A stretch of 64,000 nucleotides of DNA, from NCBI RefSeq assembly GCF_965641715.1, contig NZ_OZ282453.1; one strand, given 5' to 3'. Each line of letters starts with the position of its first letter. The first letter of the stretch is position 1. The notes beneath the pieces are model-generated. The model searched no databases, had not been told where the DNA came from, and worked only from the letters and a program-made list of their open reading frames with translations. This document shows, piece by piece, positions 1-64,000 of the stretch. The stretch comes from Escherichia coli (GTDB lineage: Bacteria > Pseudomonadota > Gammaproteobacteria > Enterobacterales > Enterobacteriaceae). The translations under genes were made by a program, and so were the position numbers.

Positions 1-42
1 AAGTGATTGGGCAGAGCCGAAACGTTTACAATCCGATAGGAG

Positions 43-1677
43 TTGGTTTTGTCGCTACATGATAAATTATTAATGCATAACTTCGCATTAGCCAATAAAA
101 AAAGCCCTGACTTCATATCTGAACTTCCTCAAATTGAACCTAAACCATACAGCAATGGACATAAAATTAAATGGATAAACCACACACTTACTAGCACTGA
201 AGTTACTCCGCCTGATAACCTGATTAAAATATGCATATTGATTGAGTCAGGGGAAATTGCTATAACATCAGTAAGTGATATTGCCAATTTACTTGGAGTT
301 CCTGCTGGCCAATTACTTTATATACTATATCGTAAAAAAGATAATTATCGTACTTTTGAAATAGAAAAGAAGAATGGTAAAAAAAGAGTCATTAATGCTC
401 CTTGTGGCGGTCTATCGATACTCCAAACGAGACTAAAGCCCGTTCTTGAATATTTCTACAGGCCAAAGAAATCTGCTCATGGTTTTATAAAAGGAAAGAG
501 CATCATTACTAATGCTGGGATGCATATTAAAAAAAAATTTGTCGTAAACATTGACCTAGAAAACTATTTCGAATCAATAAGTTTTGCTAGGGTTTATGGA
601 ATATTTAAAAGTAAACCTTTTAATTTTTCTCATCCAGCAGCTACTGTTTTAGCTCAGTTATGTACTCACAATGGAAAATTACCTCAAGGTGCGTGTACAT
701 CGCCAATATTAGCAAATATTGCATCAGCTTCTCTAGACAAACAGCTCACCCAATTTGCAGGAAGAAAAAAAATATCTTATTCTAGGTATGCTGACGACAT
801 AACTTTTTCTTTCAATCAGAGAAATATTGATATAATCAAAAAAAACGACGACGGAAGTTATAGTCTTAGTGAAACTATAGACAATATTATTTCAAAAAAT
901 GGCTTTAAAATAAATTATGATAAATTTAGAGTTCAAACCAGAAATACAAGACAAAGTGTTACTGGCTTAGTGGTTAATGATAAAGTTAACATTAACAGAA
1001 GATATATAAGAATTACACGTTCAATGATTCATAGATGGACAGATGATAAGCTAAAGTATGCACTTCTCTTTGCTACAGAAAAAGGATATCAGGCAAAGGA
1101 TAATAACCACGCAATTCAAATTTTCCGAAATCATATTTATGGAAGACTTAGCTTTATAAAAATGGTTAGAGGGAAAGACTATCCAGGATATTTAAAACTG
1201 ATGTCATACATGAGTCATAACGATCCATTAAAAACCCAAGAAGGATTGCGAGCAATGAAAGAAACAGAAAACTTTGATGTTTTTATATGCCATGCAAGCG
1301 AAGACAAAAAAGACATTGCAATTCCAATATATGACGAGTTAACTAAACTTAAAATTTCAGCCTTCATAGATCATGTTGAGATAAAATGGGGCGACTCCTT
1401 AATTGAGAAAATAAATGCAGCACTAGTTAAATCAAAATATGTCATCGCTATTTTATCTGCTAATTCAGTCAATAAGGAATGGCCTCAAAAAGAATTAAGA
1501 GCAGTTTTAGCCAGCGAAATATCGAGTGGCGACGTAAAACTTTTGACCCTATTAAAAAAAGAAGACAAGGAGGTCGTAAACCTATCATTACCTTTACTTA
1601 GTGATAAGTTTTATATGGTCTATGATAATAATCCTGAAGTAGTCGCCAACAATATTAAATCACTCTTACAACGATAA
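43..1677 (+). CDS. Reverse transcriptase fused to C-terminal TIR domain (retron/defence-type RT); start ambiguous (TTG 43, TTG 49 after AGGAG, or ATG 73)
   Basis: RT motifs in translation: FVVNIDLENYF, LPQGACTSPILANI, SRYADDITFS (YADD); C-terminal FDVFICHASEDKKDIAIPIYDEL...ILSANSVNKEWPQKEL resembles TIR; in-frame stop at 37-39 limits the 5' extension. Confidence 0.85.
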   Translation: MVLSLHDKLLMHNFALANKKSPDFISELPQIEPKPYSNGHKIKWINHTLTSTEVTPPDNLIKICILIESGEIAITSVSDIANLLGVPAGQLLYILYRKKDNYRTFEIEKKNGKKRVINAPCGGLSILQTRLKPVLEYFYRPKKSAHGFIKGKSIITNAGMHIKKKFVVNIDLENYFESISFARVYGIFKSKPFNFSHPAATVLAQLCTHNGKLPQGACTSPILANIASASLDKQLTQFAGRKKISYSRYADDITFSFNQRNIDIIKKNDDGSYSLSETIDNIISKNGFKINYDKFRVQTRNTRQSVTGLVVNDKVNINRRYIRITRSMIHRWTDDKLKYALLFATEKGYQAKDNNHAIQIFRNHIYGRLSFIKMVRGKDYPGYLKLMSYMSHNDPLKTQEGLRAMKETENFDVFICHASEDKKDIAIPIYDELTKLKISAFIDHVEIKWGDSLIEKINAALVKSKYVIAILSANSVNKEWPQKELRAVLASEISSGDVKLLTLLKKEDKEVVNLSLPLLSDKFYMVYDNNPEVVANNIKSLLQR

Positions 1678-2121
1678 TTCTCTCACAAAAGCAAATGTGC
1701 AGATTGATGCGTATTAAGTATTAACCTGCACATACAAAAAATTAATAAAATAATATATTTTTCATAACCTGCAGGTAACAATAATATGTGTCGTAACGAA
1801 TAGTTGGATAACCTCTATACCCTATTAACCAACCAATTAACTCTATGTAATCTCGCAGCCTCAAAACCCGACTATTGTTCTCTTAACAGTCAGTTCACGT
1901 TCCATTTCGGCCTGAGCCCCATAACATGGAAGAAAAAACGCCCCCAGTCAGTCCAGCTTTCAGACAATCAGTGTGTCACCTGCCGATAATATTCTGAGTA
2001 GTTTTTTCAGCCCAGGCCTTTCGGACTTTGTACCACTGATTTTATCTTCAAAATCAGCGCGCATTCTTCGTAGTCCAGCAAACTCTTGTATATGACGTTA
2101 TTATGGCTACAGCAGTAACGA

Positions 2122-2208
2122 TTATTCCATAACAGGTACTGTAGGCCACTCAATATCCGGTGCTACTGATGTATCAACACGGTTCAGCAACACCCGATAC
2201 TTTTTCCA
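2122..2208 (-). pseudogene. tfa: Tail fibre assembly protein (tfa) C-terminal remnant, about 28 codons
   Basis: Minus-strand translation [28 protein letters not shown] matches the recalled lambda Tfa C-terminus; frame is closed by a stop immediately upstream. Confidence 0.6.
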
Positions 2209-2326
2209 GGTTGTTACCAGACTCACATTCGTTCATTAATATGTCCTGTGATTTGCGTGCGGTGAGGTAGCCTTTTCCCAACCTCACCATCATCCGGCAA
2301 TTTGTATTTATCACAAACGGCCTGTA

Positions 2327-4729
2327 TCAGTTGTCTGTTGCACCAACCATACCCGCAAATTTGAGCCATTGTCCTGATGGACTTCTGTTACCGCGGTAGT
2401 GATAAACAAGGATTGCATTTGTTACTCCACCATAGTCAGCTTTATGTGATGTGGTTAAGCGAATTGTATAATCACCATCGGGCAGGTTAAAAACTTCAAT
2501 TACAGTCCCTGCTAATTCAACCGCTCCAAACCCCGTTATATTGTTGATGCTGCCCGCATTGAATCCCATCATATCGCCAAAACCAATCCAGTACTTTTTG
2601 CTGAACGCACCATTTGACCTCAGGTGGTTAATAAATGTGGACATACTCATGCCCATTTCGCCGCCAGTTATGGCTGATGTACGTACCGAAATACTTGGCA
2701 GAGCACTACTCTTCACATAAGAGCTCAGAAGATTTATGACTTCTGTTTTCGTATAAGCATTAACGTTAGCCGCAGTCAACGTTATATCCGCAGTGCCATC
2801 AAACTTCACACCAGCAATTTCCCTTGCAGTCTGCAATTTCGTGGCACTGGCTGCGTTACCCGTTGTATCCTGATTGCCTGCCGCATTCACCCCCGGGATC
2901 AAATCTTTTACTGTATAAATCTGCGCCCAGTCCGACTCAAACCCATACTCATCCCGTGAGGAACGATAAAACAGCCCACCATTTTTATAATTGGCCCTGA
3001 TTTGCAACGTCCGGCAACTTCCACCCCCTGTATAGAAGTTTGCAACAATATAGCTGCTGCCTGTCCGGGTGACATTGTATGCACCAGATTTGGCATTCCA
3101 CGGAACGCCTCCCTCTGACTCTGCGTGCACACCGGACGATCCAAGAGCAAAAGCAGAGACATCTGCAGCGGACAGCCTGATGTCTGATTTCAATGCCTTA
3201 CCATTCACCTTACGACCAGATGGAACCCGGTCATTTGCATTATCATTCACCGCTTTCACCGCCATTGGTGTTGCCGCCAGCGATTCACTGTCACTGTCCG
3301 TGGCACTGCTGAGCTGTACCACCCCCTTTCTCGTCGTGCTCGCATCCTCTAGCGCCACGGCAGATGCAATATCCTCTGCCCGTTTTGCTGCTGTCTCGGC
3401 ACGCGTTGCTGCAGATTCCGACGTACTTTTGCTCTGAGCTGCCGCTGTCGCACTACCAGCTGCCTCTGTCGCCTTCGTGGATGCCGTCGTGGCACTGACC
3501 TTCGCCTCTGACGCCTGTCTTACCGCCTCATCTTTTGAAGCAGACGCCGATGATGCTGATGACGCCGCCGAACTGGCGGACGATGCGGCTGCCGTTTCTG
3601 AGGCTCCTGCGCGGGTTTCCGACGCTTTCGCATTCGTCTCAGATGTCTTCGCTGCGGAAGCAGAACTCGCAGCTGCAGTGGCCTGTTCAGTGGCTTCGCC
3701 AGCCTTCGTTGTGGCTGTTGAAGCGGACGATGCAGCGCTTTCTGCCGATTTTCCGGCGGCAGCGGCACTGGCTACAGCCTCCCCTGCCTTCACTGATGCC
3801 TCACGGGCCGATGATGCAGCCGCGGTTTCTGAGCCTGCCGCAGCTGAGGCACTCTGTCCCGCTGCCGTTTCAGAAGACCTGGCGTTCGTCTCGGACGTTT
3901 TTGCCGCTTTCGCGGAATTGCCTGCCGCTGTTGCCGAGGAAGCTGCGCTACTGGCGCTCGAGGATGCGTTCGTTTCTGATGATTTTGCCGCCTCTTTTGA
4001 AGCCGCCGCATCCCGGGCTGAGGTGGCAGCTTCTGACGCTTTCGTAGTCGCGGTGGATGCAGAAGTGGCTGCTGATTGTTGTGACGCTGCCGCATTCGTT
4101 TCTGACGTTTTCGCGGCACTGGCACTGGTAGCTGCCGCGCTTTTTGAGGACTCTGCAGCGGCAGCACTTTTTGATGCTTCAGTGGCCTTTGTTGATGCCG
4201 TTCCTGCGCTGGAAGTCGCTGACTGAGCCGACGACGCGGCCTGTCCGGCTGACGTGCTGGCTGCGCGTGCTGAGCCTGCAGCATCAGTCGCATGGGTTGC
4301 CGCCTCACGGGCTGATGTGCTGGCATCACTGGCTGACTTCTTCGCGGCTGCCGTGTTCTGTGCCACCACGGACGCGTTACGCGCCACCTCTTCCACCATC
4401 AGCTCAAAACGGCGCAGTGCCTCCGGACGGGCATCATCCTCCGTCATGGCACCGAGAAAATCATTCAGCGTACCGGGTCGGGAATCTTCATACACTGTGA
4501 TGGTCCCGGCATGTGACGGCGGGAATCCTTCCACCAACAGAATAACGCTGTACTGACCGTACTCAACGTCCATGCTGTAACGCCCGGCTTCATCCGGATT
4601 TTCTGAGGCCAGCGTGTTCACCACCACCGTGGTACTGTTACGTTTTGCTTTCAGCTGGATTGTGCAGTTCTGTACCGGTTTTCCTGTGCCGTCTTTCAGT
4701 ACACCTGAAATCTTTACTGCCATATTCAC
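2327..4729 (-). CDS. stf: Side tail fibre protein Stf
   Basis: N-terminus MAVKISGVLKDGTGKPVQNCTIQLKA... lambda Stf-like; long Ala/Ser/Thr-rich repetitive shaft; follows lom and J. Confidence 0.9.
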   Translation of the reverse strand: MNMAVKISGVLKDGTGKPVQNCTIQLKAKRNSTTVVVNTLASENPDEAGRYSMDVEYGQYSVILLVEGFPPSHAGTITVYEDSRPGTLNDFLGAMTEDDARPEALRRFELMVEEVARNASVVAQNTAAAKKSASDASTSAREAATHATDAAGSARAASTSAGQAASSAQSATSSAGTASTKATEASKSAAAAESSKSAAATSASAAKTSETNAAASQQSAATSASTATTKASEAATSARDAAASKEAAKSSETNASSSASSAASSATAAGNSAKAAKTSETNARSSETAAGQSASAAAGSETAAASSAREASVKAGEAVASAAAAGKSAESAASSASTATTKAGEATEQATAAASSASAAKTSETNAKASETRAGASETAAASSASSAASSASSASASKDEAVRQASEAKVSATTASTKATEAAGSATAAAQSKSTSESAATRAETAAKRAEDIASAVALEDASTTRKGVVQLSSATDSDSESLAATPMAVKAVNDNANDRVPSGRKVNGKALKSDIRLSAADVSAFALGSSGVHAESEGGVPWNAKSGAYNVTRTGSSYIVANFYTGGGSCRTLQIRANYKNGGLFYRSSRDEYGFESDWAQIYTVKDLIPGVNAAGNQDTTGNAASATKLQTAREIAGVKFDGTADITLTAANVNAYTKTEVINLLSSYVKSSALPSISVRTSAITGGEMGMSMSTFINHLRSNGAFSKKYWIGFGDMMGFNAGSINNITGFGAVELAGTVIEVFNLPDGDYTIRLTTSHKADYGGVTNAILVYHYRGNRSPSGQWLKFAGMVGATDN

Positions 4730-4735
4730 CCCACA

Positions 4736-4764
4736 AAAAAGCCCGCCTGAACCGGCGGGCTGTC
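4736..4764 (-). terminator. Rho-independent terminator downstream of lom
   Basis: Minus strand GCCCGCCGGTTCAGGCGGGC hairpin followed by TTTTTT. Confidence 0.6.
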
Positions 4765-4787
4765 ATAACACTGTGTTACCTGGCTAA

Positions 4788-5387
4788 TCAGAATTTATAA
4801 CCAACACCCACGATGAACCCGTCAGTGCGCCAGTCACCACTGCCGGAGCCTTCATAAGCGACATCAATGGCCACGGATTCGGTCGGGTTAAACTGCACGC
4901 CAGCTCCCCACGCCAGAGACGTGTTGCTGTGGCGACCGTCATCACTTCCGGTCAGCACATCGTGCTTTTTCCCCTTGTTGTCAGTTACGCGGAGATAATC
5001 CCCGGAGAAAGTCGACACACGGCTGTAAGCCACACCCGCCATCGCATACGCGCTGAACCATTCATTCACGCGCACAGACGGCCCCGCCATTACGCTGAAC
5101 CAGCGGTTACGAACGGAATCTTCATGCCAGCGGGTATCGCTGTAACGGGTAATCTGGCGATTCTTGTCTCCTGCATAGCTGAACGACGTCACCATCCCCA
5201 GTGTGTCCGTAAACTCATAACGGTATTTCACGTTAATCCCGTTCAGATCATCACTGCCGGGAACGTTCGTCCGGGCATGAAGATACCCCGCGCTCAGCGT
5301 GGACTGATGTTCAGACGCCCATGCAGGCGCACCGGATACGGCCAGACAAATGGCTGCGGACAAAATGGCGGCATAAAGTTTACGCAT
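4788..5387 (-). CDS. lom: Outer membrane protein Lom (Ail/Lom family)
   Basis: Signal peptide [24 protein letters not shown], beta-barrel-like sequence ending GYKF; position after J. Confidence 0.9.
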
Positions 5388-5409
5388 AATTACCTCTCGC
5401 TTTTCTGCA

Positions 5410-5436
5410 ATAAAAAAGGCGTCATTTCTGACGCCC
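5410..5436 (-). terminator. Rho-independent terminator downstream of J
   Basis: Minus strand GGCGTCAGAAATGACGCC hairpin followed by TTTTTTATT, then the RBS of lom. Confidence 0.55.
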
Positions 5437-5453
5437 GTTCTGGGTTATAAAAT

Positions 5454-8855
<3,402 letters not shown>

Positions 8856-8912
8856 TCATGCTCCATAAACGATAAAACCGCCCGGAGGCGGTTTCACATA
8901 AAACATTTTGCA

Positions 8913-9584
8913 TCAGCGACCAATCACCACAACCTGACCACCATCCCCTTCGTCTGCCGTGCTGATCTCCTGAGAAACCACGCGTGACCCCACGCGCATT
9001 TCACCGTACAGAACCGGCAGAACATTGCCCTGGGCAACCATGTTATCCAGTGAGGAGAAATAGGTGTTCTGTTTGCCGTTATCCGTTGTCTGTGTACGGG
9101 GAGTTCTGGCTTTCGGTGCCAGCATCTGCGCCACACCACCGAGCACCATACTGGCACCGAGAGAAAACAGGATGCCGGTCATACCACCGGCCCCAATGGC
9201 TGCCCCCCATGCTGCAAGGGTGGCTCCGGCGGTAAAGAATGATCCGGCAATGGCGGCAGCCCCCAGGACAATCTGGAATACGCCACCTGACTTGGCCCCG
9301 GCGACTCTGGGAACAATATGAATCACAGCGCCATCAGGCAGAGTCTCATGTAACTGCGCCGTTAACCCGGACGTGCTGACGTCCCGCCCGGCAATCCGTA
9401 CCTGATACCAGCCGTCGCTCAGTTTCTGACGAAACGCCGGGAGCTGTGTGGCCAGTGCGCGGATGGCTTCAGCCCCCGTTTTCACACGAAGGTCGATGCG
9501 GCGGCCAAATCGTTGCAAATCCCCGTAAAGGCAGATGCGCGCCATGCCCGGTGACGCCAGAGGGAGTGTGTGCGTCGCTGCCAT
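8913..9584 (-). CDS. I: Tail assembly protein I
   Basis: 223 aa, lambda gpI-like; overlaps the K stop. Confidence 0.9.
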   Translation of the reverse strand: MAATHTLPLASPGMARICLYGDLQRFGRRIDLRVKTGAEAIRALATQLPAFRQKLSDGWYQVRIAGRDVSTSGLTAQLHETLPDGAVIHIVPRVAGAKSGGVFQIVLGAAAIAGSFFTAGATLAAWGAAIGAGGMTGILFSLGASMVLGGVAQMLAPKARTPRTQTTDNGKQNTYFSSLDNMVAQGNVLPVLYGEMRVGSRVVSQEISTADEGDGGQVVVIGR

Positions 9585-10225
9585 TTGTCGGTATACCTCT
9601 CTCGTTTGCTCAGTTGTTCAGGAATATGGTGCAGCAGCTCGCCATCACCACAGTAAATGGCGGCATGATTCGGCACCGATGAACCAAAACAGCACAGCAG
9701 CACATCGCCCGGTTGTGCTGATGACAACGGCACCTGATACAGCCCTGTGGCCTCCAGATTATCCAGATAGAGATTCTGACCGTGACGCCACCAGTCATCC
9801 TCGCGATGAAAATCCGGCATCTCAATCCCCGCCAGATGATAAGCATCCCGGAACAGCGTGTAACAGTCCGTCACCCCGTGCTCAAAGCGCCGCCCAGTGA
9901 GATGCGGCACACAGCGGAACTTATGAATCGTCCCCCGGCAGACCAGCCACCACGGCAAATCACTCTGCACCTGCAGCCGCCGGTCGGCCTCACTCAGCCA
10001 GGGCAGACCACCGGGGTGGCTGTGGACCTGCGCCACAATCTCACCCTGCATTTCTGCCTGCAGCCAGTCCTCCGGAGCCATCCGGAAATAATCCTCCGGC
10101 TCACCGGAAATATTCACGCAGGGAAAATATCTTTCCCCCTCCGGCGTTCTCACCACGAAGCCGCACGACTCCGCTGGCGCACATCGCCGGGCGTGCGCCA
10201 GAATCGCTGATTCTGTCTCTGTCAT
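9482..10225 (-). CDS. K: Tail assembly protein K (JAB/MPN + NlpC/P60); start at internal Met MTETES
   Basis: Translation MTETESAILAHARRCAPAESCGFVV...HSHPGG matches lambda gpK. Confidence 0.9.
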   Translation of the reverse strand: MTETESAILAHARRCAPAESCGFVVRTPEGERYFPCVNISGEPEDYFRMAPEDWLQAEMQGEIVAQVHSHPGGLPWLSEADRRLQVQSDLPWWLVCRGTIHKFRCVPHLTGRRFEHGVTDCYTLFRDAYHLAGIEMPDFHREDDWWRHGQNLYLDNLEATGLYQVPLSSAQPGDVLLCCFGSSVPNHAAIYCGDGELLHHIPEQLSKRERYTDKWQRRTHSLWRHRAWRASAFTGICNDLAAASTFV

Positions 10226-10229
10226 GGGA

Positions 10230-10928
10230 TTACTGCGAAAGTTTGTTAATGGAAAGGAAGCCGCCAAAGTTGCCGACGTTATTGCGGAACTTACAGCCAC
10301 TCAGGCATTTGCTGCATTTATCCTTCGTGATATCGGACGTCGGCTGGTCATATTCATCCGCGACAGCCGGACCGCTATAACCGCACTCGTCACCGCGATA
10401 GGTCCAGGTGCAGGTGTTGGCCAGCATGATACGTCCCGGAAAAACAGCGCCATCCGTTTCCGTCGGCGTGGACAGTACAAAGGAGGCACTCACCGCGCTC
10501 AGTTCGCTGCACTGCTCGATGCGCCAGCGGCTGATCACCTCCTGCTCCGGATCGGCGTCACTGTTTCCGTTGACGAAGTTCACCGCATCCAGAAAACGGG
10601 CGTAAACCTTACGCCGGACCACCGTTCCGCCGACCAGACTCTGCAGATCTTCCGCCATCCCGGTGACCATACCGTACAGGTTAGAAACCGTCAGCGTGGG
10701 GCGCGTACTGGTGCCTTTGCCATTCAGTTCAAAACCGCTCCCCTGAATGGGATACGGCTGATACTGTCGCCCCTGCCAGGTGACCGGCTCACCTTTTTCG
10801 TTCTGCTCATTACAGAAAAAATAACGTTCTCCACCGACCTCTGTCAGGTCGATTTCCCAGAGCACCACGCTGGCCGACTGCTCCGCACGGGTGCATTCAT
10901 TCAGTGTTTCCTGCCGGATATCCTGCAT
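10230..10928 (-). CDS. L: Minor tail protein L
   Basis: 232 aa, lambda gpL-like, with a C-terminal Cys cluster. Confidence 0.9.
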   Translation of the reverse strand: MQDIRQETLNECTRAEQSASVVLWEIDLTEVGGERYFFCNEQNEKGEPVTWQGRQYQPYPIQGSGFELNGKGTSTRPTLTVSNLYGMVTGMAEDLQSLVGGTVVRRKVYARFLDAVNFVNGNSDADPEQEVISRWRIEQCSELSAVSASFVLSTPTETDGAVFPGRIMLANTCTWTYRGDECGYSGPAVADEYDQPTSDITKDKCSKCLSGCKFRNNVGNFGGFLSINKLSQ

Positions 10929-11257
10929 CAGTTCACCACCTGTTCAAACTCTGCGCTGAACTCAACACGCAGCATACTGACCCGCGACGACCATTTTGCG
11001 CAGGTCACCTTTATCTGCCGCCACTCATAAGGCGGCGTCCACAGAAAGGATTTCCAGCCCCCGTGCTCTTCCAGAAACGACTCCAGTACCGTGGCCTCCT
11101 CACGGGGGACAGAAAGCGTCACGCTGTACGTTTTCAGGTTGGCATTCAGCCCGGCAGGCGCTCGCTGGGAATAGCCATCACCAAAGCGCACCTTTCTTAC
11201 AGAAGGGGCCGAAGCCACATCCATACCGGGTTTCACTTTCCAGCGGAAGGTTTTCAT
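10928..11257 (-). CDS. M: Minor tail protein M
   Basis: 109 aa starting MKTFRWKVKPGMDV, lambda gpM-like. Confidence 0.9.
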   Translation of the reverse strand: MKTFRWKVKPGMDVASAPSVRKVRFGDGYSQRAPAGLNANLKTYSVTLSVPREEATVLESFLEEHGGWKSFLWTPPYEWRQIKVTCAKWSSRVSMLRVEFSAEFEQVVN

Positions 11258-13833
11258 CGTCCACCTCCGGAGAACAGGCCACCATCACGCATCTGTGTCT
11301 GAATTTCATCACGGGCACCCTTGCGGGCCATGTCATACACCGCCTTCAGAGCAGCCGGACCTATCTGCCCGTTCGTGCCGTCGTTGTTAATCACCACATG
11401 GTTATTCTGCTCAAACGTCCCGGACGCCTGCGACCGGCTGTCAGCCAGACTGCCCGGTGTACCGACATAACCACCGGTGGCATAGCCGCGCATCAGCCGG
11501 TAGAGATTCCCCACGCCAATCCGGCTGGTTGCCTCCTTCGTGAAGACAAATTCACCACGGTGAACAATCCCCGCTGGCTCATATTTGCCGCCGGTTCCCG
11601 TAAATCCCCCGGTCGCAAAATGGAATTTCGCCGCAGCGGCCTGAATGGCTGTACCGCCTGACGCGGATGCGCCGCCACCAACAGCCACGCCAATGGCGCT
11701 GCCGATACTCCCGACAATCCCCACCATTGCCTGCTTAAGCAGAATTTCTGTCATCATGGACAGCACGGAGCGGGTGAAGCTGCGCCAGTTCTGCTCACTG
11801 CCGGTCAGCATCGCCGCCATATTCTGTGCAATACCATCAAAGGTCTGCGTGGCTGCACTTTTTACCTGCGACATACTGTCCGTGGCGCTCTCTTCCCACT
11901 CACTCCAGCCGGACTTCAGGCCTGCCATCCAGCTCCCGCGAAGCTGGTCTTCAGCCGCCCAGGTCTTTTTCTGCTCTGACATGACGTTATTCAGCGCCAG
12001 AGGATTATCGCCATACTGTTCCTTCAGGCGCTGTTCCGTGGCTTCCCGCGCTGCCTGCCGGTCAGTCAGCCCCCGGCTTTTCGCATCAATGGCGGCCCGT
12101 TTTGCCCGTTGCTGCTGTGCGAATTTATCCGCCTGCTGCGCCAGCGCGTTCAGGCGCTCCTGATACGTAACCTTGTCGCCAAGTGCAGCCAGCTGGCGTT
12201 TGTACTCCAGCGTCTCATCTTTATGCGCCAGCAGGGATTTCTCCTGTGCAGACAGCTGGCGACGTTGCGCCGCCTCCTCCAGTACCGCGAACTGACTTTC
12301 TGCCTTCCACAAATCCCGGCGCTGCTGGCTGATTTTCTCATTCGCTCCGGCATGCTTCTCCAGCATCCGGAGTTCTGCCTGAAGCGTCAGCAGGGCAGCA
12401 TGAGCACTGTCTTCCTGGCGATCGCCTGCAGACACTTTCACGCCGGACTGCTTCGGCTTTTTCAGCGTCGCTTCATAATCCTTTTTCGCTGCCGCCATCA
12501 GCGTGTTGTAATCTGCCTGCAGGATTTTCCCGTCTTTCAGTGCCTTATTCAGTTCTTCCTGACGGGCGGTATATTTCTCCAGCGGCGTCTGCAGGCGTTC
12601 GTAAGCCTTCTGCGCCTCTTCGGTATATTTCAGCCGTGATGCCTCAGACTCGGCCCAGTCCTTTGCTGCCATCTCTCTGGCCTTTTCAAGATCGGCCTGC
12701 AACGTGGCGGCTGAAAGCCCAAGTTGCGCATTCGCTCTGTCCTCCCATGCTCCCCGGAGATTGGCAAGAAATGCTGAGGTTTTACCGCGCCGGTGGCTCC
12801 GGCTCTGATACCACTGCCATTTTTTGTCCGCCTCATCAAAAGCCTTTTCTGCTTTCTCCAGCATTCCCTGGGCAGTGTCCGGGCGACCAATATCCAGCAC
12901 CGAATCCCACATGGATTTGAATGCCCGTGCTGTCCTGTCTGCCCAGGTCTCCAGCGTGCCCATGTTCTCTTTCAGGCGGCGGGTCTGGTCATCAAACCCT
13001 TTCGTTGCGGCCTCGTTCGCCGCCTGCAATGCCCCGGCTTCATCTCCGGAACGCTGCAACTGAGCAACATACGCAATCTGCTCCGCCGTCACGTTATGGA
13101 ACTGACGTGCCATCGCTGTCAGTCCCGACGTCGGGTCTGTGGTCAGCTTCCCGAAGGCTTCAGCGACCTTGTCCACCTCCACGCCGGATGCAGAGGAGAA
13201 ACGCGCCACACTCTGGCTGATCGCCTCAAACTGCTCACCACCACGCACACCGGCATTCACCAGCGCCGTCAGTGACTCGCTGGTCTGGTTAAACGTCAGC
13301 CCTGCCGCCTGCCCGGCTCTGGACAGGACCAGCATGCGATCTGCCGTCAGACCCGACTGATTGCCGGAAAGGACCAGCGTTTTGTTGAAATCGGACAGGG
13401 TTGAGTTGCCCTGATACCAGGCATACGCCAGCGCACCGGTCGCCACTGCCAGCGAGGTGGCCCCGACCATCGGCAGGGTGATCGCACCGGCAAGTCCCCT
13501 GAACATGGGGATCATACCGCCGAAGGAGTCCTTCACCTGACCACCCTGTTGCAGCAGGATCAGCCACGGACTCTGCCCGCCTGCAAGCTGCGTGGCCACG
13601 TCGGTGAACTGTGCAGGAAGCATACGCATGGCGGCTTTATACTGTCCGACGGAAATCCCCGCTTTCTGTGCAGCCAGCGCCTGCCGGTTCATTGACTGTT
13701 CAACGACTGCCGCTGTTTTTTTCGCATCACTTTCCGTACCGGAAAAATGACGCCTGACTCTGGCCATCTGCTCGTCAAATCTGGCCGCATCCAGACTTAA
13801 ATCAACGACCAGATCGCCTACCGGTTCAGCCAT
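11254..13833 (-). CDS. H: Tail tape measure protein H
   Basis: 859 aa, coiled-coil-rich, lambda gpH-like; synteny between T and M. Confidence 0.92.
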   Translation of the reverse strand: MAEPVGDLVVDLSLDAARFDEQMARVRRHFSGTESDAKKTAAVVEQSMNRQALAAQKAGISVGQYKAAMRMLPAQFTDVATQLAGGQSPWLILLQQGGQVKDSFGGMIPMFRGLAGAITLPMVGATSLAVATGALAYAWYQGNSTLSDFNKTLVLSGNQSGLTADRMLVLSRAGQAAGLTFNQTSESLTALVNAGVRGGEQFEAISQSVARFSSASGVEVDKVAEAFGKLTTDPTSGLTAMARQFHNVTAEQIAYVAQLQRSGDEAGALQAANEAATKGFDDQTRRLKENMGTLETWADRTARAFKSMWDSVLDIGRPDTAQGMLEKAEKAFDEADKKWQWYQSRSHRRGKTSAFLANLRGAWEDRANAQLGLSAATLQADLEKAREMAAKDWAESEASRLKYTEEAQKAYERLQTPLEKYTARQEELNKALKDGKILQADYNTLMAAAKKDYEATLKKPKQSGVKVSAGDRQEDSAHAALLTLQAELRMLEKHAGANEKISQQRRDLWKAESQFAVLEEAAQRRQLSAQEKSLLAHKDETLEYKRQLAALGDKVTYQERLNALAQQADKFAQQQRAKRAAIDAKSRGLTDRQAAREATEQRLKEQYGDNPLALNNVMSEQKKTWAAEDQLRGSWMAGLKSGWSEWEESATDSMSQVKSAATQTFDGIAQNMAAMLTGSEQNWRSFTRSVLSMMTEILLKQAMVGIVGSIGSAIGVAVGGGASASGGTAIQAAAAKFHFATGGFTGTGGKYEPAGIVHRGEFVFTKEATSRIGVGNLYRLMRGYATGGYVGTPGSLADSRSQASGTFEQNNHVVINNDGTNGQIGPAALKAVYDMARKGARDEIQTQMRDGGLFSGGGR

Positions 13834-14260
13834 ACCGGACTCCTCCTGCGATCCCTTCTGATACTGTCATCAGCATTACGTCATCCTCCGTCATGCCCGC
13901 CACATCCGGGGAAGCGGGGATAACTTCATTCCCGTCCGGGTCAAAGCGGACGCCTCCGGCAAGCCCTGCCGCTTTCTGCATCAGCACATCATCTTCAGGC
14001 TCTTCGTCAGCCTCACGCCGGTTCAGCAGACTGAAATCCAGCGGATGCATATCCGGATCGCTGAAAAACAGGCTGAGCACGGTGTACGTCAGCCCGGAAA
14101 AGTGCATATCCAGCAGAACATCATGAAAATAATGGGTACTGTAAAAGCGGTGCCAGTCGGCATACTCCGTGGATGACATCCCGGCAAGCATGGCGCGCCA
14201 GTCGGGTCGCCCCATCTCACGCGCCAGTTTCAGGGCAAAACTCAGCTCACCGTCGAACAC
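13826..14260 (-). CDS. T: Tail assembly protein T frame (made as a G-T fusion by -1 frameshift)
   Basis: 144-aa ORF overlapping the 3' end of G in the -1 frame; lambda gpT-like. Confidence 0.85.
   Translation of the reverse strand: MFDGELSFALKLAREMGRPDWRAMLAGMSSTEYADWHRFYSTHYFHDVLLDMHFSGLTYTVLSLFFSDPDMHPLDFSLLNRREADEEPEDDVLMQKAAGLAGGVRFDPDGNEVIPASPDVAGMTEDDVMLMTVSEGIAGGVRYG
14242..14248 (-). promoter_or_regulatory. Programmed -1 ribosomal frameshift slippery heptamer G GGA AAG at the G/T junction
   Basis: Minus-strand GGGAAAG at the end of the G frame, as in lambda. Confidence 0.75.
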
Positions 14261-14664
14261 TTTCCCGCAGAAACAGGCTCTGCAGGCCCGGCGTCATCTG
14301 CCTGTTCAGGTGCATCATTCACAACAAACTCAGACATACCGGACAGACGCATTACCACATTTTCAGCCTGAGCAATTGCCTCTGTGGGCCAGGTGGTAAG
14401 CACTTCCTGCTCAATTTGTTTAACGGCTTCATTCATGGATGGCATCTTTGTCTTCTGCGGATGGTTATGCCACAGGGACATCGCCACCAGAAAAGCACCG
14501 GTTCTGACGAGATCTTCCACGCTCACCTGTCGATTGACACTGGAGCCCGCCTGTTCTGCCTGTCGTTTCAGCAGGGCGAGATGCTCAATACGCTGCAGGG
14601 CTGACAGTTCAGAAAGCGTGACGCTCACACCGTTATATTCAAATGATTCGGTTTTCAGGAACAT
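14242..14664 (-). CDS. G: Tail assembly chaperone G
   Basis: 140 aa starting MFLKTESFEYNGVSVTLSELSALQRIEHLALL, lambda gpG-like. Confidence 0.9.
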   Translation of the reverse strand: MFLKTESFEYNGVSVTLSELSALQRIEHLALLKRQAEQAGSSVNRQVSVEDLVRTGAFLVAMSLWHNHPQKTKMPSMNEAVKQIEQEVLTTWPTEAIAQAENVVMRLSGMSEFVVNDAPEQADDAGPAEPVSAGKCSTVS

Positions 14665-14679
14665 CGCTGACTCTCCGGA

Positions 14680-15420
14680 TTAACTGTCGGTGACGGTGAT
14701 TTCTGCAACCGCAGCAAGTTCACCATTACCGGATACAACCGGAATGTTGACCTTGCCTGCAGCAACGCCGTTCACGGTGATGGTCATACCGCTGACCGAC
14801 ACGGTGGCTTTTGTTTTATCCGCAGACACCGCACGGAAGCTCTTGTCGGTTGCGCCCTCCGGCTGGAATGCCACGGTCAGCGTGGTGCTCTGCCCTTTCA
14901 CCACCGAAGTGCTGGCAGGCGTCACGGTCATGCCGGTTGCCGCTGTTACCGTGCTGCGATCTTCTGCCATCGACGGACGCCCCACGTTGGTGACTTTCAC
15001 CGTGCGGGTGATCACTTCCTTCGCCGTCACCGCCTTACCGATACTGCTGACCCAGCCGCGGAACACATCGACCGTGCCGTTCGGGAAGCGGATTTTATAG
15101 GCACGGGTATCCCCTTCATTAAACCACGCCAGCAGCGCCTGCTGCCCCTGCTCTCCGGGCATCCACGCCAGCGTGAAGCTGGTATCTCCGGCAGATTTCT
15201 GCCCCTGCCCGGTCGCAGTCCAGTCCGCATCTTCATCATCGAGATAGCTGTCGTCACAGGACTCAGCGGTCAGTTCGCCGGGCGTCAGGTCTTTAACTTT
15301 TGCCAGACGCAACCAGTCAACGTCTGAAAGCGGATTCGCATAAGGGTTACCGCTCCCCTTATAAACCCACAGGGTGGTCCCGGCACCTTTCACCGGCATT
15401 ACAGGATTTGGTACAGGCAT
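14680..15420 (-). CDS. V: Major tail protein V (with C-terminal Ig-like domain)
   Basis: Start [24 protein letters not shown] matches lambda gpV. Confidence 0.92.
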
Positions 15421-15427
15421 AGCGTCC

Positions 15428-15823
15428 TCACATTTCATAGGTAATGACATAAGTCAGATCGGCTGAACTCCACAGGCCCGCATCATCGTCGCGCCGGTAG
15501 TCATAGCCGCTGGCCACCATACTGGTGATCAAATCTGACAGTGCCGGGATATCACTCATCACCGGATAAATCCGGGACTCCATCCACGCATCCAGCTCTG
15601 AATCCGGCACCTGAGCAGGCAGGAAAACTTCAATATGCAACTCCGCCTGCCAGGTATCGCTGTCCAGCTCTTCGCCCGTGTATTCAGCGCCGGTGAGATA
15701 AACGGCAATTGCCGGAAAATCCGCCTCATCAAAAACAGCGGGGCGACCATCAAAAAGCGTCGCCCCGGTGTCATGCTTCTCCAGTGCATCCAGTACGGCT
15801 GCACGGAGTTCAGTATGTTTCAT
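15428..15823 (-). CDS. U: Tail terminator protein U
   Basis: 131 aa starting [18 protein letters not shown], lambda gpU-like. Confidence 0.92.
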
Positions 15824-16398
15824 CGCTTTATTACCATTCTCAGTTGATGCTGCAGCGCATAGCCCAGCTCTTTCGGAAGACGTTCACGCCGTATCCGCTC
15901 AATATTCTGTTTAAACGCCGTGGTCAGCGGCACCGCCATCGGGATTTTCACCACATCAATGGGGTAACGGTTTTTCCCGGCCACACGCTGCATGACATGC
16001 CAGCGGCCATTTTTCAGTTGCTGAATAAACGCGCCGGGAATACGACGGTTTCCCACCACAAGCACGCTGCCGCCACCTTTCAGGGCTGAACGCTGCCCCT
16101 TTTTACGACGCCTGCGGCGGGACAGGACAACCCGCGCGTTACCCAGCCTGATGACGGGCAAATCCCCCCTGTTAACCCTGATTCTGGCCTGCGGATTTTT
16201 AACCGTGGCCCTTTTCAGCCTGGCCCTTTCCTTTACCAGTTTCCGGCGTACCTTTGTTTCACGGGCAACCTGTGCCGCCGACTGCGATATCGCGGATGAA
16301 GCAACGCGGTTAATGGCCATTGCGGCGGCACCAGGCACCGCCGTTTTGCTGATACGGCTGAGGTTTTCAACGGCCTGCTCAAGACCTTTTATGGCCAT
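15820..16398 (-). CDS. Z: Tail completion protein Z
   Basis: 192 aa, lambda gpZ-like. Confidence 0.9.
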   Translation of the reverse strand: MAIKGLEQAVENLSRISKTAVPGAAAMAINRVASSAISQSAAQVARETKVRRKLVKERARLKRATVKNPQARIRVNRGDLPVIRLGNARVVLSRRRRRKKGQRSALKGGGSVLVVGNRRIPGAFIQQLKNGRWHVMQRVAGKNRYPIDVVKIPMAVPLTTAFKQNIERIRRERLPKELGYALQHQLRMVIKR

Positions 16399-16409
16399 AC
16401 ATCCCCCTT

Positions 16410-16763
16410 TCAGCGGCGACGGTTAACGGCAGGCGGTACGCCCCGCCCAAGCCAGAGATGACAGCTTCCACCATCATCCGGCGAAACCCGGTCTATCCAG
16501 AAGTTTTCCTCACCGATGGTCAGCGTGTCTCCACGCCGCAGCTGCCGCACCTCATCAGTCCGGACAAACAGGAACGGGCTGGAGCCTTCAACGCGCACGC
16601 CCTGTCCGGCATAGCTGATATTTTCAGGGTCATCAAAAACACCACGTATCACAGCACCGGACTGCTCACCGGATGTCATGGTGGCTGACGTTCCCATGTA
16701 CCCGCGTATCGTTTCATCGGCGCAGGCAATGGCAGCATCGAACAGGTTATCGAAATCAGCCAC
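16410..16763 (-). CDS. FII: Head-tail connector protein FII
   Basis: 117 aa starting MADFDNLFDAAIA, lambda gpFII-like. Confidence 0.9.
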   Translation of the reverse strand: MADFDNLFDAAIACADETIRGYMGTSATMTSGEQSGAVIRGVFDDPENISYAGQGVRVEGSSPFLFVRTDEVRQLRRGDTLTIGEENFWIDRVSPDDGGSCHLWLGRGVPPAVNRRR

Positions 16764-16774
16764 AGCGCCTCCCG

Positions 16775-17170
16775 TTATTGCATTCTGGCCAGGCCACGTT
16801 CTGTCATTTCGGCTGCCACACCGGCAGAGACACGAAACGCCGTTCCCGGCAGCACAAATGCCACAGGTTCATCCCGCGAGGCGTGAAGTGCATCAGTATG
16901 CAGCGTCACCAGTGCCACGACCGTGACCAGAGCAGCCGTATCAGTCACGGTACCTGGCTGCGCTGACACCACCTCATTTTCATGCCCGGTCAGCGCATTT
17001 TCCGGGCTGACAGACGTGTCCTGACCGGCAGCGTCATCCGTGTCATCAAGCTCCTCTTCCAGCTCTGCCACACGGAGCGCCAGTTCTTCTTTCGTCCCCG
17101 TCAGGCTGACATCACGGTTCAGTTGCTCACCCAGCACCTGAAGACGGGCAATCAGTTCATCTTTCGTCAT
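16775..17170 (-). CDS. FI: DNA packaging protein FI (start at MTKDELIARLQ)
   Basis: Lambda gpFI-like sequence; synteny. Confidence 0.88.
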   Translation of the reverse strand: MTKDELIARLQVLGEQLNRDVSLTGTKEELALRVAELEEELDDTDDAAGQDTSVSPENALTGHENEVVSAQPGTVTDTAALVTVVALVTLHTDALHASRDEPVAFVLPGTAFRVSAGVAAEMTERGLARMQ

Positions 17171-17211
17171 GGACTCCTCCACAGAGAAACAATGGCCCCG
17201 AAGGGCCACGA

Positions 17212-18237
17212 TTACGCCAGTTGTACGGACACGAACTCATCAGGGTCAGCCAGCAGCATCAGCGGTGCTGACTGAATCATAGTGAACTCACGCGCCGGAT
17301 CGCCGGATGTCTTCCAGTTTTTCGGATAATGGGGAGACGCATTAATACCCTCACTCAATGCATCCGCATCCTGAATACAACCATAGGTGCGCAGACCGCG
17401 TGCCTGAGTGTTCCCCAGTACCATCGTGTTGTCCGGCAGAAAGTTCTTTTTGACGCCGTTTTCCACGTACTGTCCGGAATACACGACGATGGCCACATCG
17501 CCATACATCCCCTTATAGGACACCGCTTTACCCAGGTCTTTTACCGCTGTCTCCAGCTCGGAATGAGAGCCGCGACGGGTATCCAGCTTCTCCCTGACGG
17601 CTTTGAAGGAACGGAACAGCGCCCAGCCTTTCGGATCAAACACGATGATATTCACCACACCGCTGGCGTTCAGCGCGTAGGCTTCGATATCGTCGGTCGG
17701 GTCATACGTGGACTTGTCGCGATTGCTCCACTCCGTGCCGCCGGACTGTGTGATGTTATTCGCCTCACTGCGGCCCATATCCACCTCAACCGGATCGAAG
17801 GCTTCACCGGTCATGGTGTATTTGCCCTTAAGCACAGCAGAAACGGCCTGCATCTCTTCGACCTGAGCAATGGCAAGCTCCTCGTCTCGCATGTTCTGCA
17901 TGATGATGCGACGGCGGCGGTAAGCCGGGTCCGCCAGATTCTGTGGATCTTCATCCGGCAGGCGACGCAGGGTCATCTGCGGATTCACCTCATGCTTGGG
18001 CTTGACATATCCCGGTGTAAATTCAGAGGTGGAGCCGCCACGGGAGCGGATAACCTCACCGGAAACAATCGGCGAAACGTACAGCGCCATGTTTACCAGT
18101 CCCGGAATTTGTGAGAGATAGACTTTCTCCGTGGTGAAGGGATAGCTCTCACGGAAAAAGAGACGCAGAAACAGCGGATCAAACTTAAATTTCTGCTCAT
18201 TTGCCGCCAGCAGCTGGGCGGTTGTGTACATCGACAT
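17212..18237 (-). CDS. E: Major capsid protein E (start at MSMYTTAQLL)
   Basis: Lambda gpE-like over its full length. Confidence 0.93.
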   Translation of the reverse strand: MSMYTTAQLLAANEQKFKFDPLFLRLFFRESYPFTTEKVYLSQIPGLVNMALYVSPIVSGEVIRSRGGSTSEFTPGYVKPKHEVNPQMTLRRLPDEDPQNLADPAYRRRRIIMQNMRDEELAIAQVEEMQAVSAVLKGKYTMTGEAFDPVEVDMGRSEANNITQSGGTEWSNRDKSTYDPTDDIEAYALNASGVVNIIVFDPKGWALFRSFKAVREKLDTRRGSHSELETAVKDLGKAVSYKGMYGDVAIVVYSGQYVENGVKKNFLPDNTMVLGNTQARGLRTYGCIQDADALSEGINASPHYPKNWKTSGDPAREFTMIQSAPLMLLADPDEFVSVQLA

Positions 18238-18292
18238 AAAAAAATCCCGTAAAAAAAGCCGCACATGCGGCCTTTAGTGATGAAGGGTCAGG

Positions 18293-18625
18293 TTAAACGA
18301 TGCTGATTGCCGTTCCGGCAAACGCGGTCCGTTTTTTCGTCTCGTCGCTGGCAGCCTCCGGCCAGAGCACATCCTCATAACGGAACGTGCCGGACTTGTA
18401 GAACGTCAGTGTGGTGCTGGTCTGGTCAGCATCAACCGCCAGAATGCCAACGGCAGCACCGTCGGTGGTGCCATCCCACGCAACCAGCTTACGGGTGGAG
18501 GTATCCGGCATCAGCGGGGTCATTGCAGGCGCTTTCGCACTCAATCCGCCGGGCGCGGTTGCGGTATGAGCCGGGTCACTGTTGCCCAGCGGCTGGTAAT
18601 GGGTAAAGGTTTCTTTGCTCGTCAT
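18293..18625 (-). CDS. D: Head decoration protein D
   Basis: [27 protein letters not shown]... matches lambda gpD. Confidence 0.93.
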
Positions 18626-18634
18626 AAACATCCC

Positions 18635-19934
18635 TTACACTGGTGTGTTCAGCAAATCGTTAACGGCATCAGATGCCGGGTTACCTGCAGCCAGCGGTGC
18701 CGGTGCCCCCTGCATCAGACGATCCAGCGCAGTGTCACTGCGCGCCTGTGCACTCTGTGGTGCTGCGGCCAGAATGCGGCGGGCCGTTTCCACGGTCATA
18801 CCGGGGGTTTCGGCCAGCACGCGGGCCTGTTCTTCGCGTCCGTGAGCCTCCTCACAGTTGAGGATCCCCATAATGCGGCTGTTTTCTGCCGCAACCGCAG
18901 CGGTGATCTGCGCGTTCACGTCCGGCTGCGCCGCGCTGGCGTTTTCGCCCTCCGTCGCTGGCACCACGTCAGTAACGTCAGCCTGCGAAGCAGTGGCTGA
19001 AACAGTTGTTGATTGAGTCTCTTTGGTCATTCGCCCTCCTGAGAGACGGGATTTACGTGCATCCAGTGCATCACGCATAACGGTGATCGCATCGGTGCTG
19101 TTGACAAGTTCATCAGCCAGTCCGGCATCAATGGCCTCCTGACCGCTGTACACTGCAGCCTCGGTATCCAGCACAGCCTGCACGGACAGGCCGGTATATG
19201 CCGACACCTTCTGCGCAAACATCCGGCGGGTTGCATCCATCCGGGACTGCAGTGTCTCCCGGACGTCATCCGGAAGATGGCTGTAGGGGTTGCCATCCAC
19301 CTTATGGCTGCCGCTGTAAATCAGCGTGATTTCCACACCCTGTTTCTCCAGCGCAGCACCGTAATTACTGTGAGCCATCATGACGCCGATGGAGCCTGTC
19401 CGGGCGGTCTGCGTGACCAGACGCCGGGAGGCGGCGCTGGCAAGCAGCTGACCTGCACTGCAGTTCATGTCGTTGGCCAGCGCCCATACCGGTTTTATGT
19501 CTCGCACACGGGCGATGATGTCAGCACAGTCAAATGCTCCCGCCACCATCCCGCCCGGTGTGTCCATATCGAGCAGAATGCCGTCCACCATCGGATCGCT
19601 GGCAGCCTGTTGCAGACGGGCGATAATGCCGTTGTAACCGGTCATTCCCGAATACGGCTGCAGCGCCCGCGTCCGGCTGACCAGCGTACCGGACACCGGC
19701 AGCACGGCGATGCCGTTCATGACCTGATAACTGCGGGCCTGTCGTGGTCCGTCATCATCACCGGATAACGCCAGCGCCGCGGGTGCCTCTCCGGCAGTCA
19801 GGCTGTCGCCGGACACCGCATCCGTCAGGCGACTGATCCCAAGCTGGCCTGCAAGCGCACAAAAGAAAACCCGCGCATAGGCGGGTTCAAGCATCAGCGG
19901 CTCATTAAAAGCCATGCTGGCAATATGCGGGAGA

Positions 19935-19954
<20 letters not shown>
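18635..19954 (-). CDS. C: Head maturation protease / scaffold C (probable GTG start, VTAELRNLPHIASMAF)
   Basis: Lambda gpC-like (S49/ClpP family); overlaps the end of B as in lambda. Confidence 0.9.
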
Positions 19955-23635
<3,681 letters not shown>

Positions 23636-23661
<26 letters not shown>

Positions 23662-24181
23662 TCAGCAACCCCGGTATCAGTTCATCCAGCGCGGCTGCTT
23701 TGTTCATGGCTTTGATGATATCCCGTTTCAGGAAATCAACATGTCGGTTTTCCAGTTCCGGAAAACGCCGCTGCACCGACAGGGGGATCCCGTCGAGAAT
23801 ACTGGCAATTTCACCTGCGATCCGCGACAGCACGAAAGTACAGAATGCGGTTTCCACCACTTCAGCTGAGTCTCTGGCATTCTTCAGTTCCTGTGCGTCG
23901 GCCTGCGCACGCGTAAGTCGATGGCGTTCGTACTCAATAGTCCCTGGCTGGAGATCTGCCTCGCTGGCCTGGCGCAGTTCTTCAACCTCCCGGCGCAGCT
24001 TTTCGTTCTCAATTTCAGCATCCCTTTCGGCATACCATTTTATAACGGCGGCAGAGTCATAAAGCACCTCATTACCCTTGCCACCGCCTCGCAGAACGGG
24101 CATTCCCTGTTCCTGCCAGTTCTGAATGGTACGGATACTCGCACCGAAAATGTCAGCCAGCTGCTTTTTGTTGACTTCCAT
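23636..24181 (-). CDS. Nu1: Terminase small subunit Nu1
   Basis: 181 aa starting MEVNKKQLADIFGASIRTIQNWQEQGMPV, lambda gpNu1-like. Confidence 0.95.
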
Positions 24182-24370
24182 TGTTCATTCCACGGCCAAA
24201 AACAGAGAAAGGAAACGACAAAGGCCCAAAAGTTCGTTTTCAGCACCTGTCGTTTCCTTTCTTTTCAGGGGGTATTTTAAATAAAAACATTAAGTTACGG
24301 CGAAGAAGAACGGAAACGCCTTAAACCGGAAAATTTTCATAAATAGCGAAAACCCGCGCGCCTGACGCCC
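24182..24370 (-). promoter_or_regulatory. cos site: cosB region plus a variant cosN (12-mer GGGCGTCAGGCG on minus strand, about 24359-24370)
   Basis: Minus-strand sequence upstream of Nu1 is near-identical to the recalled lambda left end (CGCGGGTTTTCGCTATTTATGAAAATTTTCCGGTTTAAGGCG...) with a different 12-nt cohesive-end region. Confidence 0.8.
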
Positions 24371-24887
24371 CGTAGCATGCTGGCTCACCGGAAAGGACCC
24401 GCAAACAACAGGAATTATCGATATCAAATATCAATGTCTCAACCTGGTGAGGTGACAAACGAATTAATGTAAATTTGAGAGCGTAGCAACCATTCGGACA
24501 CGCTAATCTCAGAGCCACCATGAGACACCTCATAATCAATAGTAATTCATCGAGCTCCAGCCAGTCGCTTGTTTCAGTAGAAAAGCCAACTGTATATACT
24601 GGTAATCCGATACACTTTCAACTAGTCGGAAATTTTTAAACACTTCACAAATTGTACGTGTAAAGAATAGCTTAAAGTAATATATAATCCGTTTCTTTGC
24701 CGATTGTCTTACGTCTGTCTCACAATCTTTAATATGGTGTATCTGCAATAACTTCTATCCATATGAGTAAGAAGATACAATCCACCATCAAATATCATTG
24801 ATTAACCACTTAATAATACATCCACGAAATCGTTTTATTTGTTAAACTACAGCAGTCTGTTATTGATAGACCGCTGTAACAAAAGTC

Positions 24888-25895
24888 TTAATTGGATGAA
24901 AAGTAAAGAGTTGTACTGGGGTATGCAAAATCTGCTTTGTGATTATGCACAATATCAACAATTCTCAGATAAACTTTTTGCTGAATGTCAAGCCACTCCT
25001 CCCAGTCCCTTGTATAAGTGAAACAATACACCATAATATTCAATGAGGAATCCCCAAACTCGTTAAAATAAACAAGCAACGTCTGTCTTTGATCTATACT
25101 CTCTTCATGCATAAGATAATTACGAATATCTTCCACAATGAGCGAAATTTTTTTAGAATCCTCATATCGTAAACCAATCGTTGTTTTTATTCTCCTATTA
25201 GTCATTCTACCAGGGTTTTCTAAAGAAATATCAGAAAATAATGAGTTTGGGATATACATTGGCCTGTTTTCAAAAGTAATTACCTTTGTCAATCTCCAGC
25301 CGATTTCAGCAACAACACCCTCGATATTTCTATCCGGTGAACGAATCCAATCACCAATGTTAAATGGACGATCAAAATATAGCATAACACCAGAGAAGAA
25401 ATTACTTAGAATATCTTTGCCAGCCATGCCAACAGCGATACCCCCAATCCCACCAAAGGCAAGCAACCCGGAAAAACTCATGCCAACTTGCTGGCCGAAA
25501 ACCAATAAAGATATCAATAAAACTATTATTTTTAGAACTTTTGAAATTACTCTTGAATCAGTTACATCACGCCCTTTACTTACTTGCCTTCTCTCTAAAT
25601 AATCAATAACAATAAATGCCTTTCGTATAAAAACAGTAACAATCAACAATATTGAAAGTATCCTTACCACTGTCCTGGAAAGATATTTTATGTGAAAACC
25701 ATCGATTAAAAAAGACAAGTAATCTCCGATCAAAATAATAATACACGACCAGAGAAGTAAACTTAACAAACATCCAATAACTATGTAGTTCTTCTTACTA
25801 AAGCGAACCATGTAAAAATTAACAACAAGCGCAACAATAGCCAACAGCATAAAAATTACGCCAAGTGAGTTATGAATAAAAACATCGCGAAACAT
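24888..25895 (-). CDS. MscS-family mechanosensitive channel-like membrane protein (AT-rich moron between lysis genes and cos)
   Basis: N-terminal TM helices, then the MscS core FGGIGGIAVGMAGKDILSNFFSGVMLYFDRPFNIGDWI...EGVVAEIGWRLTKV...IPNS; ATG at 25895 preceded by AGGTGA. Confidence 0.8.
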   Translation of the reverse strand: MFRDVFIHNSLGVIFMLLAIVALVVNFYMVRFSKKNYIVIGCLLSLLLWSCIIILIGDYLSFLIDGFHIKYLSRTVVRILSILLIVTVFIRKAFIVIDYLERRQVSKGRDVTDSRVISKVLKIIVLLISLLVFGQQVGMSFSGLLAFGGIGGIAVGMAGKDILSNFFSGVMLYFDRPFNIGDWIRSPDRNIEGVVAEIGWRLTKVITFENRPMYIPNSLFSDISLENPGRMTNRRIKTTIGLRYEDSKKISLIVEDIRNYLMHEESIDQRQTLLVYFNEFGDSSLNIMVYCFTYTRDWEEWLDIQQKVYLRIVDIVHNHKADFAYPSTTLYFSSN

Positions 25896-26412
25896 CAATA
25901 TCACCTATATATCAACTACATAGAAATACTACCACCCCCTTCACAAAAAAAACAAGCAAGTAAGCACATCTTTATTTGTAAAACAATTATACATTAGGCC
26001 AAATCGACGAAAACAATCATACATTCTCATTTTACAATAAAGAATTTCTAAAACAAAAAGATACTTATATAAAATCAGCAATACGGCGCTTTCAGGTTAT
26101 ATATGCTCCATACCCCTTTACGAAGGGGAAACCAATAAACCAATCTGATGACCTAGTCAACCAATGGATGCTCAATACGTTCACCATTTTTAGCAATTTC
26201 CACTCATACAGTCAGAAATTAAACAAGCTGTGATCATATTCATGGTTTATTCCTTTTAGTGATGAACCTTGCGCACAGGAATAACCAGCCAGAGAGGGTT
26301 AACCAGACCACTACCGGTTTTCCTCAAGACTCATCCTGAAAGGTTCTCTGTTCTGTATGCACTGTGCGAAGTGCAAAAAATAAGGCCGCAGAAGCGACCT
26401 TTTCCGATGCGT

Positions 26413-26967
26413 TTACAAACCAACACGCGCTTTCATCCAGCCATAGACAAAGGACTCGTTAGCCTCACGTTTCTCTGCCAGCGCCAGATAACGCTCCCCC
26501 TGTGTACAGTTCAGTGCTGTCAGCATCACCAGTTCGCCATCTTTACCGCGTTTTTCCAGGAATACACGTAGTGCGTTAATGGTTCGTGGGCCGATACACC
26601 CGTCTGTATCCATGTCCGGATACAGCATCCCCTTCTGGTTAAATACATTCAGCCAGCGCTGAAGCATCTTTGCCGCAACTGCCGGCCCCATGTTCACACC
26701 CGTGTCGCAAAGCTCTGCGGCAATGTCCGCAGACAGGTTTGCCACCTTGTCGAAATTCGGTCCGTACCAGTAGTCTGCCTCCAGAATTTCCAGCGCCTGC
26801 CCGCGGCTCAAATCACGCATATCGCCACGGTACCCATGTGACCGCGCCACTTTTTCAGTTATGCCCCACTTCGTTGCACCACCTGTATCGTCAGGGTGAC
26901 TGACGTAGCCCCCCTCTTTTCCCAGGATTTCATCAAAAACTTCATCTCTCGATTTCATATCAGCCAC
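26413..26967 (-). CDS. Endolysin, glycoside hydrolase family 108-like with peptidoglycan-binding domain
   Basis: N-terminal EGGYVSHPDDTGGATKWGIT motif typical of GH108; position in the lysis cassette. Confidence 0.7.
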   Translation of the reverse strand: MADMKSRDEVFDEILGKEGGYVSHPDDTGGATKWGITEKVARSHGYRGDMRDLSRGQALEILEADYWYGPNFDKVANLSADIAAELCDTGVNMGPAVAAKMLQRWLNVFNQKGMLYPDMDTDGCIGPRTINALRVFLEKRGKDGELVMLTALNCTQGERYLALAEKREANESFVYGWMKARVGL

Positions 26968-27238
26968 TCAGTAAGGCAAAAATTTTTGAAACATTACCGC
27001 GCGCACGAACAACCAGCACGCAGAACACCAGATTAATCATGACGACCAGCCAGTTACCGGGAAGGATTGTGCCGCAGAGAAAGGCAAGTGGCGGAAGTGC
27101 ATATACCGTCATCAGCAGCCAGGCCAGCAATGACACCAGCGGCTTATGTCTGGAATCACGACGACGATAAAAAAATAGCGTTGGCACGATAAACGAGCAC
27201 AACGCTACATTCAGCAATCCGGGAAGATTATTTGCCAT
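26960..27238 (-). CDS. Small membrane protein of the lysis cassette (holin/antiholin-like)
   Basis: About 92 aa, 2-3 predicted TM segments; translationally coupled between the holin and the endolysin. Confidence 0.5.
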   Translation of the reverse strand: MANNLPGLLNVALCSFIVPTLFFYRRRDSRHKPLVSLLAWLLMTVYALPPLAFLCGTILPGNWLVVMINLVFCVLVVRARGNVSKIFALLSG

Positions 27239-27617
27239 TACCACCACCTCCCCGTTGACGGGAGAACAGACCGGATACCAGCGATGTAATATCCTGCTGA
27301 TGGATGAATGACAGGACCTTTACTGAAACCACCGACACCAGTACTGCACACAACGCATCAACGGAAGCGCTGTCAAACCCAATACGCTCCGCCATATACC
27401 CCGCCACACCACGGGCCCCAAGAACACCAACAATAAAGGACACCAAGAAATGTGCAGCCACACGCCAGGCTGAAAGCGTCTGCGGCATTGTTGCCACAAA
27501 CAGCGCACCGGCAAAGGCACCAAACACAATCCCGAAATCCGTTCCGGTGAACAGCCCGAATACCGTCGCCCCGCCGAGCGCCGCGGCCGTACCGGAACCG
27601 GACAAGGGTTCAGACAT
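27228..27617 (-). CDS. Putative holin (start at MSEPLSGSG after AGGAG)
   Basis: 129 aa, Gly/Ala-rich TM helices, C-terminal charged tail; directly upstream of the endolysin. Confidence 0.6.
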   Translation of the reverse strand: MSEPLSGSGTAAALGGATVFGLFTGTDFGIVFGAFAGALFVATMPQTLSAWRVAAHFLVSFIVGVLGARGVAGYMAERIGFDSASVDALCAVLVSVVSVKVLSFIHQQDITSLVSGLFSRQRGGGGNGK

Positions 27618-27863
27618 ACCTTTTTTCTCCTGTAAATAAAAAAGAGCCACCAGCGGCCCACCAAAAAACACCCCGTCAAAGACACCTGCACCCACAGATG
27701 CCTTTTGTGTGGTGTTATTCAGATTTGCGCAGTAAAGGCCAGAGAACAACCATCACCATCGCTACCAGCACGCCATCAGCCAGAACCGACATCAGCCGTC
27801 CGGCAAAATCTACTGCCACTACCAGAAACAGCAGGATGGCAGCCAGCACAAGACGTGCACTTT

Positions 27864-28289
27864 TCACAGATACTGCTCCAGTGGTAACTGAAGCGCCTGT
27901 GCAATTTTCTTGAGCTGCGCTTCTTCATCCGGACTAATGCTATCCTGGTCAGCGATATCCAGACAGAGGCACAGTACGTCAACCGCCTCTGTTGTCCCTG
28001 CCACGTCAGCCAGCTGACGGAGGGCTTCAGCATTGGCAGAACGCGGGGATGCTTCATAACGGGCGCGGATATTGGCGCTCATCTGGGCAATCTCACCTGA
28101 GAACAGCGCAAAGGCCGGAAGTGCTGCAATGGTTTTCTCCAGCACTGCGATTTCTTTCGCGTCGCAGGTACCGTCAGCATATGCAATGGAATATGCGCCC
28201 CAGACGGTCGCTTCCACCGCATCGCGATTTTCCATCTTCTTCACCTCAACAATCGCCTTGCAGGTTTTCTTTTTGAAAATACCAAACAT
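27864..28289 (-). CDS. Hypothetical late-region protein (possible TerB-like fold)
   Basis: 141-aa ORF from MFGIFKKKTC with RBS; acidic helical protein; TerB assignment is a guess from composition only. Confidence 0.4.
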   Translation of the reverse strand: MFGIFKKKTCKAIVEVKKMENRDAVEATVWGAYSIAYADGTCDAKEIAVLEKTIAALPAFALFSGEIAQMSANIRARYEASPRSANAEALRQLADVAGTTEAVDVLCLCLDIADQDSISPDEEAQLKKIAQALQLPLEQYL

Positions 28290-28462
28290 CGTGACGTTTC
28301 CTTTTAGTGGGAGAGCCTCGCCCCGGGATGAGCAGCCCACAGAGAAAGTCACACCGACCATCCCGTAAGCTCCCCCCCCCTGAAAGGCTCTGTGGTTTTT
28401 GATGTGCACCGGACGTGGCGCGGATATGAAAAAAGCTCGCAGTAGCGGGCCTGGCTACAGGC

Positions 28463-28488
28463 AAAAAAATACCCGTCCGGAGACGGGC
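28463..28488 (-). terminator. Rho-independent terminator (minus strand)
   Basis: Minus strand GCCCGTCTCCGGACGGG hairpin followed by TATTTTTTT. Confidence 0.5.
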
Positions 28489-28533
28489 TAACACATTCAA
28501 CATGTAAGAGTGGAACAGCGTTTATTTTAAGTA

Positions 28534-28620
28534 TGGTCGCCGCCAGAATGAGTCGTCAGATTGCAACGCAATTCTGGCAAATCGCAGGCACCAAAACAGG
28601 CAACGACTCATTCTGGCAAC
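28534..28620. repeat. 15-bp perfect inverted repeat (GCCAGAATGAGTCGT / ACGACTCATTCTGGC) with nested alternative pairing and direct repeats, followed by a T-run
   Basis: Read directly: arms at 28534-28548 and 28595-28609; ATTCTGGCA and GGCAACGAC each occur twice. Confidence 0.7.
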
Positions 28621-28773
28621 GACTTTTTTCCAATAACGCAACTTCATGAACAAAAAAAAGAACAGCACTGTATCCGCTATTGCAGAATGGAGAACAATAA
28701 AAAACCTGAACTATTATTCAACTCGGAAAACCGCCAGTGCTGTAAAAGTCCGTCAGAAATAAAACAATGAAGT

Positions 28774-28850
28774 TGTGGAGAACAGGAATCGAACCTGCAT
28801 CGCCAACCCAGAAGGCTGCGGTAATAGCTACTATACGATACCTGAATAAA
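28774..28850 (-). tRNA. tRNA-like sequence, probably a 3' fragment or pseudo-tRNA (canonical T-arm, no acceptor stem found)
   Basis: Minus strand GCAGGTTCGATTCCTGT T-arm preceded by CCTTCTGG; no complementary 5' acceptor strand could be found by eye. Confidence 0.3.
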
Positions 28851-29358
28851 GAGCAGGCCTCCGTAACCACAATAATGATACTGATAACAGACCTTCAATA
28901 TGATTGAACGGAAGCCTACAATGAACCGCAAGACAGCGGGGAACACCGCTGTGAACATAAACTTGCTGTCTTCCGGGTCGGGAGTAATATTACCGATAAT
29001 TCATATGACATCAAAAACTAATTAGTTTTCAGATTTAAAAATATGTATAAATCTGTATCAATTACATACAGTTTATGTTATTCCATCCAGAATTCTGATT
29101 TCGCACAGGAGATTGCGTAAAAACTAACACAAATATAAACGATTTGGGAACACACTGATTCAGTTGTCGCAATAAATAACAGGAAACACTCCGGGAATAA
29201 CAGATCGCAAGACTTACATCAGCAGGAGTTTTTGCAACATTTAACGTTAATTGTATCGTTGATAGAAAATCTATGACGCAATATGGTGAACTAACAGAGC
29301 CTGACGAATATCCCAATTACGCCGAGCTAATAGCGCTGCCAGCTAAACTTGCATGGAA

Positions 29359-29435
29359 TGGTCCGCCACCGGGTGCTCGAACCTCGCACAATCAACTTAG
29401 AAGGCTGATGCTCTATCCAGATGAGCTGGTGGCGG
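29359..29435 (-). tRNA. tRNA-Arg (anticodon UCU)-like, phage-encoded; T-stem imperfect
   Basis: Acceptor stem CCGCCAC/GTGGCGG, D-arm GCTC-ATCTGGATA-GAGC, anticodon loop CTTCTAA, 3' ACCA; two mismatches in the T-stem. Confidence 0.55.
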
Positions 29436-29437
29436 AA

Positions 29438-29513
29438 TGGTGGCCCTTGCTGGATTTGAACCAGCGACCTGGCGATTATGAGTCGCTCGCTCTAACCACT
29501 GAGCTAAAGGGCC
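29438..29513 (-). tRNA. ileZ: tRNA-Ile2 (anticodon CAU, ileX/ileZ-like), phage-encoded
   Basis: Minus strand GGCCCTTTAGCTCAGTGGTTAGAGCGAGCGACTCATAATCGCCAGGTCGCTGGTTCAAATCCAGCAAGGGCCACCA is near-identical to recalled E. coli tRNA-Ile2. Confidence 0.85.
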
Positions 29514-29553
29514 GGGCGCAGGATAATAACGGTACGTAACTAATTCTGCAAGT

Positions 29554-30612
29554 TCATCCGTTCTGACTGACTAAATCCTGTACTTCCCTGACCGTCTGCT
29601 CAAAACGCTCAGTCTCCAGCTCAACACCAATCACACGACGTCCCTGCGCCATCGCTGCTTTGACTGTCGAACCTGACCCCATGAAGAAATCTGCAACCAG
29701 GTCTCCCGGACGGCTGCTTGCGCTGATTATCTGCTGCAACATTTCTGCCGGTTTTTCGCACGGGTGCTTCCCGGGATAGTACTGCACCGGTTTATGCGTC
29801 CACACATCGGTGTACGGCACCTGCACAGTCACACCGAAATACCGCCGCAAATTTTTATATTCACTCAGCAGTTCCGTATACTGCCGGTTCAGTTCACTGT
29901 ATGTGCTGACCAGTTGGTAATGTGGCTTTTCCAGTTCTCCGCACTGGTGCTTCTCTTCTGCCACTCGGGCAAACAGTGCCTGTAATTTCAGATAATCGCT
30001 TTCATTCGGTAGCTGCCACTGACTGGCACTGAACCAGTGCGACACCATGTTTTTCTTTCCTGTAGCATCCACAATCTGTTTTGCCGTAATCCCCAGGGCC
30101 GCACGCGCATCACAAAAGTAAGAAATCAGCGGGGCCATCACATGCTGTTTCAGAGCCCTGCCCTTTGCCGCATAGCCATCATTTTTTAGCTGATATGGCC
30201 CCTGATAATGTCCGGCAAACAGAATGCGCTCTGTTGCCGGAAAATACGCCCGCAGGCTTTCCTTGTTGCACCCGTTCCAACGTCCGGACGGCTTCGCCCA
30301 GATGATATGGTTAAGCACGTTGAAACGTTCACGCATCATGATCTCAATATCAGATGCCAGGCGATGTCCACAGAACAGGTAAAGGCTTCCGGCAGGTTTC
30401 AACACCCGCCAGAACTGGGCCAGACAGTGGTCCAGCCACTTAAGGTAACCTTCGTCCCCTTTCCACTGATTGTCCCAGCCGTTGGGTTTCACCTTGAAGT
30501 ACGGCGGATCGGTAACAATCAGGTCAATGGAATCATCAGGCAGGGACTGAATAAAATGCAGGCAATCAGCGTTGATCAAATCAACACTGTTTATTTTTAC
30601 AGTATTTTTCAT
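29554..30612 (-). CDS. Orphan DNA N6-adenine methyltransferase (DPPY motif)
   Basis: IDLIVTDPPYF catalytic motif and C-terminal FFMGSGST AdoMet motif; no adjacent restriction enzyme gene. Confidence 0.85.
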   Translation of the reverse strand: MKNTVKINSVDLINADCLHFIQSLPDDSIDLIVTDPPYFKVKPNGWDNQWKGDEGYLKWLDHCLAQFWRVLKPAGSLYLFCGHRLASDIEIMMRERFNVLNHIIWAKPSGRWNGCNKESLRAYFPATERILFAGHYQGPYQLKNDGYAAKGRALKQHVMAPLISYFCDARAALGITAKQIVDATGKKNMVSHWFSASQWQLPNESDYLKLQALFARVAEEKHQCGELEKPHYQLVSTYSELNRQYTELLSEYKNLRRYFGVTVQVPYTDVWTHKPVQYYPGKHPCEKPAEMLQQIISASSRPGDLVADFFMGSGSTVKAAMAQGRRVIGVELETERFEQTVREVQDLVSQNG

Positions 30613-30762
30613 GGATCAGTAAGCGTAACTCTGGTAGGCTCACTCTGCTTTTGCGCTAAAGCAGTGGGCCGTGGTTCGCTTGTGACCAGTAAGCATGAGC
30701 GAATGGCTGGCAGGTGCTACCAACACCCACCAGCCGCCCATTTTCACAGCAGGAAACCGCCA

Positions 30763-30990
30763 TTACTGGCAGCGTCTGAATTTATTCCCGTACCCGCCGT
30801 TATCCTTCGCCAGACCCGCCAGAACTAACTGAGTCAGTATTAACTGGCACTGGGCTTCGCTTACTCCGGTAGTTCTCGTCATCATGCGTGGCGTTACCCA
30901 CTTGTCAGCAGGTAAGAAATGAAGGACTGCGGCGGCGGTTTCTGTCATATCTTGCTGTTTTAGCATGTCTTTTTCCCTTCTGGTTAACAT
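30763..30990 (-). CDS. Hypothetical small protein (possible winged-helix DNA-binding)
   Basis: 75-aa ORF between the rexA-like promoter region and the methyltransferase. Confidence 0.35.
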   Translation of the reverse strand: MLTRREKDMLKQQDMTETAAAVLHFLPADKWVTPRMMTRTTGVSEAQCQLILTQLVLAGLAKDNGGYGNKFRRCQ

Positions 30991-31244
30991 GACATACCAA
31001 TAACTCTTGTCTAAAAAGCCAGCAAGATAAAAAGTCAGTATTCACGACCACCAGCGTGTTTACTGTACTGCACCAGGTTTACAGGTACAAAAAACCGCTC
31101 GACGGCGGGTTTAAGCTGTGTGGCGAAGTAACCACTCTTAACAGATTAAGATAAAATTTGCGGACCGCGGTAATTTTTTTTGCTAAATTAAAGCCATATA
31201 AAAAATAAGATCCATAAGAAATTATTAGTATACTAAGGTTTAAC

Positions 31245-32186
31245 ATGGCTACTATTGCGCAATCAAAGAAACAAAAAAAACTTAAAATTGGTTTTTACAC
31301 CAGCAGTTCTGGGACTATCCGCAGCCATTCAGTTGCTAAGCAAGCAATTGAAAATCTGTATAATACTTGCGTAACCGTTACGAATAATCATTTTGATACC
31401 ATCTATAGAAATAAAAAGTTAAAAATAGCTTTTATAAATAAAGATACAAAAGCTAAATATTTCTTCGGCTACATGTCATGCTCACGAGAAGAGTATCTCC
31501 TTCCTTATATTGGTGATGAACACTGGAATGAGCACAACATACCACTAGATGATAAAAAATACATAGTCGAAAGAACCTATTTTTTATATTATTACGATAG
31601 TGATATTTTAATATTAACTCAAAATCATCTTGGGCCGAAAGAATCGGATTTAGCTTATCTGCTTTACAGCCAGAGTGGTAATCCTGGAAATAACTTTTCA
31701 TTCCAAGCCATCTGGAAAAAAGAGAGCGTCAAAGAGCTACTTGAAACAGGAAGTACTTTGAGAAGTTGTGATATTGTCCTGGCTGCTCCCAGGAACTTTG
31801 ATGCAACAAATTACCAGCTAAATAGTTCATTTTCTAAGGAACTGGTAAATATGATGGTAGGGCTGGGTGGAACACGTCTCAAGTTAAATCTAAGGGGACG
31901 TGCATCAGGGAGAGTAAAAGTCAAAGGTTATTTATCAGATCTCGTTAAGGATGGTATTAAAGAACTCCTTGAAAAAATGCCGGGAATTGTAAAAAAAGCG
32001 GCAGTAACACAGCCCAAAAATACCGTTGAACAAAGTCTTCTTGATCAGGTACTCATTTCAGAAAAAAACATATATACCGTTAATGGTTATGGCACTGATA
32101 GTGATGTTCTGCAAGCCATGATTTCTGCTAAAATTGATAACAATGAATACCTTAAGCAATACGATATCAGCAAAAAGAAGGTATAG
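31245..32186 (+). CDS. RexA-like protein (remote homolog of lambda RexA)
   Basis: 313 aa, AT-rich; local matches to recalled lambda RexA (KIGFYTSS vs KNGFYATY; LGPKESDLAYLL vs FGPTTSDLTDFL); 3 nt upstream of the rexB-like gene. Confidence 0.6.
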   Translation: MATIAQSKKQKKLKIGFYTSSSGTIRSHSVAKQAIENLYNTCVTVTNNHFDTIYRNKKLKIAFINKDTKAKYFFGYMSCSREEYLLPYIGDEHWNEHNIPLDDKKYIVERTYFLYYYDSDILILTQNHLGPKESDLAYLLYSQSGNPGNNFSFQAIWKKESVKELLETGSTLRSCDIVLAAPRNFDATNYQLNSSFSKELVNMMVGLGGTRLKLNLRGRASGRVKVKGYLSDLVKDGIKELLEKMPGIVKKAAVTQPKNTVEQSLLDQVLISEKNIYTVNGYGTDSDVLQAMISAKIDNNEYLKQYDISKKKV

Positions 32187-32189
32187 GAT

Positions 32190-32633
32190 ATGTTATTGAA
32201 ATACTTAAGAAACCTGATTGTAAGTGTTTTTTGCACCTTGTTCCTACTGAGGTATATCCCTCAGATGGGGCATGCTGACATACTTACAGCCTCCGGGGTT
32301 ATTTCAACTGTATCCGGTATTTTATTTGGTTTTATTTTAGCCACAATATCAATTTTTAGTGCTGCTAGCGAAAACTCAAATGGAATAATAAAAGCATTAA
32401 AAAACAACAACATACTTCAAGTTATTATTGTAAATCTATTAACCGCAGGTGCATCTTTAATTACGGCATGCGTTATTGCTTTGATAGCAATGTTTGCCAA
32501 TGAAAAGACATTGTTACATGGAGAAAAAATAGAATTTATTTTAATTATCGAATCTTTATCTCTTCTTATCATTTCAGTAATAACTTTTGCCTTTACATGG
32601 AGAAAAGTAAACTGGATACTCCCCCACATTTAA
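32190..32633 (+). CDS. RexB-like 4-TM membrane protein
   Basis: 147 aa; N-terminal LIVSVFCTLFLLRYIPQ vs recalled lambda RexB VIVSICYLLFRHYIPG; multi-pass TM, similar length (lambda RexB is 144 aa). Confidence 0.65.
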   Translation: MLLKYLRNLIVSVFCTLFLLRYIPQMGHADILTASGVISTVSGILFGFILATISIFSAASENSNGIIKALKNNNILQVIIVNLLTAGASLITACVIALIAMFANEKTLLHGEKIEFILIIESLSLLIISVITFAFTWRKVNWILPHI

Positions 32634-32656
32634 AAAGGGCAGAAATGCCCTTTTTT

Positions 32657-33019
32657 CTACTCCATTTCAAGTTTAACATCCAGCATTGAAAGGCATCCAT
32701 CAATAAACCCTTCAGCCATCTGTATCTCTATACGTATCAATTTCTCATCTTTTTTGCGAGCTCTTGCAAGCTTTCTTTTCGAGATGCCATACAGGTAATG
32801 GGCCACAATCAAAGAATGCTCGTACGGTTTTCGCTTTTTAAGAAGAGCAAGACAACCTTCAATAATTAATGCATCACTATCTGAACAAGCCTGACGTGTT
32901 TTGCTTGTATAGGGAAGAAGCCCTTTAAACCCAGCAGCTATAGGAGAATAGTCTACTCCTGAACTATCACTCGCCGCCCATGCTCCCCAACGATCCAGAA
33001 CCATTTGAATATCACGCAT
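32657..33019 (-). CDS. Antitermination protein Q (QuuD-like family)
   Basis: MRDIQMVLDRWGAWAA...AEGFIDGCLSMLDVKLEME resembles DLP12 QuuD; position after rusA/DUF968. Confidence 0.75.
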   Translation of the reverse strand: MRDIQMVLDRWGAWAASDSSGVDYSPIAAGFKGLLPYTSKTRQACSDSDALIIEGCLALLKKRKPYEHSLIVAHYLYGISKRKLARARKKDEKLIRIEIQMAEGFIDGCLSMLDVKLEME

Positions 33020-33036
33020 CAACTTTCTCCACAAAA

Positions 33037-34032
33037 TCAGGCCAGCACGCCAATTGCCAGCGCACGATCGATAAAACGAAATATCAGCTCCAGCTGGGAG
33101 CCATACCTCTCTTCAAATGCCACGGTATCCGCATGCAGCTCGTCGTGATGCTTTCTGCACAAAGGCAACACAAAAAGGTCATGCGCTTTTGTACCCATTC
33201 CACACTGACCGTGGCCTATCAGGTGGTGGGGATCATCAGCGGGCTTTCCACAACATGCACACGGCTGTGTCTTAACCCAGCGCGTGTACTTTTCATTAAC
33301 CCAGCGGCGACGTTTTGGGCGTAACATAAAAGACTCCGGCGACTCCGGATCCACTTTCAGCGCCAGCACCTTTTTCGCTTTATCCTGGATGATGCTGGTG
33401 GCAGGAACCGAAGGCACAAGGTCACTTTCCCGGGTGACAGACGGCACAACAGGCTTCGGTAATCTCAGTGCCTTACGGGCTGCACTTTCCGGTAAGGCAT
33501 CCGCCAGATCATTACGAATCAGCCACCAGCACAGTTCCGGCATTGTCACAACGTGACTGTCATCAAAACCGAGATCCCGACGCACAACAGACAACACCCA
33601 GCGGGCACAGTTATCCGTTGCCATTGATTCCAGCCGTTCCGTGAACTGATCGCGCAGCTGGTTATCGCAGTGCCAGCACAGACGGATTGCGCCCGGAGCG
33701 TGTCGCATTGTGGTCATGTTCTCGCTGTGCCAGTCGGAATGAGGCCACTGGCAGCCTTTTTCACGAAGTAACCAGCTTTCAAGACATTCCACGCCACCAG
33801 CACGACGGATCACTGCCTCATTGCGGAACACGGCCCGAACGGCAGGATCATCCGCCAGCGGTTGTGATGCCGCCGGAACGGCACCACTGGCGAAAGATGA
33901 ATAACGTTCCGGCTCAGGCTCCAGCAGGACACGCCCCTGCATAAACAGGGGCATCAACTCTGAACCTGGCCTGAACAATACGATCCCCATACGCGGGGCA
34001 ATTTCAGGGGTCAGTAGTGCTCTCACGGTCAC
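33037..34032 (-). CDS. DUF968-domain protein (YdfU-like) with C-terminal Cys/His cluster
   Basis: CACCGKPADDPHHLIGHG...CRKHHDELH motif; typical nin-region gene of lambdoid prophages. Confidence 0.6.
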   Translation of the reverse strand: MTVRALLTPEIAPRMGIVLFRPGSELMPLFMQGRVLLEPEPERYSSFASGAVPAASQPLADDPAVRAVFRNEAVIRRAGGVECLESWLLREKGCQWPHSDWHSENMTTMRHAPGAIRLCWHCDNQLRDQFTERLESMATDNCARWVLSVVRRDLGFDDSHVVTMPELCWWLIRNDLADALPESAARKALRLPKPVVPSVTRESDLVPSVPATSIIQDKAKKVLALKVDPESPESFMLRPKRRRWVNEKYTRWVKTQPCACCGKPADDPHHLIGHGQCGMGTKAHDLFVLPLCRKHHDELHADTVAFEERYGSQLELIFRFIDRALAIGVLA

Positions 34033-34033
34033 C

Positions 34034-34831
34034 TCAATGAACGGTATCGAGCAGCTTTAACAGCTCAGGGAATCGGGATTCGAAGAAATGCGGCTGCGTC
34101 TCGCGCGGATTTGCGGGACTGGTGATATTCTTGCCGAACATGCAGCCTTTCGCTGTCAGCGACCAGAATTTTTTGATGTTGTTAATCGCGGTACGGCTGT
34201 ATCGTTCGCGCTGCTCGACGATCCCCAGCTTCACCATCTGGTGATATGCCTGATTAGCTGTCAGGCGGATACCATACTGCTTCAGCAGTGCACTCAGTGA
34301 CAGCGTGGGGCGGCTTGAGCCATCAGGCGCGTCAGCAGGAGCATCAATGGCATAGCGCGGTGCCAGATTCGGTAAGCCAACAGCCTCCTGAAGCTTCTGA
34401 CAGGCTCCAAGCACTGATGAGTTAGACAGGTTTAATTCCCGGCGCATAAAGTCCAGCAGGATCACACCAGCCTGCATCTTGTCAGCAGCCTGTCCGGATA
34501 ATTTTTCCGGTGCGCTGGTTACCATGTCGAAAGTACGGATCACCTTCAGATGGAATGACGGGCTGATCCACATTGCATAGGCATACACCAGTTCTTTGCA
34601 GACATACGTCCCCTGGTTATTTCCGCCACGAATAACGTTAACTGGCTCTATATTGACCGAGTTGCAAATCTGCAACTCGCTTATTAAACGCTCAGTTTGC
34701 TCATTGCGGAGCCAGAATGCAGGCTTATGCTTATCCAGAGAACCAGCAGCCCTGTGCAGATCGTTCAGGCTGTAACGCCCATAAGCATCACGACGAACTT
34801 CAATACCATCAATAACCATCAGATTATTCAT
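34034..34831 (-). CDS. KilA-N domain protein
   Basis: N-terminal MNNLMVIDGIEVRRDAYGRYSLNDLHRAAG... KilA-N-like. Confidence 0.5.
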   Translation of the reverse strand: MNNLMVIDGIEVRRDAYGRYSLNDLHRAAGSLDKHKPAFWLRNEQTERLISELQICNSVNIEPVNVIRGGNNQGTYVCKELVYAYAMWISPSFHLKVIRTFDMVTSAPEKLSGQAADKMQAGVILLDFMRRELNLSNSSVLGACQKLQEAVGLPNLAPRYAIDAPADAPDGSSRPTLSLSALLKQYGIRLTANQAYHQMVKLGIVEQRERYSRTAINNIKKFWSLTAKGCMFGKNITSPANPRETQPHFFESRFPELLKLLDTVH

Positions 34832-34850
34832 ACTTCGTTTCTCCTCTTAA

Positions 34851-35240
34851 TCAGGCGGCTGCACCCGCCGGTTTCTCATACTTACTGATAGTGATCTCGA
34901 CCTTCCCTTTCGGGATAACCGGTCCCCACTCCACCAGCATTCTTTTCACCTGTCTGTCGTCTTCCCACACACCCGCGTGGGTCAGGGCGTCAAACAGCGC
35001 CTTGTTATAGTTGTCCAGATCGCGGATCCGGTTATCCGGAGGAAACAACACGATCTCCACTGAAGCAGGTGCCGACGTTGGTTTCGGCAGACGACGTAAC
35101 TGCTCAACTATTGCTGCGCATGCCGCGCTCTGGAATTTGCGCCCCGCTGCGCTTATCAGACTCTTACCAGCAAACGCCCCTTTGTTGGGGTGTCGCCAGT
35201 ACGTGTTCACGCTGGGCGGGAAAGGCAGGATCAGCTTCAT
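34851..35240 (-). CDS. rusA: Holliday junction resolvase RusA
   Basis: 129 aa starting MKLILPFPPSVNTYWRH with conserved acidic residues (DLDNYNKALFDAL). Confidence 0.9.
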   Translation of the reverse strand: MKLILPFPPSVNTYWRHPNKGAFAGKSLISAAGRKFQSAACAAIVEQLRRLPKPTSAPASVEIVLFPPDNRIRDLDNYNKALFDALTHAGVWEDDRQVKRMLVEWGPVIPKGKVEITISKYEKPAGAAA

Positions 35241-35563
35241 ACTTTCAGGCCCCTCTCATGTAACCAGTGGGCTGCACGCAGTCTGGCGTTTTCCTCACCG
35301 GCAAGCAGTGCGCGGATAATCCCGGCTGCCTCGCTGTCGTCGTCCTTCACTGTGGTATGAAGCGTGATACCCCGGGCCACGCCACGCTTTATCGTGATGA
35401 CGCCTTTTTTCTCCAGTGCGCGAAGATGCTCCACCGCTGCATTCACCGAACGGTATCCCAGCATGGCTGCCACCTCCTGATTGGTTGGCGGGAAACCACG
35501 TTCTTTCTGATAAGAAATCAGCATATCCAGCACCTGCTGCTGGCATTGAGTTAACGTCGTCAT
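35237..35563 (-). CDS. LexA-type winged-helix DNA-binding protein
   Basis: LTQCQQQVLDMLISYQKERGFPPTNQEVAAMLGYRSVNAAVEHLRALEKKGVI resembles the LexA N-terminal domain. Confidence 0.6.
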   Translation of the reverse strand: MTTLTQCQQQVLDMLISYQKERGFPPTNQEVAAMLGYRSVNAAVEHLRALEKKGVITIKRGVARGITLHTTVKDDDSEAAGIIRALLAGEENARLRAAHWLHERGLKV

Positions 35564-36057
35564 TAAGCCCCCACGTAATTCCCTGACAGATACCACTCAT
35601 CACCCGATACAGCGCGCTTGCTGCTTTTCCGTAAACACTGCTCACGACGCGCCAGAAAATTGTTTCGTTCTGGCTGGGAGTGGCTTTCACGGAATGCCGC
35701 CATCCACACCGTTGCAGCACGACGGTATAAGCCCCTGGACTCCAGTTCTTCAGCCTGGCGGGTCAGGCACAAAATCACACGGGGATCGTTAGTGCCGACA
35801 TAGAAATTGCGCACAGGTCTGGTTTCACGAACAGATTGTGGTTCCGGCTCCTGCGCTCTCTCAGTCAGGCGCGGGAAATGTCTGCGTGTATCTCCTTCAC
35901 AACGGTGAGCCACACGCCCACTCTGACGTAACTTGCTTGCTGACTGCAGAACGCGCTGCCGTGAGTAACCAGCAAAAGCATCCGCAATGTCTCCGGAAGT
36001 ACACCCCGGATGGGCTTCAATGAATTTCTGAACTTCATTCAAAAGACTCATAATCAC
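35563..36057 (-). CDS. PerC/ANR-like transcriptional regulator
   Basis: C-terminal QAEELESRGLYRRAATVWMAAF motif, PerC-like. Confidence 0.45.
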   Translation of the reverse strand: MIMSLLNEVQKFIEAHPGCTSGDIADAFAGYSRQRVLQSASKLRQSGRVAHRCEGDTRRHFPRLTERAQEPEPQSVRETRPVRNFYVGTNDPRVILCLTRQAEELESRGLYRRAATVWMAAFRESHSQPERNNFLARREQCLRKSSKRAVSGDEWYLSGNYVGA

Positions 36058-36872
36058 CCCCTGAATCCTGCCGGGATCTGGCTGTAGTCCACGTTGTCGT
36101 AACTGGCTTTGAAGTACGGGTCCTCGCGTCTGGCTGCAGATACCGCAGGAACTTCCCAGGATTCTTCGAAATGACGATCCGGACCAAAGAACGTGACAGC
36201 CTGTTTCACAAATTGTGTGCCGCTGTTACCCATCGCAGATACCCAGCCCGCGTAGCGTTTCACACCTTCCAGCATGGTTTCGGGGTTTACCCCCTCATTC
36301 AAACGGGCTTTCCAGGCTTTGAAGGCTGCAGATTTTGAATTACCACCAGCACGTTTGGGATATGCCAGCCATGCCTGCTCAAACTCCGGAGAGTATTCCG
36401 GCCGGTTTGAACGAACTCGCACGGACTCATCAACTGATGCACCAACAGCTATTGGTTCATTGACTGGTTCTTTGACTGGTTCAAAAGAGTGACTGGTTCT
36501 GGGTGAATCTCCTGCACTACCCCCTGGTGCAACTCCTGCACTACCTGGTGAATTTGCTGCACCAGATAGTGAATTATTTGCACTACCCCCTAGTGAATCT
36601 CCTGCACCATCCAGATGAAGGAGATAGATATTACTTGAGTTACCTTTTTCACCTTTCCGGGTGACTTTTTTTACCAGCCCGGACTCACAAAGGGCCGCAA
36701 TATGATTCATCACAGAACGTTTGCTAATCTCGCACTGGTCAGCAATATGCTGGTAGCTGGGCCAGCACTCACCCTGATCGCTGGCATTATCAGCCAGCTT
36801 GATCAGAACCAGTTTTCGCAATGGATTACCCACTCGAATTTTCATCGCTTTAACCATCAGCTCCATACTCAT
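36054..36872 (-). CDS. Phage replication protein (N-terminal HTH, C-terminal DnaT-like domain)
   Basis: N-terminal HTH (SYQHIADQCEISKRSVMNHIAAL); C-terminus ends DYSQIPAGFRG, like host DnaT (QIPPGFRG) at 57453. Confidence 0.7.
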   Translation of the reverse strand: MSMELMVKAMKIRVGNPLRKLVLIKLADNASDQGECWPSYQHIADQCEISKRSVMNHIAALCESGLVKKVTRKGEKGNSSNIYLLHLDGAGDSLGGSANNSLSGAANSPGSAGVAPGGSAGDSPRTSHSFEPVKEPVNEPIAVGASVDESVRVRSNRPEYSPEFEQAWLAYPKRAGGNSKSAAFKAWKARLNEGVNPETMLEGVKRYAGWVSAMGNSGTQFVKQAVTFFGPDRHFEESWEVPAVSAARREDPYFKASYDNVDYSQIPAGFRG

Positions 36873-37105
36873 GCTGCACCTCCGAGATGCTTCATGTTTT
36901 TTCCGGAGCGAAAGGTTATAAGCGGCATACTGACGCGGTAATTACGGCCCAGCGGTTCACAAATCACCTTCTGACATTCACGGTCCACCAGGCTAACACG
37001 TAGAACATGCCCTGCGGGCGTGGTGTACCACTGACCAACGGTAGGAATTGATGTTTTTTTACGCTGAAGCAAACGGCAAATATTGAGGATCAACGGATTA
37101 AGCAT
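36869..37105 (-). CDS. Hypothetical protein
   Basis: 78-aa ORF translationally coupled (ATGA overlaps) within the early-right operon. Confidence 0.4.
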   Translation of the reverse strand: MLNPLILNICRLLQRKKTSIPTVGQWYTTPAGHVLRVSLVDRECQKVICEPLGRNYRVSMPLITFRSGKNMKHLGGAA

Positions 37106-37934
37106 GACGATGCCCTCCGCTGATATTCAGGAAACGGTGAATATGAAGATTAGCCTTATCCGCCAGACGAATACGTTCAGCCTGCAAGTTAAGAAGGGTT
37201 TCTACCAGAACCTGATGCGCCTGCGGATCCGAAAGAGTTACCTTGCGCAGAGCACGTAGTGCAGTTGTTACATAGCTGAGTTTATGTAAGTCTTCATCAT
37301 TCAGACGAGTGAGGGCTGGGACAGTAGCCATGATGGCAGCCTCCGTATGCAATGGATAACTTCCACCACCGGAAACGCCAATTTCGCTGGTGGTGAACTG
37401 AGCAGGGTTGGCGTAACCGGCGCATACGGAAACCGGCGCACCTTTCGGTGCCCCCACCCAGCCCACCATAATTTGGGTATAGCTGAGTTGTAGCAACAAA
37501 AAAGACGCTAACGCGCCAATTGTCGCCGTATGCAATTCCAGGACGCCAATCCCGGCACCCGCTTTATAAGGTGCCTGAACAGTGTAACGTCCCGGAATGG
37601 CAGAATCAATGTGCTGGTGGTCCTTCACACTCAACAAAATCACGCCTGAATTTCCACAAAGGGCTAAAGCACTCATGCGGGTAGTCTTTGCGAAGATAGA
37701 TAACGCGCTGTGTTTCTGGTTCCCAACGAATAACATGGACATAAAGCCCTCTTCCGTCACGAAACCAGCGGTTAAGTTCCCGCACAACTCGCCCCCCACA
37801 GTCAGGTAAAGTTCTCTGTGGTTACTTACAGCCAGGTGATTTGGTAATCTGCATTCATGCCGTAACAACAGGTGTTCAGCGACACTGACCACCAGCTGTT
37901 GCGACAAACGGTTATTTGCCGTTAAACTGTTCAT
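37098..37934 (-). CDS. Hypothetical early-right operon protein (YdaU-like by position and size only)
   Basis: 278-aa ORF coupled to flanking genes; no motif recognised. Confidence 0.5.
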   Translation of the reverse strand: MNSLTANNRLSQQLVVSVAEHLLLRHECRLPNHLAVSNHRELYLTVGGELCGNLTAGFVTEEGFMSMLFVGNQKHSALSIFAKTTRMSALALCGNSGVILLSVKDHQHIDSAIPGRYTVQAPYKAGAGIGVLELHTATIGALASFLLLQLSYTQIMVGWVGAPKGAPVSVCAGYANPAQFTTSEIGVSGGGSYPLHTEAAIMATVPALTRLNDEDLHKLSYVTTALRALRKVTLSDPQAHQVLVETLLNLQAERIRLADKANLHIHRFLNISGGHRHA

Positions 37935-38494
37935 GCGTTAGTTTCTCCACAGACACAAAACGCCACGACGCCCGGAGCTGCACACTCGCGGGCGTCACTC
38001 TTTTCTGGAGCGCAAAAGATTTTGTAGACCAGTGCTGCATGCTCTTGGAGCTTCGAAATTGACAGATACAACTCATCATTAATTGCTGTCTGCTCGTGTG
38101 GCTCCACGACCCCATCTTCGATTGCCGAACGAATCTGCTTTGAGTAATTCCCGATCTGTTCGATGACTTCCAGCAGGCGCTGGTTTATATCGGCGTTCTC
38201 TACTTCCTCAATTTCAGGAAGCGATACGAACACCCCACCAGCAGACTGTGCGACAGCATCCGCAATGTAGTGAGTGCCAGCCGCGCGCTGTAAAACCATT
38301 GCCCATCCCAGCGGGAAAATCTGATCGCCATCGGCACGAAGGCGGTTAAATAATGCGTTCTCTGTTACATCCAGCCAGTCAGCTGCTTCAGCGTAACCAC
38401 CCGGCAACGCTGCGATAGTTTTTCTGACAGCTTTCACGTACCACTCAGGCTGTTTTTCTACTTTCCAGTGATACTTACCCACGGTTAGCCTCAT
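37931..38494 (-). CDS. Hypothetical regulator (CII/YdaT-like by position)
   Basis: 187-aa ORF 32 bp downstream of the cro-like gene. Confidence 0.45.
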   Translation of the reverse strand: MRLTVGKYHWKVEKQPEWYVKAVRKTIAALPGGYAEAADWLDVTENALFNRLRADGDQIFPLGWAMVLQRAAGTHYIADAVAQSAGGVFVSLPEIEEVENADINQRLLEVIEQIGNYSKQIRSAIEDGVVEPHEQTAINDELYLSISKLQEHAALVYKIFCAPEKSDARECAAPGVVAFCVCGETNA

Positions 38495-38525
38495 CGTTCT
38501 GTGGTTAAAAATTGAAGGTGTTCTG

Positions 38526-38726
38526 TTAATCTTTCGGATAGATATCCGGCCTTAAGTCAGATTTCGTAATTGCACCTGACGTGCATTGCTCAAGTTTTTT
38601 CGCCAGCACAAAACTGGCTTTTTTATAACCATTGAAAACCAGCCGTAAGTAGCCAGGTGTTGAGCCAACTTTTCCGGCCAACTCGCCCTGCTGTTCTTTG
38701 GTTAAAGAGTCCCAATACGCTTTCAT
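38526..38726 (-). CDS. Cro/YdaS-like HTH regulator
   Basis: 67 aa starting MKAYWDSLTKEQQGELAGKVGSTPGYLRLVFNG; GGAGG RBS; divergent from cI. Confidence 0.75.
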   Translation of the reverse strand: MKAYWDSLTKEQQGELAGKVGSTPGYLRLVFNGYKKASFVLAKKLEQCTSGAITKSDLRPDIYPKD

Positions 38727-38729
38727 ACA

Positions 38730-38800
38730 ATATGTACCTCCGATATACATATTACATGATTGAAATGAACCTTCAAGATACTTGTACCTTATCGGTACAA
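38730..38800. promoter_or_regulatory. Immunity switch operator/promoter region with two palindromes (ATATGTA-N9-TACATAT; TTGTACC-N5-GGTACAA)
   Basis: Inverted repeats read directly between divergent cro-like and cI starts. Confidence 0.6.
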
Positions 38801-38816
38801 AGGTTTTAATTTCGTT

Positions 38817-39491
38817 ATGAAAACAATCCATGACATCCGGCGGTCTAACGCCAGAAAACTGAGAGATGGTGTTGGCGGGAATTCTTCCTTTGCCACCATG
38901 ATTGATCGCGAGCCAACCCAGACCAGCAGGTTTATGGGAGATGGTGCTACTAAAAATATCGGTGACAGCATGGCGCGGCACATCGAAAAATGTTTCGACC
39001 TGCCTGTCGGATGGCTTGATCAAGAACACCAGACCACGAACATCACAAAAAAACCTGATGTTTCAATCACTAACAAACAAATAACGTTAGTCCCTGTCAT
39101 ATCATGGGTACAGGCCGGAGCATGGAAAGAAGTTGGCTATTCTGAGGTTGATTTGAGCACAGCAGAAACTTACCCCTGCCCTGTACCCTGTGGCGAAATG
39201 ACTTATATCTTGCGGGTGATTGGTGATTCAATGATTGATGAGTACCGCCCTGGAGACATGATTTTTGTTGATCCCGAAGTCCCTGCCTGCCACGGTGACG
39301 ACGTTATTGCATTGATGCACGATACAGGCGAAACCACCTTCAAGCGATTGATAGAAGATGGAACACAGCGTTATCTCAAAGCATTAAACCCAAACTGGCC
39401 TGAGCCTTACATTAAGATTAACGGTAATTGCTCTATAATTGGTACAGTGATTTTCTCGGGAAAACCAAGAAGATACACAATAAAGGCCTAA
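38817..39491 (+). CDS. cI: CI-like repressor (HTH + S24 LexA-type autopeptidase domain)
   Basis: N-terminal HTH, C-terminal GDSM serine motif and downstream Lys; divergent from cro-like gene. Confidence 0.85.
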   Translation: MKTIHDIRRSNARKLRDGVGGNSSFATMIDREPTQTSRFMGDGATKNIGDSMARHIEKCFDLPVGWLDQEHQTTNITKKPDVSITNKQITLVPVISWVQAGAWKEVGYSEVDLSTAETYPCPVPCGEMTYILRVIGDSMIDEYRPGDMIFVDPEVPACHGDDVIALMHDTGETTFKRLIEDGTQRYLKALNPNWPEPYIKINGNCSIIGTVIFSGKPRRYTIKA

Positions 39492-39503
39492 TCAATATTT
39501 ATG

Positions 39504-39527
39504 AACCTGCTTCGGCAGGTTTTTTTA
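39504..39527 (+). terminator. Rho-independent terminator after cI
   Basis: CCTGCTTCGGCAGG hairpin followed by TTTTTTT. Confidence 0.7.
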
Positions 39528-39530
39528 TAC

Positions 39531-39558
39531 TTGACAATGTACCCATGGGATACATAAT
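39531..39558 (+). promoter_or_regulatory. PL-like sigma70 promoter (TTGACA-16-CATAAT) with overlapping operator-like palindrome ATGTACCCATGGGATACAT
   Basis: Consensus -35 and near-consensus -10 read directly; the palindrome shares the TGTAC half-site with the cI/cro operators. Confidence 0.55.
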
Positions 39559-39978
39559 GTATCCAAAAGAAACATGAGGCAGGCAAGATTCAAACAAAAT
39601 TTGGTTGTAACACGGCGTATGGCACATGCGTCGTTAGCGGTCTGGGGACGTTAAAGGGGACAATCCACTTCTTGCTCGGGCAAACAAACCAGGTAGCCGG
39701 AATGTGCAAGTCAATGATGATGCTGATAAGACGCCTAACCAGCGTGGCGATCCGGTTTGACGCCTGGGAAGAGACCAGGGTGCAACGATGAGGGCATTTA
39801 TAGAGCCGCGACAAAGTGTGGTGCCGTAACTGGCTAAGTGCTCTCAGCGTTGTGGTAATCCGCGAAATGGCGCGGCGGTAAGTATGGCGGGGTTACTCTT
39901 TCCCCGTTGAGGACACCGGATTGTCAGGTTGACCATACGCCTGAGTGACAACCCCACCACAACAGCCACTGCTTTGGC

Positions 39979-40022
39979 GGTACCAGTTTGTACACTTGCT
40001 TCCGGCTGGTACCGCTCTTTTT
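39979..40022 (+). terminator. Terminator-like hairpin in the early-left leader (GGTACCAG...CTGGTACC + T-run)
   Basis: 8-bp perfect stem followed by GCTCTTTTT. Confidence 0.45.
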
Positions 40023-40159
40023 ACAAAACAGAGAAGAGCATCACCGGACGACGGGCTCATAACCCAATCCATCCGGGCGGCTGCCACCGCAGGTGTTCTT
40101 CTCTGTTTTGTGGAGAAACCAACCGACCTTGCAGGGTCGATATGATGAGGAGCAGCAAA

Positions 40160-40522
40160 ATGGCTAGCGAACGCAGTACTGATGTGCAGGCATTTATCGG
40201 GGAGCTGGACGGCGGCGTATTTGAAACCAAAATCGGCGCAGTTCTCAGTGAAGTCGCTTCCGGTGTGATGAACACGAAAACCAAAGGTAAGGTCTCACTC
40301 AACCTGGAAATCGAACCATTTGATGAGAACCGTGTGAAAATCAAACACAAACTCTCATATGTTCGCCCGACTAACCGCGGGAAAATTTCCGAAGAAGACA
40401 CCACCGAAACGCCGATGTATGTCAATCGCGGTGGTCGCCTGACTATTCTGCAGGAAGACCAGGGACAATTACTGACTCTTGCCGGTGAACCTGACGGAAA
40501 ACTCCGCGCAGCAGGTCATTAA
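40160..40522 (+). CDS. Hypothetical early-left protein (first gene of the PL-like operon)
   Basis: 120-aa ORF starting MASERSTDVQAFIGELDGG, preceded by AGGAG. Confidence 0.55.
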   Translation: MASERSTDVQAFIGELDGGVFETKIGAVLSEVASGVMNTKTKGKVSLNLEIEPFDENRVKIKHKLSYVRPTNRGKISEEDTTETPMYVNRGGRLTILQEDQGQLLTLAGEPDGKLRAAGH

Positions 40523-40587
40523 TATCGTTCTTAATTAACTGATTATTTATCTCATCACTGAATATCTTTATATAGTGAGGACTTATT

Positions 40588-41412
40588 ATGTCTCAGAACT
40601 TAGACGCAACCGCAATTAATCAAATCCATGCCCTTATTTCTGCTCAGGGTGTTAATGAAATTATCAGTAATATTGGTGCCGATGCTGTGGCATTGCCTGA
40701 GAATTTCCGCATTCATGATCTGGAAAAATTTAATTTAAATCGCTTCCGTTTCCGTGGTGCGCTTTCCACTGCCAGCATCGATGACTTTACCCGTTATTCT
40801 AAAGATCTTGCAGATGAAGGCACCCGCTGCTTTATCGATGCTGATAATATGCGTGCCGTCAGTGTACTTAACCTGGGTACTATTGATGAACCAGGTCACG
40901 CAGATAACACCGCCACTCTCAAACTGAAAAAGACAGCACCGTTCTCTGCCCTGTTGTCTGTTAACGGCGAGCGTAACTCCCAGAAGTCACTGGCAGAATG
41001 GATTGAAGACTGGGCCGACTACCTTGTGGGCTTTGATGCTAATGGTGACGCTATTCAGGCAACAAAAGCGGCTGCGGCAGTCCGTAAAATCACGATTGAA
41101 GCAAACCAGACCGCTGATTTTGAAGATAATGACTTCAGCGGCAAACGCTCCCTGATGGAGTCTGTCGAAGCGAAGACCAAAGACATTATGCCAGTGGCAT
41201 TTGAATTTAAATGCGTTCCGTTTGAAGGTCTGAAAGAACGTCCGTTTAAATTACGCCTCAGCATTATCACTGGCGATCGTCCTGTACTGGTTCTGCGCAT
41301 TATTCAGCTGGAGGCGGTGCAGGAAGAAATGGCTAACGAATTTCGTGATCTGCTTGTTGAGAAATTCAAGGACAGCAAAGTAGAAACCTTTATTGGTACT
41401 TTCACCGCCTGA
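40588..41412 (+). CDS. YfdQ-like protein (DUF2303)
   Basis: 274 aa, same length and position as KplE1 yfdQ (recalled). Confidence 0.5.
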
Positions 41413-41539
41413 TTTCATTACTGCAAATGCCCCTGCGGGGGCATTTATGGAAACGTAATTTACTCAATAATCGCCGGATGGTGAGGGATTCTTTTTACCA
41501 GAATTCAGCGCGGTGCAGCGCATATACGTGGAGAACAAA

Positions 41540-42076
41540 ATGTCATTTATCAAAACTTTTTCTGGGAAGCATTTTTATTATGACAGGATAAATAAAGACG
41601 ACATCGATATTAACGATATCGCGGTTTCCCTTTCAAATATCTGTCGCTTTGCCGGTCATCTTTCGCACTTCTACAGCGTCGCCCAACATGCGGTTCTTTG
41701 CAGCCAGCTGGTGCCGCAGGAATTTGCTTTTGAAGCGTTAATGCATGATGCAACAGAAGCGTATTGCCAGGACATTCCCGCACCACTGAAACGCCTTCTT
41801 CCTGACTATAAACGGATGGAAGAAAAAATAGACGCCGTAATCCGTGAGAAATACGGGTTACCCCCGGTTATGAGTACACCCGTGAAATATGCCGATCTCA
41901 TCATGCTGGCAACCGAACGCCGCGATCTCGGGCTTGATGATGGCTCTTTCTGGCCTGTACTGGAAGGCATCCCGGCAACAGAGATGTTCAACGTGATTCC
42001 ACTGGCACCGGGCCATGCCTACGGGATGTTTATGGAACGTTTTAACGATTTATCGGAGTTACGCAAATGCGCATGA
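41540..42076 (+). CDS. HD-domain 5'-deoxynucleotidase (YfdR-like)
   Basis: HD motif region (HFYSVAQHAV...MHDATEAY); 178 aa from MSFIKTF. Confidence 0.7.
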   Translation: MSFIKTFSGKHFYYDRINKDDIDINDIAVSLSNICRFAGHLSHFYSVAQHAVLCSQLVPQEFAFEALMHDATEAYCQDIPAPLKRLLPDYKRMEEKIDAVIREKYGLPPVMSTPVKYADLIMLATERRDLGLDDGSFWPVLEGIPATEMFNVIPLAPGHAYGMFMERFNDLSELRKCA

Positions 42077-42429
42077 ATGTTTTCGAAATGGAAGGGTTTC
42101 TTCGCGGGAAATGTGTACCGCGAGATCTGAAAGTGAACGAAACAAATGCTGAGTACCTGGTACGTAAATTCGACGCGCTTGAAGCTAAATGTGCGGCACT
42201 GGAAAACAAAATAATACCAGTGTCAACTGAACTGCCACCAGCAAATGAAAGTGTTCTGTTATTTGATGCTAATGGAGAAGGCTGGCTGATTGGCTGGCGT
42301 TCTCTCTGGTACACCTGGGGACAAAAAGAAACCGGAGAATGGCAGTGGACATTTCAGGTCGGGGACCTTGAAAACTTCAATATCACTCACTGGGCAGTAA
42401 TGCCCAAAGCGCCGGAGGCTGGAGCATAA
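42067..42429 (+). CDS. YfdS-like protein
   Basis: 120-aa ORF coupled to flanking genes; KplE1-like synteny. Confidence 0.5.
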   Translation: MRMNVFEMEGFLRGKCVPRDLKVNETNAEYLVRKFDALEAKCAALENKIIPVSTELPPANESVLLFDANGEGWLIGWRSLWYTWGQKETGEWQWTFQVGDLENFNITHWAVMPKAPEAGA

Positions 42430-43049
42430 TGACCACATTTACCAATAAAGAACTGATTAAAGAAATCAAAGAACGAATCAGCAGCCTAGAGGTTCGAGAC
42501 GATATTGAGCGCCGTGCTTATGAAATTGCTCTGGCATCGCTGGAAGAGGAGCCGGTGGCATGGCTGCATTCAGACAATGGCTTAGGTATTCCGGCAATAA
42601 CCAGGAGCAAAAACATTGCTGACAGTTGGTTATCAATGGGCTGGTATGTTCAGCCGCTATATATAGCCAAGCCAGTACTGGTGGTGCCAGATGCTCGTCC
42701 GTCTTTAAATAATGGCATAGTCGGTTTTGATGAAGGCTGGAACGCCTGCCGCGCCACCATGCTTCATGGTGCCAAACCTGTAAGCCAGACTTACAAGTTG
42801 AACAAGCTGCCGGGCAACTCTCCGGTAACTCAGGATGGTTGGATAAGCTGTAGTGAGCGAATGCCGAACGATAAACAGTATGTTTGGTGTTGGGGTAAGT
42901 CTTACGGCTGGACTGAGTGCGATACCTTCGAAGGGTATTACGATTGGTCGAGAAACAAATGGTGGGCAGTTACTGACGATGGGGAAGAACCGGCATCGAA
43001 AGTAACCCACTGGATGCCGCTACCGGAGCCACCGCAGGAGGTGAAGTAA
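42429..43049 (+). CDS. DUF551-domain protein (YfdT-like)
   Basis: 206 aa with Trp-rich C-terminus (WCWGKSYGWTECDTFEGYYDW). Confidence 0.5.
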   Translation: MTTFTNKELIKEIKERISSLEVRDDIERRAYEIALASLEEEPVAWLHSDNGLGIPAITRSKNIADSWLSMGWYVQPLYIAKPVLVVPDARPSLNNGIVGFDEGWNACRATMLHGAKPVSQTYKLNKLPGNSPVTQDGWISCSERMPNDKQYVWCWGKSYGWTECDTFEGYYDWSRNKWWAVTDDGEEPASKVTHWMPLPEPPQEVK

Positions 43050-43243
43050 TGAACAACTTAATGACAACTAAACAAGTCGCCGACTTCTGTGGCGTTTCAG
43101 TATCGACCGTTCTTCGCTGGAACAGCGTAAACAGGAGAACTGGCCAGAAATACAGGCCTGACTTTCCAGATCCTGATATTAAATCCTGCCCAAATAAATG
43201 GGCATCACGCAAGATATACAGGTTTGCTGGAGTTATTGAGTGA
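43049..43243 (+). CDS. AlpA/Xis-like small DNA-binding protein (putative excisionase)
   Basis: 64 aa, MTTKQVADFCGVSVSTVLRW HTH; last gene of the early-left operon. Confidence 0.6.
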   Translation: MNNLMTTKQVADFCGVSVSTVLRWNSVNRRTGQKYRPDFPDPDIKSCPNKWASRKIYRFAGVIE

Positions 43244-43277
43244 TGGGTATTAGCTCATATCAGAACTAATACCCATC
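43242..43277 (+). terminator. 12-bp perfect inverted repeat hairpin after xis (GATGGGTATTAG-N12-CTAATACCCATC)
   Basis: Read directly; no T-run follows, so it may be a terminator or a protein-binding site. Confidence 0.4.
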
Positions 43278-43445
43278 AATGACACAGAGCCAACTACCCA
43301 CCCTGTGTCAGGGGCTAACTTTTAACACCATAATTCACCGCTAGATAAAAACTGTATTGCATTGCACGAGCGGCGCAGCATTATCAGTTAGAGTGTCTTT
43401 ACCTTGTTAGGCTCCACAGTTCGCACTGTCCAACGCCTGTCACTT

Positions 43446-46400
43446 TCACACGCTGCGCCTTCGAGAATATTCATTTAATCGCTGATAACGAACATCTTGC
43501 TCCAGTTGTGGAGCAGCTTGAACAATTTGAAGCAAGCATTGCCCCAACTCTCGAGGCCCCCAGTGTTGTTCGGCAATCACGGCATTCAGCAGGGATAGAG
43601 CGTCCGCAGGATATCGGCTGCAAATATCTGATTCTAGCAAAAGGCGAACGTCGTAGCTAAGGTGTTCGAGCGGTTGCAGCCAGTCCTGCACCACTGCCAA
43701 AGCCGCCGGAAATTCACCTCGGGCAGCAATCACCATACGAGTCAACGATTCGGATATGCGTGGGGTGGCCAAGTTGCGGGACTTTGGCCAAACCTGTTGC
43801 CAAAATGGCTGGACACGATTTTTCCAATACTCCTCGCGCTGATCGCCCGCACCTTCAAGTGCCTGGTATAACGCCTGCGCGGCTACCTCCAGACCTTCTT
43901 GTGGAAGAGCACTAATTGCCGTTCGGAACTCCTCCACGGTATATCCCTCGGTAGGGCCCAGAGCTGCATAAGTCAGGAAAATAGCGAATTGCTGCCGGTG
44001 CTCGCCAAGATCAGAATAGTGATTGGCGCTCTCCAAAAAATCTGACTTGAAAGCTATCAGCAACGGTTCATACAGGCGTGGCGACCAGAGGAAGCCTTCC
44101 CACACAGCTTTTGCTTCGACGGGATTACTCCAAGCAAACAAGGGCAATAGATACTGTTCGGTCCAAGGTCGATCTACGCGAAAAAATGCGATCAGCCGCG
44201 ACCCCAGCAACACCCGACCATGGCGGAATAGCTCTATCTGTACATTACACAATTTGGTGAAAAGTGTTTTCAATTCAACAGGAAGCAAATCATTGTCATT
44301 CGGGTTCTGTTTGAACCATAGGGTGATCAGTGATTGCGTGACATGCCCAATGGGATGATTGATCGCCGTAGAAACAGGATCATAGGTCTCAATTCCGTTT
44401 CGAATGGTGCTAGACTCTGGGCTTGTTTCTATCATCAGAACCCGACGACAAAGGGCCAGTAGAATCTCCTCGTGGCAGAGGATGGTCTTCGAAGCCTCCT
44501 CCATCCACCAAGTGACAGCGTGGGAAATCTCCTGAAGTACTGCGTCAGGCATGTCAAGCACCAACGGTGCGGCGTACCGCCACGAACGCAAAATCATCCC
44601 TGGTTCAGCCCAAGTCTGCAGAGCTTCACGCCACCGACCAACAGGCCACACATCATCTTGTGATAGTTTACGTAACGCATACAGACTGTGAAAAAAGCGC
44701 GTACGGCAAACATCACTCCAAGTGTCCTCATAGAAAGGCAGTCTTTCTGGCATAGGCTTTGCGAGCCATTGCACTAATTCCTGCCACTTACGGGGCGCAA
44801 TGTCGACATCTATACTCTCCTCGAAGCCTGGATCACCGGTTCCGCTCATCCAGTGAGAGAATTCATCACGCTCGTTGGTTGCCAGTTGCCATTTTGGGTA
44901 TGCTGTGGATATTTCCGTCAAACGTGTAGCCGCAGACTCTCCCAAAACAAGGCCCGCTCCCCTGAGCTTCTCTAGACACAACCAGACGGAATGAGCCACC
45001 AAATAATGCCACCTGTCTGCTTCCAAATTATCCTCGTACATCTCGCGCGGAGGCCCTGCCAAGATAGCAGTTTCCAGACGCTCTTGTGCAATTCCTGTCA
45101 GATGTCGTCCCTGCAAAACAAACAGTCTGAATACCTCTCGCCGAGTATCCGTGGCCCACAACCACCATGAACCGTCCTCTAACAACCAATTAACCCACCG
45201 CTCAGGTGGTATGCAGTTGTCTTGGCTTGCGGCAAACAGTGCCAGACGTTTGAAGGTGGGATATGGCAACTCAAACCAATTCTGAGCAATGCGCGAGGCC
45301 TGATCGCTGTCTTTGGCTCGAACGGCTAACCATGAATCCCGAAGTAATTCAATCAGGCTCACCCAATCGCGGAACCCCCGGTTCTGCCAGTGCGGAGTGA
45401 TGGACGGCAAATCCCAATGCGAGCGGTCGTGACGATCGTCGGACTCTCCCAACTCCCGCAACAAGTCCAGTGCATCACGCAACAACTGCTGAAAATCTTC
45501 CAACAGGTATGGCAAGGACGATTTCCATGACTCGTCAGCAAGGTCGAACAGGGTTGAACGTACGTAATCAGCAGTCAGCACCAGCTCCCAATCCACCAAT
45601 TGCTTGATTCGCAAGGGTTCATCAGTGCTGCTCGAATCGTCTTCACTATAGCGAAACGGCCGCCTCAACATAACCTTGGGAGAAAGCAACTCGCGTAACT
45701 CCAAGCGCAATGTAGTCGTCAAGCCTTCATTCTTTAAGCGGTTTTGCCAACGATACAAATCCAGGTTCTGCAATGGCGATTTCACACGACCACTAAGCAG
45801 AAGCCGCCATAAAGTAGACATAGGTGGACCAGGAATAGCCAGGGGGGAATGCAAGAGAATTTCATCTAACTCAGAAGTCTTACGCTCCCGCATCAGTGCT
45901 GCTAAGCGATCTAGTTCGCTCTCAATCAGAAACATCCAACGGTCGTGTATTTGTCCGCCGCGTTCAGCAATCCATATGATCAACCTAGGGTCGCCCAGAT
46001 AACGAACTAGCCAACGGGCTATATGGGACATTACGTCATCCCATTTGCTAGCACTGACACATCCAGAAACCAGCGACATCTGCGGGGCCAGCTCATAGGG
46101 CGCAGGACGCTGAACCAGACTGAATCGGAGTTTCGGGTCAATTTCGACATGCGGAGATACACAAAAGCGTGGCAGATCGCTGTATTTAAATCGTTCGTCC
46201 GAGAAAGCTTTCAATAACCAATCCAGCGGCGGTGCAGGATTGAGTTCCGCAAAGCGTTTTGCTGGTAAACCTGATTTATCTGACAAGGCCCACAACATCC
46301 GACCAACGAAATCGTCCTGACGAGTGCTGTCCTGCGGGCGGGCCAGAGCATGTTTGACGACTATAGCCTCTTTGCCCTGTATACCATCTCGATAAGTATC

Positions 46401-47273
46401 TGCCCAAGCGTGCAACGTTTGATGCAGCACTGAATGATCAGTGGAGCTCGCCGGTACGGTGTAAAGGATAGGAGTGACCCCTTTGGCCTCCCACTCGATG
46501 GCTTTCCGGTGCTCCTGCCCCGGCTCACACTCCCCCAGTGCCCATACTTGTGGTGTGACTTCACCGAGCCTCCGATCTGCTGCAAGCGCATCCATCATGT
46601 AGCGCAGTACCGGGTCGTTGATGCTGTAGCCAACGAAGCAGACCACATAGTTACGAAATAACTCACTCACAAAGCGAGCTGCCCAACGCTCAGTGAGATA
46701 AGCCAAGCCAAAGTCACCGCTGGTAACAACCAGACGATTCAGGGCAGTATCATCCGCCTTTTCCGGTAACAGCCCATGCAGGTATACAAGTCCATCCCAG
46801 CGGCTGTTTTTTGGAATTGGCAGCATCGGCGCTACATAGGCCTGAAAAGCCTGGCCTGTACGTTTAGCTGCCACATGAAAGAGACGGTCAAAGTTGGTAG
46901 TGACCAATCGAAGGGCACCCTCGCGGCTACGGGCTAAACGTAACAGCGCCGCCTGAGTATCAATAGCGCCCCTACGACGGAGCTTTGGCTTAAGGGCTTT
47001 TTCCAACGCGCGTCGGACGGCTATACGCTGCCCTGGTAAGCGCCGTTCCAGCAAATCTAATGTGCCGTCAAATTGCCCACGCTCGAAAACCTCACGCTCA
47101 ATTTCTGAAAGTGTTGTTCCGTTCCTCTGGTAAATTAGTTCTACCAACCCTTTGAAACCAGGTAAACCAGCAGGGTAGGAAATGCCTGCTCCACAGAAGA
47201 ACACAACGCGCCCTTCCTCGTGCGCCTGCAAAAGCTCATCAGGAATATCAGGGCCGTTGGTAATGAATTGCAT
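43446..47273 (-). CDS. SIR2-domain protein, 1275 aa (defence-associated sirtuin-like; N-terminal SIR2 NADase domain + large C-terminal region)
   Basis: N-terminal VVFFCGAGISYPAGLPGF (GAGIS), LVTTNFDRLF and LVYLHGLL motifs; no P-loop seen; AGGAGG RBS. Confidence 0.8.
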   Translation of the reverse strand: MQFITNGPDIPDELLQAHEEGRVVFFCGAGISYPAGLPGFKGLVELIYQRNGTTLSEIEREVFERGQFDGTLDLLERRLPGQRIAVRRALEKALKPKLRRRGAIDTQAALLRLARSREGALRLVTTNFDRLFHVAAKRTGQAFQAYVAPMLPIPKNSRWDGLVYLHGLLPEKADDTALNRLVVTSGDFGLAYLTERWAARFVSELFRNYVVCFVGYSINDPVLRYMMDALAADRRLGEVTPQVWALGECEPGQEHRKAIEWEAKGVTPILYTVPASSTDHSVLHQTLHAWADTYRDGIQGKEAIVVKHALARPQDSTRQDDFVGRMLWALSDKSGLPAKRFAELNPAPPLDWLLKAFSDERFKYSDLPRFCVSPHVEIDPKLRFSLVQRPAPYELAPQMSLVSGCVSASKWDDVMSHIARWLVRYLGDPRLIIWIAERGGQIHDRWMFLIESELDRLAALMRERKTSELDEILLHSPLAIPGPPMSTLWRLLLSGRVKSPLQNLDLYRWQNRLKNEGLTTTLRLELRELLSPKVMLRRPFRYSEDDSSSTDEPLRIKQLVDWELVLTADYVRSTLFDLADESWKSSLPYLLEDFQQLLRDALDLLRELGESDDRHDRSHWDLPSITPHWQNRGFRDWVSLIELLRDSWLAVRAKDSDQASRIAQNWFELPYPTFKRLALFAASQDNCIPPERWVNWLLEDGSWWLWATDTRREVFRLFVLQGRHLTGIAQERLETAILAGPPREMYEDNLEADRWHYLVAHSVWLCLEKLRGAGLVLGESAATRLTEISTAYPKWQLATNERDEFSHWMSGTGDPGFEESIDVDIAPRKWQELVQWLAKPMPERLPFYEDTWSDVCRTRFFHSLYALRKLSQDDVWPVGRWREALQTWAEPGMILRSWRYAAPLVLDMPDAVLQEISHAVTWWMEEASKTILCHEEILLALCRRVLMIETSPESSTIRNGIETYDPVSTAINHPIGHVTQSLITLWFKQNPNDNDLLPVELKTLFTKLCNVQIELFRHGRVLLGSRLIAFFRVDRPWTEQYLLPLFAWSNPVEAKAVWEGFLWSPRLYEPLLIAFKSDFLESANHYSDLGEHRQQFAIFLTYAALGPTEGYTVEEFRTAISALPQEGLEVAAQALYQALEGAGDQREEYWKNRVQPFWQQVWPKSRNLATPRISESLTRMVIAARGEFPAALAVVQDWLQPLEHLSYDVRLLLESDICSRYPADALSLLNAVIAEQHWGPRELGQCLLQIVQAAPQLEQDVRYQRLNEYSRRRSV

Positions 47274-47455
47274 TCCTTTTCCTCCTATCCAATGTGCACG
47301 TTCATTCGAGTAAATGAAGGCAAGGGGTTACATCTTATTATACCGACCGTGCAAATCCGGCTTCCTAGCAAGCTACTTTACTTGCCAACTCATAATGTCC
47401 GAACTCCGAACAAAGCGGACTGCTAGATTTGATTGCGTTCTAGCTACGCAAAATA

Positions 47456-48679
47456 TCATTTCGAGCCTGAACGAGTACAAGTAACAATCGATTCAACTCT
47501 CTCCCACCATGCCTGGTAGGCTTTACGCTGTTCTTCTAGATAATCACTCTTGTCATAAACTTGCCATACACCTGGCAGTTTATGACCGAGCATTATTTCA
47601 GCAATATGAGGCGCAGTAAGATCAGAAAAGTTTGTTCGTGCTGTTCGTCTCAAATCATGAAGAGACCAATGAGGAAATTGATACCCCAAACGCCGCCATG
47701 CGTACTGCATTAAATTGTAAGGCAGCGACTGCAATGATGTCCGACCAACTGGTTCCCTGCTTCCTTCCTTAGTAAAAAGCATATCGGAACCGTTGTTCAT
47801 AGAGATAACGTATTTTATAAGCTCTTCAACCGGTTCAATAATGGGCCGCTTTAGCGGTTTGCCTGTTATATCCCCTGTCTTATGTCGTTCTGGTGGTACA
47901 GTCCATATTTTATTAATGAAATCAAAATCGTCCACCTTGGCAGTAATTAGCTCTGAACTACGGCAACCAAAATGCAGCAATAGTTTAATGAAGGCCCGGT
48001 ATTTAGGAACCATTCGAGAACCATCGATCGCAGCATAAAGGATTTTAATTTCATCATGTGTCAGAAACCGTTTCTTCTGACCTTTACGGATATCCATATC
48101 TTTACCCGTGATATCCGACAGCGGGCGAGTTTCAATGAGCTTTCTCTTATACGCCCAGACATGGGCCTGCTTTGCGTTAATTAGCAATCGGTCTGCTATT
48201 GCTGGAGTCTTAGTGCTAAGAGGCTCCAGGACTTCTAACCAATCATGCAATGTAGCTGCATCGTGAGGGATATTCCCGATTTTAGAGAACAGGTGCAGCT
48301 CAAACGAGCGGAGTATCTGTTCAGAACCTTTTTTATTTTTTACACAATATGCTTCATACCAAGCACGGATCACAGATTCTACCGTCATGGCTTCAGTAGC
48401 TTTACGTTTTTCTGCCAGCTTGACCAATCGTGGATTGCGGTTTGACTCGAGTTCACCACGAAGACGGATAACTTCTTCTCTGGCCTCTTTTAGTCCAGTT
48501 GCCGGGTAAGTTCCGATATCAAGACGCTCACCTTTCCCCGCCCACTGATAACGATATTGGAACACTACGCGACCTTTCGGTGATACTCTAACAGACAGAC
48601 CATCACGATCGGATTTAACCAAAACCTTATCACGTTCCTTTCCAACGACTGAACGCAACCACGCATCAGACAGCGCCAT
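47456..48679 (-). CDS. int: Tyrosine recombinase / phage integrase (P4-type)
   Basis: 407 aa; C-terminal catalytic region with HDLRRT and LGHKL...Y motifs; adjacent to host yjjG. Confidence 0.9.
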   Translation of the reverse strand: MALSDAWLRSVVGKERDKVLVKSDRDGLSVRVSPKGRVVFQYRYQWAGKGERLDIGTYPATGLKEAREEVIRLRGELESNRNPRLVKLAEKRKATEAMTVESVIRAWYEAYCVKNKKGSEQILRSFELHLFSKIGNIPHDAATLHDWLEVLEPLSTKTPAIADRLLINAKQAHVWAYKRKLIETRPLSDITGKDMDIRKGQKKRFLTHDEIKILYAAIDGSRMVPKYRAFIKLLLHFGCRSSELITAKVDDFDFINKIWTVPPERHKTGDITGKPLKRPIIEPVEELIKYVISMNNGSDMLFTKEGSREPVGRTSLQSLPYNLMQYAWRRLGYQFPHWSLHDLRRTARTNFSDLTAPHIAEIMLGHKLPGVWQVYDKSDYLEEQRKAYQAWWERVESIVTCTRSGSK

Positions 48680-48687
48680 TACTCACC

Positions 48688-48745
48688 TTGTACAAATAAC
48701 AAAAAACCTCTGCTGTTTTGTACATTATGTACAAGCACATGTACA
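48688..48745. promoter_or_regulatory. Four TGTACA palindromic hexamers upstream of int (possible operator or arm-type sites)
   Basis: TGTACA at 48689, 48719, 48728 and 48740 in the AT-rich int promoter region. Confidence 0.35.
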
Positions 48746-49064
48746 GATTTTTGATGAAAGTAACCTGATCAATTTAAAGTTACATGAAAGAATTTTCAAT
48801 CAAAGAAATCACATAACATCATGTTATTAAATGAGTTATATAATTATTACTCAATTAATTGAAAGGATTTTGAAAGAGTAAAAGAGCTTTTATTTGGGCT
48901 TAATTATTGGGGTGAGAAATAATGGCAAAAGTGCGGCGCTTCGCCACCTCTTGCAAATAAGGAGACAACGTCATAATTCTTTCTTCTTGAGTAAGCGGCA
49001 TCGCGCCGCGCTTGTTGAAAACGAAAAATTGCGGCTATTTTACCCATCAACGGGGGGGAGGCAA

Positions 49065-49742
49065 TCAGTGTTTACACAGGAGCTGCTCCAGTTCGTGCAA
49101 CGAAGAAACGGTCCAGGTGGGCGCGATGCCTTCTGGTTGCTCGCGATTGTGCGCATTCAGCCAGCAGGTCGCAAGCCCGGCGTTGATGCCACCGAGAATA
49201 TCGGACTCGGCAGTGTCGCCAACCATCAGCACGCGTGAACGGTCAGGATTGCCCGCCTGTTCCAGCGCATAATCGAAAATTTTCTTATTCGGTTTGGCAA
49301 CGCCAACTTCTTCGGAAATCACCAGCAAATCGAAGTAATCACGCAGGCCCGTCCGTTCCAGACGCACTTGCTGCAAGGCACTAAAACCGTTGGTGATGAT
49401 GCCGATTTTGGCGTTGCCACGAATGGCGTTAAGCAGAGAAACCGCGCCCGGCAGCGGCGTGCAGATTTCCGCCATCGCATTAATAAAGGCTTCGTTGAGT
49501 TTACCCGGCTCGACGTTCAGCCGTTCGGCCCAGCTCTCAAACCGCCCGTGCTGAAGCTGTAATGAAGTGATCGCGCCGTTTTGATAATCCACCCACAGTG
49601 GCTTGTTAACGGCCTGATAGTCCTGAAAATCTTCAGCGGTAAAGGTGACGCTGTAATCAAGAAACATCCGCTGCAGGCCGGTGAATGAGTCAAAGGTAAA
49701 CAGCGTTTCATCGGCATCAAAGAAAATCCAGTCCCACTTCAT
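49065..49742 (-). CDS. yjjG: Pyrimidine 5'-nucleotidase YjjG (HAD family)
   Basis: 225 aa starting [15 protein letters not shown]. Confidence 0.95.
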
Positions 49743-49756
49743 TATTCCACCTTGTC

Positions 49757-50203
49757 TTACATACTGATTGGCAACGCCATGATGATGGCGTCTTCGCGAC
49801 CGTCCGTGGTGGGGTAGTAATTGCGGCGAATCGTCGCCTCGTTAAAGCCTAAACTTTCGTACAGGGCAATGGCGGCAGCATTTGAGGCACGGACTTCCAG
49901 CCATAGTGTCGCCACGCCGCGTTTTTCCAGTTCGTCGATCAGATGTTCCAGTAGCGCCCTTCCCAATCCCTGACGCTGATAGTCAGGATCGACCGCAATA
50001 TTGAACAATGTAGCTTCATCCAGCACCACTTGCGTAATCGCAAACGCCGCCATTTTGCCGTTTTGCGTTAACTGAAAGTTGAGATAACGCTCGCCCTGGT
50101 TGCTGGCAAAGGTTTTTTCACTCCACGGAAAGGCGTGGGCGCGTTGTTCAATGTGGTAAGCCGCTGGTAAATCAGTCGTTTCGAGGGAAGAAATCGTGTT
50201 CAT
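49757..50203 (-). CDS. rimI: Ribosomal protein S18 alanine N-acetyltransferase RimI
   Basis: 148 aa GNAT with [13 protein letters not shown] motif. Confidence 0.95.
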
Positions 50204-50585
50204 ATGTGCAAATTTGTTGCCATAACGCGGCGCGTGCCGTTGGGTTTGCCCGTAAATCGGTGAGCGCCGGTGATGCCACCTGAGCGCCTTCCAGTGATAG
50301 CGGTTCGTCAGTACCCAACCGCCAGCTGTTGCAGCGACTGCCTTGCGGCAGCATCGCGATTTTTTCTGGCGTCAGTTGCAGCACCTGGTCGGGGCTGACG
50401 GTTAATGCGCGCAGAACATCGCTCACTAAAGGATCAGTCAGGGCGGGAAGATCGTTTGCCACCATCACCAGACGGACGTGTGCCGGGATCGCAATGGCAA
50501 TCTCCCCCTGCAACGCGCCAGGGCGACGCAGCGACCACTGGGTAATGCCCAGTTGCTGTAACTGCCAGTCTCGTCGGGATGTCAT
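50172..50585 (-). CDS. holD: DNA polymerase III psi subunit HolD
   Basis: 137 aa starting MTSRRDWQLQQLGITQW. Confidence 0.95.
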   Translation of the reverse strand: MTSRRDWQLQQLGITQWSLRRPGALQGEIAIAIPAHVRLVMVANDLPALTDPLVSDVLRALTVSPDQVLQLTPEKIAMLPQGSRCNSWRLGTDEPLSLEGAQVASPALTDLRANPTARAALWQQICTYEHDFFPRND

Positions 50586-50687
50586 AGCGAATCGCTCCTG
50601 TTGTCAGGGGCGCAAATATAGCAAATTCGTCGATACCGCGCCAACATATGGCTATAATCGCCGCCAGTATCAATTGAGGAGCATTCC

Positions 50688-51719
50688 ATGTCTGCATTTA
50701 CCCCGGCAAGTGAAGTCTTGCTGCGTCACAGTGATGATTTCGAACAAAGCCGTATTCTGTTTGCCGGAGACTTACAGGATGACCTGCCCGCGCGTTTAGA
50801 TACCGCGGCCAGCCGTGCTCATACCCAGCAATTCCACCACTGGCAGGTATTAAGCCGCCAGATGGGGGATAACGCCCGTTTCAGTCTGGTCGCTACGGCG
50901 GATGACGTCGCAGATTGCGATACTTTGATTTACTACTGGCCGAAGAACAAACCGGAAGCCCAGTTCCAGTTGATGAATTTACTTTCTCTGCTGCCAGTGG
51001 GGACAGATATTTTTGTCGTTGGCGAGAACCGCAGCGGCGTGCGCAGCGCCGAGCAGATGCTGGCAGATTATGCGCCGTTGAATAAAGTCGACAGCGCTCG
51101 TCGCTGTGGACTCTATTTTGGTCGTCTGGAAAAACAGCCAGTATTTGATGCGGAGAAATTCTGGGGCGAATACAGCGTCGATGGCCTGACGGTCAAAACG
51201 CTGCCTGGCGTGTTTAGCCGCGACGGTCTGGATGTCGGTAGCCAGTTGCTGCTCTCGACGTTAACTCCGCACACGAAAGGTAAAGTGCTGGATGTCGGCT
51301 GTGGCGCGGGTGTGCTTTCAGTTGCCTTTGCGCGCCATTCGCCGAAAATTCGTCTCACCTTGTGCGATGTCTCTGCCCCGGCGGTAGAAGCCAGCCGCGC
51401 AACACTTGCGGCCAACGGTGTTGAAGGTGAAGTCTTTGCCAGCAACGTCTTTTCCGAGGTGAAAGGTCGTTTTGATATGATCATCTCCAACCCGCCGTTC
51501 CACGATGGGATGCAAACCAGCCTGGATGCGGCGCAAACGCTGATTCGCGGCGCGGTGCGTCATCTTAATAGCGGCGGCGAGCTGCGAATTGTAGCGAACG
51601 CCTTCCTGCCTTACCCGGACGTGCTGGATGAGACATTTGGCTTCCACGAAGTGATCGCGCAAACAGGGCGATTCAAGGTATATCGCGCCATTATGACCCG
51701 CCAGGCGAAGAAAGGTTAA
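50688..51719 (+). CDS. rsmC: 16S rRNA m2G1207 methyltransferase RsmC
   Basis: 343 aa with [11 protein letters not shown] and NPPFH motifs. Confidence 0.95.
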
Positions 51720-51724
51720 GTATC

Positions 51725-51905
<181 letters not shown>

Positions 51906-52028
51906 TAGTCTCCTGATGGACATTTTTCCAGCAATTACACATCAGGCGATAATTAACTATTGACGAAAAGCTGAAAACCACTAGAATGCGCCTCCGTGGT
52001 AGCAATTCTTTTTAAGAATTGATGGTAT

Positions 52029-52115
52029 GCGAAGGTGGCGGAATTGGTAGACGCGCTAGCTTCAGGTGTTAGTGTCCTTACGGACGTGGGGGTTCAAGTC
52101 CCCCCCCTCGCACCA
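52029..52115 (+). tRNA. leuQ: tRNA-Leu (CAG)
   Basis: GCGAAGGTGGCGGAATTGGTAGACGCG...GGTTCAAGTCCCCCCCCTCGCACCA, 87 nt, first of three tandem copies. Confidence 0.95.
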
Positions 52116-52143
52116 AAAACCACGTTGATATTGCTCGCACTGG

Positions 52144-52230
52144 GCGAAGGTGGCGGAATTGGTAGACGCGCTAGCTTCAGGTGTTAGTGTTCTTACGGAC
52201 GTGGGGGTTCAAGTCCCCCCCCTCGCACCA
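52144..52230 (+). tRNA. leuP: tRNA-Leu (CAG)
   Basis: Second tandem copy, one nucleotide different in the variable arm. Confidence 0.95.
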
Positions 52231-52264
52231 AACGAGGCGATATCAAAAAAAGTAAGATGACTGT

Positions 52265-52351
52265 GCGAAGGTGGCGGAATTGGTAGACGCGCTAGCTTCA
52301 GGTGTTAGTGTCCTTACGGACGTGGGGGTTCAAGTCCCCCCCCTCGCACCA
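52265..52351 (+). tRNA. leuV: tRNA-Leu (CAG)
   Basis: Third tandem copy. Confidence 0.95.
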
Positions 52352-52389
52352 ATTATCTTTACTTCCTTTCTTGTTTCTTCCCTGTTTTG

Positions 52390-52626
52390 TCATCCCTGAT
52401 TCAAATTCATTATCATCAGCATGATGCCAGCAATAAGCGCCAGGCACGATGGTAGCAAAATGTAATGCCGCAACTGTTTGTGATACAGCATCACCGGCGT
52501 CAATACTAATCCCATCAGAATGACAATCCGCCACTGATCCGGCGATAAATCCGCATACATCAGCCCTGCAATCAGCAATCCCGGCAGCAACACTCCCCAG
52601 CCACTGCCCAGCGTACGTTGCAACAT
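52390..52626 (-). CDS. yjjZ: Small inner membrane protein YjjZ (DUF1435)
   Basis: 78 aa from MLQRTLGSGWGVLLPG. Confidence 0.8.
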   Translation of the reverse strand: MLQRTLGSGWGVLLPGLLIAGLMYADLSPDQWRIVILMGLVLTPVMLYHKQLRHYILLPSCLALIAGIMLMIMNLNQG

Positions 52627-52766
52627 GGTTTCATCTCTTTCATTGATAATGATAACCAATATCATATGATAATTTTTATCATTTGCAAGCCAGAGAAATC
52701 CCTTGCTATCGGGTAAACCTATCGCTAGGATTAGCAATCATTATCATTTAGATTACTATCCCGATT

Positions 52767-53555
52767 ATGGCCTATCGTTCCGCACCGCTCTATGAAGATG
52801 TCATCTGGCGAACACATCTCCAGCCGCAGGATGCTGGGCTTGCACAAGCCGTACGGGCGATGATCGCCGAACATCGTGAACATTTGCTCGAGTTTATCCG
52901 CCTGGATGAACCCGCTCCGCTTAACGCCATGACGCTGGCGCAATGGTCATCACCGAATGCGCTAAGTTCTCTACTCGCGGTCTATTCCGATCATATCTAT
53001 CGCAACCAACCAACGATGATCCGCGAGAACAAACCGCTGATCTCACTATGGGCACAATGGTATATCGGCCTGATGGTGCCACCATTAATGCTGGCGCTAC
53101 TGACGCAGGAAAAAGCATTAGATGTGTCGCCGGAACATTTCCATGCTGAGTTTCACGAAACCGGACGCGTCGCCTGTTTCTGGGTCGATGTGTGTGAAGA
53201 TAAAAACGCAACACCACATTCGCCGCAGCAGCGAATGGAAACGTTAATCAGCCAGGCGCTGGTTCCGGTTGTGCAAGCACTAGAAGCGACCGGAGAGATC
53301 AACGGCAAACTTATCTGGAGTAATACCGGTTATTTGATCAACTGGTATCTCACTGAGATGAAGCAACTGCTCGGCGAGGCTACTGTTGAATCGCTGCGCC
53401 ATGCCCTCTTTTTTGAGAAAACGCTCACGAACGGTGAAGATAATCCACTCTGGCGTACCGTGGTACTGCGCGACGGCCTGCTGGTGCGCCGCACTTGCTG
53501 CCAGCGTTATCGCTTACCGGATGTGCAGCAATGTGGCGATTGTACGCTGAAATGA
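52767..53555 (+). CDS. fhuF: Ferric-siderophore reductase FhuF
   Basis: 262 aa with C-terminal Cys cluster (CCQRYRLPDVQQCGDCTL). Confidence 0.95.
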   Translation: MAYRSAPLYEDVIWRTHLQPQDAGLAQAVRAMIAEHREHLLEFIRLDEPAPLNAMTLAQWSSPNALSSLLAVYSDHIYRNQPTMIRENKPLISLWAQWYIGLMVPPLMLALLTQEKALDVSPEHFHAEFHETGRVACFWVDVCEDKNATPHSPQQRMETLISQALVPVVQALEATGEINGKLIWSNTGYLINWYLTEMKQLLGEATVESLRHALFFEKTLTNGEDNPLWRTVVLRDGLLVRRTCCQRYRLPDVQQCGDCTLK

Positions 53556-53592
53556 AAGCACTGCCGGGGAAGTAAACCCGGCATCATGCGGA

Positions 53593-54270
53593 TTAATAGG
53601 GATGCAACACATTACTTGCTTCGCAATGCCGCATACATAACAGAATATCTGCGGCCTCCAACAACCCTGCGTCAGAACTGACGCCCAGTTTCGACATCAC
53701 ATTAAATTTATGTGCACGGATCGTTTTGATATTGCGTTTAAGCTGCTCGGCAATTTGTGTCATTGAGTAGCCACGTGACATAAAGCGCAATATTTCTCTC
53801 TCCGTCGGGCTTAGCGTCCGGCTTTGGTTAATGTACCACTGATTGTTCAGTCGGTCGGTCGCCTGACGTACACCATTTAATGACAAAAAGAGTTCCTGAT
53901 GAAAAATCTCCAGCGTTGACGCTTTACTTAATACACCGTCCAGCGGTGATGGCGACAATGAACCAATCAGCCGAGCTTCAATATCATCATCCGCAATAAC
54001 TAAACGCCGGGTACGCGGAAACTTAATCGCCAGTTCAGTCAGGCAAGATAATCCCTCTCTGCGCTCACTTCTCATGGCAGAAAAAGAAAAAATGACCGCC
54101 GCAAACGAGATCCGCGACATGGCATCCTGAAATGACTCCTGACTGGTATAGGTATGGAGCTTATAAGGGTTACCCGCAAACTTTCTGAATAAACTCTCAA
54201 TACCGATACTACTCATGACGCATTTTTCTATGAGTGCGACATTTCTCTTCTTAATTCGGCTGTGTTCCAT
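53593..54270 (-). CDS. bglJ: LuxR-family transcriptional regulator BglJ
   Basis: 225 aa with C-terminal LuxR HTH. Confidence 0.9.
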
Positions 54271-54953
54271 TCTGCGGCATCTCCATAAACAGAAGGCAAG
54301 TTAAGTTCTCTTGCACCCTGCGCGCTATTTATCCATGCATACATTTCAGCGTTGCTGTGAATTGCCAGTCGACGCATCGCACTGTTTTTTTGGGCGCTGA
54401 TAGTTTTATTACTTTTCTTAAGCAATGAAGCTATCTGGTTGATGCCCCATCCTTTACCTAATAGCCGCAGTACCTTGCGCTCTGAAAGAGTGAGAATGAC
54501 GGAGCGATAGCTAAAATCATGAGTTTCAGTCATTGCCGGAGAGGTCAGCATGGCGCTGATACGCTCTGCGTGCGTATTGCCGGAACGTACGGTCTTGACC
54601 AGATTCTCAATGGGTTCAACATCAGACAATAACGTCGCCGTAGGGCACATGAGCAGTTCTACTGCCTGGGAATACCAGGAGCGTGACACCATGAAAACCC
54701 AGTGAATTTCCCGATATTGTGAGATTAAAGAATAATAATGTTCACAAACAGAACGTGGATCTTCACTTTCACCGGCTAAATCAGCAATGACTAATCCGGA
54801 ACGACGTAATTGTAATAAGGTAAGGTCCTCCGCAGAGGCGCTGGATATTATTTCATATTCAGGGAAGTGAGTCCTCATGACCTCTTTTAACCCTGCTTGC
54901 ATAACAGGTATTTTACTGATAACAATTCCATTTTTGCAGCATCCTGGCAACAT
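54228..54953 (-). CDS. yjjQ: LuxR-family transcriptional regulator YjjQ
   Basis: 241 aa with C-terminal LuxR HTH; overlaps the bglJ start. Confidence 0.9.
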
Positions 54954-55571
54954 ATTTCCTCCACATCCACTGTCTAAAAATTATGATGGTTTATTCAGGA
55001 TATTCATTCCTTAAATGTTTCCAGCAAATTAATAGATTAAGCGAATAAATTATCCTTAGCATTCACTTTCATATCAGCATACTCCTGCTGCACAACAACT
55101 CCACTGCATGTGTCAGAAGGTTAGCATCAAATGATAACCTGGTGAAATAGCCTGGAGACATTTAAAATATCTACATTAAGTTGTTAGGAATACTTAATGA
55201 AAAACAGAAATCACATTCATTTAATTTATAATTAAATGATATCCCTTCCCGCAGAATGAAAAATCACACAACCAATATTTATTCAATGAAATCTGATGGT
55301 TTTAACTTGTTAACATTAAAAAACGCGCCCGGTTATCTATTATCCTGACTCGTAAAGGCCAAACAATAAATTCATTATAGTGATAATATTCATGCGATAG
55401 TTTGTTTACGGCGAGAGATAATTCGCTTTTTATCACCAAGCGTCTCCCGATAACCAGGATTAATCAGCGCAATTTTGATCTTAACCTACCGCAAAACAAC
55501 CGTGCTTCATGATACAAATGGATTCTCATTATCTGAACAATACGCAGCACGTCTATGACAAAGGGCGAGTT

Positions 55572-56342
55572 ATGCAAACTGAGCAACAGCGAGCCGTAAC
55601 ACGGCTTTGTATCCAGTGTGGATTATTTCTTTTGCAACATGGTGCGGAAAGCGCGTTGGTTGATGAGCTTTCCTCACGACTGGGTCGGGCGCTGGGAATG
55701 GACAGCGTCGAAAGTTCTATCTCTTCGAACGCCATAGTGCTGACAACTATTAAAGATGGGCAATGCCTGACATCGACACGTAAAAATCACGATCGCGGCA
55801 TTAATATGCATGTGGTGACTGAAGTCCAGCACATTGTGATTCTTGCGGAGCATCATCTGCTGGATTACAAAGGCGTAGAGAAACGATTTAGCCAAATTCA
55901 GCCATTACGTTACCCAAGATGGCTGGTAGCCTTAATGGTTGGCCTTTCTTGCGCCTGTTTCTGTAAACTCAATAACGGTGGCTGGGATGGTGCCGTCATC
56001 ACCTTCTTTGCCAGTACGACCGCGATGTATATCCGCCAGCTGCTGGCACAACGTCATCTTCATCCACAGATCAACTTTTGCCTTACCGCTTTCGCCGCCA
56101 CCACCATTTCCGGATTGCTTTTGCAACTCCCCACTTTCAGCAATACCCCCACCATTGCGATGGCCGCCAGCGTTCTGCTGCTGGTGCCGGGCTTTCCGTT
56201 GATTAATGCCGTCGCCGATATGTTTAAAGGCCACATCAATACCGGACTGGCACGCTGGGCGATCGCCAGTCTGCTGACACTGGCTACCTGCGTCGGCGTG
56301 GTGATGGCACTGACGATTTGGGGGCTACGCGGATGGGTGTGA
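55572..56342 (+). CDS. yjjP: Inner membrane protein YjjP (ThrE family)
   Basis: 256 aa from [12 protein letters not shown]. Confidence 0.9.
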
Positions 56343-56806
56343 TCGAATTTCTGTTTGCATTGGCGCAGGATATGATCCTCGCCGCCATTCCTGCGGTCGG
56401 CTTTGCGATGGTGTTCAACGTTCCCGTGCGGGCGTTACGCTGGTGTGCGCTGCTTGGCTCGATAGGTCATGGTTCCCGAATGATCTTGATGACCAGCGGG
56501 TTGAATATTGAGTGGTCAACCTTTATGGCTTCTATGCTGGTCGGCACCATTGGTATTCAATGGTCGCGCTGGTATCTGGCGCATCCGAAAGTGTTTACCG
56601 TGGCGGCCGTTATCCCTATGTTCCCGGGCATATCGGCTTATACCGCAATGATTTCGGCGGTAAAAATCAGCCAGCTAGGTTACAGCGAACCGTTGATGAT
56701 TACCCTGTTAACCAACTTTCTTACAGCTTCATCGATTGTTGGTGCGTTATCTATCGGTCTTTCCATTCCTGGATTATGGTTGTACCGCAAGCGCCCTCGC
56801 GTATAA
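56333..56806 (+). CDS. yjjB: Inner membrane protein YjjB
   Basis: 157 aa from [12 protein letters not shown]. Confidence 0.9.
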
Positions 56807-56913
56807 AATTGCCTCGCTTAAAGCACGCGGATGAGAGACAGCCTCCTCTCCTCCGTGTGTTACTATAAAAGTTATCTCCCTTCTCGTTCATCGTTCCATA
56901 TTTGAGAAACAGT

Positions 56914-57453
56914 ATGTCTTCCAGAGTTTTGACCCCGGACGTCGTTGGTATTGACGCCCTGGTAAACGATCACCAAACCGTTCTGGCAAAAGCTGAAGGC
57001 GGTGTGGTTGCCGTATTTGCTAACAATGCCCCGGCGTTTTATGCCGTCACGCCTGCACGCCTGGCTGAACTGCTGGCGCTGGAAGAAAAGCTGGCGCGTC
57101 CGGGAAGCGATGTCGATCTGGACGATCAACTCTATCAGGAACCGCAAGCCGCTCCCGTTGCTGTACCCATGGGGAAATTCGCCATGTATCCGGACTGGCA
57201 ACCCGATGCCGATTTTATCCGCCTGGCGGCGCTATGGGGCGTGGCGCTAAGAGAGCCGGTGACCACCGAAGAACTGGCCTCATTCATTGCCTACTGGCAG
57301 GCGGAAGGTAAAGTTTTTCACCATGTGCAGTGGCAACAAAAACTGGCGCGCAGCCTGCAAATCGGTCGTGCCAGCAACGGCGGACTGCCGAAACGAGATG
57401 TGAATACGGTCAGTGAACCTGACAGCCAAATTCCACCAGGATTCAGAGGGTAA
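56914..57453 (+). CDS. dnaT: Primosomal protein DnaT
   Basis: 179 aa from [16 protein letters not shown], ending QIPPGFRG. Confidence 0.95.
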
Positions 57454-57455
57454 CG

Positions 57456-58193
57456 ATGAAAAACGTTGGCGACCTGATGCAACGCCTGCAAAAAATGATG
57501 CCTGCCCATATCAAACCTGCATTCAAAACGGGTGAAGAGCTACTGGCCTGGCAGAAAGAACAAGGGGCGATCCGCTCCGCCGCTCTCGAACGTGAAAATC
57601 GGGCGATGAAAATGCAGCGCACCTTTAACCGCTCCGGTATTCGTCCACTGCATCAGAACTGCTCCTTTGAGAACTATCGCGTTGAGTGTGAAGGGCAGAT
57701 GAATGCGTTAAGCAAAGCGCGCCAGTATGTCGAAGAGTTTGACGGCAACATCGCCAGCTTCATCTTTTCTGGTAAGCCAGGAACCGGCAAAAACCATCTG
57801 GCGGCGGCAATCTGCAACGAGCTGCTGCTACGCGGTAAATCCGTATTGATCATCACCGTGGCCGATATTATGTCGGCGATGAAAGATACCTTCAGGAATA
57901 GCGATACCAGCGAAGAACAACTGCTTAACGATCTGAGCAACGTTGATCTGCTGGTGATCGATGAGATCGGCGTGCAGACCGAATCGAAATACGAAAAAGT
58001 GATCATCAACCAGATCGTCGATCGCCGCTCTTCTTCCAAACGCCCAACCGGGATGCTGACCAACAGTAATATGGAAGAGATGACCAAGTTGCTGGGCGAA
58101 CGCGTGATGGACCGTATGCGCCTGGGTAACAGTTTGTGGGTGATCTTCAACTGGGATAGCTACCGTAGCCGTGTAACAGGTAAAGAGTATTAA
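57456..58193 (+). CDS. dnaC: Replicative helicase loader DnaC
   Basis: 245 aa with Walker A GKPGTGKNHLA. Confidence 0.95.
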   Translation: MKNVGDLMQRLQKMMPAHIKPAFKTGEELLAWQKEQGAIRSAALERENRAMKMQRTFNRSGIRPLHQNCSFENYRVECEGQMNALSKARQYVEEFDGNIASFIFSGKPGTGKNHLAAAICNELLLRGKSVLIITVADIMSAMKDTFRNSDTSEEQLLNDLSNVDLLVIDEIGVQTESKYEKVIINQIVDRRSSSKRPTGMLTNSNMEEMTKLLGERVMDRMRLGNSLWVIFNWDSYRSRVTGKEY

Positions 58194-58238
58194 TCCCCGT
58201 TTCTGGCGGTATACTGCGACACAATTCCACCTTGAGTA

Positions 58239-58736
58239 ATGATGATGAAAACTGTTAAACATCTTCTGTGCTGTGCCATTGCCGCCAGCGCATTAATTTC
58301 CACCGGGGTGCATGCTGCGTCCTGGAAAGATGCGCTCTCCAGCGCCGCCAGCGAACTTGGCAACCAAAACAGCACGACACAGGAAGGCGGTTGGTCGCTC
58401 GCGTCATTAACTAACTTGCTTAGCAGCGGGAACCAGGCCTTAAGCGCAGATAACATGAACAATGCCGCAGGCATTCTGCAATACTGCGCGAAGCAAAAGC
58501 TGGCGTCGGTAACCGATGCCGAAAACATCAAGAATCAGGTGCTGGAAAAGCTGGGCCTGAACAGTGAAGAGCAAAAAGAAGACACCAACTATCTGGACGG
58601 CATTCAGGGTTTGCTGAAAACCAAAGATGGTCAGCAACTCAATCTGGATAACATCGGAACGACTCCGCTGGCAGAAAAGGTGAAAACCAAAGCCTGCGAT
58701 CTGGTGTTAAAGCAGGGGCTGAACTTCATTTCCTGA
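58239..58736 (+). CDS. yjjA: Periplasmic protein YjjA (DUF2501)
   Basis: Signal peptide then Gly/Ser-rich mature protein. Confidence 0.85.
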   Translation: MMMKTVKHLLCCAIAASALISTGVHAASWKDALSSAASELGNQNSTTQEGGWSLASLTNLLSSGNQALSADNMNNAAGILQYCAKQKLASVTDAENIKNQVLEKLGLNSEEQKEDTNYLDGIQGLLKTKDGQQLNLDNIGTTPLAEKVKTKACDLVLKQGLNFIS

Positions 58737-58989
58737 ACCGCGAAACGCCGCGTTTTAGCTGTTACCCGGCTGACGCGGCTCTCTCCTGCCCTTTTCCCTG
58801 CTCCTGGACGGTTTTCCCCCTGTTACACGGGAAGCGACCGCGATCAAAAAAGTCTGTTTATAAACTAATTCCTAACAACATCGCATTTTTTTGACACTAG
58901 AATTGCAGCAATATGGCGACGCCATTACATTGTGCTTCTCAAAAAGCTTAAACGTTGGCTAAACGGCCCGGTTTAGTGAGGATCGCCCG

Positions 58990-61281
58990 TTGTCAGAACT
59001 ACTCTCTTTCGCCCTTTTTCTCGCCTCTGTGCTGATTTACGCATGGAAAGCGGGACGTAACACCTGGTGGTTTGCAGCCACATTAACGGTGCTGGGGCTA
59101 TTTGTCGTTTTAAATATCACCCTGTTTGCCAGCGACTATTTTACTGGCGATGGTATTAACGACGCGGTTCTCTATACCTTAACCAACAGCCTGACCGGTG
59201 CTGGCGTCAGCAAATACATCCTGCCGGGTATCGGCATTGTGCTGGGGCTGACGGCGGTGTTCGGTGCGCTGGGCTGGATCCTGCGCCGTCGTCGCCATCA
59301 TCCGCACCATTTTGGTTACAGCCTGCTGGCGCTCTTACTGGCGCTGGGTTCGGTGGACGCCAGCCCGGCATTTCGTCAGATAACGGAACTGGTGAAATCC
59401 CAGTCACGCGATGGCGACCCGGACTTTGCGGCTTATTATAAAGAGCCGTCGAAAACTATCCCTGACCCGAAACTCAACCTGGTTTATATCTACGGCGAAA
59501 GTCTCGAGCGGACCTATTTTGATAACGAAGCTTTCCCGGATCTCACGCCTGAACTGGGCGCGTTGAAAAATGAAGGCCTGGATTTCAGCCACACGCAGCA
59601 GCTGCCAGGAACGGATTACACGATTGCGGGCATGGTGGCTTCTCAGTGCGGCATACCGCTGTTTGCCCCCTTTGAAGGCAACGCCTCCGCCTCTGTCTCC
59701 AGCTTCTTCCCGCAGAACATCTGTCTGGGCGATATCCTGAAAAACTCGGGTTATCAGAACTATTTCGTGCAGGGCGCAAATCTGCGTTTTGCCGGTAAAG
59801 ATGTGTTCCTGAAATCGCACGGCTTCGATCACTTATACGGCTCAGAAGAGCTGAAAAGCGTGGTGGCCGACCCGCACTATCGCAACGACTGGGGATTCTA
59901 CGACGATACCGTTCTCGATGAAGCGTGGAAAAAGTTTGAAGAGCTTTCCCGTTCTGGTCAGCGATTCTCACTGTTTACCCTGACAGTCGATACCCATCAC
60001 CCGGATGGTTTTATCTCTCGTACCTGTAACCGCAAAAAATATGATTTTGACGGTAAGCCGAATCAGTCATTCAGCGCGGTAAGTTGCAGCCAGGAGAATA
60101 TCGCGACGTTTATCAATAAAATCAAAGCGTCACCGTGGTTTAAAGATACTGTCATCGTCGTCTCTTCTGACCATTTAGCGATGAACAACACGGCGTGGAA
60201 ATACCTCAATAAGCAGGATCGCAATAACCTGTTTTTTGTCATTCGTGGCGACAAGCCGCAGCAAGAGACGCTGGCAGTGAAGCGTAACACGATGGATAAC
60301 GGCGCGACGGTGCTGGACATTCTCGGTGGCGATAACTATCTCGGACTTGGTCGTAGCAGTTTATCCGGGCAGTCGATGTCGGAAATCTTCCTCAATATCA
60401 AAGAGAAAACATTGGCGTGGAAGCCAGATATCATCCGCCTGTGGAAATTCCCTAAAGAGATGAAAGAGTTCACCATCGACCAGCAGAAAAACATGATTGC
60501 CTTCTCGGGTAGCCATTTCCGTTTGCCGCTGCTGTTGCGGGTTTCAGACAAACGCGTGGAACCGCTGCCGGAAAGCGAATACTCAGCACCGCTGCGTTTC
60601 CAGCTGGCCGATTTCGCTCCACGCGACAATTTCGTCTGGGTTGACCGTTGCTACAAGATGGCACAACTCTGGGCTCCGGAACTGGCACTTTCCACCGACT
60701 GGTGTGTCTCGCAGGGGCAGCTTGGCGGTCAGCAAATTGTTCAGCATGTTGACAAAACAACATGGAAGAGCAAGACGGCATTTAAAGATACGGTCATCGA
60801 CATGGCGCGTTACAAAGGCAATGTCGATACGCTGAAGATTGTTGATAACGATATTCGCTACAAAGCCGACAGTTTCATCTTTAACGTCGCCGGTGCGCCA
60901 GAAGAGGTGAAACAGTTTAGCGGGATTTCCCGTCCGGAGTCGTGGGGCCGCTGGTCCAACGCGCAGCTGGGCGATGAAGTAAAAATCGAGTACAAGCATC
61001 CGCTGCCGAAGAAATTTGACCTGGTGATTACCGCCAAAGCATACGGCAATAACGCCAGCCGTCCTATTCCGGTACGCGTAGGCAATGAAGAACAAACTCT
61101 TGTGCTGGGCAATGAAGTGACCACCACCACACTGCATTTCGATAACCCAACCGATGCCGACACACTGGTAATTGTGCCGCCGGAACCTGTCTCAACCAAC
61201 GAAGGGAATATCCTCGGACACTCGCCGCGTAAGCTCGGGATCGGCATGGTGGAAATTAAAGTGGTAGAACGTGAAGGGTAA
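58990..61281 (+). CDS. opgB: Phosphoglycerol transferase I OpgB (MdoB)
   Basis: 763 aa starting [24 protein letters not shown]; sulfatase-like domain. Confidence 0.95.
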
Positions 61282-61295
61282 TTCCTGACTGATGT

Positions 61296-61320
61296 GTAGG
61301 TCGCATAAGGTGCGACCTAC
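61296..61320. repeat. REP-like palindromic hairpin downstream of opgB
   Basis: GTAGGTCGCA-TAAGG-TGCGACCTAC 10-bp stem. Confidence 0.5.
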
Positions 61321-61418
61321 ACGCCTTCTACGGCTTACAACACATTATTAAGAAACAAAAAAAACAGCGCCCAACACTTCCCCGGACGCTGCATGGCAAC
61401 TTTAATAATCTCGCCTTA

Positions 61419-62441
61419 TCAGAAAGTAATTACACCCTTAATCAACTCACGATTGTTAATCACATCGCGCTCGTAGGTTTCTGCCAGCGTGGCGAACGGG
61501 TAGCGATGGGTTAACATCATGTCGGCAGTGATTTTTCCTTCCGCCATCAGTCGACCGACTTTAGCGAAATCTTCCGGCGTGGCGTTGCGGCTGCCCATCA
61601 TCGTCGTTTCTTTTTTATGGAATTCCGGATCGGAGAACTGCAACTCACCTTTAAACAGGCCGACAAATACCACCGTGCCGCCGTGACGAATCAGATTCAC
61701 GGTGTTATTCATCGCATGTTGATTACCTGTCGCGTCGATCACTTTCTGCGCCAGCGAACCACCAAACTGCGCCCGCAGCTGCGCGTCAAAATCTTCGGCT
61801 GACGGGTCCAGCACGGGCAACTCCAGACGCGTTGCCACATGTTCACGGCGCGCCGGACTGGTATCCGCCACCACCACCTGTGCGCCATCGGCTTTAGCGA
61901 TTGCCGCCGCGCCCAGACCGATTGGCCCCGCCCCGACCACCAGCACCTGCTCGCCGGGAGCAATGGCTGCGCGACGCACCGCATGAGCGCTAATAGCGAA
62001 AGGTTCAATCAATGCGGCCGCCTGCGGGTCAATACCGTCTGCGGGCAAAATGTTCGCCACCGGCACGCTCAAATACTCACTAAAACCGCCATCCTGATGC
62101 ACGCCGATGACTGAAATTTTTTCACAGCAATTGGTACGCCCGCTTTTACACGCCGGGCATTGCTGACAGGCAACATAAGGGATCACAGCAACTTGCTGAC
62201 CATTTTTAAGATCAGCAATATTTTTACCCAGCCCAACAATCTCCCCACATATTTCATGGCCTAAAACCCGTGGATAACTAAAAAATGGTTGATTTCCACC
62301 CCAGGCATGAATATCGGTACCGCAAATCCCGACAGACTTAATTTTTATTAATGCTTCATTGTCACCCGGAATAGGTATCTCGCGTTGTTTCCAGACTAAT
62401 TCTTTCGGCTGCTGGCAAATTAAAACATTCATCGTAGACAT
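61419..62441 (-). CDS. lgoD: L-galactonate-5-dehydrogenase LgoD (YjjN), zinc-dependent ADH
   Basis: 340 aa from MSTMNVLICQQ; GHEICGEIVGLG and Cys cluster. Confidence 0.92.
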   Translation of the reverse strand: MSTMNVLICQQPKELVWKQREIPIPGDNEALIKIKSVGICGTDIHAWGGNQPFFSYPRVLGHEICGEIVGLGKNIADLKNGQQVAVIPYVACQQCPACKSGRTNCCEKISVIGVHQDGGFSEYLSVPVANILPADGIDPQAAALIEPFAISAHAVRRAAIAPGEQVLVVGAGPIGLGAAAIAKADGAQVVVADTSPARREHVATRLELPVLDPSAEDFDAQLRAQFGGSLAQKVIDATGNQHAMNNTVNLIRHGGTVVFVGLFKGELQFSDPEFHKKETTMMGSRNATPEDFAKVGRLMAEGKITADMMLTHRYPFATLAETYERDVINNRELIKGVITF

Positions 62442-62579
62442 GATTCGGCTCTCCATTTTTTGTTGCCTTAGATATCAATGAAAATGAAAAATGGCAGCGG
62501 AACGGAAAATCTGTTTTGTGAAAACACACGCATAAAAATGTTTTAAATCGGGTTTTAATGGACTCACAAGGAGGAAAAT

Positions 62580-63494
62580 ATGAGTCGTTCACAAAATTTA
62601 CGCCACAATGTGATTAACCAGGTCATTGATGATATGGCGCGGGGTCATATCCCTTCCCCACTTCCATCGCAAAGTGCGCTGGCGGAAATGTACAACATCA
62701 GCCGCACTACAGTGCGTCATATTCTCAGCCACTTACGCGAATGCGGCGTCTTAACGCAGGTTGGAAACGACTATGTTATTGCGCGTAAACCTGACCATGA
62801 TGACGGTTTCGCCTGTACTACCGCTTCAATGAGTGAACAAAACAAAGTGTTTGAGCAGGCTTTTTTCACGATGATAAACCAGCGTCAGTTACGCCCTGGG
62901 GAAACTTTTTCTGAACTGCAACTGGCGCGGGCCGCGGGTGTCAGCCCGGTGGTTGTAAGAGAATATCTTTTAAAATTCGGCCGTTATAATCTTATTCAAA
63001 GCGAAAAGCGCGGCCAGTGGAGCATGAAGCAATTCGATCAATCCTACGCCGAGCAGCTGTTTGAGCTACGCGAAATGCTCGAAACACATTCACTTCAGCA
63101 CTTTCTCAACCTGCCTGATCATGATCCCCGCTGGCTGCAGGCGAAAACCATGCTCGAACGTCATCGGCTACTGCGTGACAACATCGGCAATAGCTTTCGC
63201 ATGTTCTCGCAACTTGACAGAGATTTTCACTCCTTACTGCTTTCAGCTGCCGACAATATCTTTTTTGATCAATCGCTTGAGATCATCTCAGTCATCTTTC
63301 ATTTTCACTATCAATGGGACGAAAGCGATCTTAAACAGCGCAATATCATTGCCGTCGATGAGCATATGACCATTCTCAGCGCTCTGATTTGCCGCAGTGA
63401 CCTTGATGCCACCCTTGCGCTCCGTAACCATTTGAATTCAGCGAAACAATCAATGATTCGATCCATTAATGAGAACACGCGTTATGCTCATTAA
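62580..63494 (+). CDS. lgoR: GntR-family regulator LgoR (YjjM)
   Basis: 304 aa with N-terminal GntR HTH. Confidence 0.9.
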   Translation: MSRSQNLRHNVINQVIDDMARGHIPSPLPSQSALAEMYNISRTTVRHILSHLRECGVLTQVGNDYVIARKPDHDDGFACTTASMSEQNKVFEQAFFTMINQRQLRPGETFSELQLARAAGVSPVVVREYLLKFGRYNLIQSEKRGQWSMKQFDQSYAEQLFELREMLETHSLQHFLNLPDHDPRWLQAKTMLERHRLLRDNIGNSFRMFSQLDRDFHSLLLSAADNIFFDQSLEIISVIFHFHYQWDESDLKQRNIIAVDEHMTILSALICRSDLDATLALRNHLNSAKQSMIRSINENTRYAH

Positions 63495-63708
63495 GTACGG
63501 ATTAAAAACAGCAAACTATTAGCGGGTGCACGGTTTTATCAAAAGATAAATACCGGGAAATTCCCGCTTACCTATGCTCACAATCAGTCGACTAAAAATG
63601 TTTTTGTGAGCGGTAGTAAAGTCCTAAAACTTTAACCTGCCGTTAATGTCAACCTTGCGTAATGCACAATTACGTAAACAATTAAAATTATAAATACAGG
63701 AGTCCGGC

Positions 63709-64000
63709 GTGGAAAAAGAAAATATCACCCTCGATCCGCGTTCTTCATTTACTCCATCTTCGTCGGCAGATATTCCCGTGCCACCAGATGGATTAGTTCA
63801 ACGCAGTACCCGAATTAAACGCATTCAAACCACCGCCATGTTGTTATTATTTTTTGCGGCGGTAATCAATTATCTCGACCGCAGTTCGCTGTCGGTAGCA
63901 AATTTAACGATTCGTGAAGAATTGGGATTAAGTGCCACCGAAATCGGCGCTTTGCTCTCCGTGTTTTCACTCGCTTACGGCATTGCGCAACTTCCTTGCG
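63709..64000 (+). CDS. lgoT: L-galactonate transporter LgoT (YjjL), N-terminal part; runs off the window end
   Basis: VEKENITLDPRSSFTPSSSADIPVPPDG...LLFFAAVINYLDRSSLSVAN MFS N-terminus. Confidence 0.85.
   Translation, partial: MEKENITLDPRSSFTPSSSADIPVPPDGLVQRSTRIKRIQTTAMLLLFFAAVINYLDRSSLSVANLTIREELGLSATEIGALLSVFSLAYGIAQLPC

What the first reader, a model, noticed from the sequence alone, without database searches (positions are those of the whole stretch)
36869..38494. Three consecutive unrecognised early-right genes between cro-like and the replication gene
ORFs of 187, 278 and 78 aa are translationally coupled (ATGA-type overlaps) in the position where lambdoid phages encode cII and O. None carries a motif I can recognise. 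The 278-aa protein is the largest unassigned early protein and could be a replication initiator, a toxin or an anti-defence factor.
Basis: seen in the sequence. Interest (0 to 1): 0.3.

Follow-up and report, generated by a model that had tools for sequence, protein, structure and literature searches.

The report
RNA immunity switch hidden in ORF
The largest "unknown protein" between the phage's cro and replication genes is mostly not a protein gene: it hides a small conserved gene in another reading frame and a P1/P4-type antisense-RNA immunity switch that most likely gates a 77-residue protein and the replication genes behind it.

Summary
The three ORFs (187, 278 and 78 aa) exist at 36869-38494, but on the minus strand. 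They sit in an e14/SfV-type prophage early operon found in thousands of E. coli genomes. They are not unrecognisable.

- **187 aa:** YmfL, a CII-type regulator (Pfam Phage_CP76, NCBIfam YmfL).
- **278 aa:** a composite, not one gene.
  - Its 5' third overlaps a 59-aa DUF4222 gene in another frame. Only that other frame is under purifying selection.
  - Its middle, the Pfam "Ash" domain, coincides with two full-length Rfam RNAs: isrK (37574..37498) and C4 antisense RNA (37473..37386).
  - C4's two unpaired segments pair with one site pair inside isrK and a second pair downstream. One downstream site covers the Shine-Dalgarno of an ORF starting at residue 202.
  - Across 10 related phages the C4 segments and both target pairs co-vary (7 and 4 specificity types).
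  - In P4, the Ash model hits the obsolete "cI protein" ORF lying over the CI RNA.
- **77 aa:** the real protein behind C4, an orphan helical hairpin.
- **78 aa:** a small conserved barrel-like protein abutting the replication gene.

Verdict: a new member of a known kind (P1 immI, P4 CI, Gifsy-1 IsrK), mis-annotated as protein. Moderate interest.

The parts
37931..38494 (-). ymfL: CII-type regulator. 187 aa from the ATG at 38494; PGAP uses the GTG at 38482, giving 183 aa.
   Evidence: Pfam Phage_CP76 E=1.2e-14 (54.8 bits, cut-off 26); NCBIfam YmfL equivalog E=1.9e-50 (170 bits, cut-off 90); phrog_101 'CII-like transcriptional activator' E=7.5e-73. PGAP names it ymfL.
37098..37934 (-). The 278-aa open frame (SfV orf37, 'ash family protein'). 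A composite that spans the parts listed below; not one protein gene.
37606..37785 (-). DUF4222 small protein gene (59 aa, GTG start), in a different frame from the 278-aa ORF.
   Evidence: Pfam DUF4222 E=1.1e-13 (50.9 bits, cut-off 27). PGAP annotates it in the 100%-identical genome and in K-12. Synonymous:nonsynonymous codon changes are 22:5 in this frame against 0:27 in the 278-aa frame. It is a stand-alone gene in Serratia, Yersinia and Escherichia phages.
37581..37609 (-). Candidate promoter of the RNA module: -35 TTGATT at 37609..37604, 17-nt spacer, -10 TACACT at 37586..37581, start near 37574.
   Evidence: Read from the sequence. It matches only 8 of 12 consensus positions and was not reported by the scan. 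Strong promoters sit at the same distance from isrK in phi330, phi296 and Stx2a_JNE, and at the P4 PLE position.
37498..37574 (-). isrK-like sRNA (equivalent to P4 seqA and the P1 a1/b1 leader). Carries target b1 (37549..37543), target a1 (37533..37526) and an intrinsic terminator (37517..37504 plus T6).
   Evidence: Rfam RF01394, 61.2 bits (gathering 50), full length 1-77. Terminator found by scan. Complementarity to C4.
37386..37473 (-). C4-type antisense RNA (equivalent to P1 c4 and P4 CI RNA).
   Evidence: Rfam RF01695, 80.7 bits (gathering 45), full length 1-87. 97.1% of cells paired; 13 of 28 pairs with compensatory double changes; 0 of 500 shuffles as high.
37340..37381 (-). Downstream C4 targets: b2 (37381..37375) and a2 (37351..37340). 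a2 covers the Shine-Dalgarno GGAGG at 37344..37340.
37098..37331 (-). Cargo ORF of 77 aa (residues 202-278 of the 278-aa frame), with GGAGG, 8 nt, then ATG. Orphan two-helix hairpin protein.
   Evidence: The start codon context ATGGCTACT is conserved and shared with Rha/Ant cargoes in sibling phages. One database cluster is annotated as a free-standing 77-aa protein. The exhaustive search finds only near-identical copies plus two clusters at 46-48% identity. AlphaFold pLDDT 82.6, helices 12-29 and 36-71. No significant fold match.
36869..37105 (-). orf38-type small protein (78 aa), coupled by ATGA to the replication gene.
36054..36872 (-). Replication initiator (context, downstream gene of the same operon).
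   Evidence: Pfam HTH_36 E=1.8e-11 and a sub-threshold DnaD_N match (24.3 bits, cut-off 27); phrog_270 'replication initiation protein' E=1.7e-88.
38526..38726 (-). cro-like ymfT (context, first gene of the operon).
   Evidence: PGAP ymfT in the identical genome; phrog_35 E=1.7e-15; Pfam YdaS_toxin match below its cut-off (25 bits, cut-off 30, E=1.7e-5).

Best explanation
The stretch 38494..36869 (minus strand) is the middle of the early operon of an e14/SfV-type temperate phage.

Gene order: cro (ymfT), then ymfL (CII-type regulator), then a 59-aa DUF4222 protein, then an RNA immunity module, then a 77-aa helical-hairpin protein, then a 78-aa small barrel protein, then the replication initiator.

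The '278-aa protein' is an open frame that happens to run, or is kept running, across the DUF4222 gene (in another frame), the RNA module and the 77-aa gene.

The RNA module works like P1 immI and P4 immunity. A promoter just upstream makes an isrK-like leader RNA that mostly ends at its own terminator. Read-through transcripts carry the C4-type RNA, which is presumably cut out as in P1 and P4.

C4's loop (a') and junction (b') pair with sites b2 and a2 just downstream. a2 covers the ribosome-binding site of the 77-aa gene, so C4 blocks its translation. By loss of translational coupling and by polarity, C4 thereby also blocks expression of the 78-aa gene and the replication gene that overlap behind it.

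The isrK-like RNA carries decoy copies of the same sites (b1, a1) and can modulate C4.

Shown here: the RNA homology, the structure covariation, the target complementarity and its co-variation, the overlap with the ribosome-binding site, and which frame is under selection.

Inferred: expression in the lysogen, processing, repression in trans, and the effect on the replication genes.
For: RNA families: Rfam isrK (61.2 bits, gathering 50) and C4 (80.7 bits, gathering 45), both full length, lie inside the ORF exactly where Pfam 'Ash' maps (aa 117-210 = nt 37586..37305).

C4 structure: 97.1% of cells paired, 13 of 28 pairs with double compensatory changes, 0 of 500 shuffles as high, slid controls 37-49% paired.

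Targets: C4 nt 44-52 pair with 37533..37526 and 37350..37342; C4 nt 60-66 pair with 37549..37543 and 37381..37375. The a2 site overlaps GGAGG, which lies 8 nt before the ATG at 37331.

Co-variation: across 10 variants there are 7 a' types and 4 b' types. Own a'-a2 duplexes are 11-12 nt in 8 of 10 variants, against 4-9 nt between different types.

Presence and absence: isrK plus C4 occur in 9 of 9 loci with the 'Ash' stretch and in 0 of 4 loci without it.

The Ash family: in P4 the Ash model hits the obsolete 'cI 137 aa' CDS at aa 22-85, which encloses the C4/CI RNA at 8507..8420; P4 epsilon is a different family, PF25738. In phi296 the model matches the translated isrK alone, and the proven-RNA P1 c4 region gives a weak collinear hit. 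Loop indels of 4 and 2 nt (phi330, phi296) and in-frame stops (P1) break the 'Ash' frame.

DUF4222: Pfam E=1.1e-13. Substitutions fall at its third codon positions (for example 5/1/25). Synonymous:nonsynonymous is 22:5 in its frame, against 0:27 in the 278-aa frame.

Other support: terminator at 37517..37504; promoter position conserved across contexts; P1's curated layout is promoters, a1 b1, c4, a2 b2, icd, ant. Gifsy-1 isrK-orf45-anrP is experimentally characterised (PMC4825925). The equivalence of IsrK/C4 with P4 seqA/CI, and its presence in lambdoid prophages, is stated in PMC3632133.
Against: There are no expression data for this locus.

The candidate promoter is weak (8 of 12 consensus matches) and was not called by the scan.

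The b' duplexes are only 7 nt, and in SfV the b2 site has a mismatch.

The cargo is not an antirepressor, and its function is unknown.

The long frame has no stop codon across the whole module in all 7 distinct early-operon variants, more than random substitution predicts. So some translation through the RNA genes is likely, and a protein product containing the 'Ash' segment cannot be excluded.

In Gifsy-1 the demonstrated role of IsrK is activation in trans, and the role of the C4-like RNA there is unresolved.

Control of the replication genes is inferred only from overlapping stop and start codons and from the P4 analogy.
Confidence: 0.72

Rival explanations
1. The 278-aa ORF is a genuine single 'Ash family' regulatory protein, as annotated for SfV orf37 and in most phage records. 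The RNA matches would be secondary, or embedded in a coding gene.
For: The frame is open for 278 codons and starts with an ATGA overlap on ymfL. Pfam Ash and several PHROGs labelled 'transcriptional regulator' match. The frame is kept free of stops in 7 variants. In the Rha/Ant sibling phages the same frame runs into the antirepressor domain.
Against: There is no protein-level constraint in the first third: 0:27 synonymous:nonsynonymous where DUF4222 has 22:5. There is no coding signal upstream either (7/12/13). The conserved middle is explained by two RNA families with stem covariation and loop-target co-variation. Relatives have 2- and 4-nt loop indels and stops in this frame. The family's namesake is P4's obsolete cI ORF lying over the CI RNA. 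A strong Shine-Dalgarno and a conserved ATG sit at residue 202. The PHROG labels trace back to that same P4 annotation ('transcriptional repressor').
Confidence: 0.1
2. The module is real but gates only its own cargo (the 77-aa protein). The replication genes are expressed independently of C4 from pR transcripts.
For: In P1, Gifsy-1 and the Stx phages the C4/isrK module controls an antirepressor-type cargo, not replication. The 78-aa gene has its own strong Shine-Dalgarno (GGAGGG, 7 nt, ATG).
Against: The cargo, the 78-aa gene and the replication gene overlap by 8 and 4 nt, with no terminator or promoter found between them. In P4 the homologous RNA does control the downstream replication gene by premature termination (P4 literature as summarised in PMC4825925 and PMC3632133).
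Confidence: 0.25
3. The RNA module is a decayed relic of an antirepressor cassette (the antirepressor was replaced by a 77-aa remnant) and no longer functions.
For: The cargo is an orphan with a very narrow distribution. The promoter is weaker than in other contexts.
Against: Both RNAs are full length and score as well as those of active phages. The a'-a2 duplex is a perfect 12 nt in the window. The same arrangement is kept in isolated, plaque-forming phages (Ayreon, SfV, 2H10, Stx2c phages) and in about 500 E. coli genomes at 80% coverage or more. The 77-aa ORF is intact with a strong Shine-Dalgarno and folds confidently.
Confidence: 0.05

Closest known systems
Bacteriophage P1/P7 immI: c4 antisense RNA, icd, ant
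   Same: Same order of parts on one transcript: promoter, upstream target pair, C4 RNA, downstream target pair over the ribosome-binding site of the first ORF, then translationally coupled downstream genes (for P1; for the window). Same Rfam family and same three-helix structure.
   Different: The cargo is a 77-aa helical hairpin with no similarity to Icd, and no Ant follows. The module sits inside the cro-cII-replication operon of a lambdoid phage rather than in a separate immunity region. The upstream targets lie in an isrK-type RNA with its own terminator.
Satellite phage P4 immunity: PLE, seqA, CI RNA, seqC, then epsilon, orf151, alpha
   Same: The isrK-like element plus the C4-like RNA are found in the same order and spacing, with a promoter at the same distance. 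The module lies upstream of the replication gene, so it may gate replication as CI RNA does in P4. The same Pfam 'Ash' artefact lies over the RNA.
   Different: P4 has no protein repressor, whereas here a LexA-like cI (ymfK) and a cro are also present, so the RNA would be a second layer. Premature termination was not tested here.
Salmonella Gifsy-1 isrK-orf45-anrP (PMC4825925)
   Same: isrK sRNA with a leaky terminator, then an ORF beginning at the AUG at the 5' end of the C4-like RNA (orf45; the window's ATG at 37469), coupled to or fused with the cargo. The in-frame fusion of orf45 to the cargo seen here is also reported there for S. dysenteriae.
   Different: The cargo there is the antirepressor-like AnrP, whose start 'MAT(I/V)P..' is shared with the window's cargo for only 8 residues. 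The genomic position also differs.
E. coli K-12 e14 prophage ymfT-ymfL-ymfM-ymfN, and Shigella phage SfV orf36-orf37-orf38
   Same: The same immunity region: ymfK/cI, ymfT/cro and ymfL are 88-97% identical at the DNA level. SfV carries the identical gene set. e14 ymfM is homologous to the first ~100 codons of the 278-aa frame, and e14 keeps the DUF4222 ORF (66% identity).
   Different: e14 lacks the isrK/C4 module, the 77-aa gene and the 78-aa gene; there DUF4222 abuts the truncated replication gene directly. SfV has a different a' specificity.

Membership tests
C4 antisense RNA (Rfam RF01695; P1 c4 / P4 CI type) | Covariance-model score at or above the curated gathering score, over the full length | tested here: met
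   80.7 bits against 45; model positions 1-87 of 87.
C4 antisense RNA (Rfam RF01695; P1 c4 / P4 CI type) | Outer stem plus two inner hairpins, maintained by compensatory changes | tested here: met
   11 sequences including P1 c4 and P4 CI: 97.1% of cells paired, 13 of 28 pairs changed on both sides, 0 of 500 shuffles as high, slid controls 37-49%.
C4 antisense RNA (Rfam RF01695; P1 c4 / P4 CI type) | Two unpaired segments, each complementary to one site upstream and one site downstream on the same transcript | tested here: met
   a' pairs with a1 (9 nt) and a2 (12 nt); b' pairs with b1 and b2 (7 nt each). The sites co-vary across 7 a' types and 4 b' types.
C4 antisense RNA (Rfam RF01695; P1 c4 / P4 CI type) | A downstream target overlaps the ribosome-binding site of the first downstream ORF | tested here: met
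   a2 (37351..37340) includes GGAGG at 37344..37340, 8 nt before the ATG at 37331.
C4 antisense RNA (Rfam RF01695; P1 c4 / P4 CI type) | Made in the lysogen from its own promoter, processed (RNase P in P1 and P4), and represses in trans | not testable with these tools
   Only a candidate promoter (TTGATT, 17 nt, TACACT), at the position of stronger promoters in relatives, and a conserved 3' CACCACC(A) tail.
C4 antisense RNA (Rfam RF01695; P1 c4 / P4 CI type) | The controlled gene is an antirepressor (icd-ant, anrP) | tested here: not met
   The window's cargo is a 77-aa orphan with no similarity to Icd, no Pfam family, and only two PHROGs (4908 'unknown function', 3960 'transcriptional regulator'), neither an antirepressor family. 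Sibling phages with the same module do carry Rha/Ant cargo.
isrK sRNA (Rfam RF01394; P4 seqA equivalent) | Covariance-model score at or above gathering, and an intrinsic terminator at the 3' end | tested here: met
   61.2 bits against 50; positions 1-77 of 77. Hairpin at 37517..37504 followed by T6.
CII of phage 186/CP76 type; YmfL family | Profile score above the curated cut-offs | tested here: met
   Pfam PF06892, 54.8 bits against 26. NCBIfam NF041471 equivalog, 170.3 bits against 90.
CII of phage 186/CP76 type; YmfL family | Encoded directly after cro in the rightward early operon | tested here: met
   ymfT/cro at 38726..38526, then ymfL at 38494..37931.
CII of phage 186/CP76 type; YmfL family | Activates lysogeny-establishment promoters | not testable with these tools
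   No relative with a solved structure by sequence. ymfL over-expression does not cause filamentation (bioRxiv 10.1101/2020.11.19.390815).
Pfam PF10554 'Ash protein family' | HMM score above the gathering cut-off | tested here: met
   64 bits against 26; aa 117-210.
Pfam PF10554 'Ash protein family' | The matched segment is a protein domain, that is, conserved as protein | tested here: not met
   The segment is the isrK plus C4 plus a2/b2 region. The P4 namesake hit is the obsolete cI CDS over the CI RNA, and P4 epsilon is PF25738. The frame is broken by 2- and 4-nt loop indels and by stops in relatives.
DUF4222 (PF13973) | HMM score above the cut-off, and purifying selection in that frame | tested here: met
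   50.9 bits against 27. Third-position excess (5/1/25) and 22:5 synonymous:nonsynonymous.
Phage replication initiator (lambda O / DnaD-like), as proposed for the 278-aa ORF | Profile similarity to replication-initiator families | tested here: not met
   None of the three ORFs hits such a family. The adjacent 272-aa ORF does: HTH_36 above its cut-off, a sub-threshold DnaD_N match, and phrog_270 at E=1.7e-88.
YmfM (e14 cell-division inhibitor) | Sequence similarity to K-12 YmfM | tested here: met
   33% identity over 101 aa with gaps, E=8e-8.
YmfM (e14 cell-division inhibitor) | That frame is conserved as protein in the window's version | tested here: not met
   0:27 to 3:34 synonymous:nonsynonymous in the part overlapping DUF4222. 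No third-position excess upstream in the window type (7/12/13). The e14/Klebsiella type does show one (14/16/29 and 5/4/14).

The most novel reading that the evidence does not exclude
The 278-codon frame may be kept open on purpose. On lytic (pR) transcripts, ribosomes that re-initiate at the ATGA junction with ymfL, or at internal starts, would translate straight through the isrK terminator, the C4 sequence and the a2/b2 targets. That would melt these structures in cis, so the phage's own induced transcripts escape the RNA immunity that blocks transcripts starting at the module's promoter or coming from a superinfecting phage. The 'Ash' peptide would then be a by-product of a translational override of an antisense-RNA switch.
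Probability: 0.15. Interest if true: 0.6.

Novelty: new member of a known kind. Interest (0 to 1): 0.4.

Why it matters
**Annotation.** A segment labelled 'ash family protein', 'immunity region', 'transcriptional regulator' or 'Rha/Ash fusion' in hundreds to thousands of E. coli, Shigella and Salmonella prophage annotations is, for the most part, a pair of regulatory RNAs. Pfam PF10554 appears to be modelled on translated RNA. It has been used as a marker for P4 epsilon and discussed as a domain of unknown function in Stx-phage 'Eru' replication regions.

**Biology.** e14/SfV/Stx2c-type phages would have a second, RNA-based immunity layer placed directly in front of their replication genes. 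Its specificity loops are exchangeable (7 a' types and 4 b' types among 10 phages). This bears on superinfection exclusion, on induction, and on Stx-phage replication control.

**A testable doubt.** The analysis raises the question of which product of the K-12 ymfM locus (SfiC) actually inhibits cell division.

Tried and rejected
- **Replication initiator, toxin or anti-defence reading of the 278-aa ORF.** No Pfam, NCBIfam or PHROG support. PADLOC was not run, because the RNA result made it moot.
- **Rac YdaT/YdaU comparison.** No YdaT-family hit for any of the three ORFs; only ymfT resembles YdaS.
- **P1 Icd as a homolog of the 77-aa cargo.** No alignment. The 'Icd-like' labels seen come from DNA similarity in the C4 region.
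- **P4 epsilon as the Ash namesake** (as implied in bioRxiv 10.1101/2021.03.30.437493). Rejected: epsilon is PF25738, and Ash hits the old cI ORF.
- **Programmed -1 frameshift joining the YmfM frame to DUF4222.** Considered and rejected, because the DUF4222 frame is closed 3 nt upstream of its start in ST64B, Stx1_499 and mEp390.
- **The search for related loci with the DUF4222 protein.** Returned only 97-98% identical copies and was of no use for divergence analysis.
- **Function of the 77-aa protein.** Word-indexed and exhaustive protein searches found no informative relatives, and Foldseek against PDB gave only generic helical hairpins.
- **78-aa protein as a DUF4222 paralog.** Only weakly supported: BLASTP E=0.013, PHROG cross-hit E=0.008, hhalign E=8e-4 but probability 24%. 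Left as inconclusive.
- **afdb50 fold library.** Unavailable.
- **YmfL against solved structures.** No hit.
Full report
**1. Observation**

The three ORFs exist with the stated lengths and outer limits, but on the minus strand: 38494..37931 (187 aa), 37934..37098 (278 aa) and 37105..36869 (78 aa). Read from the sequence, the junctions are:
- ATGA between the 187- and 278-aa ORFs;
- an 8-nt overlap, ATGCTTAA, between the 278- and 78-aa ORFs;
- ATGA between the 78-aa ORF and the replication ORF (36872..36054).

Upstream lie a cro-like gene (38726..38526) and a divergent LexA-like repressor (38817..39491).

**2. Where it comes from**

The 3.6 kb around the finding is 99.8% identical to a prophage of E. 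coli O25b:H4, and the finding's own 1,626 bases are 100% identical to it. Parts of it match in 3,119 of 5,426 complete E. coli genomes, and 491 genomes hold at least 80% of it. It is 98.9% identical to phage Ayreon and 96.5% identical to Shigella phage SfV, where the three ORFs are orf36, orf37 ('immunity region') and orf38. The repressor, cro and first ORF are the ymfK, ymfT and ymfL genes of the K-12 e14 element. So the genes are not unrecognised.

**3. The 187-aa ORF**

It is YmfL:
- Pfam Phage_CP76 (CII of the phage 186 type), E=1.2e-14;
- NCBIfam YmfL equivalog, E=1.9e-50;
- phrog_101 'CII-like transcriptional activator', E=7.5e-73.

The activity itself is inferred. No solved structure is related by sequence.

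**4. The 278-aa ORF is a composite**

*(a) The first third overlaps a DUF4222 gene in another frame.*

PGAP annotates the identical E. coli sequence differently from SfV. It calls a 59-aa 'DUF4222' gene at 37785..37606 in another frame, plus a 181-aa 'ash family protein'.
- The 59-aa ORF matches Pfam DUF4222 at E=1.1e-13, above the cut-off. The first 97 codons of the 278-aa frame match no Pfam family.
- Those codons are homologous to K-12 YmfM (33% identity with gaps, E=8e-8). The DUF4222 frame over the same DNA is 66% identical without gaps (E=4e-27).
- Across nine loci, substitutions fall on DUF4222 third codon positions (K-12 versus a Klebsiella phage: 5/1/25).

| Frame (K-12 vs Klebsiella phage) | Synonymous : nonsynonymous codon changes |
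|---|---|
| DUF4222 | 22 : 5 |
| 278-aa / YmfM | 0 : 27 |
| +2 control | 2 : 25 |

- Upstream of the overlap, the window type shows no coding periodicity (7/12/13).
- In distant phages (Serratia BZS1, Yersinia YeP3, Fraca, CharmingMan) DUF4222 is a stand-alone gene abutting the replication gene, and the other frame is closed.

*(b) The middle is an RNA module.*

| Rfam family | Window coordinates (-) | Bits | Gathering | Model coverage |
|---|---|---|---|---|
| isrK (RF01394) | 37574..37498 | 61.2 | 50 | 1-77 of 77 |
| C4 antisense RNA (RF01695) | 37473..37386 | 80.7 | 45 | 1-87 of 87 |

The Pfam 'Ash' match (aa 117-210) corresponds to nt 37586..37305, which is exactly isrK plus C4 plus the next ~80 nt.

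The isrK part ends in a hairpin plus T6, found independently by the terminator scan.

C4's 12-nt loop and its 3' junction are complementary to two site pairs:
- upstream, inside isrK: b1 at 37549..37543 and a1 at 37533..37526;
- downstream: b2 at 37381..37375 and a2 at 37351..37340.

The a2 site covers GGAGG, which lies 8 nt before the ATG at 37331. That ATG is residue 202 of the long frame.

This is the layout curated for P1: promoters, a1 b1, c4, a2 b2, icd, ant.

*(c) Comparative tests.*

- isrK and C4 occur together in 9 of 9 related loci that have the 'Ash' stretch, whatever the cargo, and in 0 of 4 loci that lack it.
- On 11 C4 sequences, including P1 c4 and P4 CI, 97.1% of cells pair and 13 of 28 pairs carry double compensatory changes. 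No shuffle out of 500 reached this, and slid controls were 37-49% paired.
- The RNA segment is a divergent cassette in conserved flanks. Stx2c phages are 96% identical overall but 73.9% identical here.
- Among ten variants there are seven a' loop types and four b' types, and a1, a2, b1 and b2 change with them. Own a'-a2 duplexes are 11-12 nt in eight of ten variants, against 4-9 nt between different types.
- A sigma-70-type promoter sits at the same distance from the isrK 5' end in all contexts:

| Locus | -35 | Spacer | -10 |
|---|---|---|---|
| Stx2a_JNE | TTGACT | 17 | TATATT |
| phi330 / phi296 | TTGACG | 18 | TATATT |
| P4 (PLE position) | TTGCCT | 18 | TATAGT |
| window | TTGATT | 17 | TACACT |

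The window's version is weak. Its -35 overlaps the DUF4222 stop codon, and the scan did not call it.

*(d) What 'Ash' is.*

- In P4, the Ash model hits the old 'cI gene product (AA 1-137)' CDS at aa 22-85 (nt 8521..8330). This encloses the Rfam C4 match at 8507..8420, the CI RNA.
- P4 epsilon belongs to a different family, PF25738.
- P4 also has isrK at 8692..8615.
- In phi296, Ash model positions 1-39 match the translation of the isrK sRNA alone.
- The P1 c4 region, a proven RNA with in-frame stops, gives a weak collinear hit with Ash the only family listed.
- phi330 and phi296 have 4- and 2-nt deletions in the a' loop that break the frame.

So PF10554 largely models a translated RNA locus. 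The PHROG labels 'transcriptional regulator' and 'repressor' trace to the same P4 annotation. I found no paper that makes this link.

*(e) The real protein at the 3' end.*

The 77-aa ORF at 37331..37098 shares its start context (ATGGCTACT, 'MAT(V/I)P..LT') with the Rha/Ant antirepressor cargoes of sibling phages. It diverges from them after 8 residues.
- It is an orphan. The searches found near-identical copies, one of them annotated as a free-standing 77-aa protein, plus two clusters at 46-48% identity.
- It is predicted as a two-helix hairpin (pLDDT 82.6), with no informative fold match.
- It has no similarity to P1 Icd.
- The conserved AUG at the 5' end of C4 (37469) corresponds to the start of Gifsy-1 orf45. 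Here that ORF is fused in frame to the cargo, as reported for S. dysenteriae.

**5. The 78-aa ORF**

- It belongs to a small family of consistently 74-78-aa proteins in E. coli, Salmonella, Citrobacter and Enterobacter (phrog_1153).
- It has a strong Shine-Dalgarno (GGAGGG, 7 nt, ATG).
- It is predicted as an N-terminal helix plus a small beta-barrel (pLDDT 77.8).
- A relationship to DUF4222 is suggested but not established: BLASTP E=0.013, PHROG cross-hit E=0.008, hhalign E=8e-4 with probability 24%.
- Both small proteins sit immediately upstream of a replication gene in one phage or another, which hints at a link with replication. I could not test this.

**6. How it most likely works**

*Shown:* the anatomy, the structure covariation, the target co-variation, the occlusion of the ribosome-binding site, and which frame is under selection.

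*Inferred, by analogy with P1 c4 (record annotation), P4 CI RNA (as summarised in PMC4825925 and PMC3632133) and Gifsy-1 IsrK:*
1. The module's promoter makes isrK-like RNA, which mostly terminates.
2. Read-through transcripts yield C4.
3. C4 pairs with b2 and a2 and blocks translation of the 77-aa gene.
4. The 78-aa gene and the replication gene overlap it by 8 and 4 nt, and no promoter or terminator was found between them. Loss of translation should therefore reduce their expression by uncoupling and polarity, as CI RNA does for P4's replication gene.
5. The isrK-like RNA carries decoy sites and can modulate C4.

This would give the prophage an RNA-based second immunity layer, with exchangeable specificity, in front of its replication genes.

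**7. What remains unexplained**

In all seven distinct early-operon variants, the cargo frame has no stop over the ~250 nt upstream, through C4, the spacer and isrK. The other two frames hold 28 and 17 stops.

Random substitution at the same sites would keep the frame open with probability 0.04-0.32 per variant. The combined values are roughly 1e-4.8 for the whole module and 1e-3.1 for the isrK part, both overstated by shared history.

The C4-to-cargo part is expected from the orf45 coupling shown in Gifsy-1. Openness through isrK is not. Translation through the module may therefore be functional; see the novel case.

**8. Comparison and novelty**

The kind is known. Barquist et al. state that IsrK and C4 are the structural homologs of P4 seqA and CI RNA, and that some lambdoid prophages carry IsrK-C4 systems (PMC3632133). 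The Gifsy-1 module has been dissected experimentally (PMC4825925).

New here:
- the placement of this locus inside the cro-cII-replication operon of e14/SfV-type phages;
- a non-antirepressor cargo;
- the demonstration that the 'Ash' protein annotation and Pfam family correspond to the RNAs;
- the catalogue of co-varying specificities;
- the hidden DUF4222 gene.

I rate it a new member of a known kind, of moderate interest.

Noticed in passing
L004 (E. coli K-12 NC_000913.3) 8002-8181 = genome 1204001-1204180, overlapping ymfM (1203822-1204160): K-12 ymfM, curated as the 'cell division inhibitor' (SfiC), overlaps a 59-aa DUF4222 ORF with a strong AAGGAG Shine-Dalgarno and a TTG start. PGAP annotates that ORF instead of ymfM in another K-12 assembly. 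In the overlap only the DUF4222 frame is under purifying selection (22:5 against 0:27). The N-terminal ~58 codons of e14-type YmfM do show third-position excess (14/16/29 and 5/4/14). In the passages I read, the published pBAD-ymfM clone and the ymfM deletion appear to affect both products and no frame-specific mutants are mentioned, so which one causes filamentation is open.
   Followed up: partly
L106 (phage P4 NC_001609.1) 8168-8584 (-), and Pfam PF10554: The P4 record still carries 'cI gene product (AA 1-137), transcriptional repressor' over the CI RNA, and Pfam Phage_ASH matches that ORF. A P4-satellite survey used PF10554 as its profile for epsilon, although epsilon matches PF25738. An Stx-phage study lists 'Rha/Ash domain' proteins as of unknown function. 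These are probably C4-controlled antirepressors with the RNA leader translated into the annotation.
   Followed up: yes
window 37300-37600 compared with L100 (Stx2c_2409), L002 (SfV), L088 (ST64B): The RNA module is a divergent cassette inside conserved flanks: 96% identity across the whole 3.6-kb region against 73.9% within the module. The combinations are mosaic; for example Stx2c has the ST64B-type a' with the window-type b'. This suggests recombination and diversifying selection on immunity specificity.
   Followed up: partly
window 37098-37934 (-) and the same frame in L002, L088, L089, L100, L101, L102: The long frame is free of stop codons across isrK, its terminator and C4 in all seven early-operon variants, while the other two frames hold 28 and 17 stops. 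Copies in the nin region (phi330, phi296) and in P1 do not keep it open.
   Followed up: partly
L095-L098 (phages CharmingMan, BZS1, Fraca, YeP3); L004 8002-8181; window 36869-37105: DUF4222-type small genes sit immediately upstream of, and overlap the start of, the replication-initiator gene in many unrelated temperate phages. In the window that position is taken by the 78-aa gene. This suggests a conserved functional pairing with the initiator.
   Followed up: no
window 27767-29513 (-) and 51807-52351: Three tRNA genes (Arg-tct twice, Met/Ile-cat) lie inside the prophage. A cluster of three tRNA-Leu(cag) genes and a naRNA4 match (51889..51807) lie in what is probably flanking chromosome.
   Followed up: no
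L103 (phage phi330) 1905-1988: There is an Rfam sRNA-Xcc1 match (73.5 bits, gathering 53) between two antirepressor genes, downstream of that phage's isrK/C4 module.
   Followed up: no
window 35237-36057 (-): Downstream of the replication gene, the operon continues with a PerC-family regulator (164 aa) and a protein consisting of a LexA DNA-binding domain only (119 aa). In the related genome a Dam methylase lies between these two genes, and RusA, KilA-N and DUF968 genes follow.
   Followed up: no

Follow-up and report, generated by a model that had tools for sequence, protein, structure and literature searches.

The closest known relatives of the locus analysed here are the immunity regions of prophage e14 of E. 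coli K-12 (ymfK/cohE, ymfT/croE and ymfL) and of phage SfV (cI and cro). In K-12, ymfJ and intE on the PL arm of e14 and ymfM on its PR arm are co-induced at a late stage of the SOS response, about 40 minutes after the LexA targets (PMC11002266). Both arms form one expression module, and sfiC/ymfM has been reported to be SOS-inducible and not under LexA control. Transcription of K-12 ymfK starts at the first base of the start codon, that is, with a leader length of 0 (PMC4681348 Table S3). The GenBank record of SfV marks a "putative operator region" corresponding to 38732-38800 of the window, by which we mean the whole 64,000-nucleotide stretch of DNA that was analysed; this interval runs from O1 through O2 as defined below. 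The searchable literature yielded no binding or reporter experiment on either of the regulators YmfK and YmfT, and no binding data for the repressor family to which YmfK belongs.

The present locus carries the same genes, intergenic sequence and PL-like promoter as e14 and SfV, at 96-100% identity. It departs from them beyond PL, where e14 has ymfJ-xis-int and SfV an inserted orf33, whereas here a leader of about 575 nt is followed by yfdP, yfdQ and yfdR-like genes (a comparison of the PL leader with Rfam at a relaxed threshold returned sub-threshold noise only).

The immunity module and its repressor

We are highly confident that the region is the immunity module, or genetic switch, of an e14/SfV-type lambdoid prophage, and that the full switch reading developed below applies to it. 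The module is an already annotated immunity type, a known system and not a novel one. It was assigned to the e14/SfV/cdtI/Stx2c-phage group, being 100% identical to an E. coli prophage whose genes are annotated ymfK, ymfT and ymfL; identity to phages Ayreon, 2H10, cdtI, SfV and the Stx2c phages is 96-99% (98-99% for Ayreon, 2H10 and cdtI), and at least 80% of the 1.8-kb stretch is found in 563 of 5426 complete E. coli genomes. Its genes are as follows.

37931..38494, minus strand: ymfL, CII-like regulator (Phage_CP76 family), second gene of the PR operon (Pfam PF06892, E 1.2e-14; RefSeq name ymfL)
38526..38726, minus strand: ymfT, cro-like, 66 aa, YdaS-family helix-turn-helix (open reading frame; weak Pfam YdaS_toxin and HTH_3 matches)
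38817..39491, plus strand: ymfK (cohE), CI-like repressor, 224 aa (open reading frame; Pfam S24; alignment with the lambda CI C-terminal domain)

As the initial annotation had it, the cro-like and cI genes diverge from ATG codons at 38726 (minus strand) and 38817, with putative operators between them. The cro-like gene, annotated as ymfT or Cro in RefSeq and phage records, is preceded by a GGAGG Shine-Dalgarno sequence at 38741-38737.

The LexA-type S24 domain ascribed to the cI product was recovered by Pfam (Peptidase_S24, PF00717, E 1.5e-26, residues 93-212). GDSM occurs twice in YmfK, the catalytic copy being the VIGDSM that contains Ser138, and alignment with lambda CI pairs PVISWVQAGAW with PVFSHVQAGMF, GDSM with GNSM and TFKRL with TFKKL, giving a predicted cleavage site at Ala100-Gly101 and a predicted catalytic pair of Ser138 and Lys176. 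The N-terminal DNA-binding domain occupies approximately residues 1-75 and is 98.8-100% identical to its counterparts in SfV, SfIV, cdtI, Ayreon, 2H10 and the Stx2c phages. No HTH model was matched in a Pfam search of YmfK; a profile built from six homologues matched the N-terminal domain of the phage repressor in PDB 5D50 (E 4e-11, residues 1-74) and, weakly, the N-terminal domains of other phage CI proteins. With its S24 domain, Ala-Gly site, Ser/Lys dyad and helix-turn-helix-type N-terminal domain, YmfK has the make-up of the LexA/CI-type self-cleaving (S24) repressors. The RecA-dependent induction predicted for this prophage fits both the Ala-Gly/Ser/Lys signature and the published late-SOS induction of e14.

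Putative operators and promoters

The initial annotation had named two palindromes between the divergent genes, ATATGTA-N9-TACATAT and TTGTACC-N5-GGTACAA, which are present at 38730-38752 and 38782-38800, and a near-palindrome overlapping the promoter downstream of cI, which is ATGTACCCATGGGATACAT at 39537-39555. The register of the first did not hold: it had to be recast to the 17-bp TGTACC-TCCGA-TATACA at 38733-38749, like the other two. O1, O2 and O3 then become copies of one 17-bp motif in one register, TGTAYC-N5-GRTACA, accompanied by two weaker copies, O2' (38766-38782) and O4 (39558-39574). Every putative operator falls on a core promoter element.

38733..38749, unstranded: O1, putative operator TGTACCTCCGATATACA, sharing bases with the cro Shine-Dalgarno sequence, the predicted PR start (about 38742) and the final position of the PR -10
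38749..38754, minus strand: predicted PR -10, TAATAT, read from the sequence and conserved across family members
38766..38782, unstranded: O2', candidate weak operator TGAACCTTCAAGATACT, covering the PR -35 and centred at -43 of PRM
38771..38776, minus strand: predicted PR -35, TTGAAG, with a 16-nt spacer to the -10, read from the sequence
38782..38810, plus strand: predicted PRM, -35 TTGTAC (38782-38787), 17-nt spacer, -10 TTTAAT (38805-38810), start at the A of the ATG, 38817
38783..38799, unstranded: O2, putative operator TGTACCTTATCGGTACA, a perfect match (0 mismatches), overlapping the PRM -35 and spacer
39503..39529, plus strand: intrinsic terminator of the cI transcript (hairpin 39503-39522), found by a terminator scan and also marked as such in the records of SfV and Ayreon
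39531..39558, plus strand: PL-like promoter, TTGACA-16-CATAAT, consensus score 11/12
39538..39554, unstranded: O3, putative operator TGTACCCATGGGATACA, within the PL spacer and extending 2 bp into the -10
39558..39574, unstranded: O4, weaker putative operator TGTATCCAAAAGAAACA, 1 mismatch to the relaxed consensus, 20 bp from O3

Because the K-12 ymfK start has been mapped to the A of the ATG (PMC4681348), the PRM start was placed there, giving a leaderless mRNA; the sequence upstream of ymfK differs from that of K-12 at four positions, none of which lies in a promoter hexamer or an O2 half-site, and the PRM -10 TTTAAT is kept at a fixed distance in relatives. The predicted PR is weak by consensus, scoring 8/12 and thus falling under the threshold of the promoter scan; in its -35 the TTG is kept across relatives and the last three bases vary. 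O2 is centred at -26 of PRM and at about -48 of PR, and its natural variation is almost wholly confined to the central 5 bp, one half-site position differing in a single contig. O1 is more symmetric in K-12 e14 (TGTACCTCCGGTGTACA), and an equivalent site occupies the same position in Edwardsiella and Pseudomonas phages. The centre-to-centre spacings in OR are 33 and 17 bp. No site 20 bp to either side of O1 or O2, as in the O3-O4 pair, was seen by inspection, and the sole near-site between O1 and O2 is O2'.

At the far end of cI, the consensus promoter proposed in the initial annotation follows a terminator-like hairpin, with TTGACA at 39531-39536 and CATAAT at 39553-39558 separated by 16 nt. 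A promoter after cI is likewise marked at the corresponding place in the Ayreon record, and PL TTGACAA is invariant in enteric relatives. The start of PL is predicted at about 39565. The terminator stem shows compensatory changes among relatives, and the arrangement of terminator followed by TTGACA-A-O3-TAA-O4 recurs in 23 of 24 distinct enteric relatives, the remaining one having a mutated O3 left half. The central 5 bp of O3 are hypervariable and its half-sites are kept. O4 is present in all enteric relatives, and homology between mosaic types stops just past it.

The alternative that survives best concerns the two weaker sites. Perhaps the true operators are confined to O1, O2 and O3, while O2' and O4 owe their conservation to their overlap with promoter elements and not to bound protein, and we would grant this a minor but appreciable likelihood. 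O2' contains the PR -35 and O4 lies over the PL start region, and each has one degenerate half (TGAACC...GATACT, with 2 mismatches to the relaxed consensus, and TGTATC...GAAACA, respectively); their conservation could partly reflect promoter elements rather than binding. Yet conservation is strong for the GGTTCA within the PR spacer, which is unusual for a promoter spacer. Of 51 distinct enteric versions of the intergenic region, 43 keep O2' at exactly 2 mismatches, and no alternative register in the stretch from O1 to O2 has fewer than 5; the Pseudomonas counterpart of O2' is TGTACCGTCAAGGTTCT. O4, for its part, begins at the last T of the PL -10, which is exactly the position held by O1 at PR; K-12, SfV and most relatives carry a perfect TGTACC in the left half of O4, and in Edwardsiella phage EPP-1 O4 is a good full site (TGTACTTATAAGATACA).

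Conservation of the sites and the proteins that may read them

Two kinds of relatives were compared. A search with the alignment of the N-terminal domain returned 99-100% identical loci only, and these served for polymorphism counts and not for divergence: variable positions numbered 2 of 24 in the half-sites, as against 8 of 10 in the central spacers and 17 of 56 in other intergenic sequence (Fisher p = 1e-4 and 0.045), and at PL the mean minor-allele frequency was 0.034 in half-sites versus 0.258 in spacers. Relative to K-12 e14 and SfV, the half-sites are identical except for one base in O1 and one in O4, both nearer to the consensus in K-12.

More diverse relatives came from tblastn against phages and from a DNA-pattern scan. 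O1, O2, O3 and O4 occupy the same places in Edwardsiella phage EPP-1, whose N-terminal domain is 64% identical, and O1, O2' and O2 recur in otherwise unrelated DNA in Pseudomonas phages CF3a and LESphi3 (55-59% identical in that domain), with O1 and O2 spaced by 51 bp rather than the 50 bp found here. The repressors of EPP-1, CF3a, LESphi3 and the present prophage have the helix RE(P/A)TQxSR in common; beside the cI of H-19B, which is 41% identical and has a different helix, the repeats differ and the motif is absent. The two-site DNA pattern by itself retrieved at least 120 viral contigs, and 120 of the 120 listed encode an adjoining YmfK-like N-terminal domain (36 distinct sequences, 55-100% identical), where the pattern fixes the O1 and O2 half-sites by construction and many of the contigs are near-identical prophages and not independent.

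The motif search in relatives that the initial annotation had proposed finds TGTAC sites in matching places on the promoters of relatives from Escherichia and Edwardsiella, and from Pseudomonas as regards OR. Its suggestion that the shared TGTAC core marks the targets of the repressor gains support from the contrast between half-sites and spacers, from the way in which motif and recognition helix travel together and from the 120 listed contigs. The further claim of a specificity different from that of lambda also holds, since the motif is unlike the lambda operators as generally known. On sequence grounds, its interpretation of the region as a switch is supported.

Since the cro and CI genes co-occur in every relative, the comparative data cannot tell which of the two proteins reads the motif, and it could be argued that the Cro-like YmfT is the main or sole reader of the TGTAC sites, with YmfK recognising something else in the region. 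In keeping with this, YmfT homologues accompany the motif in all relatives examined, the Pseudomonas phages included, the Cro proteins of these relatives have a YLRxV...LRPD(I/L)Y pattern in common, and in the CP-933P switch PaaR2 and YdaS both bind the intergenic region (PMC8630535). We nevertheless regard it as improbable. A lysogen must repress PL and PR via its repressor, and these repeats are the only ones on both promoters, no second repeat family being seen at OR and PL alike; wherever the motif is kept the recognition helix of YmfK does not vary, and where the motif is lost the helix differs; and the lambda precedent is one of shared and not separate sites.

It is very improbable that the palindromes have no operator role and are either chance occurrences in AT-rich promoter DNA or, for O2, a terminator hairpin. 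A terminator scan does flag 38782-38800 as a terminator-like hairpin, but O2 lies upstream of the mapped leaderless start as well as upstream of PR and is therefore contained in neither transcript; we rejected it as a terminator, as it falls outside every mapped or predicted transcript. As to chance, TGTACC-N5-GGTACA with up to 2 mismatches has 6 matches in the window, 3 of them in the immunity region, where 1.24 are expected, and the relaxed TGTAYC-N5-GRTACA, a consensus derived in part from the same sites that it scores, has 5 matches in 38700-39600, lying within 850 bp, whereas 2000 dinucleotide shuffles gave 0.12 on average and never more than 2. The relaxed consensus is also matched at 135, 2170, 7525, 8497 and 29054, with 1 mismatch at 2170 and 29054 (by our own estimate, about 0.5 matches with at most 1 mismatch are expected by chance in 64 kb); none of these five is at a recognisable early promoter, and we judged them to be chance matches and not operators. 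Moreover, site positions are kept across genera inside unrelated flanking DNA, and the comparative data already contradict a chance origin.

Least credible of all is direct control of PR and PL by host LexA instead of the phage repressor, since, although older compilations list some e14 genes (intE, ymfJ) as LexA-regulated (discussed in PMC11002266), no CTGT-N8-ACAG box with up to 1 mismatch is present at PR or PL in 38500-39700, and both the lag of some 40 minutes behind the LexA targets and the reported LexA independence of sfiC speak against it.

Returning to YmfK as the reader of the motif, we infer physical binding, a hierarchy of sites, the PR and PL starts, roles for O2' and O4 and an effect of O2 on PRM from the observed sequence features, conservation and domain architecture, together with published work on the leaderless start and on SOS induction of both K-12 e14 arms. 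YmfK would most likely bind as a dimer to the 17-bp TGTAYC-N5-GRTACA operators. Occupancy of O1 would cover the -10 edge, start and ribosome-binding site of PR, the ymfT promoter, and occupancy of the weak O2' would cover the PR -35. PRM, from which the leaderless repressor mRNA is transcribed, would be covered by O2 over its -35 and spacer, giving negative autoregulation. O3 and O4, 20 bp apart, would act on the spacer and on the -10 and start of the strong PL-like promoter, which is predicted to drive the leftward early genes. In a lysogen, YmfK would thus shut both PR and PL. Upon DNA damage, RecA-stimulated self-cleavage at Ala100-Gly101 by the Ser138/Lys176 dyad would separate the DNA-binding from the dimerisation domain, and PR and PL would both fire. 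The Cro-like YmfT probably uses the same sites. The same switch acting on both arms would explain why the two e14 arms display a single late-SOS behavior in K-12 transcriptomes.

For annotation, the analysis yields a usable operator consensus, TGTAYC-N5-GRTACA, and a promoter map for one of the commonest prophage immunity types of E. coli and Shigella, that of e14, SfV/SfIV, cdtI and the Stx2c phages. Homoimmunity within the e14/SfV group is predicted from the shared repressor DNA-binding domain and operators, and the analysis predicts which prophages should be homoimmune. No new question is opened, given the lambda-type architecture and the operator interval already flagged in the SfV record.

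Comparison with known switches

Beyond e14 and SfV, the repressor of 199 aa in PDB 5D50 is related to YmfK through a homologous N-terminal DNA-binding domain; this region alone was matched, no S24-domain match having been obtained in these searches. We take the protein to be Rep of Salmonella phage SPC32H, which is inactivated by an antirepressor.

Prophage CP-933P of E. coli O157:H7, with its PaaR2/YdaS/YdaT system, is likewise a lambdoid immunity region and resembles the present locus in its YdaS-family Cro, its CP76/YdaT-type CII analogue and its leaderless repressor gene, and also in having operators common to OR and a PL-like promoter, for which the binding of both regulators has been demonstrated experimentally (PMC8630535). 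It differs in that PaaR2 is not an S24 protein and is encoded in an operon with a toxin-antitoxin pair, whereas the repressor here is predicted to be SOS-cleavable, and in that its repeats are 18-bp palindromes of the GTTTAGTAA type.

With lambda, the locus shares divergent cI and cro genes, 17-bp pseudo-symmetric putative operators on PR, PRM and PL, and a leaderless cI mRNA, as well as the S24 C-terminal domain with its Ala-Gly cleavage site and Ser/Lys dyad and, here as a prediction, SOS induction. As expected of a lambda-type switch, the divergent genes share putative operators over PR/PRM and a second set lies on PL. Lambda itself has three tandem operators spaced by about 23-24 bp, the one on PR being the strongest and OR2 activating PRM; that arrangement of sites is not found here. 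The OR spacings of 33 and 17 bp compare with 24 and 23 bp in lambda, OL comprises two sites separated by 20 bp, the operators are unrelated to those of lambda in sequence, and the N-terminal domain is not detectably lambda-like, PDB 5D50 being its closest solved relative. There is no rexAB between cI and PL, and the CII analogue belongs to the CP76/YdaT type.

The best-matching site is on PRM instead of PR, the reverse of the lambda affinity order, and the regulatory logic is therefore uncertain. It is conceivable, and we put it forward only tentatively, that the switch is wired unlike that of lambda and that this wiring is conserved from Enterobacteriaceae to Pseudomonas, combining tight negative autoregulation with activation or looping between O1 and O2/O2'. 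The features that lie behind this suggestion are the sole perfect operator, O2, on the repressor's own promoter and the O1-O2 phasing fixed at 50-51 bp; O2', centred at -43 of PRM and covering the PR -35, would in such a scheme be a deliberately weakened site whose TGAACC half is invariant. If true, it would represent a distinct, uncharacterised operator logic of a widespread repressor family. Taken together, the switch is lambda-like in outline, without the operator geometry of lambda.

A shared motif at the predicted PR, PRM and PL promoters

The initial annotation had reported two palindromes, ATATGTA-N9-TACATAT (38730-38752) and TTGTACC-N5-GGTACAA (38782-38800), between the divergent cro-like and cI-like repressor genes, as well as a near-palindrome, ATGTACCCATGGGATACAT (39537-39555), within a promoter downstream of cI, and had taken their shared core as a sign of repressor binding. 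All three elements are present where described, and all proved to be copies of one 17-bp site, TGTACC-N5-GGTACA. Two weaker copies, which fit the relaxed consensus TGTAYC-N5-GRTACA, are regarded from their sequence as further candidate operators, giving three sites at the intergenic OR (O1, O2' and O2) and two at PL (O3 and O4).

38726-38526, minus: cro-like gene ymfT, 66 aa, with a GGAGG Shine-Dalgarno at 38741-38737
38733-38749: O1, TGTACCTCCGATATACA
38776-38771 and 38754-38749, minus: predicted PR (towards cro), -35 TTGAAG, 16 nt, -10 TAATAT, placed by inspection
38766-38782: O2', TGAACCTTCAAGATACT, weaker copy (relaxed consensus)
38783-38799: O2, TGTACCTTATCGGTACA, perfect match to TGTACC-N5-GGTACA
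38817-39491, plus: repressor gene ymfK, 224 aa
39503-39522: intrinsic-terminator-like hairpin after the repressor gene, followed by a T run
39531-39536 and 39553-39558: PL-like promoter, TTGACA, 16 nt, CATAAT (11/12), directly after the hairpin
39538-39554: O3, TGTACCCATGGGATACA
39558-39574: O4, TGTATCCAAAAGAAACA, weaker copy (relaxed consensus)

With up to two mismatches, TGTACC-N5-GGTACA matches the window six times against 1.24 expected, and three of the six lie in the immunity region. The relaxed consensus, which was partly derived from the same sites on which it was scored, occurs five times in 850 bp versus five times in the remaining 63 kb; in 2000 dinucleotide shuffles of the region, copies averaged 0.12 and never exceeded 2. 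One mismatch from this consensus are TGTATCAATTACATACA (29054-29070), in AT-rich intergenic DNA about 300 bp from phage tRNA genes, and a match at 2170-2186; since about 0.5 such matches are expected per 64 kb, both are treated as chance, a distal operator at 29054-29070 being conceivable.

Transcription of ymfK in K-12 starts at the first base of the start codon, that is, with a leader length of 0, according to differential RNA-seq (PMC4681348, text and Table S3), and the DNA upstream of the gene shows four differences between K-12 and the window, all outside the promoter hexamers and the O2 half-sites. Together these place the PRM +1 at 38817, its -10 (TTTAAT) at 38805-38810 and its -35 (TTGTAC) at 38782-38787, so that O2 covers the -35 and the spacer (centre at -26); O2' is centred at -43. 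The predicted PR is weak (8/12) and absent from promoter-scan calls; its TTG and -10 are kept in relatives. Its -35 is covered by O2', and O1, beginning with the final T of its -10, extends over the predicted start site and the Shine-Dalgarno of cro. At PL the spacer is filled by O3, and O4 begins with the final T of the -10, matching the geometry of O1 at PR.

The left half and spacer of O1 (38733-38741, TGTACCTCC) are the complement of the cro Shine-Dalgarno (GGAGGTACA), so that a single sequence doubles as predicted operator and ribosome-binding site, an overlap kept in 112 of 120 contigs among the matches listed by a DNA-pattern scan. This accounts for the fixed TCC at the start of the O1 spacer, in contrast to the freely varying spacers of O2 and O3.

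Between PL and yfdP (start near 40142) lies a leader of about 575 nt (39575-40141, plus), for which the ORF list holds overlapping frames only and the Ayreon phage record two small hypothetical proteins. Its RNA folds far better than shuffles (z = -4.96) and contains a terminator-like hairpin, GCGGTACCAG/CTGGTACCGC (39977-40015), then a T run, and an inverted repeat with 25-nt arms (40023-40111); no Rfam family matched the leader. As N is reported absent from this phage group (PMC3851460), antitermination by an RNA element or by some other device is conceivable there.

Conservation of the sites in near and distant relatives

Over the 1.8 kb around the sites, identity is 100% to a prophage in E. 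coli STEFF_1, 99.8-99.9% to many further E. coli genomes, 98-99% to phages Ayreon, 2H10 and cdtI and to a number of Stx2c phages, and 96%, an insertion aside, to SfV and SfIV; the module is also present in e14, a cryptic prophage of K-12. When the window, e14, SfV and Ayreon are aligned, all substitutions in O2 and O3 fall within the central 5 bp, and the K-12 changes in O1 lie in the spacer or raise the symmetry of the right half. Among 80 near-identical viral contigs (32 distinct intergenic variants), 2 of 24 half-site positions vary, against 8 of 10 in the central spacers (Fisher p = 1e-4) and 17 of 56 elsewhere in the intergenic region (p = 0.045). Minor-allele frequencies at PL average 0.034 for half-site positions and 0.258 for spacers. 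The downstream DNA comes in two mosaic types, whose homology to each other stops just past O4, near 39575, which places O4 within the immunity module.

Three groups of relatives emerged from a tblastn search with the first 81 residues of the repressor. Edwardsiella phage EPP-1 (64% identity) has TGTACCTCCTAGATACA adjoining the cro ATG, TGTACCAATTTGGTACA 50 bp off and, after the cI terminator, TTGACAaTGTACCCATGCGGTACAtaaTGTACTTATAAGATACA, that is, O3 with a good O4. Pseudomonas phages (CF3a and LESphi3 among them; 55-59%) have three sites amid otherwise unrelated DNA: O1, TGTACCTCCTGGGTACA; an O2'-like site, TGTACCGTCAAGGTTCT; and O2, TGTACATTTCTGGTACA, 51 bp from O1. The predicted recognition helix, REPTQxSR, is kept in both groups; H-19B-type cI (41%) has the helix SPSQLTQ and different repeats, of TTATCA type. 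The PL/O3/O4 unit is absent from the DNA after cI in the Pseudomonas relatives, where two copies of CTGTATATACA(G/A) lie about 40-110 nt past the cI stop, upstream of a gene annotated BrnT (LESphi3 record) and then the gene of a transcriptional repressor; presumably the two copies are that module's own operators.

In the reverse direction, a viral-contig collection was scanned for nothing but a DNA pattern, a pair of sites separated by 30-37 nt. The scan found at least 120 loci, and a YmfK-like N-terminal domain adjoins the sites in all 120 listed, these comprising 36 distinct N-terminal sequences, 55-100% identical and all with RE(P/A)TQxSR; the pattern fixes the O1 and O2 half-sites, and many contigs are closely related. 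Among the 51 distinct intergenic variants, 43 hold O2' at exactly 2 mismatches, all other registers between O1 and O2 having at least 5. Of 24 distinct enteric relatives, 23 have the order terminator, TTGACA-A-O3-TAA-O4 after cI, and one has a mutated O3 left half; across this set terminator stems change by compensation and O3 spacers are hypervariable.

The repressor, its induction and the neighbouring genes

In RefSeq the genes appear as ymfK (LexA-family protein), ymfT (YdaS-family HTH) and ymfL, with yfdP downstream; Pfam gives weak YdaS/HTH_3 matches for Cro and Phage_CP76 (CII-like) for the next gene. The S24 domain and GDSM motif ascribed to the cI product are borne out by Pfam (Peptidase_S24, E 1.5e-26) and by alignment of its C-terminal domain with lambda CI, which pairs the VQAG cleavage site, the catalytic serine (GDSM/GNSM) and the lysine (TFKRL/TFKKL). 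Cleavage is predicted at Ala100-Gly101, with Ser138 and Lys176 as predicted catalytic residues; a second GDSM (residues 49-52), in the DNA-binding domain, is non-catalytic. The N-terminal-domain profile matches the repressor in PDB 5D50 (E 4e-11), Rep of Salmonella phage SPC32H.

In K-12, ymfJ and intE on the PL arm of e14 and ymfM on the PR arm are induced jointly and late, about 50 minutes after DNA damage, which the authors ascribe to a CI-like repressor (PMC11002266). The sfiC/ymfM gene is SOS-inducible outside LexA control, and the two arms behave as a single expression module that is active in fur mutants and under peroxide. No LexA box was found at PR or PL.

Shortly after ymfL, within the PR operon, a C4 antisense RNA (37386-37473, minus, 80.7 bits) and an isrK Hfq-binding RNA (37498-37574, minus, 61.2 bits) look like a P1/P7-type or Gifsy-1-type antisense-controlled module in the early right operon; a 278-aa ORF (37098-37934) is probably spurious where it overlaps them. 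Farther off lie:

27767-27858, minus: phage-type tRNA Arg-UCU
29359-29435, minus: phage-type tRNA Arg-UCU
29438-29513, minus: phage-type tRNA Met-CAU
51807-51889: naRNA4/REP-type element
52029-52351, plus: three tandem tRNA-Leu(CAG) genes

The last two resemble host chromosome (leuQPV-like) bordering the prophage.

A probable lambda-type switch with a distinct operator specificity

The evidence best supports a switch of the lambda type whose operator specificity is its own. In this reading, YmfK dimers at the three OR sites and at O3 and O4 would shut PR and PL until RecA-stimulated self-cleavage of YmfK lifted repression. The elements first described are confirmed and their interpretation supported. 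CI and Cro co-occur in every relative, so that comparison does not assign the sites to either protein; by analogy, YmfT probably uses the same sites, as has been shown by experiment for a related pair, CP-933P PaaR2/YdaS. The perfect site on PRM may serve tight autorepression or be a favoured Cro site. No binding study of YmfK/CohE or YmfT/CroE was found in the searchable literature.

The intergenic operators and the downstream promoter had both been noticed earlier: the SfV GenBank record (2002) carries a regulatory feature, "putative operator region", which, placed by cro offset, equals 38732-38800 of the window, exactly O1 to O2; the cI terminator is marked in this record too, and in the Ayreon record a promoter is annotated at the equivalent of 39530-39557. 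The system is an already-annotated, very common prophage immunity type. What this analysis adds is an explicit operator consensus, a map of five sites and a geometry that differs from that of lambda, the sites being spaced 33 and 17 bp apart at OR and 20 bp apart at OL, and the O1-O2 phasing of 50-51 bp being kept across genera.

What the first reader, a model, noticed from the sequence alone, without database searches (positions are those of the whole stretch)
43446..47273. 1275-aa single-gene SIR2-domain protein in the xis-int cargo slot (DSR-like NADase candidate with a large uncharacterised C-terminal region)
The translation starts with a canonical sirtuin/SIR2 core: the GAGIS Rossmann motif (VVFFCGAGISYPAGLPGF), TTNFD and YLHG, which carry the Asn/His used by NAD-cleaving SIR2 domains. 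I found no Walker A motif, so it does not look like a STAND/Avs NTPase, and the remaining roughly 1000 residues show no motif I recognise. The gene has a strong AGGAGG RBS and sits alone, on the opposite strand, between the AlpA-like xis and the integrase. SIR2 fused to large sensor domains (DSR1/DSR2-type defence-associated sirtuins) is known to abort infection by NAD+ depletion. Whether this C-terminal region matches any described DSR sensor is unknown from sequence alone and could be a new sensing module.
Basis: partly seen in the sequence, partly recalled or inferred. Interest (0 to 1): 0.8.

Follow-up and report, generated by a model that had tools for sequence, protein, structure and literature searches.

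The report
Known anti-phage sirtuin gene Dsr1
This gene is an ordinary, already catalogued copy of Dsr1, a bacterial anti-virus protein that destroys the cell's NAD+ when it senses an infecting phage; here a resident prophage carries it as cargo next to its integrase.

Summary
It is not a new "DSR-like" protein. It is Dsr1 itself. It matches the curated NCBIfam Dsr1 equivalog end to end (2056.9 bits, cut-off 1400) and the PADLOC Dsr1 model over 1-1275 of 1275 (2732.7 bits). Its DNA is 100% identical to genes annotated "dsr1" in complete E. coli genomes, and 75 of 5426 genomes carry the gene. The N-terminus is a SIR2 NADase domain; Asn127, Asp129 and His166 are invariant in 66 of 66 diverse homologues. 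The C-terminal 975 residues have no Pfam match. They are the conserved Dsr1 alpha-solenoid sensor, shared by 2767 protein clusters at 50% identity. A 2026 preprint reports that this sensor is homologous to the Avs7 sensor and is triggered by phage major capsid protein. The context claim holds. The gene sits between an excisionase and a tyrosine integrase at the end of a lambdoid prophage inserted next to yjjG. Related prophages carry other cargo in that slot, including an anti-phage dCTP deaminase. Interest is low.

The parts
43446..47273 (-). dsr1 coding sequence (1275 aa plus stop)
   Evidence: ORF list and translation. NCBIfam NF041818.1 Dsr1 equivalog, 2056.9 bits against a cut-off of 1400. 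PADLOC PDLC02183 Dsr1, 2732.7 bits over 1-1275/1275. 100% DNA identity to annotated dsr1 (WP_048943335.1) in several complete E. coli genomes.
46464..47240 (-). N-terminal SIR2 (NADase effector) domain, about residues 12-270
   Evidence: Pfam SIR2_2 PF13289, E 1.8e-23, residues 123-269. Alignment to the solved SIR2 NADase KomC over residues 12-245. A family profile hits the SIR2 regions of KomC, ThsA and DSR2 only.
46893..46895 (-). codon of Asn127 (TTNFD motif), the putative catalytic or NAD-binding Asn
   Evidence: Position. N is present in 66/66 homologues down to 32% identity. It aligns with TTNYD of KomC.
46776..46778 (-). codon of His166 (YLHG motif), the putative catalytic His
   Evidence: Position. 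H is present in 66/66 homologues. It aligns with KomC His146, the residue replaced in the deposited H146N variant.
43449..46373 (-). C-terminal sensor region, residues 301-1275: an all-alpha solenoid
   Evidence: No Pfam match. AlphaFold2 model with pLDDT 89.7 and pTM 0.80, almost entirely helical. Conserved in 2767 clusters at 50% identity; the 150 listed are Dsr1-length proteins or shorter sequences. AFDB50 matches are SIR2-family and 'DUF4020' proteins at TM up to 0.97. Only generic HEAT/ARM similarity in the PDB. Reported as an Avs7-type sensor for major capsid protein in PMC12803255.
47281..47286 (-). Shine-Dalgarno AGGAGG, 7 nt before the ATG
   Evidence: Read directly from the sequence.
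47337..47342 (-). perfect TATAAT hexamer in the 182-bp int-dsr1 gap; a possible -10 element (pattern only)
   Evidence: Read. No matching -35 was found, and the consensus scan found no promoter here and no excess over shuffles. A native promoter within 300 bp upstream was sufficient for the ECOR17 dsr1 (PMC9391042).
43049..43243 (+). prophage excisionase (xis); converges on the dsr1 3' end
   Evidence: phrog_1553 excisionase, 122.5 bits, 1-64 of 65. Pfam HTH_17, E 2.9e-4. Not annotated in the RefSeq genomes inspected.
47456..48679 (-). prophage tyrosine integrase, upstream of dsr1 on the same strand
   Evidence: phrog_1 integrase, 257.6 bits. Annotated as tyrosine-type recombinase/integrase WP_001218277.1. 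Present at >=95% identity in 697 of the 699 E. coli complete genomes that have a match.
48910..48923 (.). 14-bp att core GGGTGAGAAATAAT; prophage end next to yjjG
   Evidence: Identical to the 'duplication due to insertion' annotated in the Stx2c-converting phage record LC727881.1. There is a single copy in the window, so the other prophage end lies left of coordinate 1.

Best explanation
The gene is dsr1, the single-gene anti-phage system 'defence-associated sirtuin 1'. A lambdoid E. coli prophage inserted beside yjjG carries it as accessory cargo between xis and int. Shown here: it is a full-length member of the curated Dsr1 family; it has an N-terminal SIR2 domain with invariant Asn127, Asp129 and His166; it has a conserved ~975-residue alpha-solenoid C-terminal region; it has no NTPase motif and no partner gene; and its slot is variable among related prophages. 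Inferred from published work on close homologues, not tested on this allele: in uninfected cells the enzyme is inactive; during infection the C-terminal solenoid binds a phage structural protein, reported to be the major capsid protein of Drexlerviridae phages such as ZL19 and T1; this releases the NAD+ glycohydrolase activity of the SIR2 domain; NAD+ falls and phage replication is blocked. Phage T4 escapes with the early gene nrdC.5. The prophage probably benefits by protecting its lysogen from unrelated phages.
For: Identity: NF041818.1 Dsr1 equivalog, 2056.9 bits against a cut-off of 1400, 1-1271 of the protein on 1-1263/1263 of the model; PADLOC Dsr1, 2732.7 bits, 1-1275/1275; 100% identical DNA annotated as dsr1 in E. 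coli 1916D18, FDAARGOS_1286 and others, with 75/5426 genomes carrying it; the exact protein is on record as 'anti-phage defense-associated sirtuin Dsr1 [Enterobacteriaceae]' on 488 contigs. Effector: SIR2_2, E 1.8e-23; N127, D129 and H166 are 66/66 conserved; H166 aligns with KomC His146. Sensor: high-confidence helical solenoid that is family-wide. No Walker A motif. Function in homologues: DSR1 defends and lowers NAD+ during infection (bioRxiv 10.1101/2021.12.14.472415). E. coli ECOR17 dsr1, expressed from its native promoter, blocks a T4 mutant, and nrdC.5 restores infection (PMC9391042). [quoted passage not shown] Context: the slot is variable and also holds an anti-phage dCTP deaminase.
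Against: No experiment bears on this exact allele. I could not measure its identity to the tested proteins (EcDsr1 WP_029488749.1, ECOR17 Dsr1); some searches found other accessions only. The capsid trigger and the Avs7 homology rest on one preprint. My own searches did not reach non-SIR2 architectures: the top 150 representatives are Dsr1-length proteins or shorter sequences, and the only hint is one 'ATP-binding protein' fragment at TMq 0.85. The outcome is reported inconsistently. One study saw transient NAD+ loss without culture collapse for a DSR1 in B. subtilis. The other saw cell death when capsid protein was co-expressed with EcDsr1. No promoter above chance level was found upstream.
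Confidence: 0.93

Rival explanations
1. It is a DSR2-type sirtuin: a SIR2 NADase whose C-terminal domain senses phage tail tube protein and is inhibited by DSAD1.
For: It has the same broad layout, with an N-terminal SIR2 domain and a long helical C-terminal region. A family profile weakly hits the SIR2 part of solved DSR2 (E 0.0055, profile positions 18-148).
Confidence: 0.02
2. It is a housekeeping NAD-dependent protein deacylase (CobB/Sir2-like) with an accessory domain.
For: It carries the sirtuin Rossmann motif GAGIS. There are weak matches of residues 19-51 to NCBIfam deacylase models and to SIRT2, SIRT3 and HST2 chains.
Against: The deacylase models score 11.4 and 10.7 bits against cut-offs of 221 and 243. 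The Pfam family is SIR2_2, not the canonical SIR2 family. The gene is prophage cargo present in only 75/5426 E. coli genomes, which is not a core-gene pattern.
Confidence: 0.01
3. It is an Avs5-like or other STAND NTPase with a SIR2 effector that oligomerises through an ATPase module.
For: SIR2 effectors do occur on STAND proteins (Avs5; PMC11897194, listed). The Dsr1 sensor is reported to be shared with the STAND family Avs7.
Against: No Walker A motif occurs anywhere. There is no Pfam NTPase domain. No Avs model appears among the PADLOC hits. [quoted passage not shown]
Confidence: 0.01
4. It is Dsr1, but in this prophage it works mainly as a non-lethal, reversible metabolic brake (transient NAD+ dip, cell survives) and not as abortive infection. 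Alternatively its main targets are competing temperate phages.
For: A DSR1 in B. subtilis gave only transient NAD+ depletion and no culture collapse. The gene is carried by a temperate phage, whose own lambda-E-type capsid protein is unrelated in sequence to the T1 capsid protein named in the trigger study, where the toxicity screen itself used ZL19 genes (BLASTP E 2.2, different PHROGs).
Against: Co-expression of capsid protein with EcDsr1 caused cell death. Nothing here measures the outcome for this allele.
Confidence: 0.3

Closest known systems
E. coli Dsr1 (EcDsr1, WP_029488749.1; discovered by Gao et al. 2020, Science 369:1077; studied in PMC12803255) and the NCBIfam family NF041818.1 / PADLOC Dsr1
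   Same: Same family by curated full-length models, same species, same length class (1275 aa), same SIR2 head plus solenoid sensor, and a single gene. RefSeq names the identical protein (WP_048943335.1) Dsr1.
   Different: The accession differs. Percent identity to WP_029488749.1 could not be measured with the tools available. No phenotype is known for this allele.
Dsr1 of E. coli ECOR17 (Srikant et al. 2022, eLife, PMC9391042)
   Same: A chromosomal E. coli dsr1, active from 300 bp of native upstream DNA. It restricts T4 lacking nrdC.5.
   Different: The sequence relationship was not measured, and the ECOR17 locus context was not examined.
DSR2 of Bacillus subtilis 29R (solved structures 8k98, 8wyb and others)
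   Same: A single-gene SIR2 NADase with a long helical C-terminal sensor. It depletes NAD+ on sensing a phage structural protein.
   Different: The sensor is unrelated at sequence level and is not among the best fold matches. The DSR2 trigger is tail tube protein and its inhibitor is DSAD1 (abstracts). DSR2 is about 1005 aa against 1275 aa here.
Avs7 (STAND NTPase family, PMC12803255)
   Same: It is reported to share a homologous bilobed repeat sensor with Dsr1 and the same trigger class, major capsid protein.
   Different: Avs7 has a STAND NTPase and variable effectors. This protein has no NTPase motif. The homology was not independently reproduced here.
KomC SIR2 NADase (PDB 8zsf, 9xvc)
   Same: It is the closest solved SIR2 domain by sequence (E 1.2e-5 over residues 12-245), with the GAG(I/V)S, TTN(F/Y)D and HG motifs aligned.
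   Different: KomC is a 264-aa stand-alone SIR2 subunit of a multi-protein system and has no sensor domain.

Membership tests
Dsr1 (defence-associated sirtuin 1) | Full-length match to the curated family model above its trusted cut-off | tested here: met
   NF041818.1 equivalog, 2056.9 bits against a cut-off of 1400, covering 1-1271 of the protein and 1-1263/1263 of the model. PADLOC PDLC02183 Dsr1, 2732.7 bits, 1-1275/1275; a second Dsr1 model scores 645 bits.
Dsr1 (defence-associated sirtuin 1) | N-terminal SIR2 domain with the conserved Asn and His of NAD-cleaving SIR2 enzymes | tested here: met
   SIR2_2, E 1.8e-23. N127, D129 and H166 are present in 66/66 homologues. H166 aligns with KomC H146.
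Dsr1 (defence-associated sirtuin 1) | About 950-1000-residue C-terminal helical sensor co-linear with that of other Dsr1 proteins | tested here: met
   The C-terminal query alone recovers Dsr1 proteins at 75-82% identity and 100% coverage, and 2767 clusters at 50% identity with the sensor starting near residue 300. AFDB50 TM scores reach 0.97. The AF2 model has pLDDT 89.7.
Dsr1 (defence-associated sirtuin 1) | Single-gene system: no NTPase module and no obligatory partner gene | tested here: met
   No Walker A motif. The neighbours are xis, which converges, and int; there are no other ORFs in the unit.
Dsr1 (defence-associated sirtuin 1) | Protects against phage and lowers NAD+ on infection; depends on the SIR2 catalytic residues | not testable with these tools
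   Known only for homologues.
Dsr1 (defence-associated sirtuin 1) | Sensor homologous to the Avs7 sensor and triggered by phage major capsid protein | not tested
   Literature only (PMC12803255). My searches listed only Dsr1-type architectures. One 'ATP-binding protein' fragment in AFDB50 (TMq 0.85) is a hint, not a test.
DSR2 | Match to Dsr2 family models, or C-terminal domain similar to the DSR2 tail-tube-binding domain | tested here: not met
Avs5 / STAND NTPase with SIR2 effector | Central STAND (NOD) NTPase domain with a Walker A motif | tested here: not met
   No [AG]xxxxGK[ST] motif. No NTPase Pfam domain. No Avs hit in PADLOC.
Housekeeping sirtuin deacylase (CobB type) | Score above the cut-off of the NCBIfam NAD-dependent deacylase models | tested here: not met
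   11.4 bits against 221 and 10.7 bits against 243, covering residues 19-51 only.
Thoeris ThsA | SIR2 plus a SLOG/STALD signal-binding domain, with a ThsB TIR partner gene | tested here: not met
   The ThsA model scores only 20.7 bits, confined to the SIR2 region 13-230. There is no adjacent TIR gene.

The most novel reading that the evidence does not exclude
The most novel reading still open concerns context, not identity. Dsr1 reportedly fires on phage major capsid protein, yet this copy is carried by an apparently complete lambdoid prophage that must build its own capsid on induction. So this prophage-borne allele may discriminate between capsid families, sparing the lambda-E-type capsid protein of its carrier, which is unrelated in sequence to the T1 capsid protein. 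Alternatively the prophage may encode an unrecognised way of silencing Dsr1 during its own lytic cycle. In addition, no experimental structure of the Dsr1 sensor exists, so how capsid binding switches on the SIR2 head without an NTPase oligomerisation module is unknown.
Probability: 0.12. Interest if true: 0.4.

Novelty: already known. Interest (0 to 1): 0.08.

Why it matters
It matters little as a discovery. The gene is a textbook example of a named, curated, experimentally studied defence system, and public genomes annotate it identically. It is useful as a positive control: the first-stage reader recognised a defence sirtuin and its cargo slot from raw sequence alone. The more productive lead is the slot itself. 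In hundreds of E. coli genomes the same integrase is followed by other cargo. One is a known anti-phage dCTP deaminase. Three are hypothetical proteins with no PADLOC match, and these are reasonable candidates for uncharacterised defence genes.

Full report
**Observation.** The window contains an uninterrupted ORF at 43446..47273 on the - strand (1275 codons, ATG start). AGGAGG precedes it by 7 nt. A regular-expression search finds no Walker A motif anywhere in the protein. Pfam places a SIR2_2 domain (PF13289, E 1.8e-23) at residues 123-269. It finds nothing in residues 301-1275, even at E<=10. So the description is accurate, including the statement that the C-terminal ~1000 residues show no recognisable motif.

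**Identity.** The protein is not merely DSR-like. It is Dsr1.
- Against PADLOC-DB it matches the Dsr1 model PDLC02183 over 1-1275 of 1275 positions with 2732.7 bits, and a second Dsr1 model with 645 bits.
- Against NCBIfam it matches the equivalog NF041818.1, "anti-phage defense-associated sirtuin Dsr1", with 2056.9 bits against a curated cut-off of 1400. The housekeeping deacylase models score 11 bits against cut-offs above 220.
- The DNA is 100% identical to genes annotated dsr1 (WP_048943335.1) in several complete E. coli genomes. 75 of 5426 complete genomes carry the gene, always on the chromosome, and 66 of them at >=99% identity.
- The exact protein sequence is on record under the name [quoted passage not shown] on 488 contigs.
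- One deposited phage record, Stx2c-converting phage Stx2c_JNE082796, also contains the gene at 99.9% identity, unannotated.

**Effector domain.** I aligned 66 homologues spanning 82% down to 32% identity. Asn127, Asp129 and His166 are present in 66 of 66, and the GAGIS glycines in 65 of 66. The closest solved relative by sequence is the SIR2 NADase KomC (E 1.2e-5 over residues 12-245). In that alignment TTNFD pairs with TTNYD, and His166 pairs with KomC His146, the residue replaced in the deposited H146N variant. A family profile searched against all PDB sequences hits only SIR2 regions (KomC, ThsA, DSR2, eukaryotic sirtuins). Nothing matches the C-terminal 975 residues.

**Sensor region.** Searching with residues 301-1275 alone returns thousands of relatives.
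- The word-index search found 2606 proteins. The best 120 are 74-82% identical over the whole query. Nearly all are 1266-1281 aa long and carry PF13289; three shorter ones (1003-1035 aa) have no recorded Pfam domain. They come from Enterobacterales, Vibrio, Rhodocyclales, Ferrovum and others.
- The exhaustive search over 50%-identity representatives found 2767 clusters at E<=0.001 and 865 at E<=1e-30. In the full-length proteins among the top 150 the matching region begins near residue 300; the rest are shorter sequences.
- An AlphaFold2 model built on a 67-sequence alignment is confident (mean pLDDT 89.7, pTM 0.80) and almost entirely alpha-helical, with two or three small beta hairpins.
- Against AFDB50 it matches SIR2-family proteins and proteins labelled DUF4020 at TM up to 0.97, including an archaeal (Methanosarcina) protein and one "ATP-binding protein" fragment at TMq 0.85.

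So the C-terminal region is the conserved Dsr1 solenoid. It has no experimentally solved relative, and it is not the DSR2 sensor.

**What is published on Dsr1.**
- DSR1 was described as a single-gene SIR2 defence system by Gao et al. 2020. I cite this through later papers because the paper itself is not held.
- Garb et al. showed that a DSR1 cloned in B. subtilis protects against phage and that NAD+ falls during infection. The fall was transient, and the culture did not collapse with phage phi29.
- Srikant et al. found that dsr1 of E. coli ECOR17, expressed from 300 bp of native upstream DNA, blocks a T4 derivative. The T4 early gene nrdC.5 neutralises it.
- A 2026 preprint (PMC12803255) makes four relevant reports. 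The E. coli Dsr1 sensor is homologous to the sensor of the STAND family Avs7. AlphaFold3 models show a bilobed, sharply bent repeat architecture. A 73-gene co-expression screen identified the ZL19 major capsid protein as the unique trigger of EcDsr1-mediated cell death. [quoted passage not shown]

It does: it is the Dsr1 sensor, and a trigger has been proposed for it.

**Mechanism, with the status of each step.**
- Shown here: family membership, an intact SIR2 catalytic signature, a conserved solenoid sensor, absence of an NTPase, and single-gene organisation.
- Inferred from homologues: the sensor binds a phage structural protein (capsid protein). This activates NAD+ hydrolysis by the SIR2 head. 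NAD+ loss stops phage replication. Phages can carry inhibitors such as T4 NrdC.5.
- Unresolved: whether the outcome is abortive (cell death) or a reversible brake. The two published observations differ, and they used different homologues and hosts.

**Context.**
- The gene sits at the end of a lambdoid prophage. To the left, on the + strand, run yfdP, yfdQ, yfdR (a 5'-deoxynucleotidase), a phage protein, a DUF551-type ORF and then a 64-aa excisionase (phrog_1553, 122.5 bits). Further left lie the repressor region, replication genes, lysis genes, terminase, portal, capsid and tail genes.
- To the right, on the same strand as dsr1, is a tyrosine integrase (phrog_1, 257.6 bits). Beyond it are a 14-bp att core (GGGTGAGAAATAAT, 48910-48923) and the chromosomal genes yjjG, rimI, holD and rsmC. 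The att core is annotated as the insertion duplication in the Stx2c phage record.
- So dsr1 is convergent with xis and co-directional with int.
- The excisionase gives a Pfam HTH_17 signal and no Phage_AlpA match.
- The slot is truly variable. The integrase matches in 699 of 5426 genomes, at >=95% identity in 697 of them, but dsr1 occurs in only 75.
- In four other genomes sampled, the same position holds an anti-phage dCTP deaminase (PADLOC dCTPase, 543.9 bits) or hypothetical proteins with no PADLOC match.
- The homology break lies within the last ~24 bases of the integrase gene (query_from values of 1, 12, 19, 22 and 24).

**Self-triggering.** A capsid-sensing defence gene is carried by a phage that must make capsids. 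The resident prophage's major capsid protein (17212..18264, -; phrog_6020, lambda-E type, 709 bits) shows no sequence similarity to the T1 major capsid protein (phrog_264; BLASTP E 2.2). That is compatible with the carrier not triggering its own Dsr1. It proves nothing, because both capsid proteins presumably share the HK97 fold (a point from general knowledge, not tested here).

**Verdict.** The gene is an already known, curated, routinely annotated defence gene. Interest as a finding is low. The residual open points are the lack of a solved Dsr1 sensor structure, the activation mechanism without an NTPase, the capsid self/non-self question, and the uncharacterised cargos in the same slot. 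These are leads, not discoveries made here.

Noticed in passing
window 43..1677 (+), in the low-GC (0.33) region 1-2500: A second known defence gene lies at the other end of the window: a retron-type reverse transcriptase fused to a TIR domain. PADLOC RT-TIR_XII scores 621.5 bits. NCBIfam NF042941.1, 'TIR domain-containing anti-phage reverse transcriptase', scores 671.1 bits against a cut-off of 600 and matches from residue ~76, so the true start is probably downstream of the listed TTG. It lies just beyond the tail-fibre gene 2327..4729 (-). Related genomes annotate the same gene there. The msr/msd non-coding RNA was not searched for.
   Followed up: partly
loci L003 4639-5634 (+), L004 4263-5811 (+), L005 4564-5817 (-), L006 4215-5810 (+); these correspond to window 43446-47273: In other E. 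coli genomes the same xis-int slot of this yjjG-site prophage family holds different cargo. One is an anti-phage dCTP deaminase (H106; PADLOC dCTPase, 543.9 bits). Three have no PADLOC hit: WP_000653746.1 (331 aa); WP_015740443.1 (436 aa) with WP_000551783.1 (81 aa); and WP_072291037.1 (417 aa). By location these are candidate uncharacterised defence genes.
   Followed up: partly
window 31245..32186 (+) and 32190..32633 (+), low-GC (0.36) island 31000-33000: Two adjacent ORFs (313 and 147 aa) lie on the strand opposite to the surrounding late and regulatory genes, in a sharp low-GC island. They have no PADLOC or NCBIfam match. This is an unexplained two-gene moron.
   Followed up: no
window 24888..25904 (-), low-GC (0.34-0.40) island 24000-26000: A 338-aa ORF has a weak MscS-like mechanosensitive-channel match (73 bits, far below the cut-off of 500). 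It sits in a low-GC insertion between the terminase and lysis regions. The closest dsr1 genome (FDAARGOS_1286) annotates only a ~320-bp hypothetical gene between its DNA-packaging and lysis genes, so this cargo may differ between otherwise similar prophages; that was not checked.
   Followed up: no
window 29554..30612 (-): A prophage-borne orphan DNA methyltransferase (PADLOC MTase_II, 515.4 bits). RefSeq genomes annotate it as a DNA-methyltransferase next to the lysis cassette.
   Followed up: no
window 43049..43243 (+) and 42429..43049 (+): The excisionase ORF (phrog_1553, 122.5 bits) is not annotated at all in the two RefSeq genomes inspected. The intact 206-aa ORF upstream of it is annotated there as two pseudogene fragments (a hypothetical protein plus DUF551), although BH100N and H106 annotate a full 206-aa DUF551 protein. 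These look like annotation artefacts, not biology.
   Followed up: partly
window 48910..48923; phage record LC727881.1 (locus L012 8465-8478): The 14-bp att core GGGTGAGAAATAAT, annotated as the insertion duplication of an Stx2c-converting phage, is present once in the window, between int and yjjG. That 92.9-kb phage record carries the same dsr1 at 99.9% identity without annotation. The other prophage end lies beyond the left edge of the window.
   Followed up: yes
window 43242..43277: A perfect 12-bp inverted repeat (GATGGGTATTAG ... CTAATACCCATC) overlaps the xis stop codon (43241-43243) and extends downstream into the 202-bp gap between the convergent xis and dsr1 genes. It may be a bidirectional terminator or a protein-binding site. 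There is no T-run, and the terminator scan did not call it.
   Followed up: no

Follow-up and report, generated by a model that had tools for sequence, protein, structure and literature searches.

The four TGTACA hexamers that lie directly upstream of the integrase gene (int) in this Escherichia coli prophage are most likely arm ("accessory") sites of the prophage integrase, as judged from comparison with related elements. On the whole we consider it probable that these hexamers serve as Int arm-type sites and that the prophage was integrated in the 5' end of prfC by means of a 14-bp core. An original prediction, made for the same window (the whole stretch of 64,000 nucleotides analysed here), had left the choice between CI-controlled sites and arm-type integrase sites. 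The arm-type half of that proposal is supported by the comparative evidence, whereas the CI half fails on the geometry of the sites and on their dissociation from the immunity region.

Organization of the prophage

At the right of the prophage, the window contained the host genes yjjG, rimI, holD and rsmC and three tRNA-Leu genes. Left of the junction was a lambdoid prophage, in which the tail, head, lysis and replication genes were on the minus strand, cro and cI were located at about 38.5-39.5 kb, and a plus-strand early operon followed with xis as its last gene (Table 1). Besides its family assignment, the product of xis had a match to HTH_17 that was under the Pfam cutoff. The int gene adjoins attL (48902-48924) and reads away from it, convergent with xis and the early operon.

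The dsr1 gene is cargo that is placed between xis and int and is outside the recombination module. A different cargo, consisting of a hypothetical protein and a STAS-like protein, occupied the dsr1 slot in the genome of EC416, and the interval on which xis and int converge looks like a place where accessory or defence genes are exchanged. At the opposite end of the prophage, near-identical genomes have an ORF of 544 aa (43-1677, plus strand) with the annotation of an anti-phage reverse transcriptase with a TIR domain; this ORF was fragmented in EC416. With dsr1 near int and the reverse transcriptase at the other end, the prophage thus has defence genes at both of its ends. It also carries three tRNA genes (Arg-tct, Arg-tct and Met-cat; 27767-27858 and 29359-29513).

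Table 1. Positions in the window of the recombination module, the putative arm sites and the neighbouring features.
Feature	Position	Strand	Description
17-bp dyads, TGTACC-N5-GGTACA type	38733-38749, 38783-38799, 39538-39554		cro-cI spacer and likely PL
xis	43049-43243	+	64-aa excisionase; phrog_1553, E = 7.7e-36; closes the leftward early operon
dsr1 (defence-associated sirtuin)	43446-47273	-	PGAP annotation in genomes 100% identical over the stretch
int	47456-48679	-	407-aa tyrosine integrase
TGTACA site 1	48689-48694	.	P-arm, closest to int; 10-15 nt from ATG
TGTACA site 2	48719-48724	.	overlaps site 3 as TTGTACAT/ATGTACAA; inverted repeat I5
TGTACA sites 3 and 4	48728-48733, 48740-48745	.	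pair within 48728..48745
AT-rich spacer, arm sites to core	48746..48901	.	20-nt direct repeat; weak minus-strand promoter-like site 48799-48771
prfC 5' remnant	48900..48974	-	22 host codons, then phage-derived NN and stop (translation, K-12 comparison)
attL core region	48902..48924	.	phage-side core-type half-site AATTATT 48902-48908; identity block 48910-48923
Promoter-like site TTGCCT-16-TAAAAT	49037..49064	-	yjjG-prfC intergenic; consensus scan

Junctions and the rebuilt prfC

With the int-yjjG stretch as a query, we searched 5,426 complete E. coli genomes for the junction. The whole stretch was present in 699 of them, and the remaining genomes matched from query position 611 onward, which is position 48910 of the window; identity in the K-12 alignment likewise ran from 48910 rightwards. 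Because unoccupied genomes match only from this point, the junction falls between int and the yjjG stop (49065), as had been predicted. The comparison with an unoccupied yjjG-prfC region, which the original prediction had proposed as a check, gave the start of host homology at 48910. The att core, which that prediction had been unable to name, is GGGTGAGAAATAAT. The insertion had been supposed to lie between yjjG and prfC, and this was not correct, since the crossover is inside prfC, past the codons for ...AIISHP.

The second junction was expected outside the window and was found there. In EC416 and 1916D18, the two near-identical genomes in which attR was read, the attR core is 816-829 bp left of position 1. 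EC416 matched positions 1-3000 of the window at 99.9%, and 1916D18 was 100% identical over 42000-49000, with an indel of about 2.2 kb elsewhere in the prophage. In both genomes, attR consists of host DNA ending in ...GGCGTCC, then GGGTGAGAAATAAT and then phage DNA; the attR arm of EC416 (NZ_AP027404.1) is at about 4770950-4771080. A three-way alignment showed that only the 14-bp GGGTGAGAAATAAT at 48910-48923, corresponding to prfC codons 17-22, is common to attL, attB and attR, and it is within these 14 bp that the alignment places strand exchange. The identical 14 bp, given on the other strand as ATTATTTCTCACCC, are annotated as an insertion duplication in GenBank LC727891, and a contiguous attP was present as predicted in the free phage genomes cdtI and Ayreon.

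The core in attP is flanked by a 7-bp inverted repeat, AATTATT-N9-AATAATT, with AATAATT as the right half-site. This repeat is unrelated to TGTACA, and its two halves are a plausible candidate pair of core-type sites. The attP of Ayreon (L004, 2955-2975) has G for T after the core, with which the identity to attB grows to 20 bp (GGGTGAGAAATAATGGCAAA); this G looks like a host-derived base acquired via an integration-excision cycle.

By these alignments, the prophage sits in the 5' end of prfC, and the host promoter and the first 22 codons are stranded upstream of int. The remnant, of 24 codons beside yjjG, is co-oriented with int at a distance of 221 nt upstream of it, and PGAP calls it a partial CDS in related genomes. 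At attR, a phage-encoded 5' end is joined in frame to prfC, and the gene is annotated as intact, with 528 aa, in EC416 and 1916D18, intactness being that of the annotated reading frame. The use of prfC as a Stx-phage site has been reported, together with an altered N-terminus of RF3 and the removal of its own RBS and promoter upon insertion (PMC2323221, PMC10132054). One survey lists prfC as disrupted through phage integration (PMC3603311); given the rebuilt reading frame, that listing is incomplete.

Putative arm sites on both sides of the core

The four hexamers were present within 60 bp upstream of int, where the original prediction had placed them, and they were clustered beyond chance. 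They are packed in 57 bp, 10-66 nt 5' of the int start codon, and site 1 is directly 5' of the int Shine-Dalgarno sequence AAGGTGAG. Twelve copies of TGTACA occurred in the whole 64-kb window, for a chance expectation of 11.2. No 60 bp held more than two copies in 600 simulated 64-kb sequences from a first-order Markov model, for which either the AT-rich surroundings or the complete window had served as the training set, and a Poisson bound for the cluster in the whole window was about 3e-5. Sites 3 and 4 form the pair TGTACAagcacaTGTACA with a start-to-start spacing of 12 bp, a module that is conserved across the int family. Because TGTACA is palindromic, the orientation of the sites cannot be assigned with confidence, and a palindrome would suit a dimeric regulator as well.

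A heterobivalent integrase requires arm sites on both arms, distinct from the core. The far arm was read in elements with a contiguous attP and in genomes of the E. coli collection. On this arm (the prfC/dinI side), attR and the contiguous attP both had four more copies of TGTACA, at distances of 68, 81, 110 and 178 bp from the core, and pairs with a period of 12-13 bp occurred there too. Both arms of attP therefore carry a repeated motif, which is distinct from the core-type AATTATT/AATAATT. The integrase itself had matches to PF13356 (Arm-DNA-bind_3, 58 bits), PF22022 and PF00589, and its first 80-94 residues aligned to the solved arm-binding domains PDB 3JTZ/3RMP and 3JU0. According to the classification of PMC8138268, it is a member of the SXT cluster within the IntSXT subgroup.

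We suggest that the N-terminal Arm-DNA-bind_3 domain of Int would read TGTACA and that its core-binding and catalytic domains would act at the core. With four sites on the int side and another four on the prfC/dinI side, Int would be able to connect the arms to the core in an intasome as in lambda, and Xis and probably IHF would direct excision. Xis, together with what is probably a host bending protein, would bind the AT-rich spacer of 156 bp. The direct repeat in this spacer (48780-48799 and 48855-48874) has copies that are 80% identical and 75 bp apart, and at the corresponding position related loci had repeats of GACA or TCA with a phasing of 10-11 bp. The repeat may represent candidate sites for Xis and IHF or another bending protein. 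The IHF consensus WATCAANNNNTTR was not found in attP, and an Rfam scan of 48400-49300 returned only a chance miRNA match (E = 0.94).

Conservation in related integrases

A scan of one genome per species yielded a family set of 80 loci with integrases 40-98% identical, and 67 non-redundant loci from gamma-, beta- and alphaproteobacteria made up the enrichment set. Far from being absent in related integrase regions, the motif occurred at least once upstream of int in 60 of the 67 loci. It was 92-fold enriched between -150 and -1 of int (135 copies in 10,050 bp, compared to 61 in 417,711 bp), and the commonest recurrent 6-mers in an unbiased count were ATGTAC and TGTACA. The relatives had a fixed layout, consisting of a 12-bp pair at -90 to -50 and a single copy at -30 to -20 before the Shine-Dalgarno sequence, and this layout was conserved although the surrounding sequence diverged.

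The layout was also kept where the word was swapped, as in a clade of about 45% identity with TGTCCA/TGGACA. Variant words were found as well in L053, an alphaproteobacterial prfC insertion (GGTGTAAA), and in L080 (GTACCA). Compared to 68 TGTACA-type integrases, the TGTCCA clade had Q41F, R52K, D54T and S29W at invariant positions of the N-domain, and these differences fit a changed arm specificity. The covariation of N-domain and motif is, however, confounded with phylogeny, because it consists of one clade switch with six sequences.

A contiguous attP with the motif on both arms was found in Morganella pMM1680-3 (TGTACA type) and in Salmonella phage KK-2013. Enterobacter p16773_4 (TGTCCA type) also had its motif on both arms, and all five copies in 3.2 kb were within attP. 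Both pMM1680-3 and p16773_4 are "plasmid" records that look like circular phage genomes, and their module order is alike, dinI - attP - int and then a convergent xis.

A prfC fragment ended 196-235 bp upstream of int in 25 of 78 related loci; elements inserted in prfC were present in Pseudomonas, Shewanella and betaproteobacteria (L020-L031). The 53 loci with no such fragment (in Xenorhabdus, Photorhabdus, Acinetobacter and others) mostly kept the TGTACA layout, a minority having variant motifs. Across these loci, arm specificity seems to be more conserved than target specificity in the integrase family. A scan of viral contigs gave only integrases that were 97-100% identical, mostly on contigs ending at int, and added no diversity; the Moraxella phage records (41% identity) end at the int start and are uninformative for the upstream motif.

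The motif was also found in R997 (KY433363), which has been identified as an SXT/R391 element (PMC5561048). Its Int was 38% identical to the present Int over 405 aa (E = 2e-88), compared to 55% in the N-domain. The attP of R997 contained three GTGTACAAA pairs with a period of 12-13 bp on both sides of the prfC core, one immediately before the prfC start that the ICE carries and two across the core, and these arms were also found in the integrated ICE of P. mirabilis H63. In R997, int is separated from attP by xis, yet the pairs flank the core; the motif is thus tied to attP and not to the int promoter as such. Both the prophage and R997 have a small HTH excisionase of related type (phrog_1553). 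Upstream of the ICE-borne prfC start, R997 (L174/L173) had 89.7% identity, in one blastn match, to the region upstream of prfC in P. mirabilis H63 (L175, 4630-4858), and this suggests that the promoter region of the ICE replacement prfC was captured from a host.

Alternative explanations for the hexamers

The hexamers might be operators at which the prophage CI silences int in the lysogen. The window contains three 17-bp dyads (Table 1) that are probable CI operators of an SfV-type immunity region, and the original prediction was right that the hexamers resemble their half-sites, as TGTAC is common to both; in addition, sites 3 and 4 are arranged almost as a dyad. This int pair, TGTACA-N6-TGTACA, nevertheless spans 18 bp instead of 17 bp, with A/T at the inner bases where the operators have C/G. 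The Stx1a phage LC727891 has int and the four hexamers alike, but its immunity region is non-homologous and its nearest CI-like protein is 32% identical. SfV, SfIV and 2H10 have the immunity region in common, but they are absent among the phage records with this int. Moreover, the motif is beside int or in attP in ICEs and other elements of Pseudomonas, Acinetobacter and beta- and alphaproteobacteria, which cannot all have this CI. The CI reading, which we now regard as highly improbable, therefore failed on the dyad geometry and on the fact that the hexamers travel with int instead of with the immunity region.

The hexamers might also be sites for the excisionase (RDF) or for another element-encoded accessory protein, and not for Int. 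Tandem sites about one helical turn apart are typical of RDF sites, such as those of TorI in KplE1, and the phrog_1553 excisionase shared with R997 could co-vary with the motif. RDF sites normally occupy a single arm, where they separate the core from the Int arm sites, but TGTACA is on both arms and up to about 220 bp from the core. The expected RDF position is occupied by other repeats, namely the 20-nt direct repeat here and the phased GACA/TCA in relatives, and with TGTACA as the RDF site, the arm-binding domain of Int would be left with no repeated motif to read. This makes an RDF role unlikely. The chance that the hexamers are elements of the int promoter or leader, or host-factor sites, with no relation to recombination is also quite small. 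The position of the motif with respect to the int start codon is strongly conserved (-90 to -50 and -30 to -20), and TGTACA matches the -35 hexamer TTGACA at four of six bases. Against this, xis lies between int and the attP pairs in R997 and H63, which have no connection to Ps003, the promoter of int, and in the prophage the far-arm copies near dinI/prfC do not precede int. The motif switches in subclades favour an element-encoded reader over RNA polymerase or a universal host factor.

Expression of int

The early operon and int converge, so that transcription of the operon cannot serve int; the gene must depend either on a promoter of its own or on read-through that starts at the host prfC promoter. 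For the latter, the promoter-like site at 49037-49064 is a candidate. In the lysogen, this site points through the prfC remnant toward int, with the arm sites in its path, and a consensus scan found no terminator-like sites between it and int, so read-through from the host prfC promoter is possible. Promoter and terminator scans of attL, attR and attP gave weak matches in numbers no higher than in shuffles, and both Pint and the promoter of the rebuilt prfC remained unplaced by these scans.

If the hexamers are Int arm-type sites, they may have a second role. They cover -10 to -66 with respect to the int ATG, a region in which promoter matches were weak and no commoner than in shuffles. As the sites occupy the last 66 nt before the start codon, bound Int probably also represses int; Int bound there would lower int expression, and by analogy with intS of KplE1 we infer that negative autoregulation of int is likely. 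In the circular phage, the promoter serving the phage-borne prfC start would read across the core toward int.

In EC416, dinI is beside attR (L003, 9090-9150), about 0.6 kb left of window position 1, and before it are a promoter-like site with TTGACA and two CTGT-N8-ACAG motifs that resemble LexA boxes. In a back-to-back arrangement, these motifs adjoin the DNA from which the phage-borne prfC start must be expressed, and prfC expression in lysogens might be influenced by the SOS response.

Implications

We tentatively extend the arm-site reading to the whole family, as a possibility that we hold with clearly less confidence than the reading for the present prophage. In this proposal, a TGTACA-centred arm-site code would be read by a conserved N-domain, with Q41, R52 and D54 invariant, in phages, islands and ICEs including SXT/R391; the family with this code would span alpha-, beta- and gammaproteobacteria, and the core specificity would vary, with prfC or other sites as targets. 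If this is true, the prfC prophages, present in 699 of the 5,426 E. coli genomes, and incoming SXT/R391 elements would have both arm sites and core in common. The integrases of the prophages and of SXT/R391 could then act on each other's att sites, and tandem arrays, cross-excision or exclusion could result. Possible cross-talk of SXT/R391 ICEs with prfC prophages is a question to which the analysis leads.

The analysis also revises the picture of a site that E. coli prophages commonly use, in that prfC is rebuilt with a phage-encoded start and necessarily with phage-supplied expression signals. As a further part of the tentative proposal, integration would swap promoters: the promoter of the phage-borne "prfC" would serve int as long as the phage is circular and prfC once a lysogen has formed, in which the promoter of the host prfC would then be directed into int. 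For prfC-targeting integrases in general, the hexamer is a candidate arm-site motif, and since it also flanks the core of an SXT/R391 element, it could help to define minimal attP substrates in this clinically important family.

Comparison with known systems

The attachment site in prfC was already known, and the recombination module is essentially that of cdtI, Ayreon and the Stx1a/Stx2c phages; arm-type sites are an expected feature of such an integrase and involve no new principle. The int genes of cdtI (NC_009514), Ayreon (MF807953) and the Stx1a/Stx2c phages at prfC (LC727876-LC727902) were 95-99.8% identical to the present one at the DNA level, and these phages likewise have the four hexamers, the 14-bp core and a phage-borne prfC 5' end. 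They differ in cargo, which is dsr1 and the TIR reverse transcriptase in the present prophage and cdt or stx in the cdtI and Stx phages. The searchable published descriptions of cdtI, Ayreon and the prfC Stx phages mention neither TGTACA repeats nor arm sites. The TGTACA arm motif, its conservation in the family and its presence in SXT/R391 were undescribed in the searchable literature, the original cdtI and SXT attP reports being outside this search, and a full-text search with GTGTACAAA returned nothing relevant.

The Int of the cdtI phage and IntSXT have been grouped in one prfC-targeting "SXT cluster" (PMC8138268), and the SXT/R391 elements resemble the present prophage in several respects. 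Both have a replacement prfC 5' end, an Int with DUF4102/Arm-DNA-bind_3, convergent xis and int, and motif pairs on both arms. However, the SXT/R391 elements are conjugative, whereas the present element is a phage. Their attP lies beyond xis, int is expressed from the SetCD-dependent promoter Ps003 (PMC4344509), and their arm sites are clear of the int promoter.

For the expression of int, the closest parallel is KplE1 (CPS-53). Its attL overlaps PintS, and repression of PintS by IntS and TorI has been shown experimentally (PMC2951348). As here, int is at the end of the prophage and is not co-transcribed with the RDF gene. The arm-type sites in attL of KplE1 overlap the int promoter region, and the putative arm sites here have a matching geometry before int, in a region where promoter-like matches were weak. 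KplE1 differs in that its integrase is of another lineage, its conserved arm motif is TAAA and its target is a tRNA gene. Unlike in KplE1, the candidate host prfC promoter reads toward int in the present lysogen.

The attP of lambda, with the arm sites P1, P2 and P'1-3, core-type sites, IHF and Xis, follows the heterobivalent logic proposed here: the motif of the arms is unlike that of the core and occurs on each arm, and strand exchange takes place in a short block of identity. However, the family of the N-domain and the motif are different, and attP is 240 bp in lambda compared to about 400 bp here. In lambda, int is transcribed together with xis from PL/PI, whereas int in the present prophage is convergent with xis.
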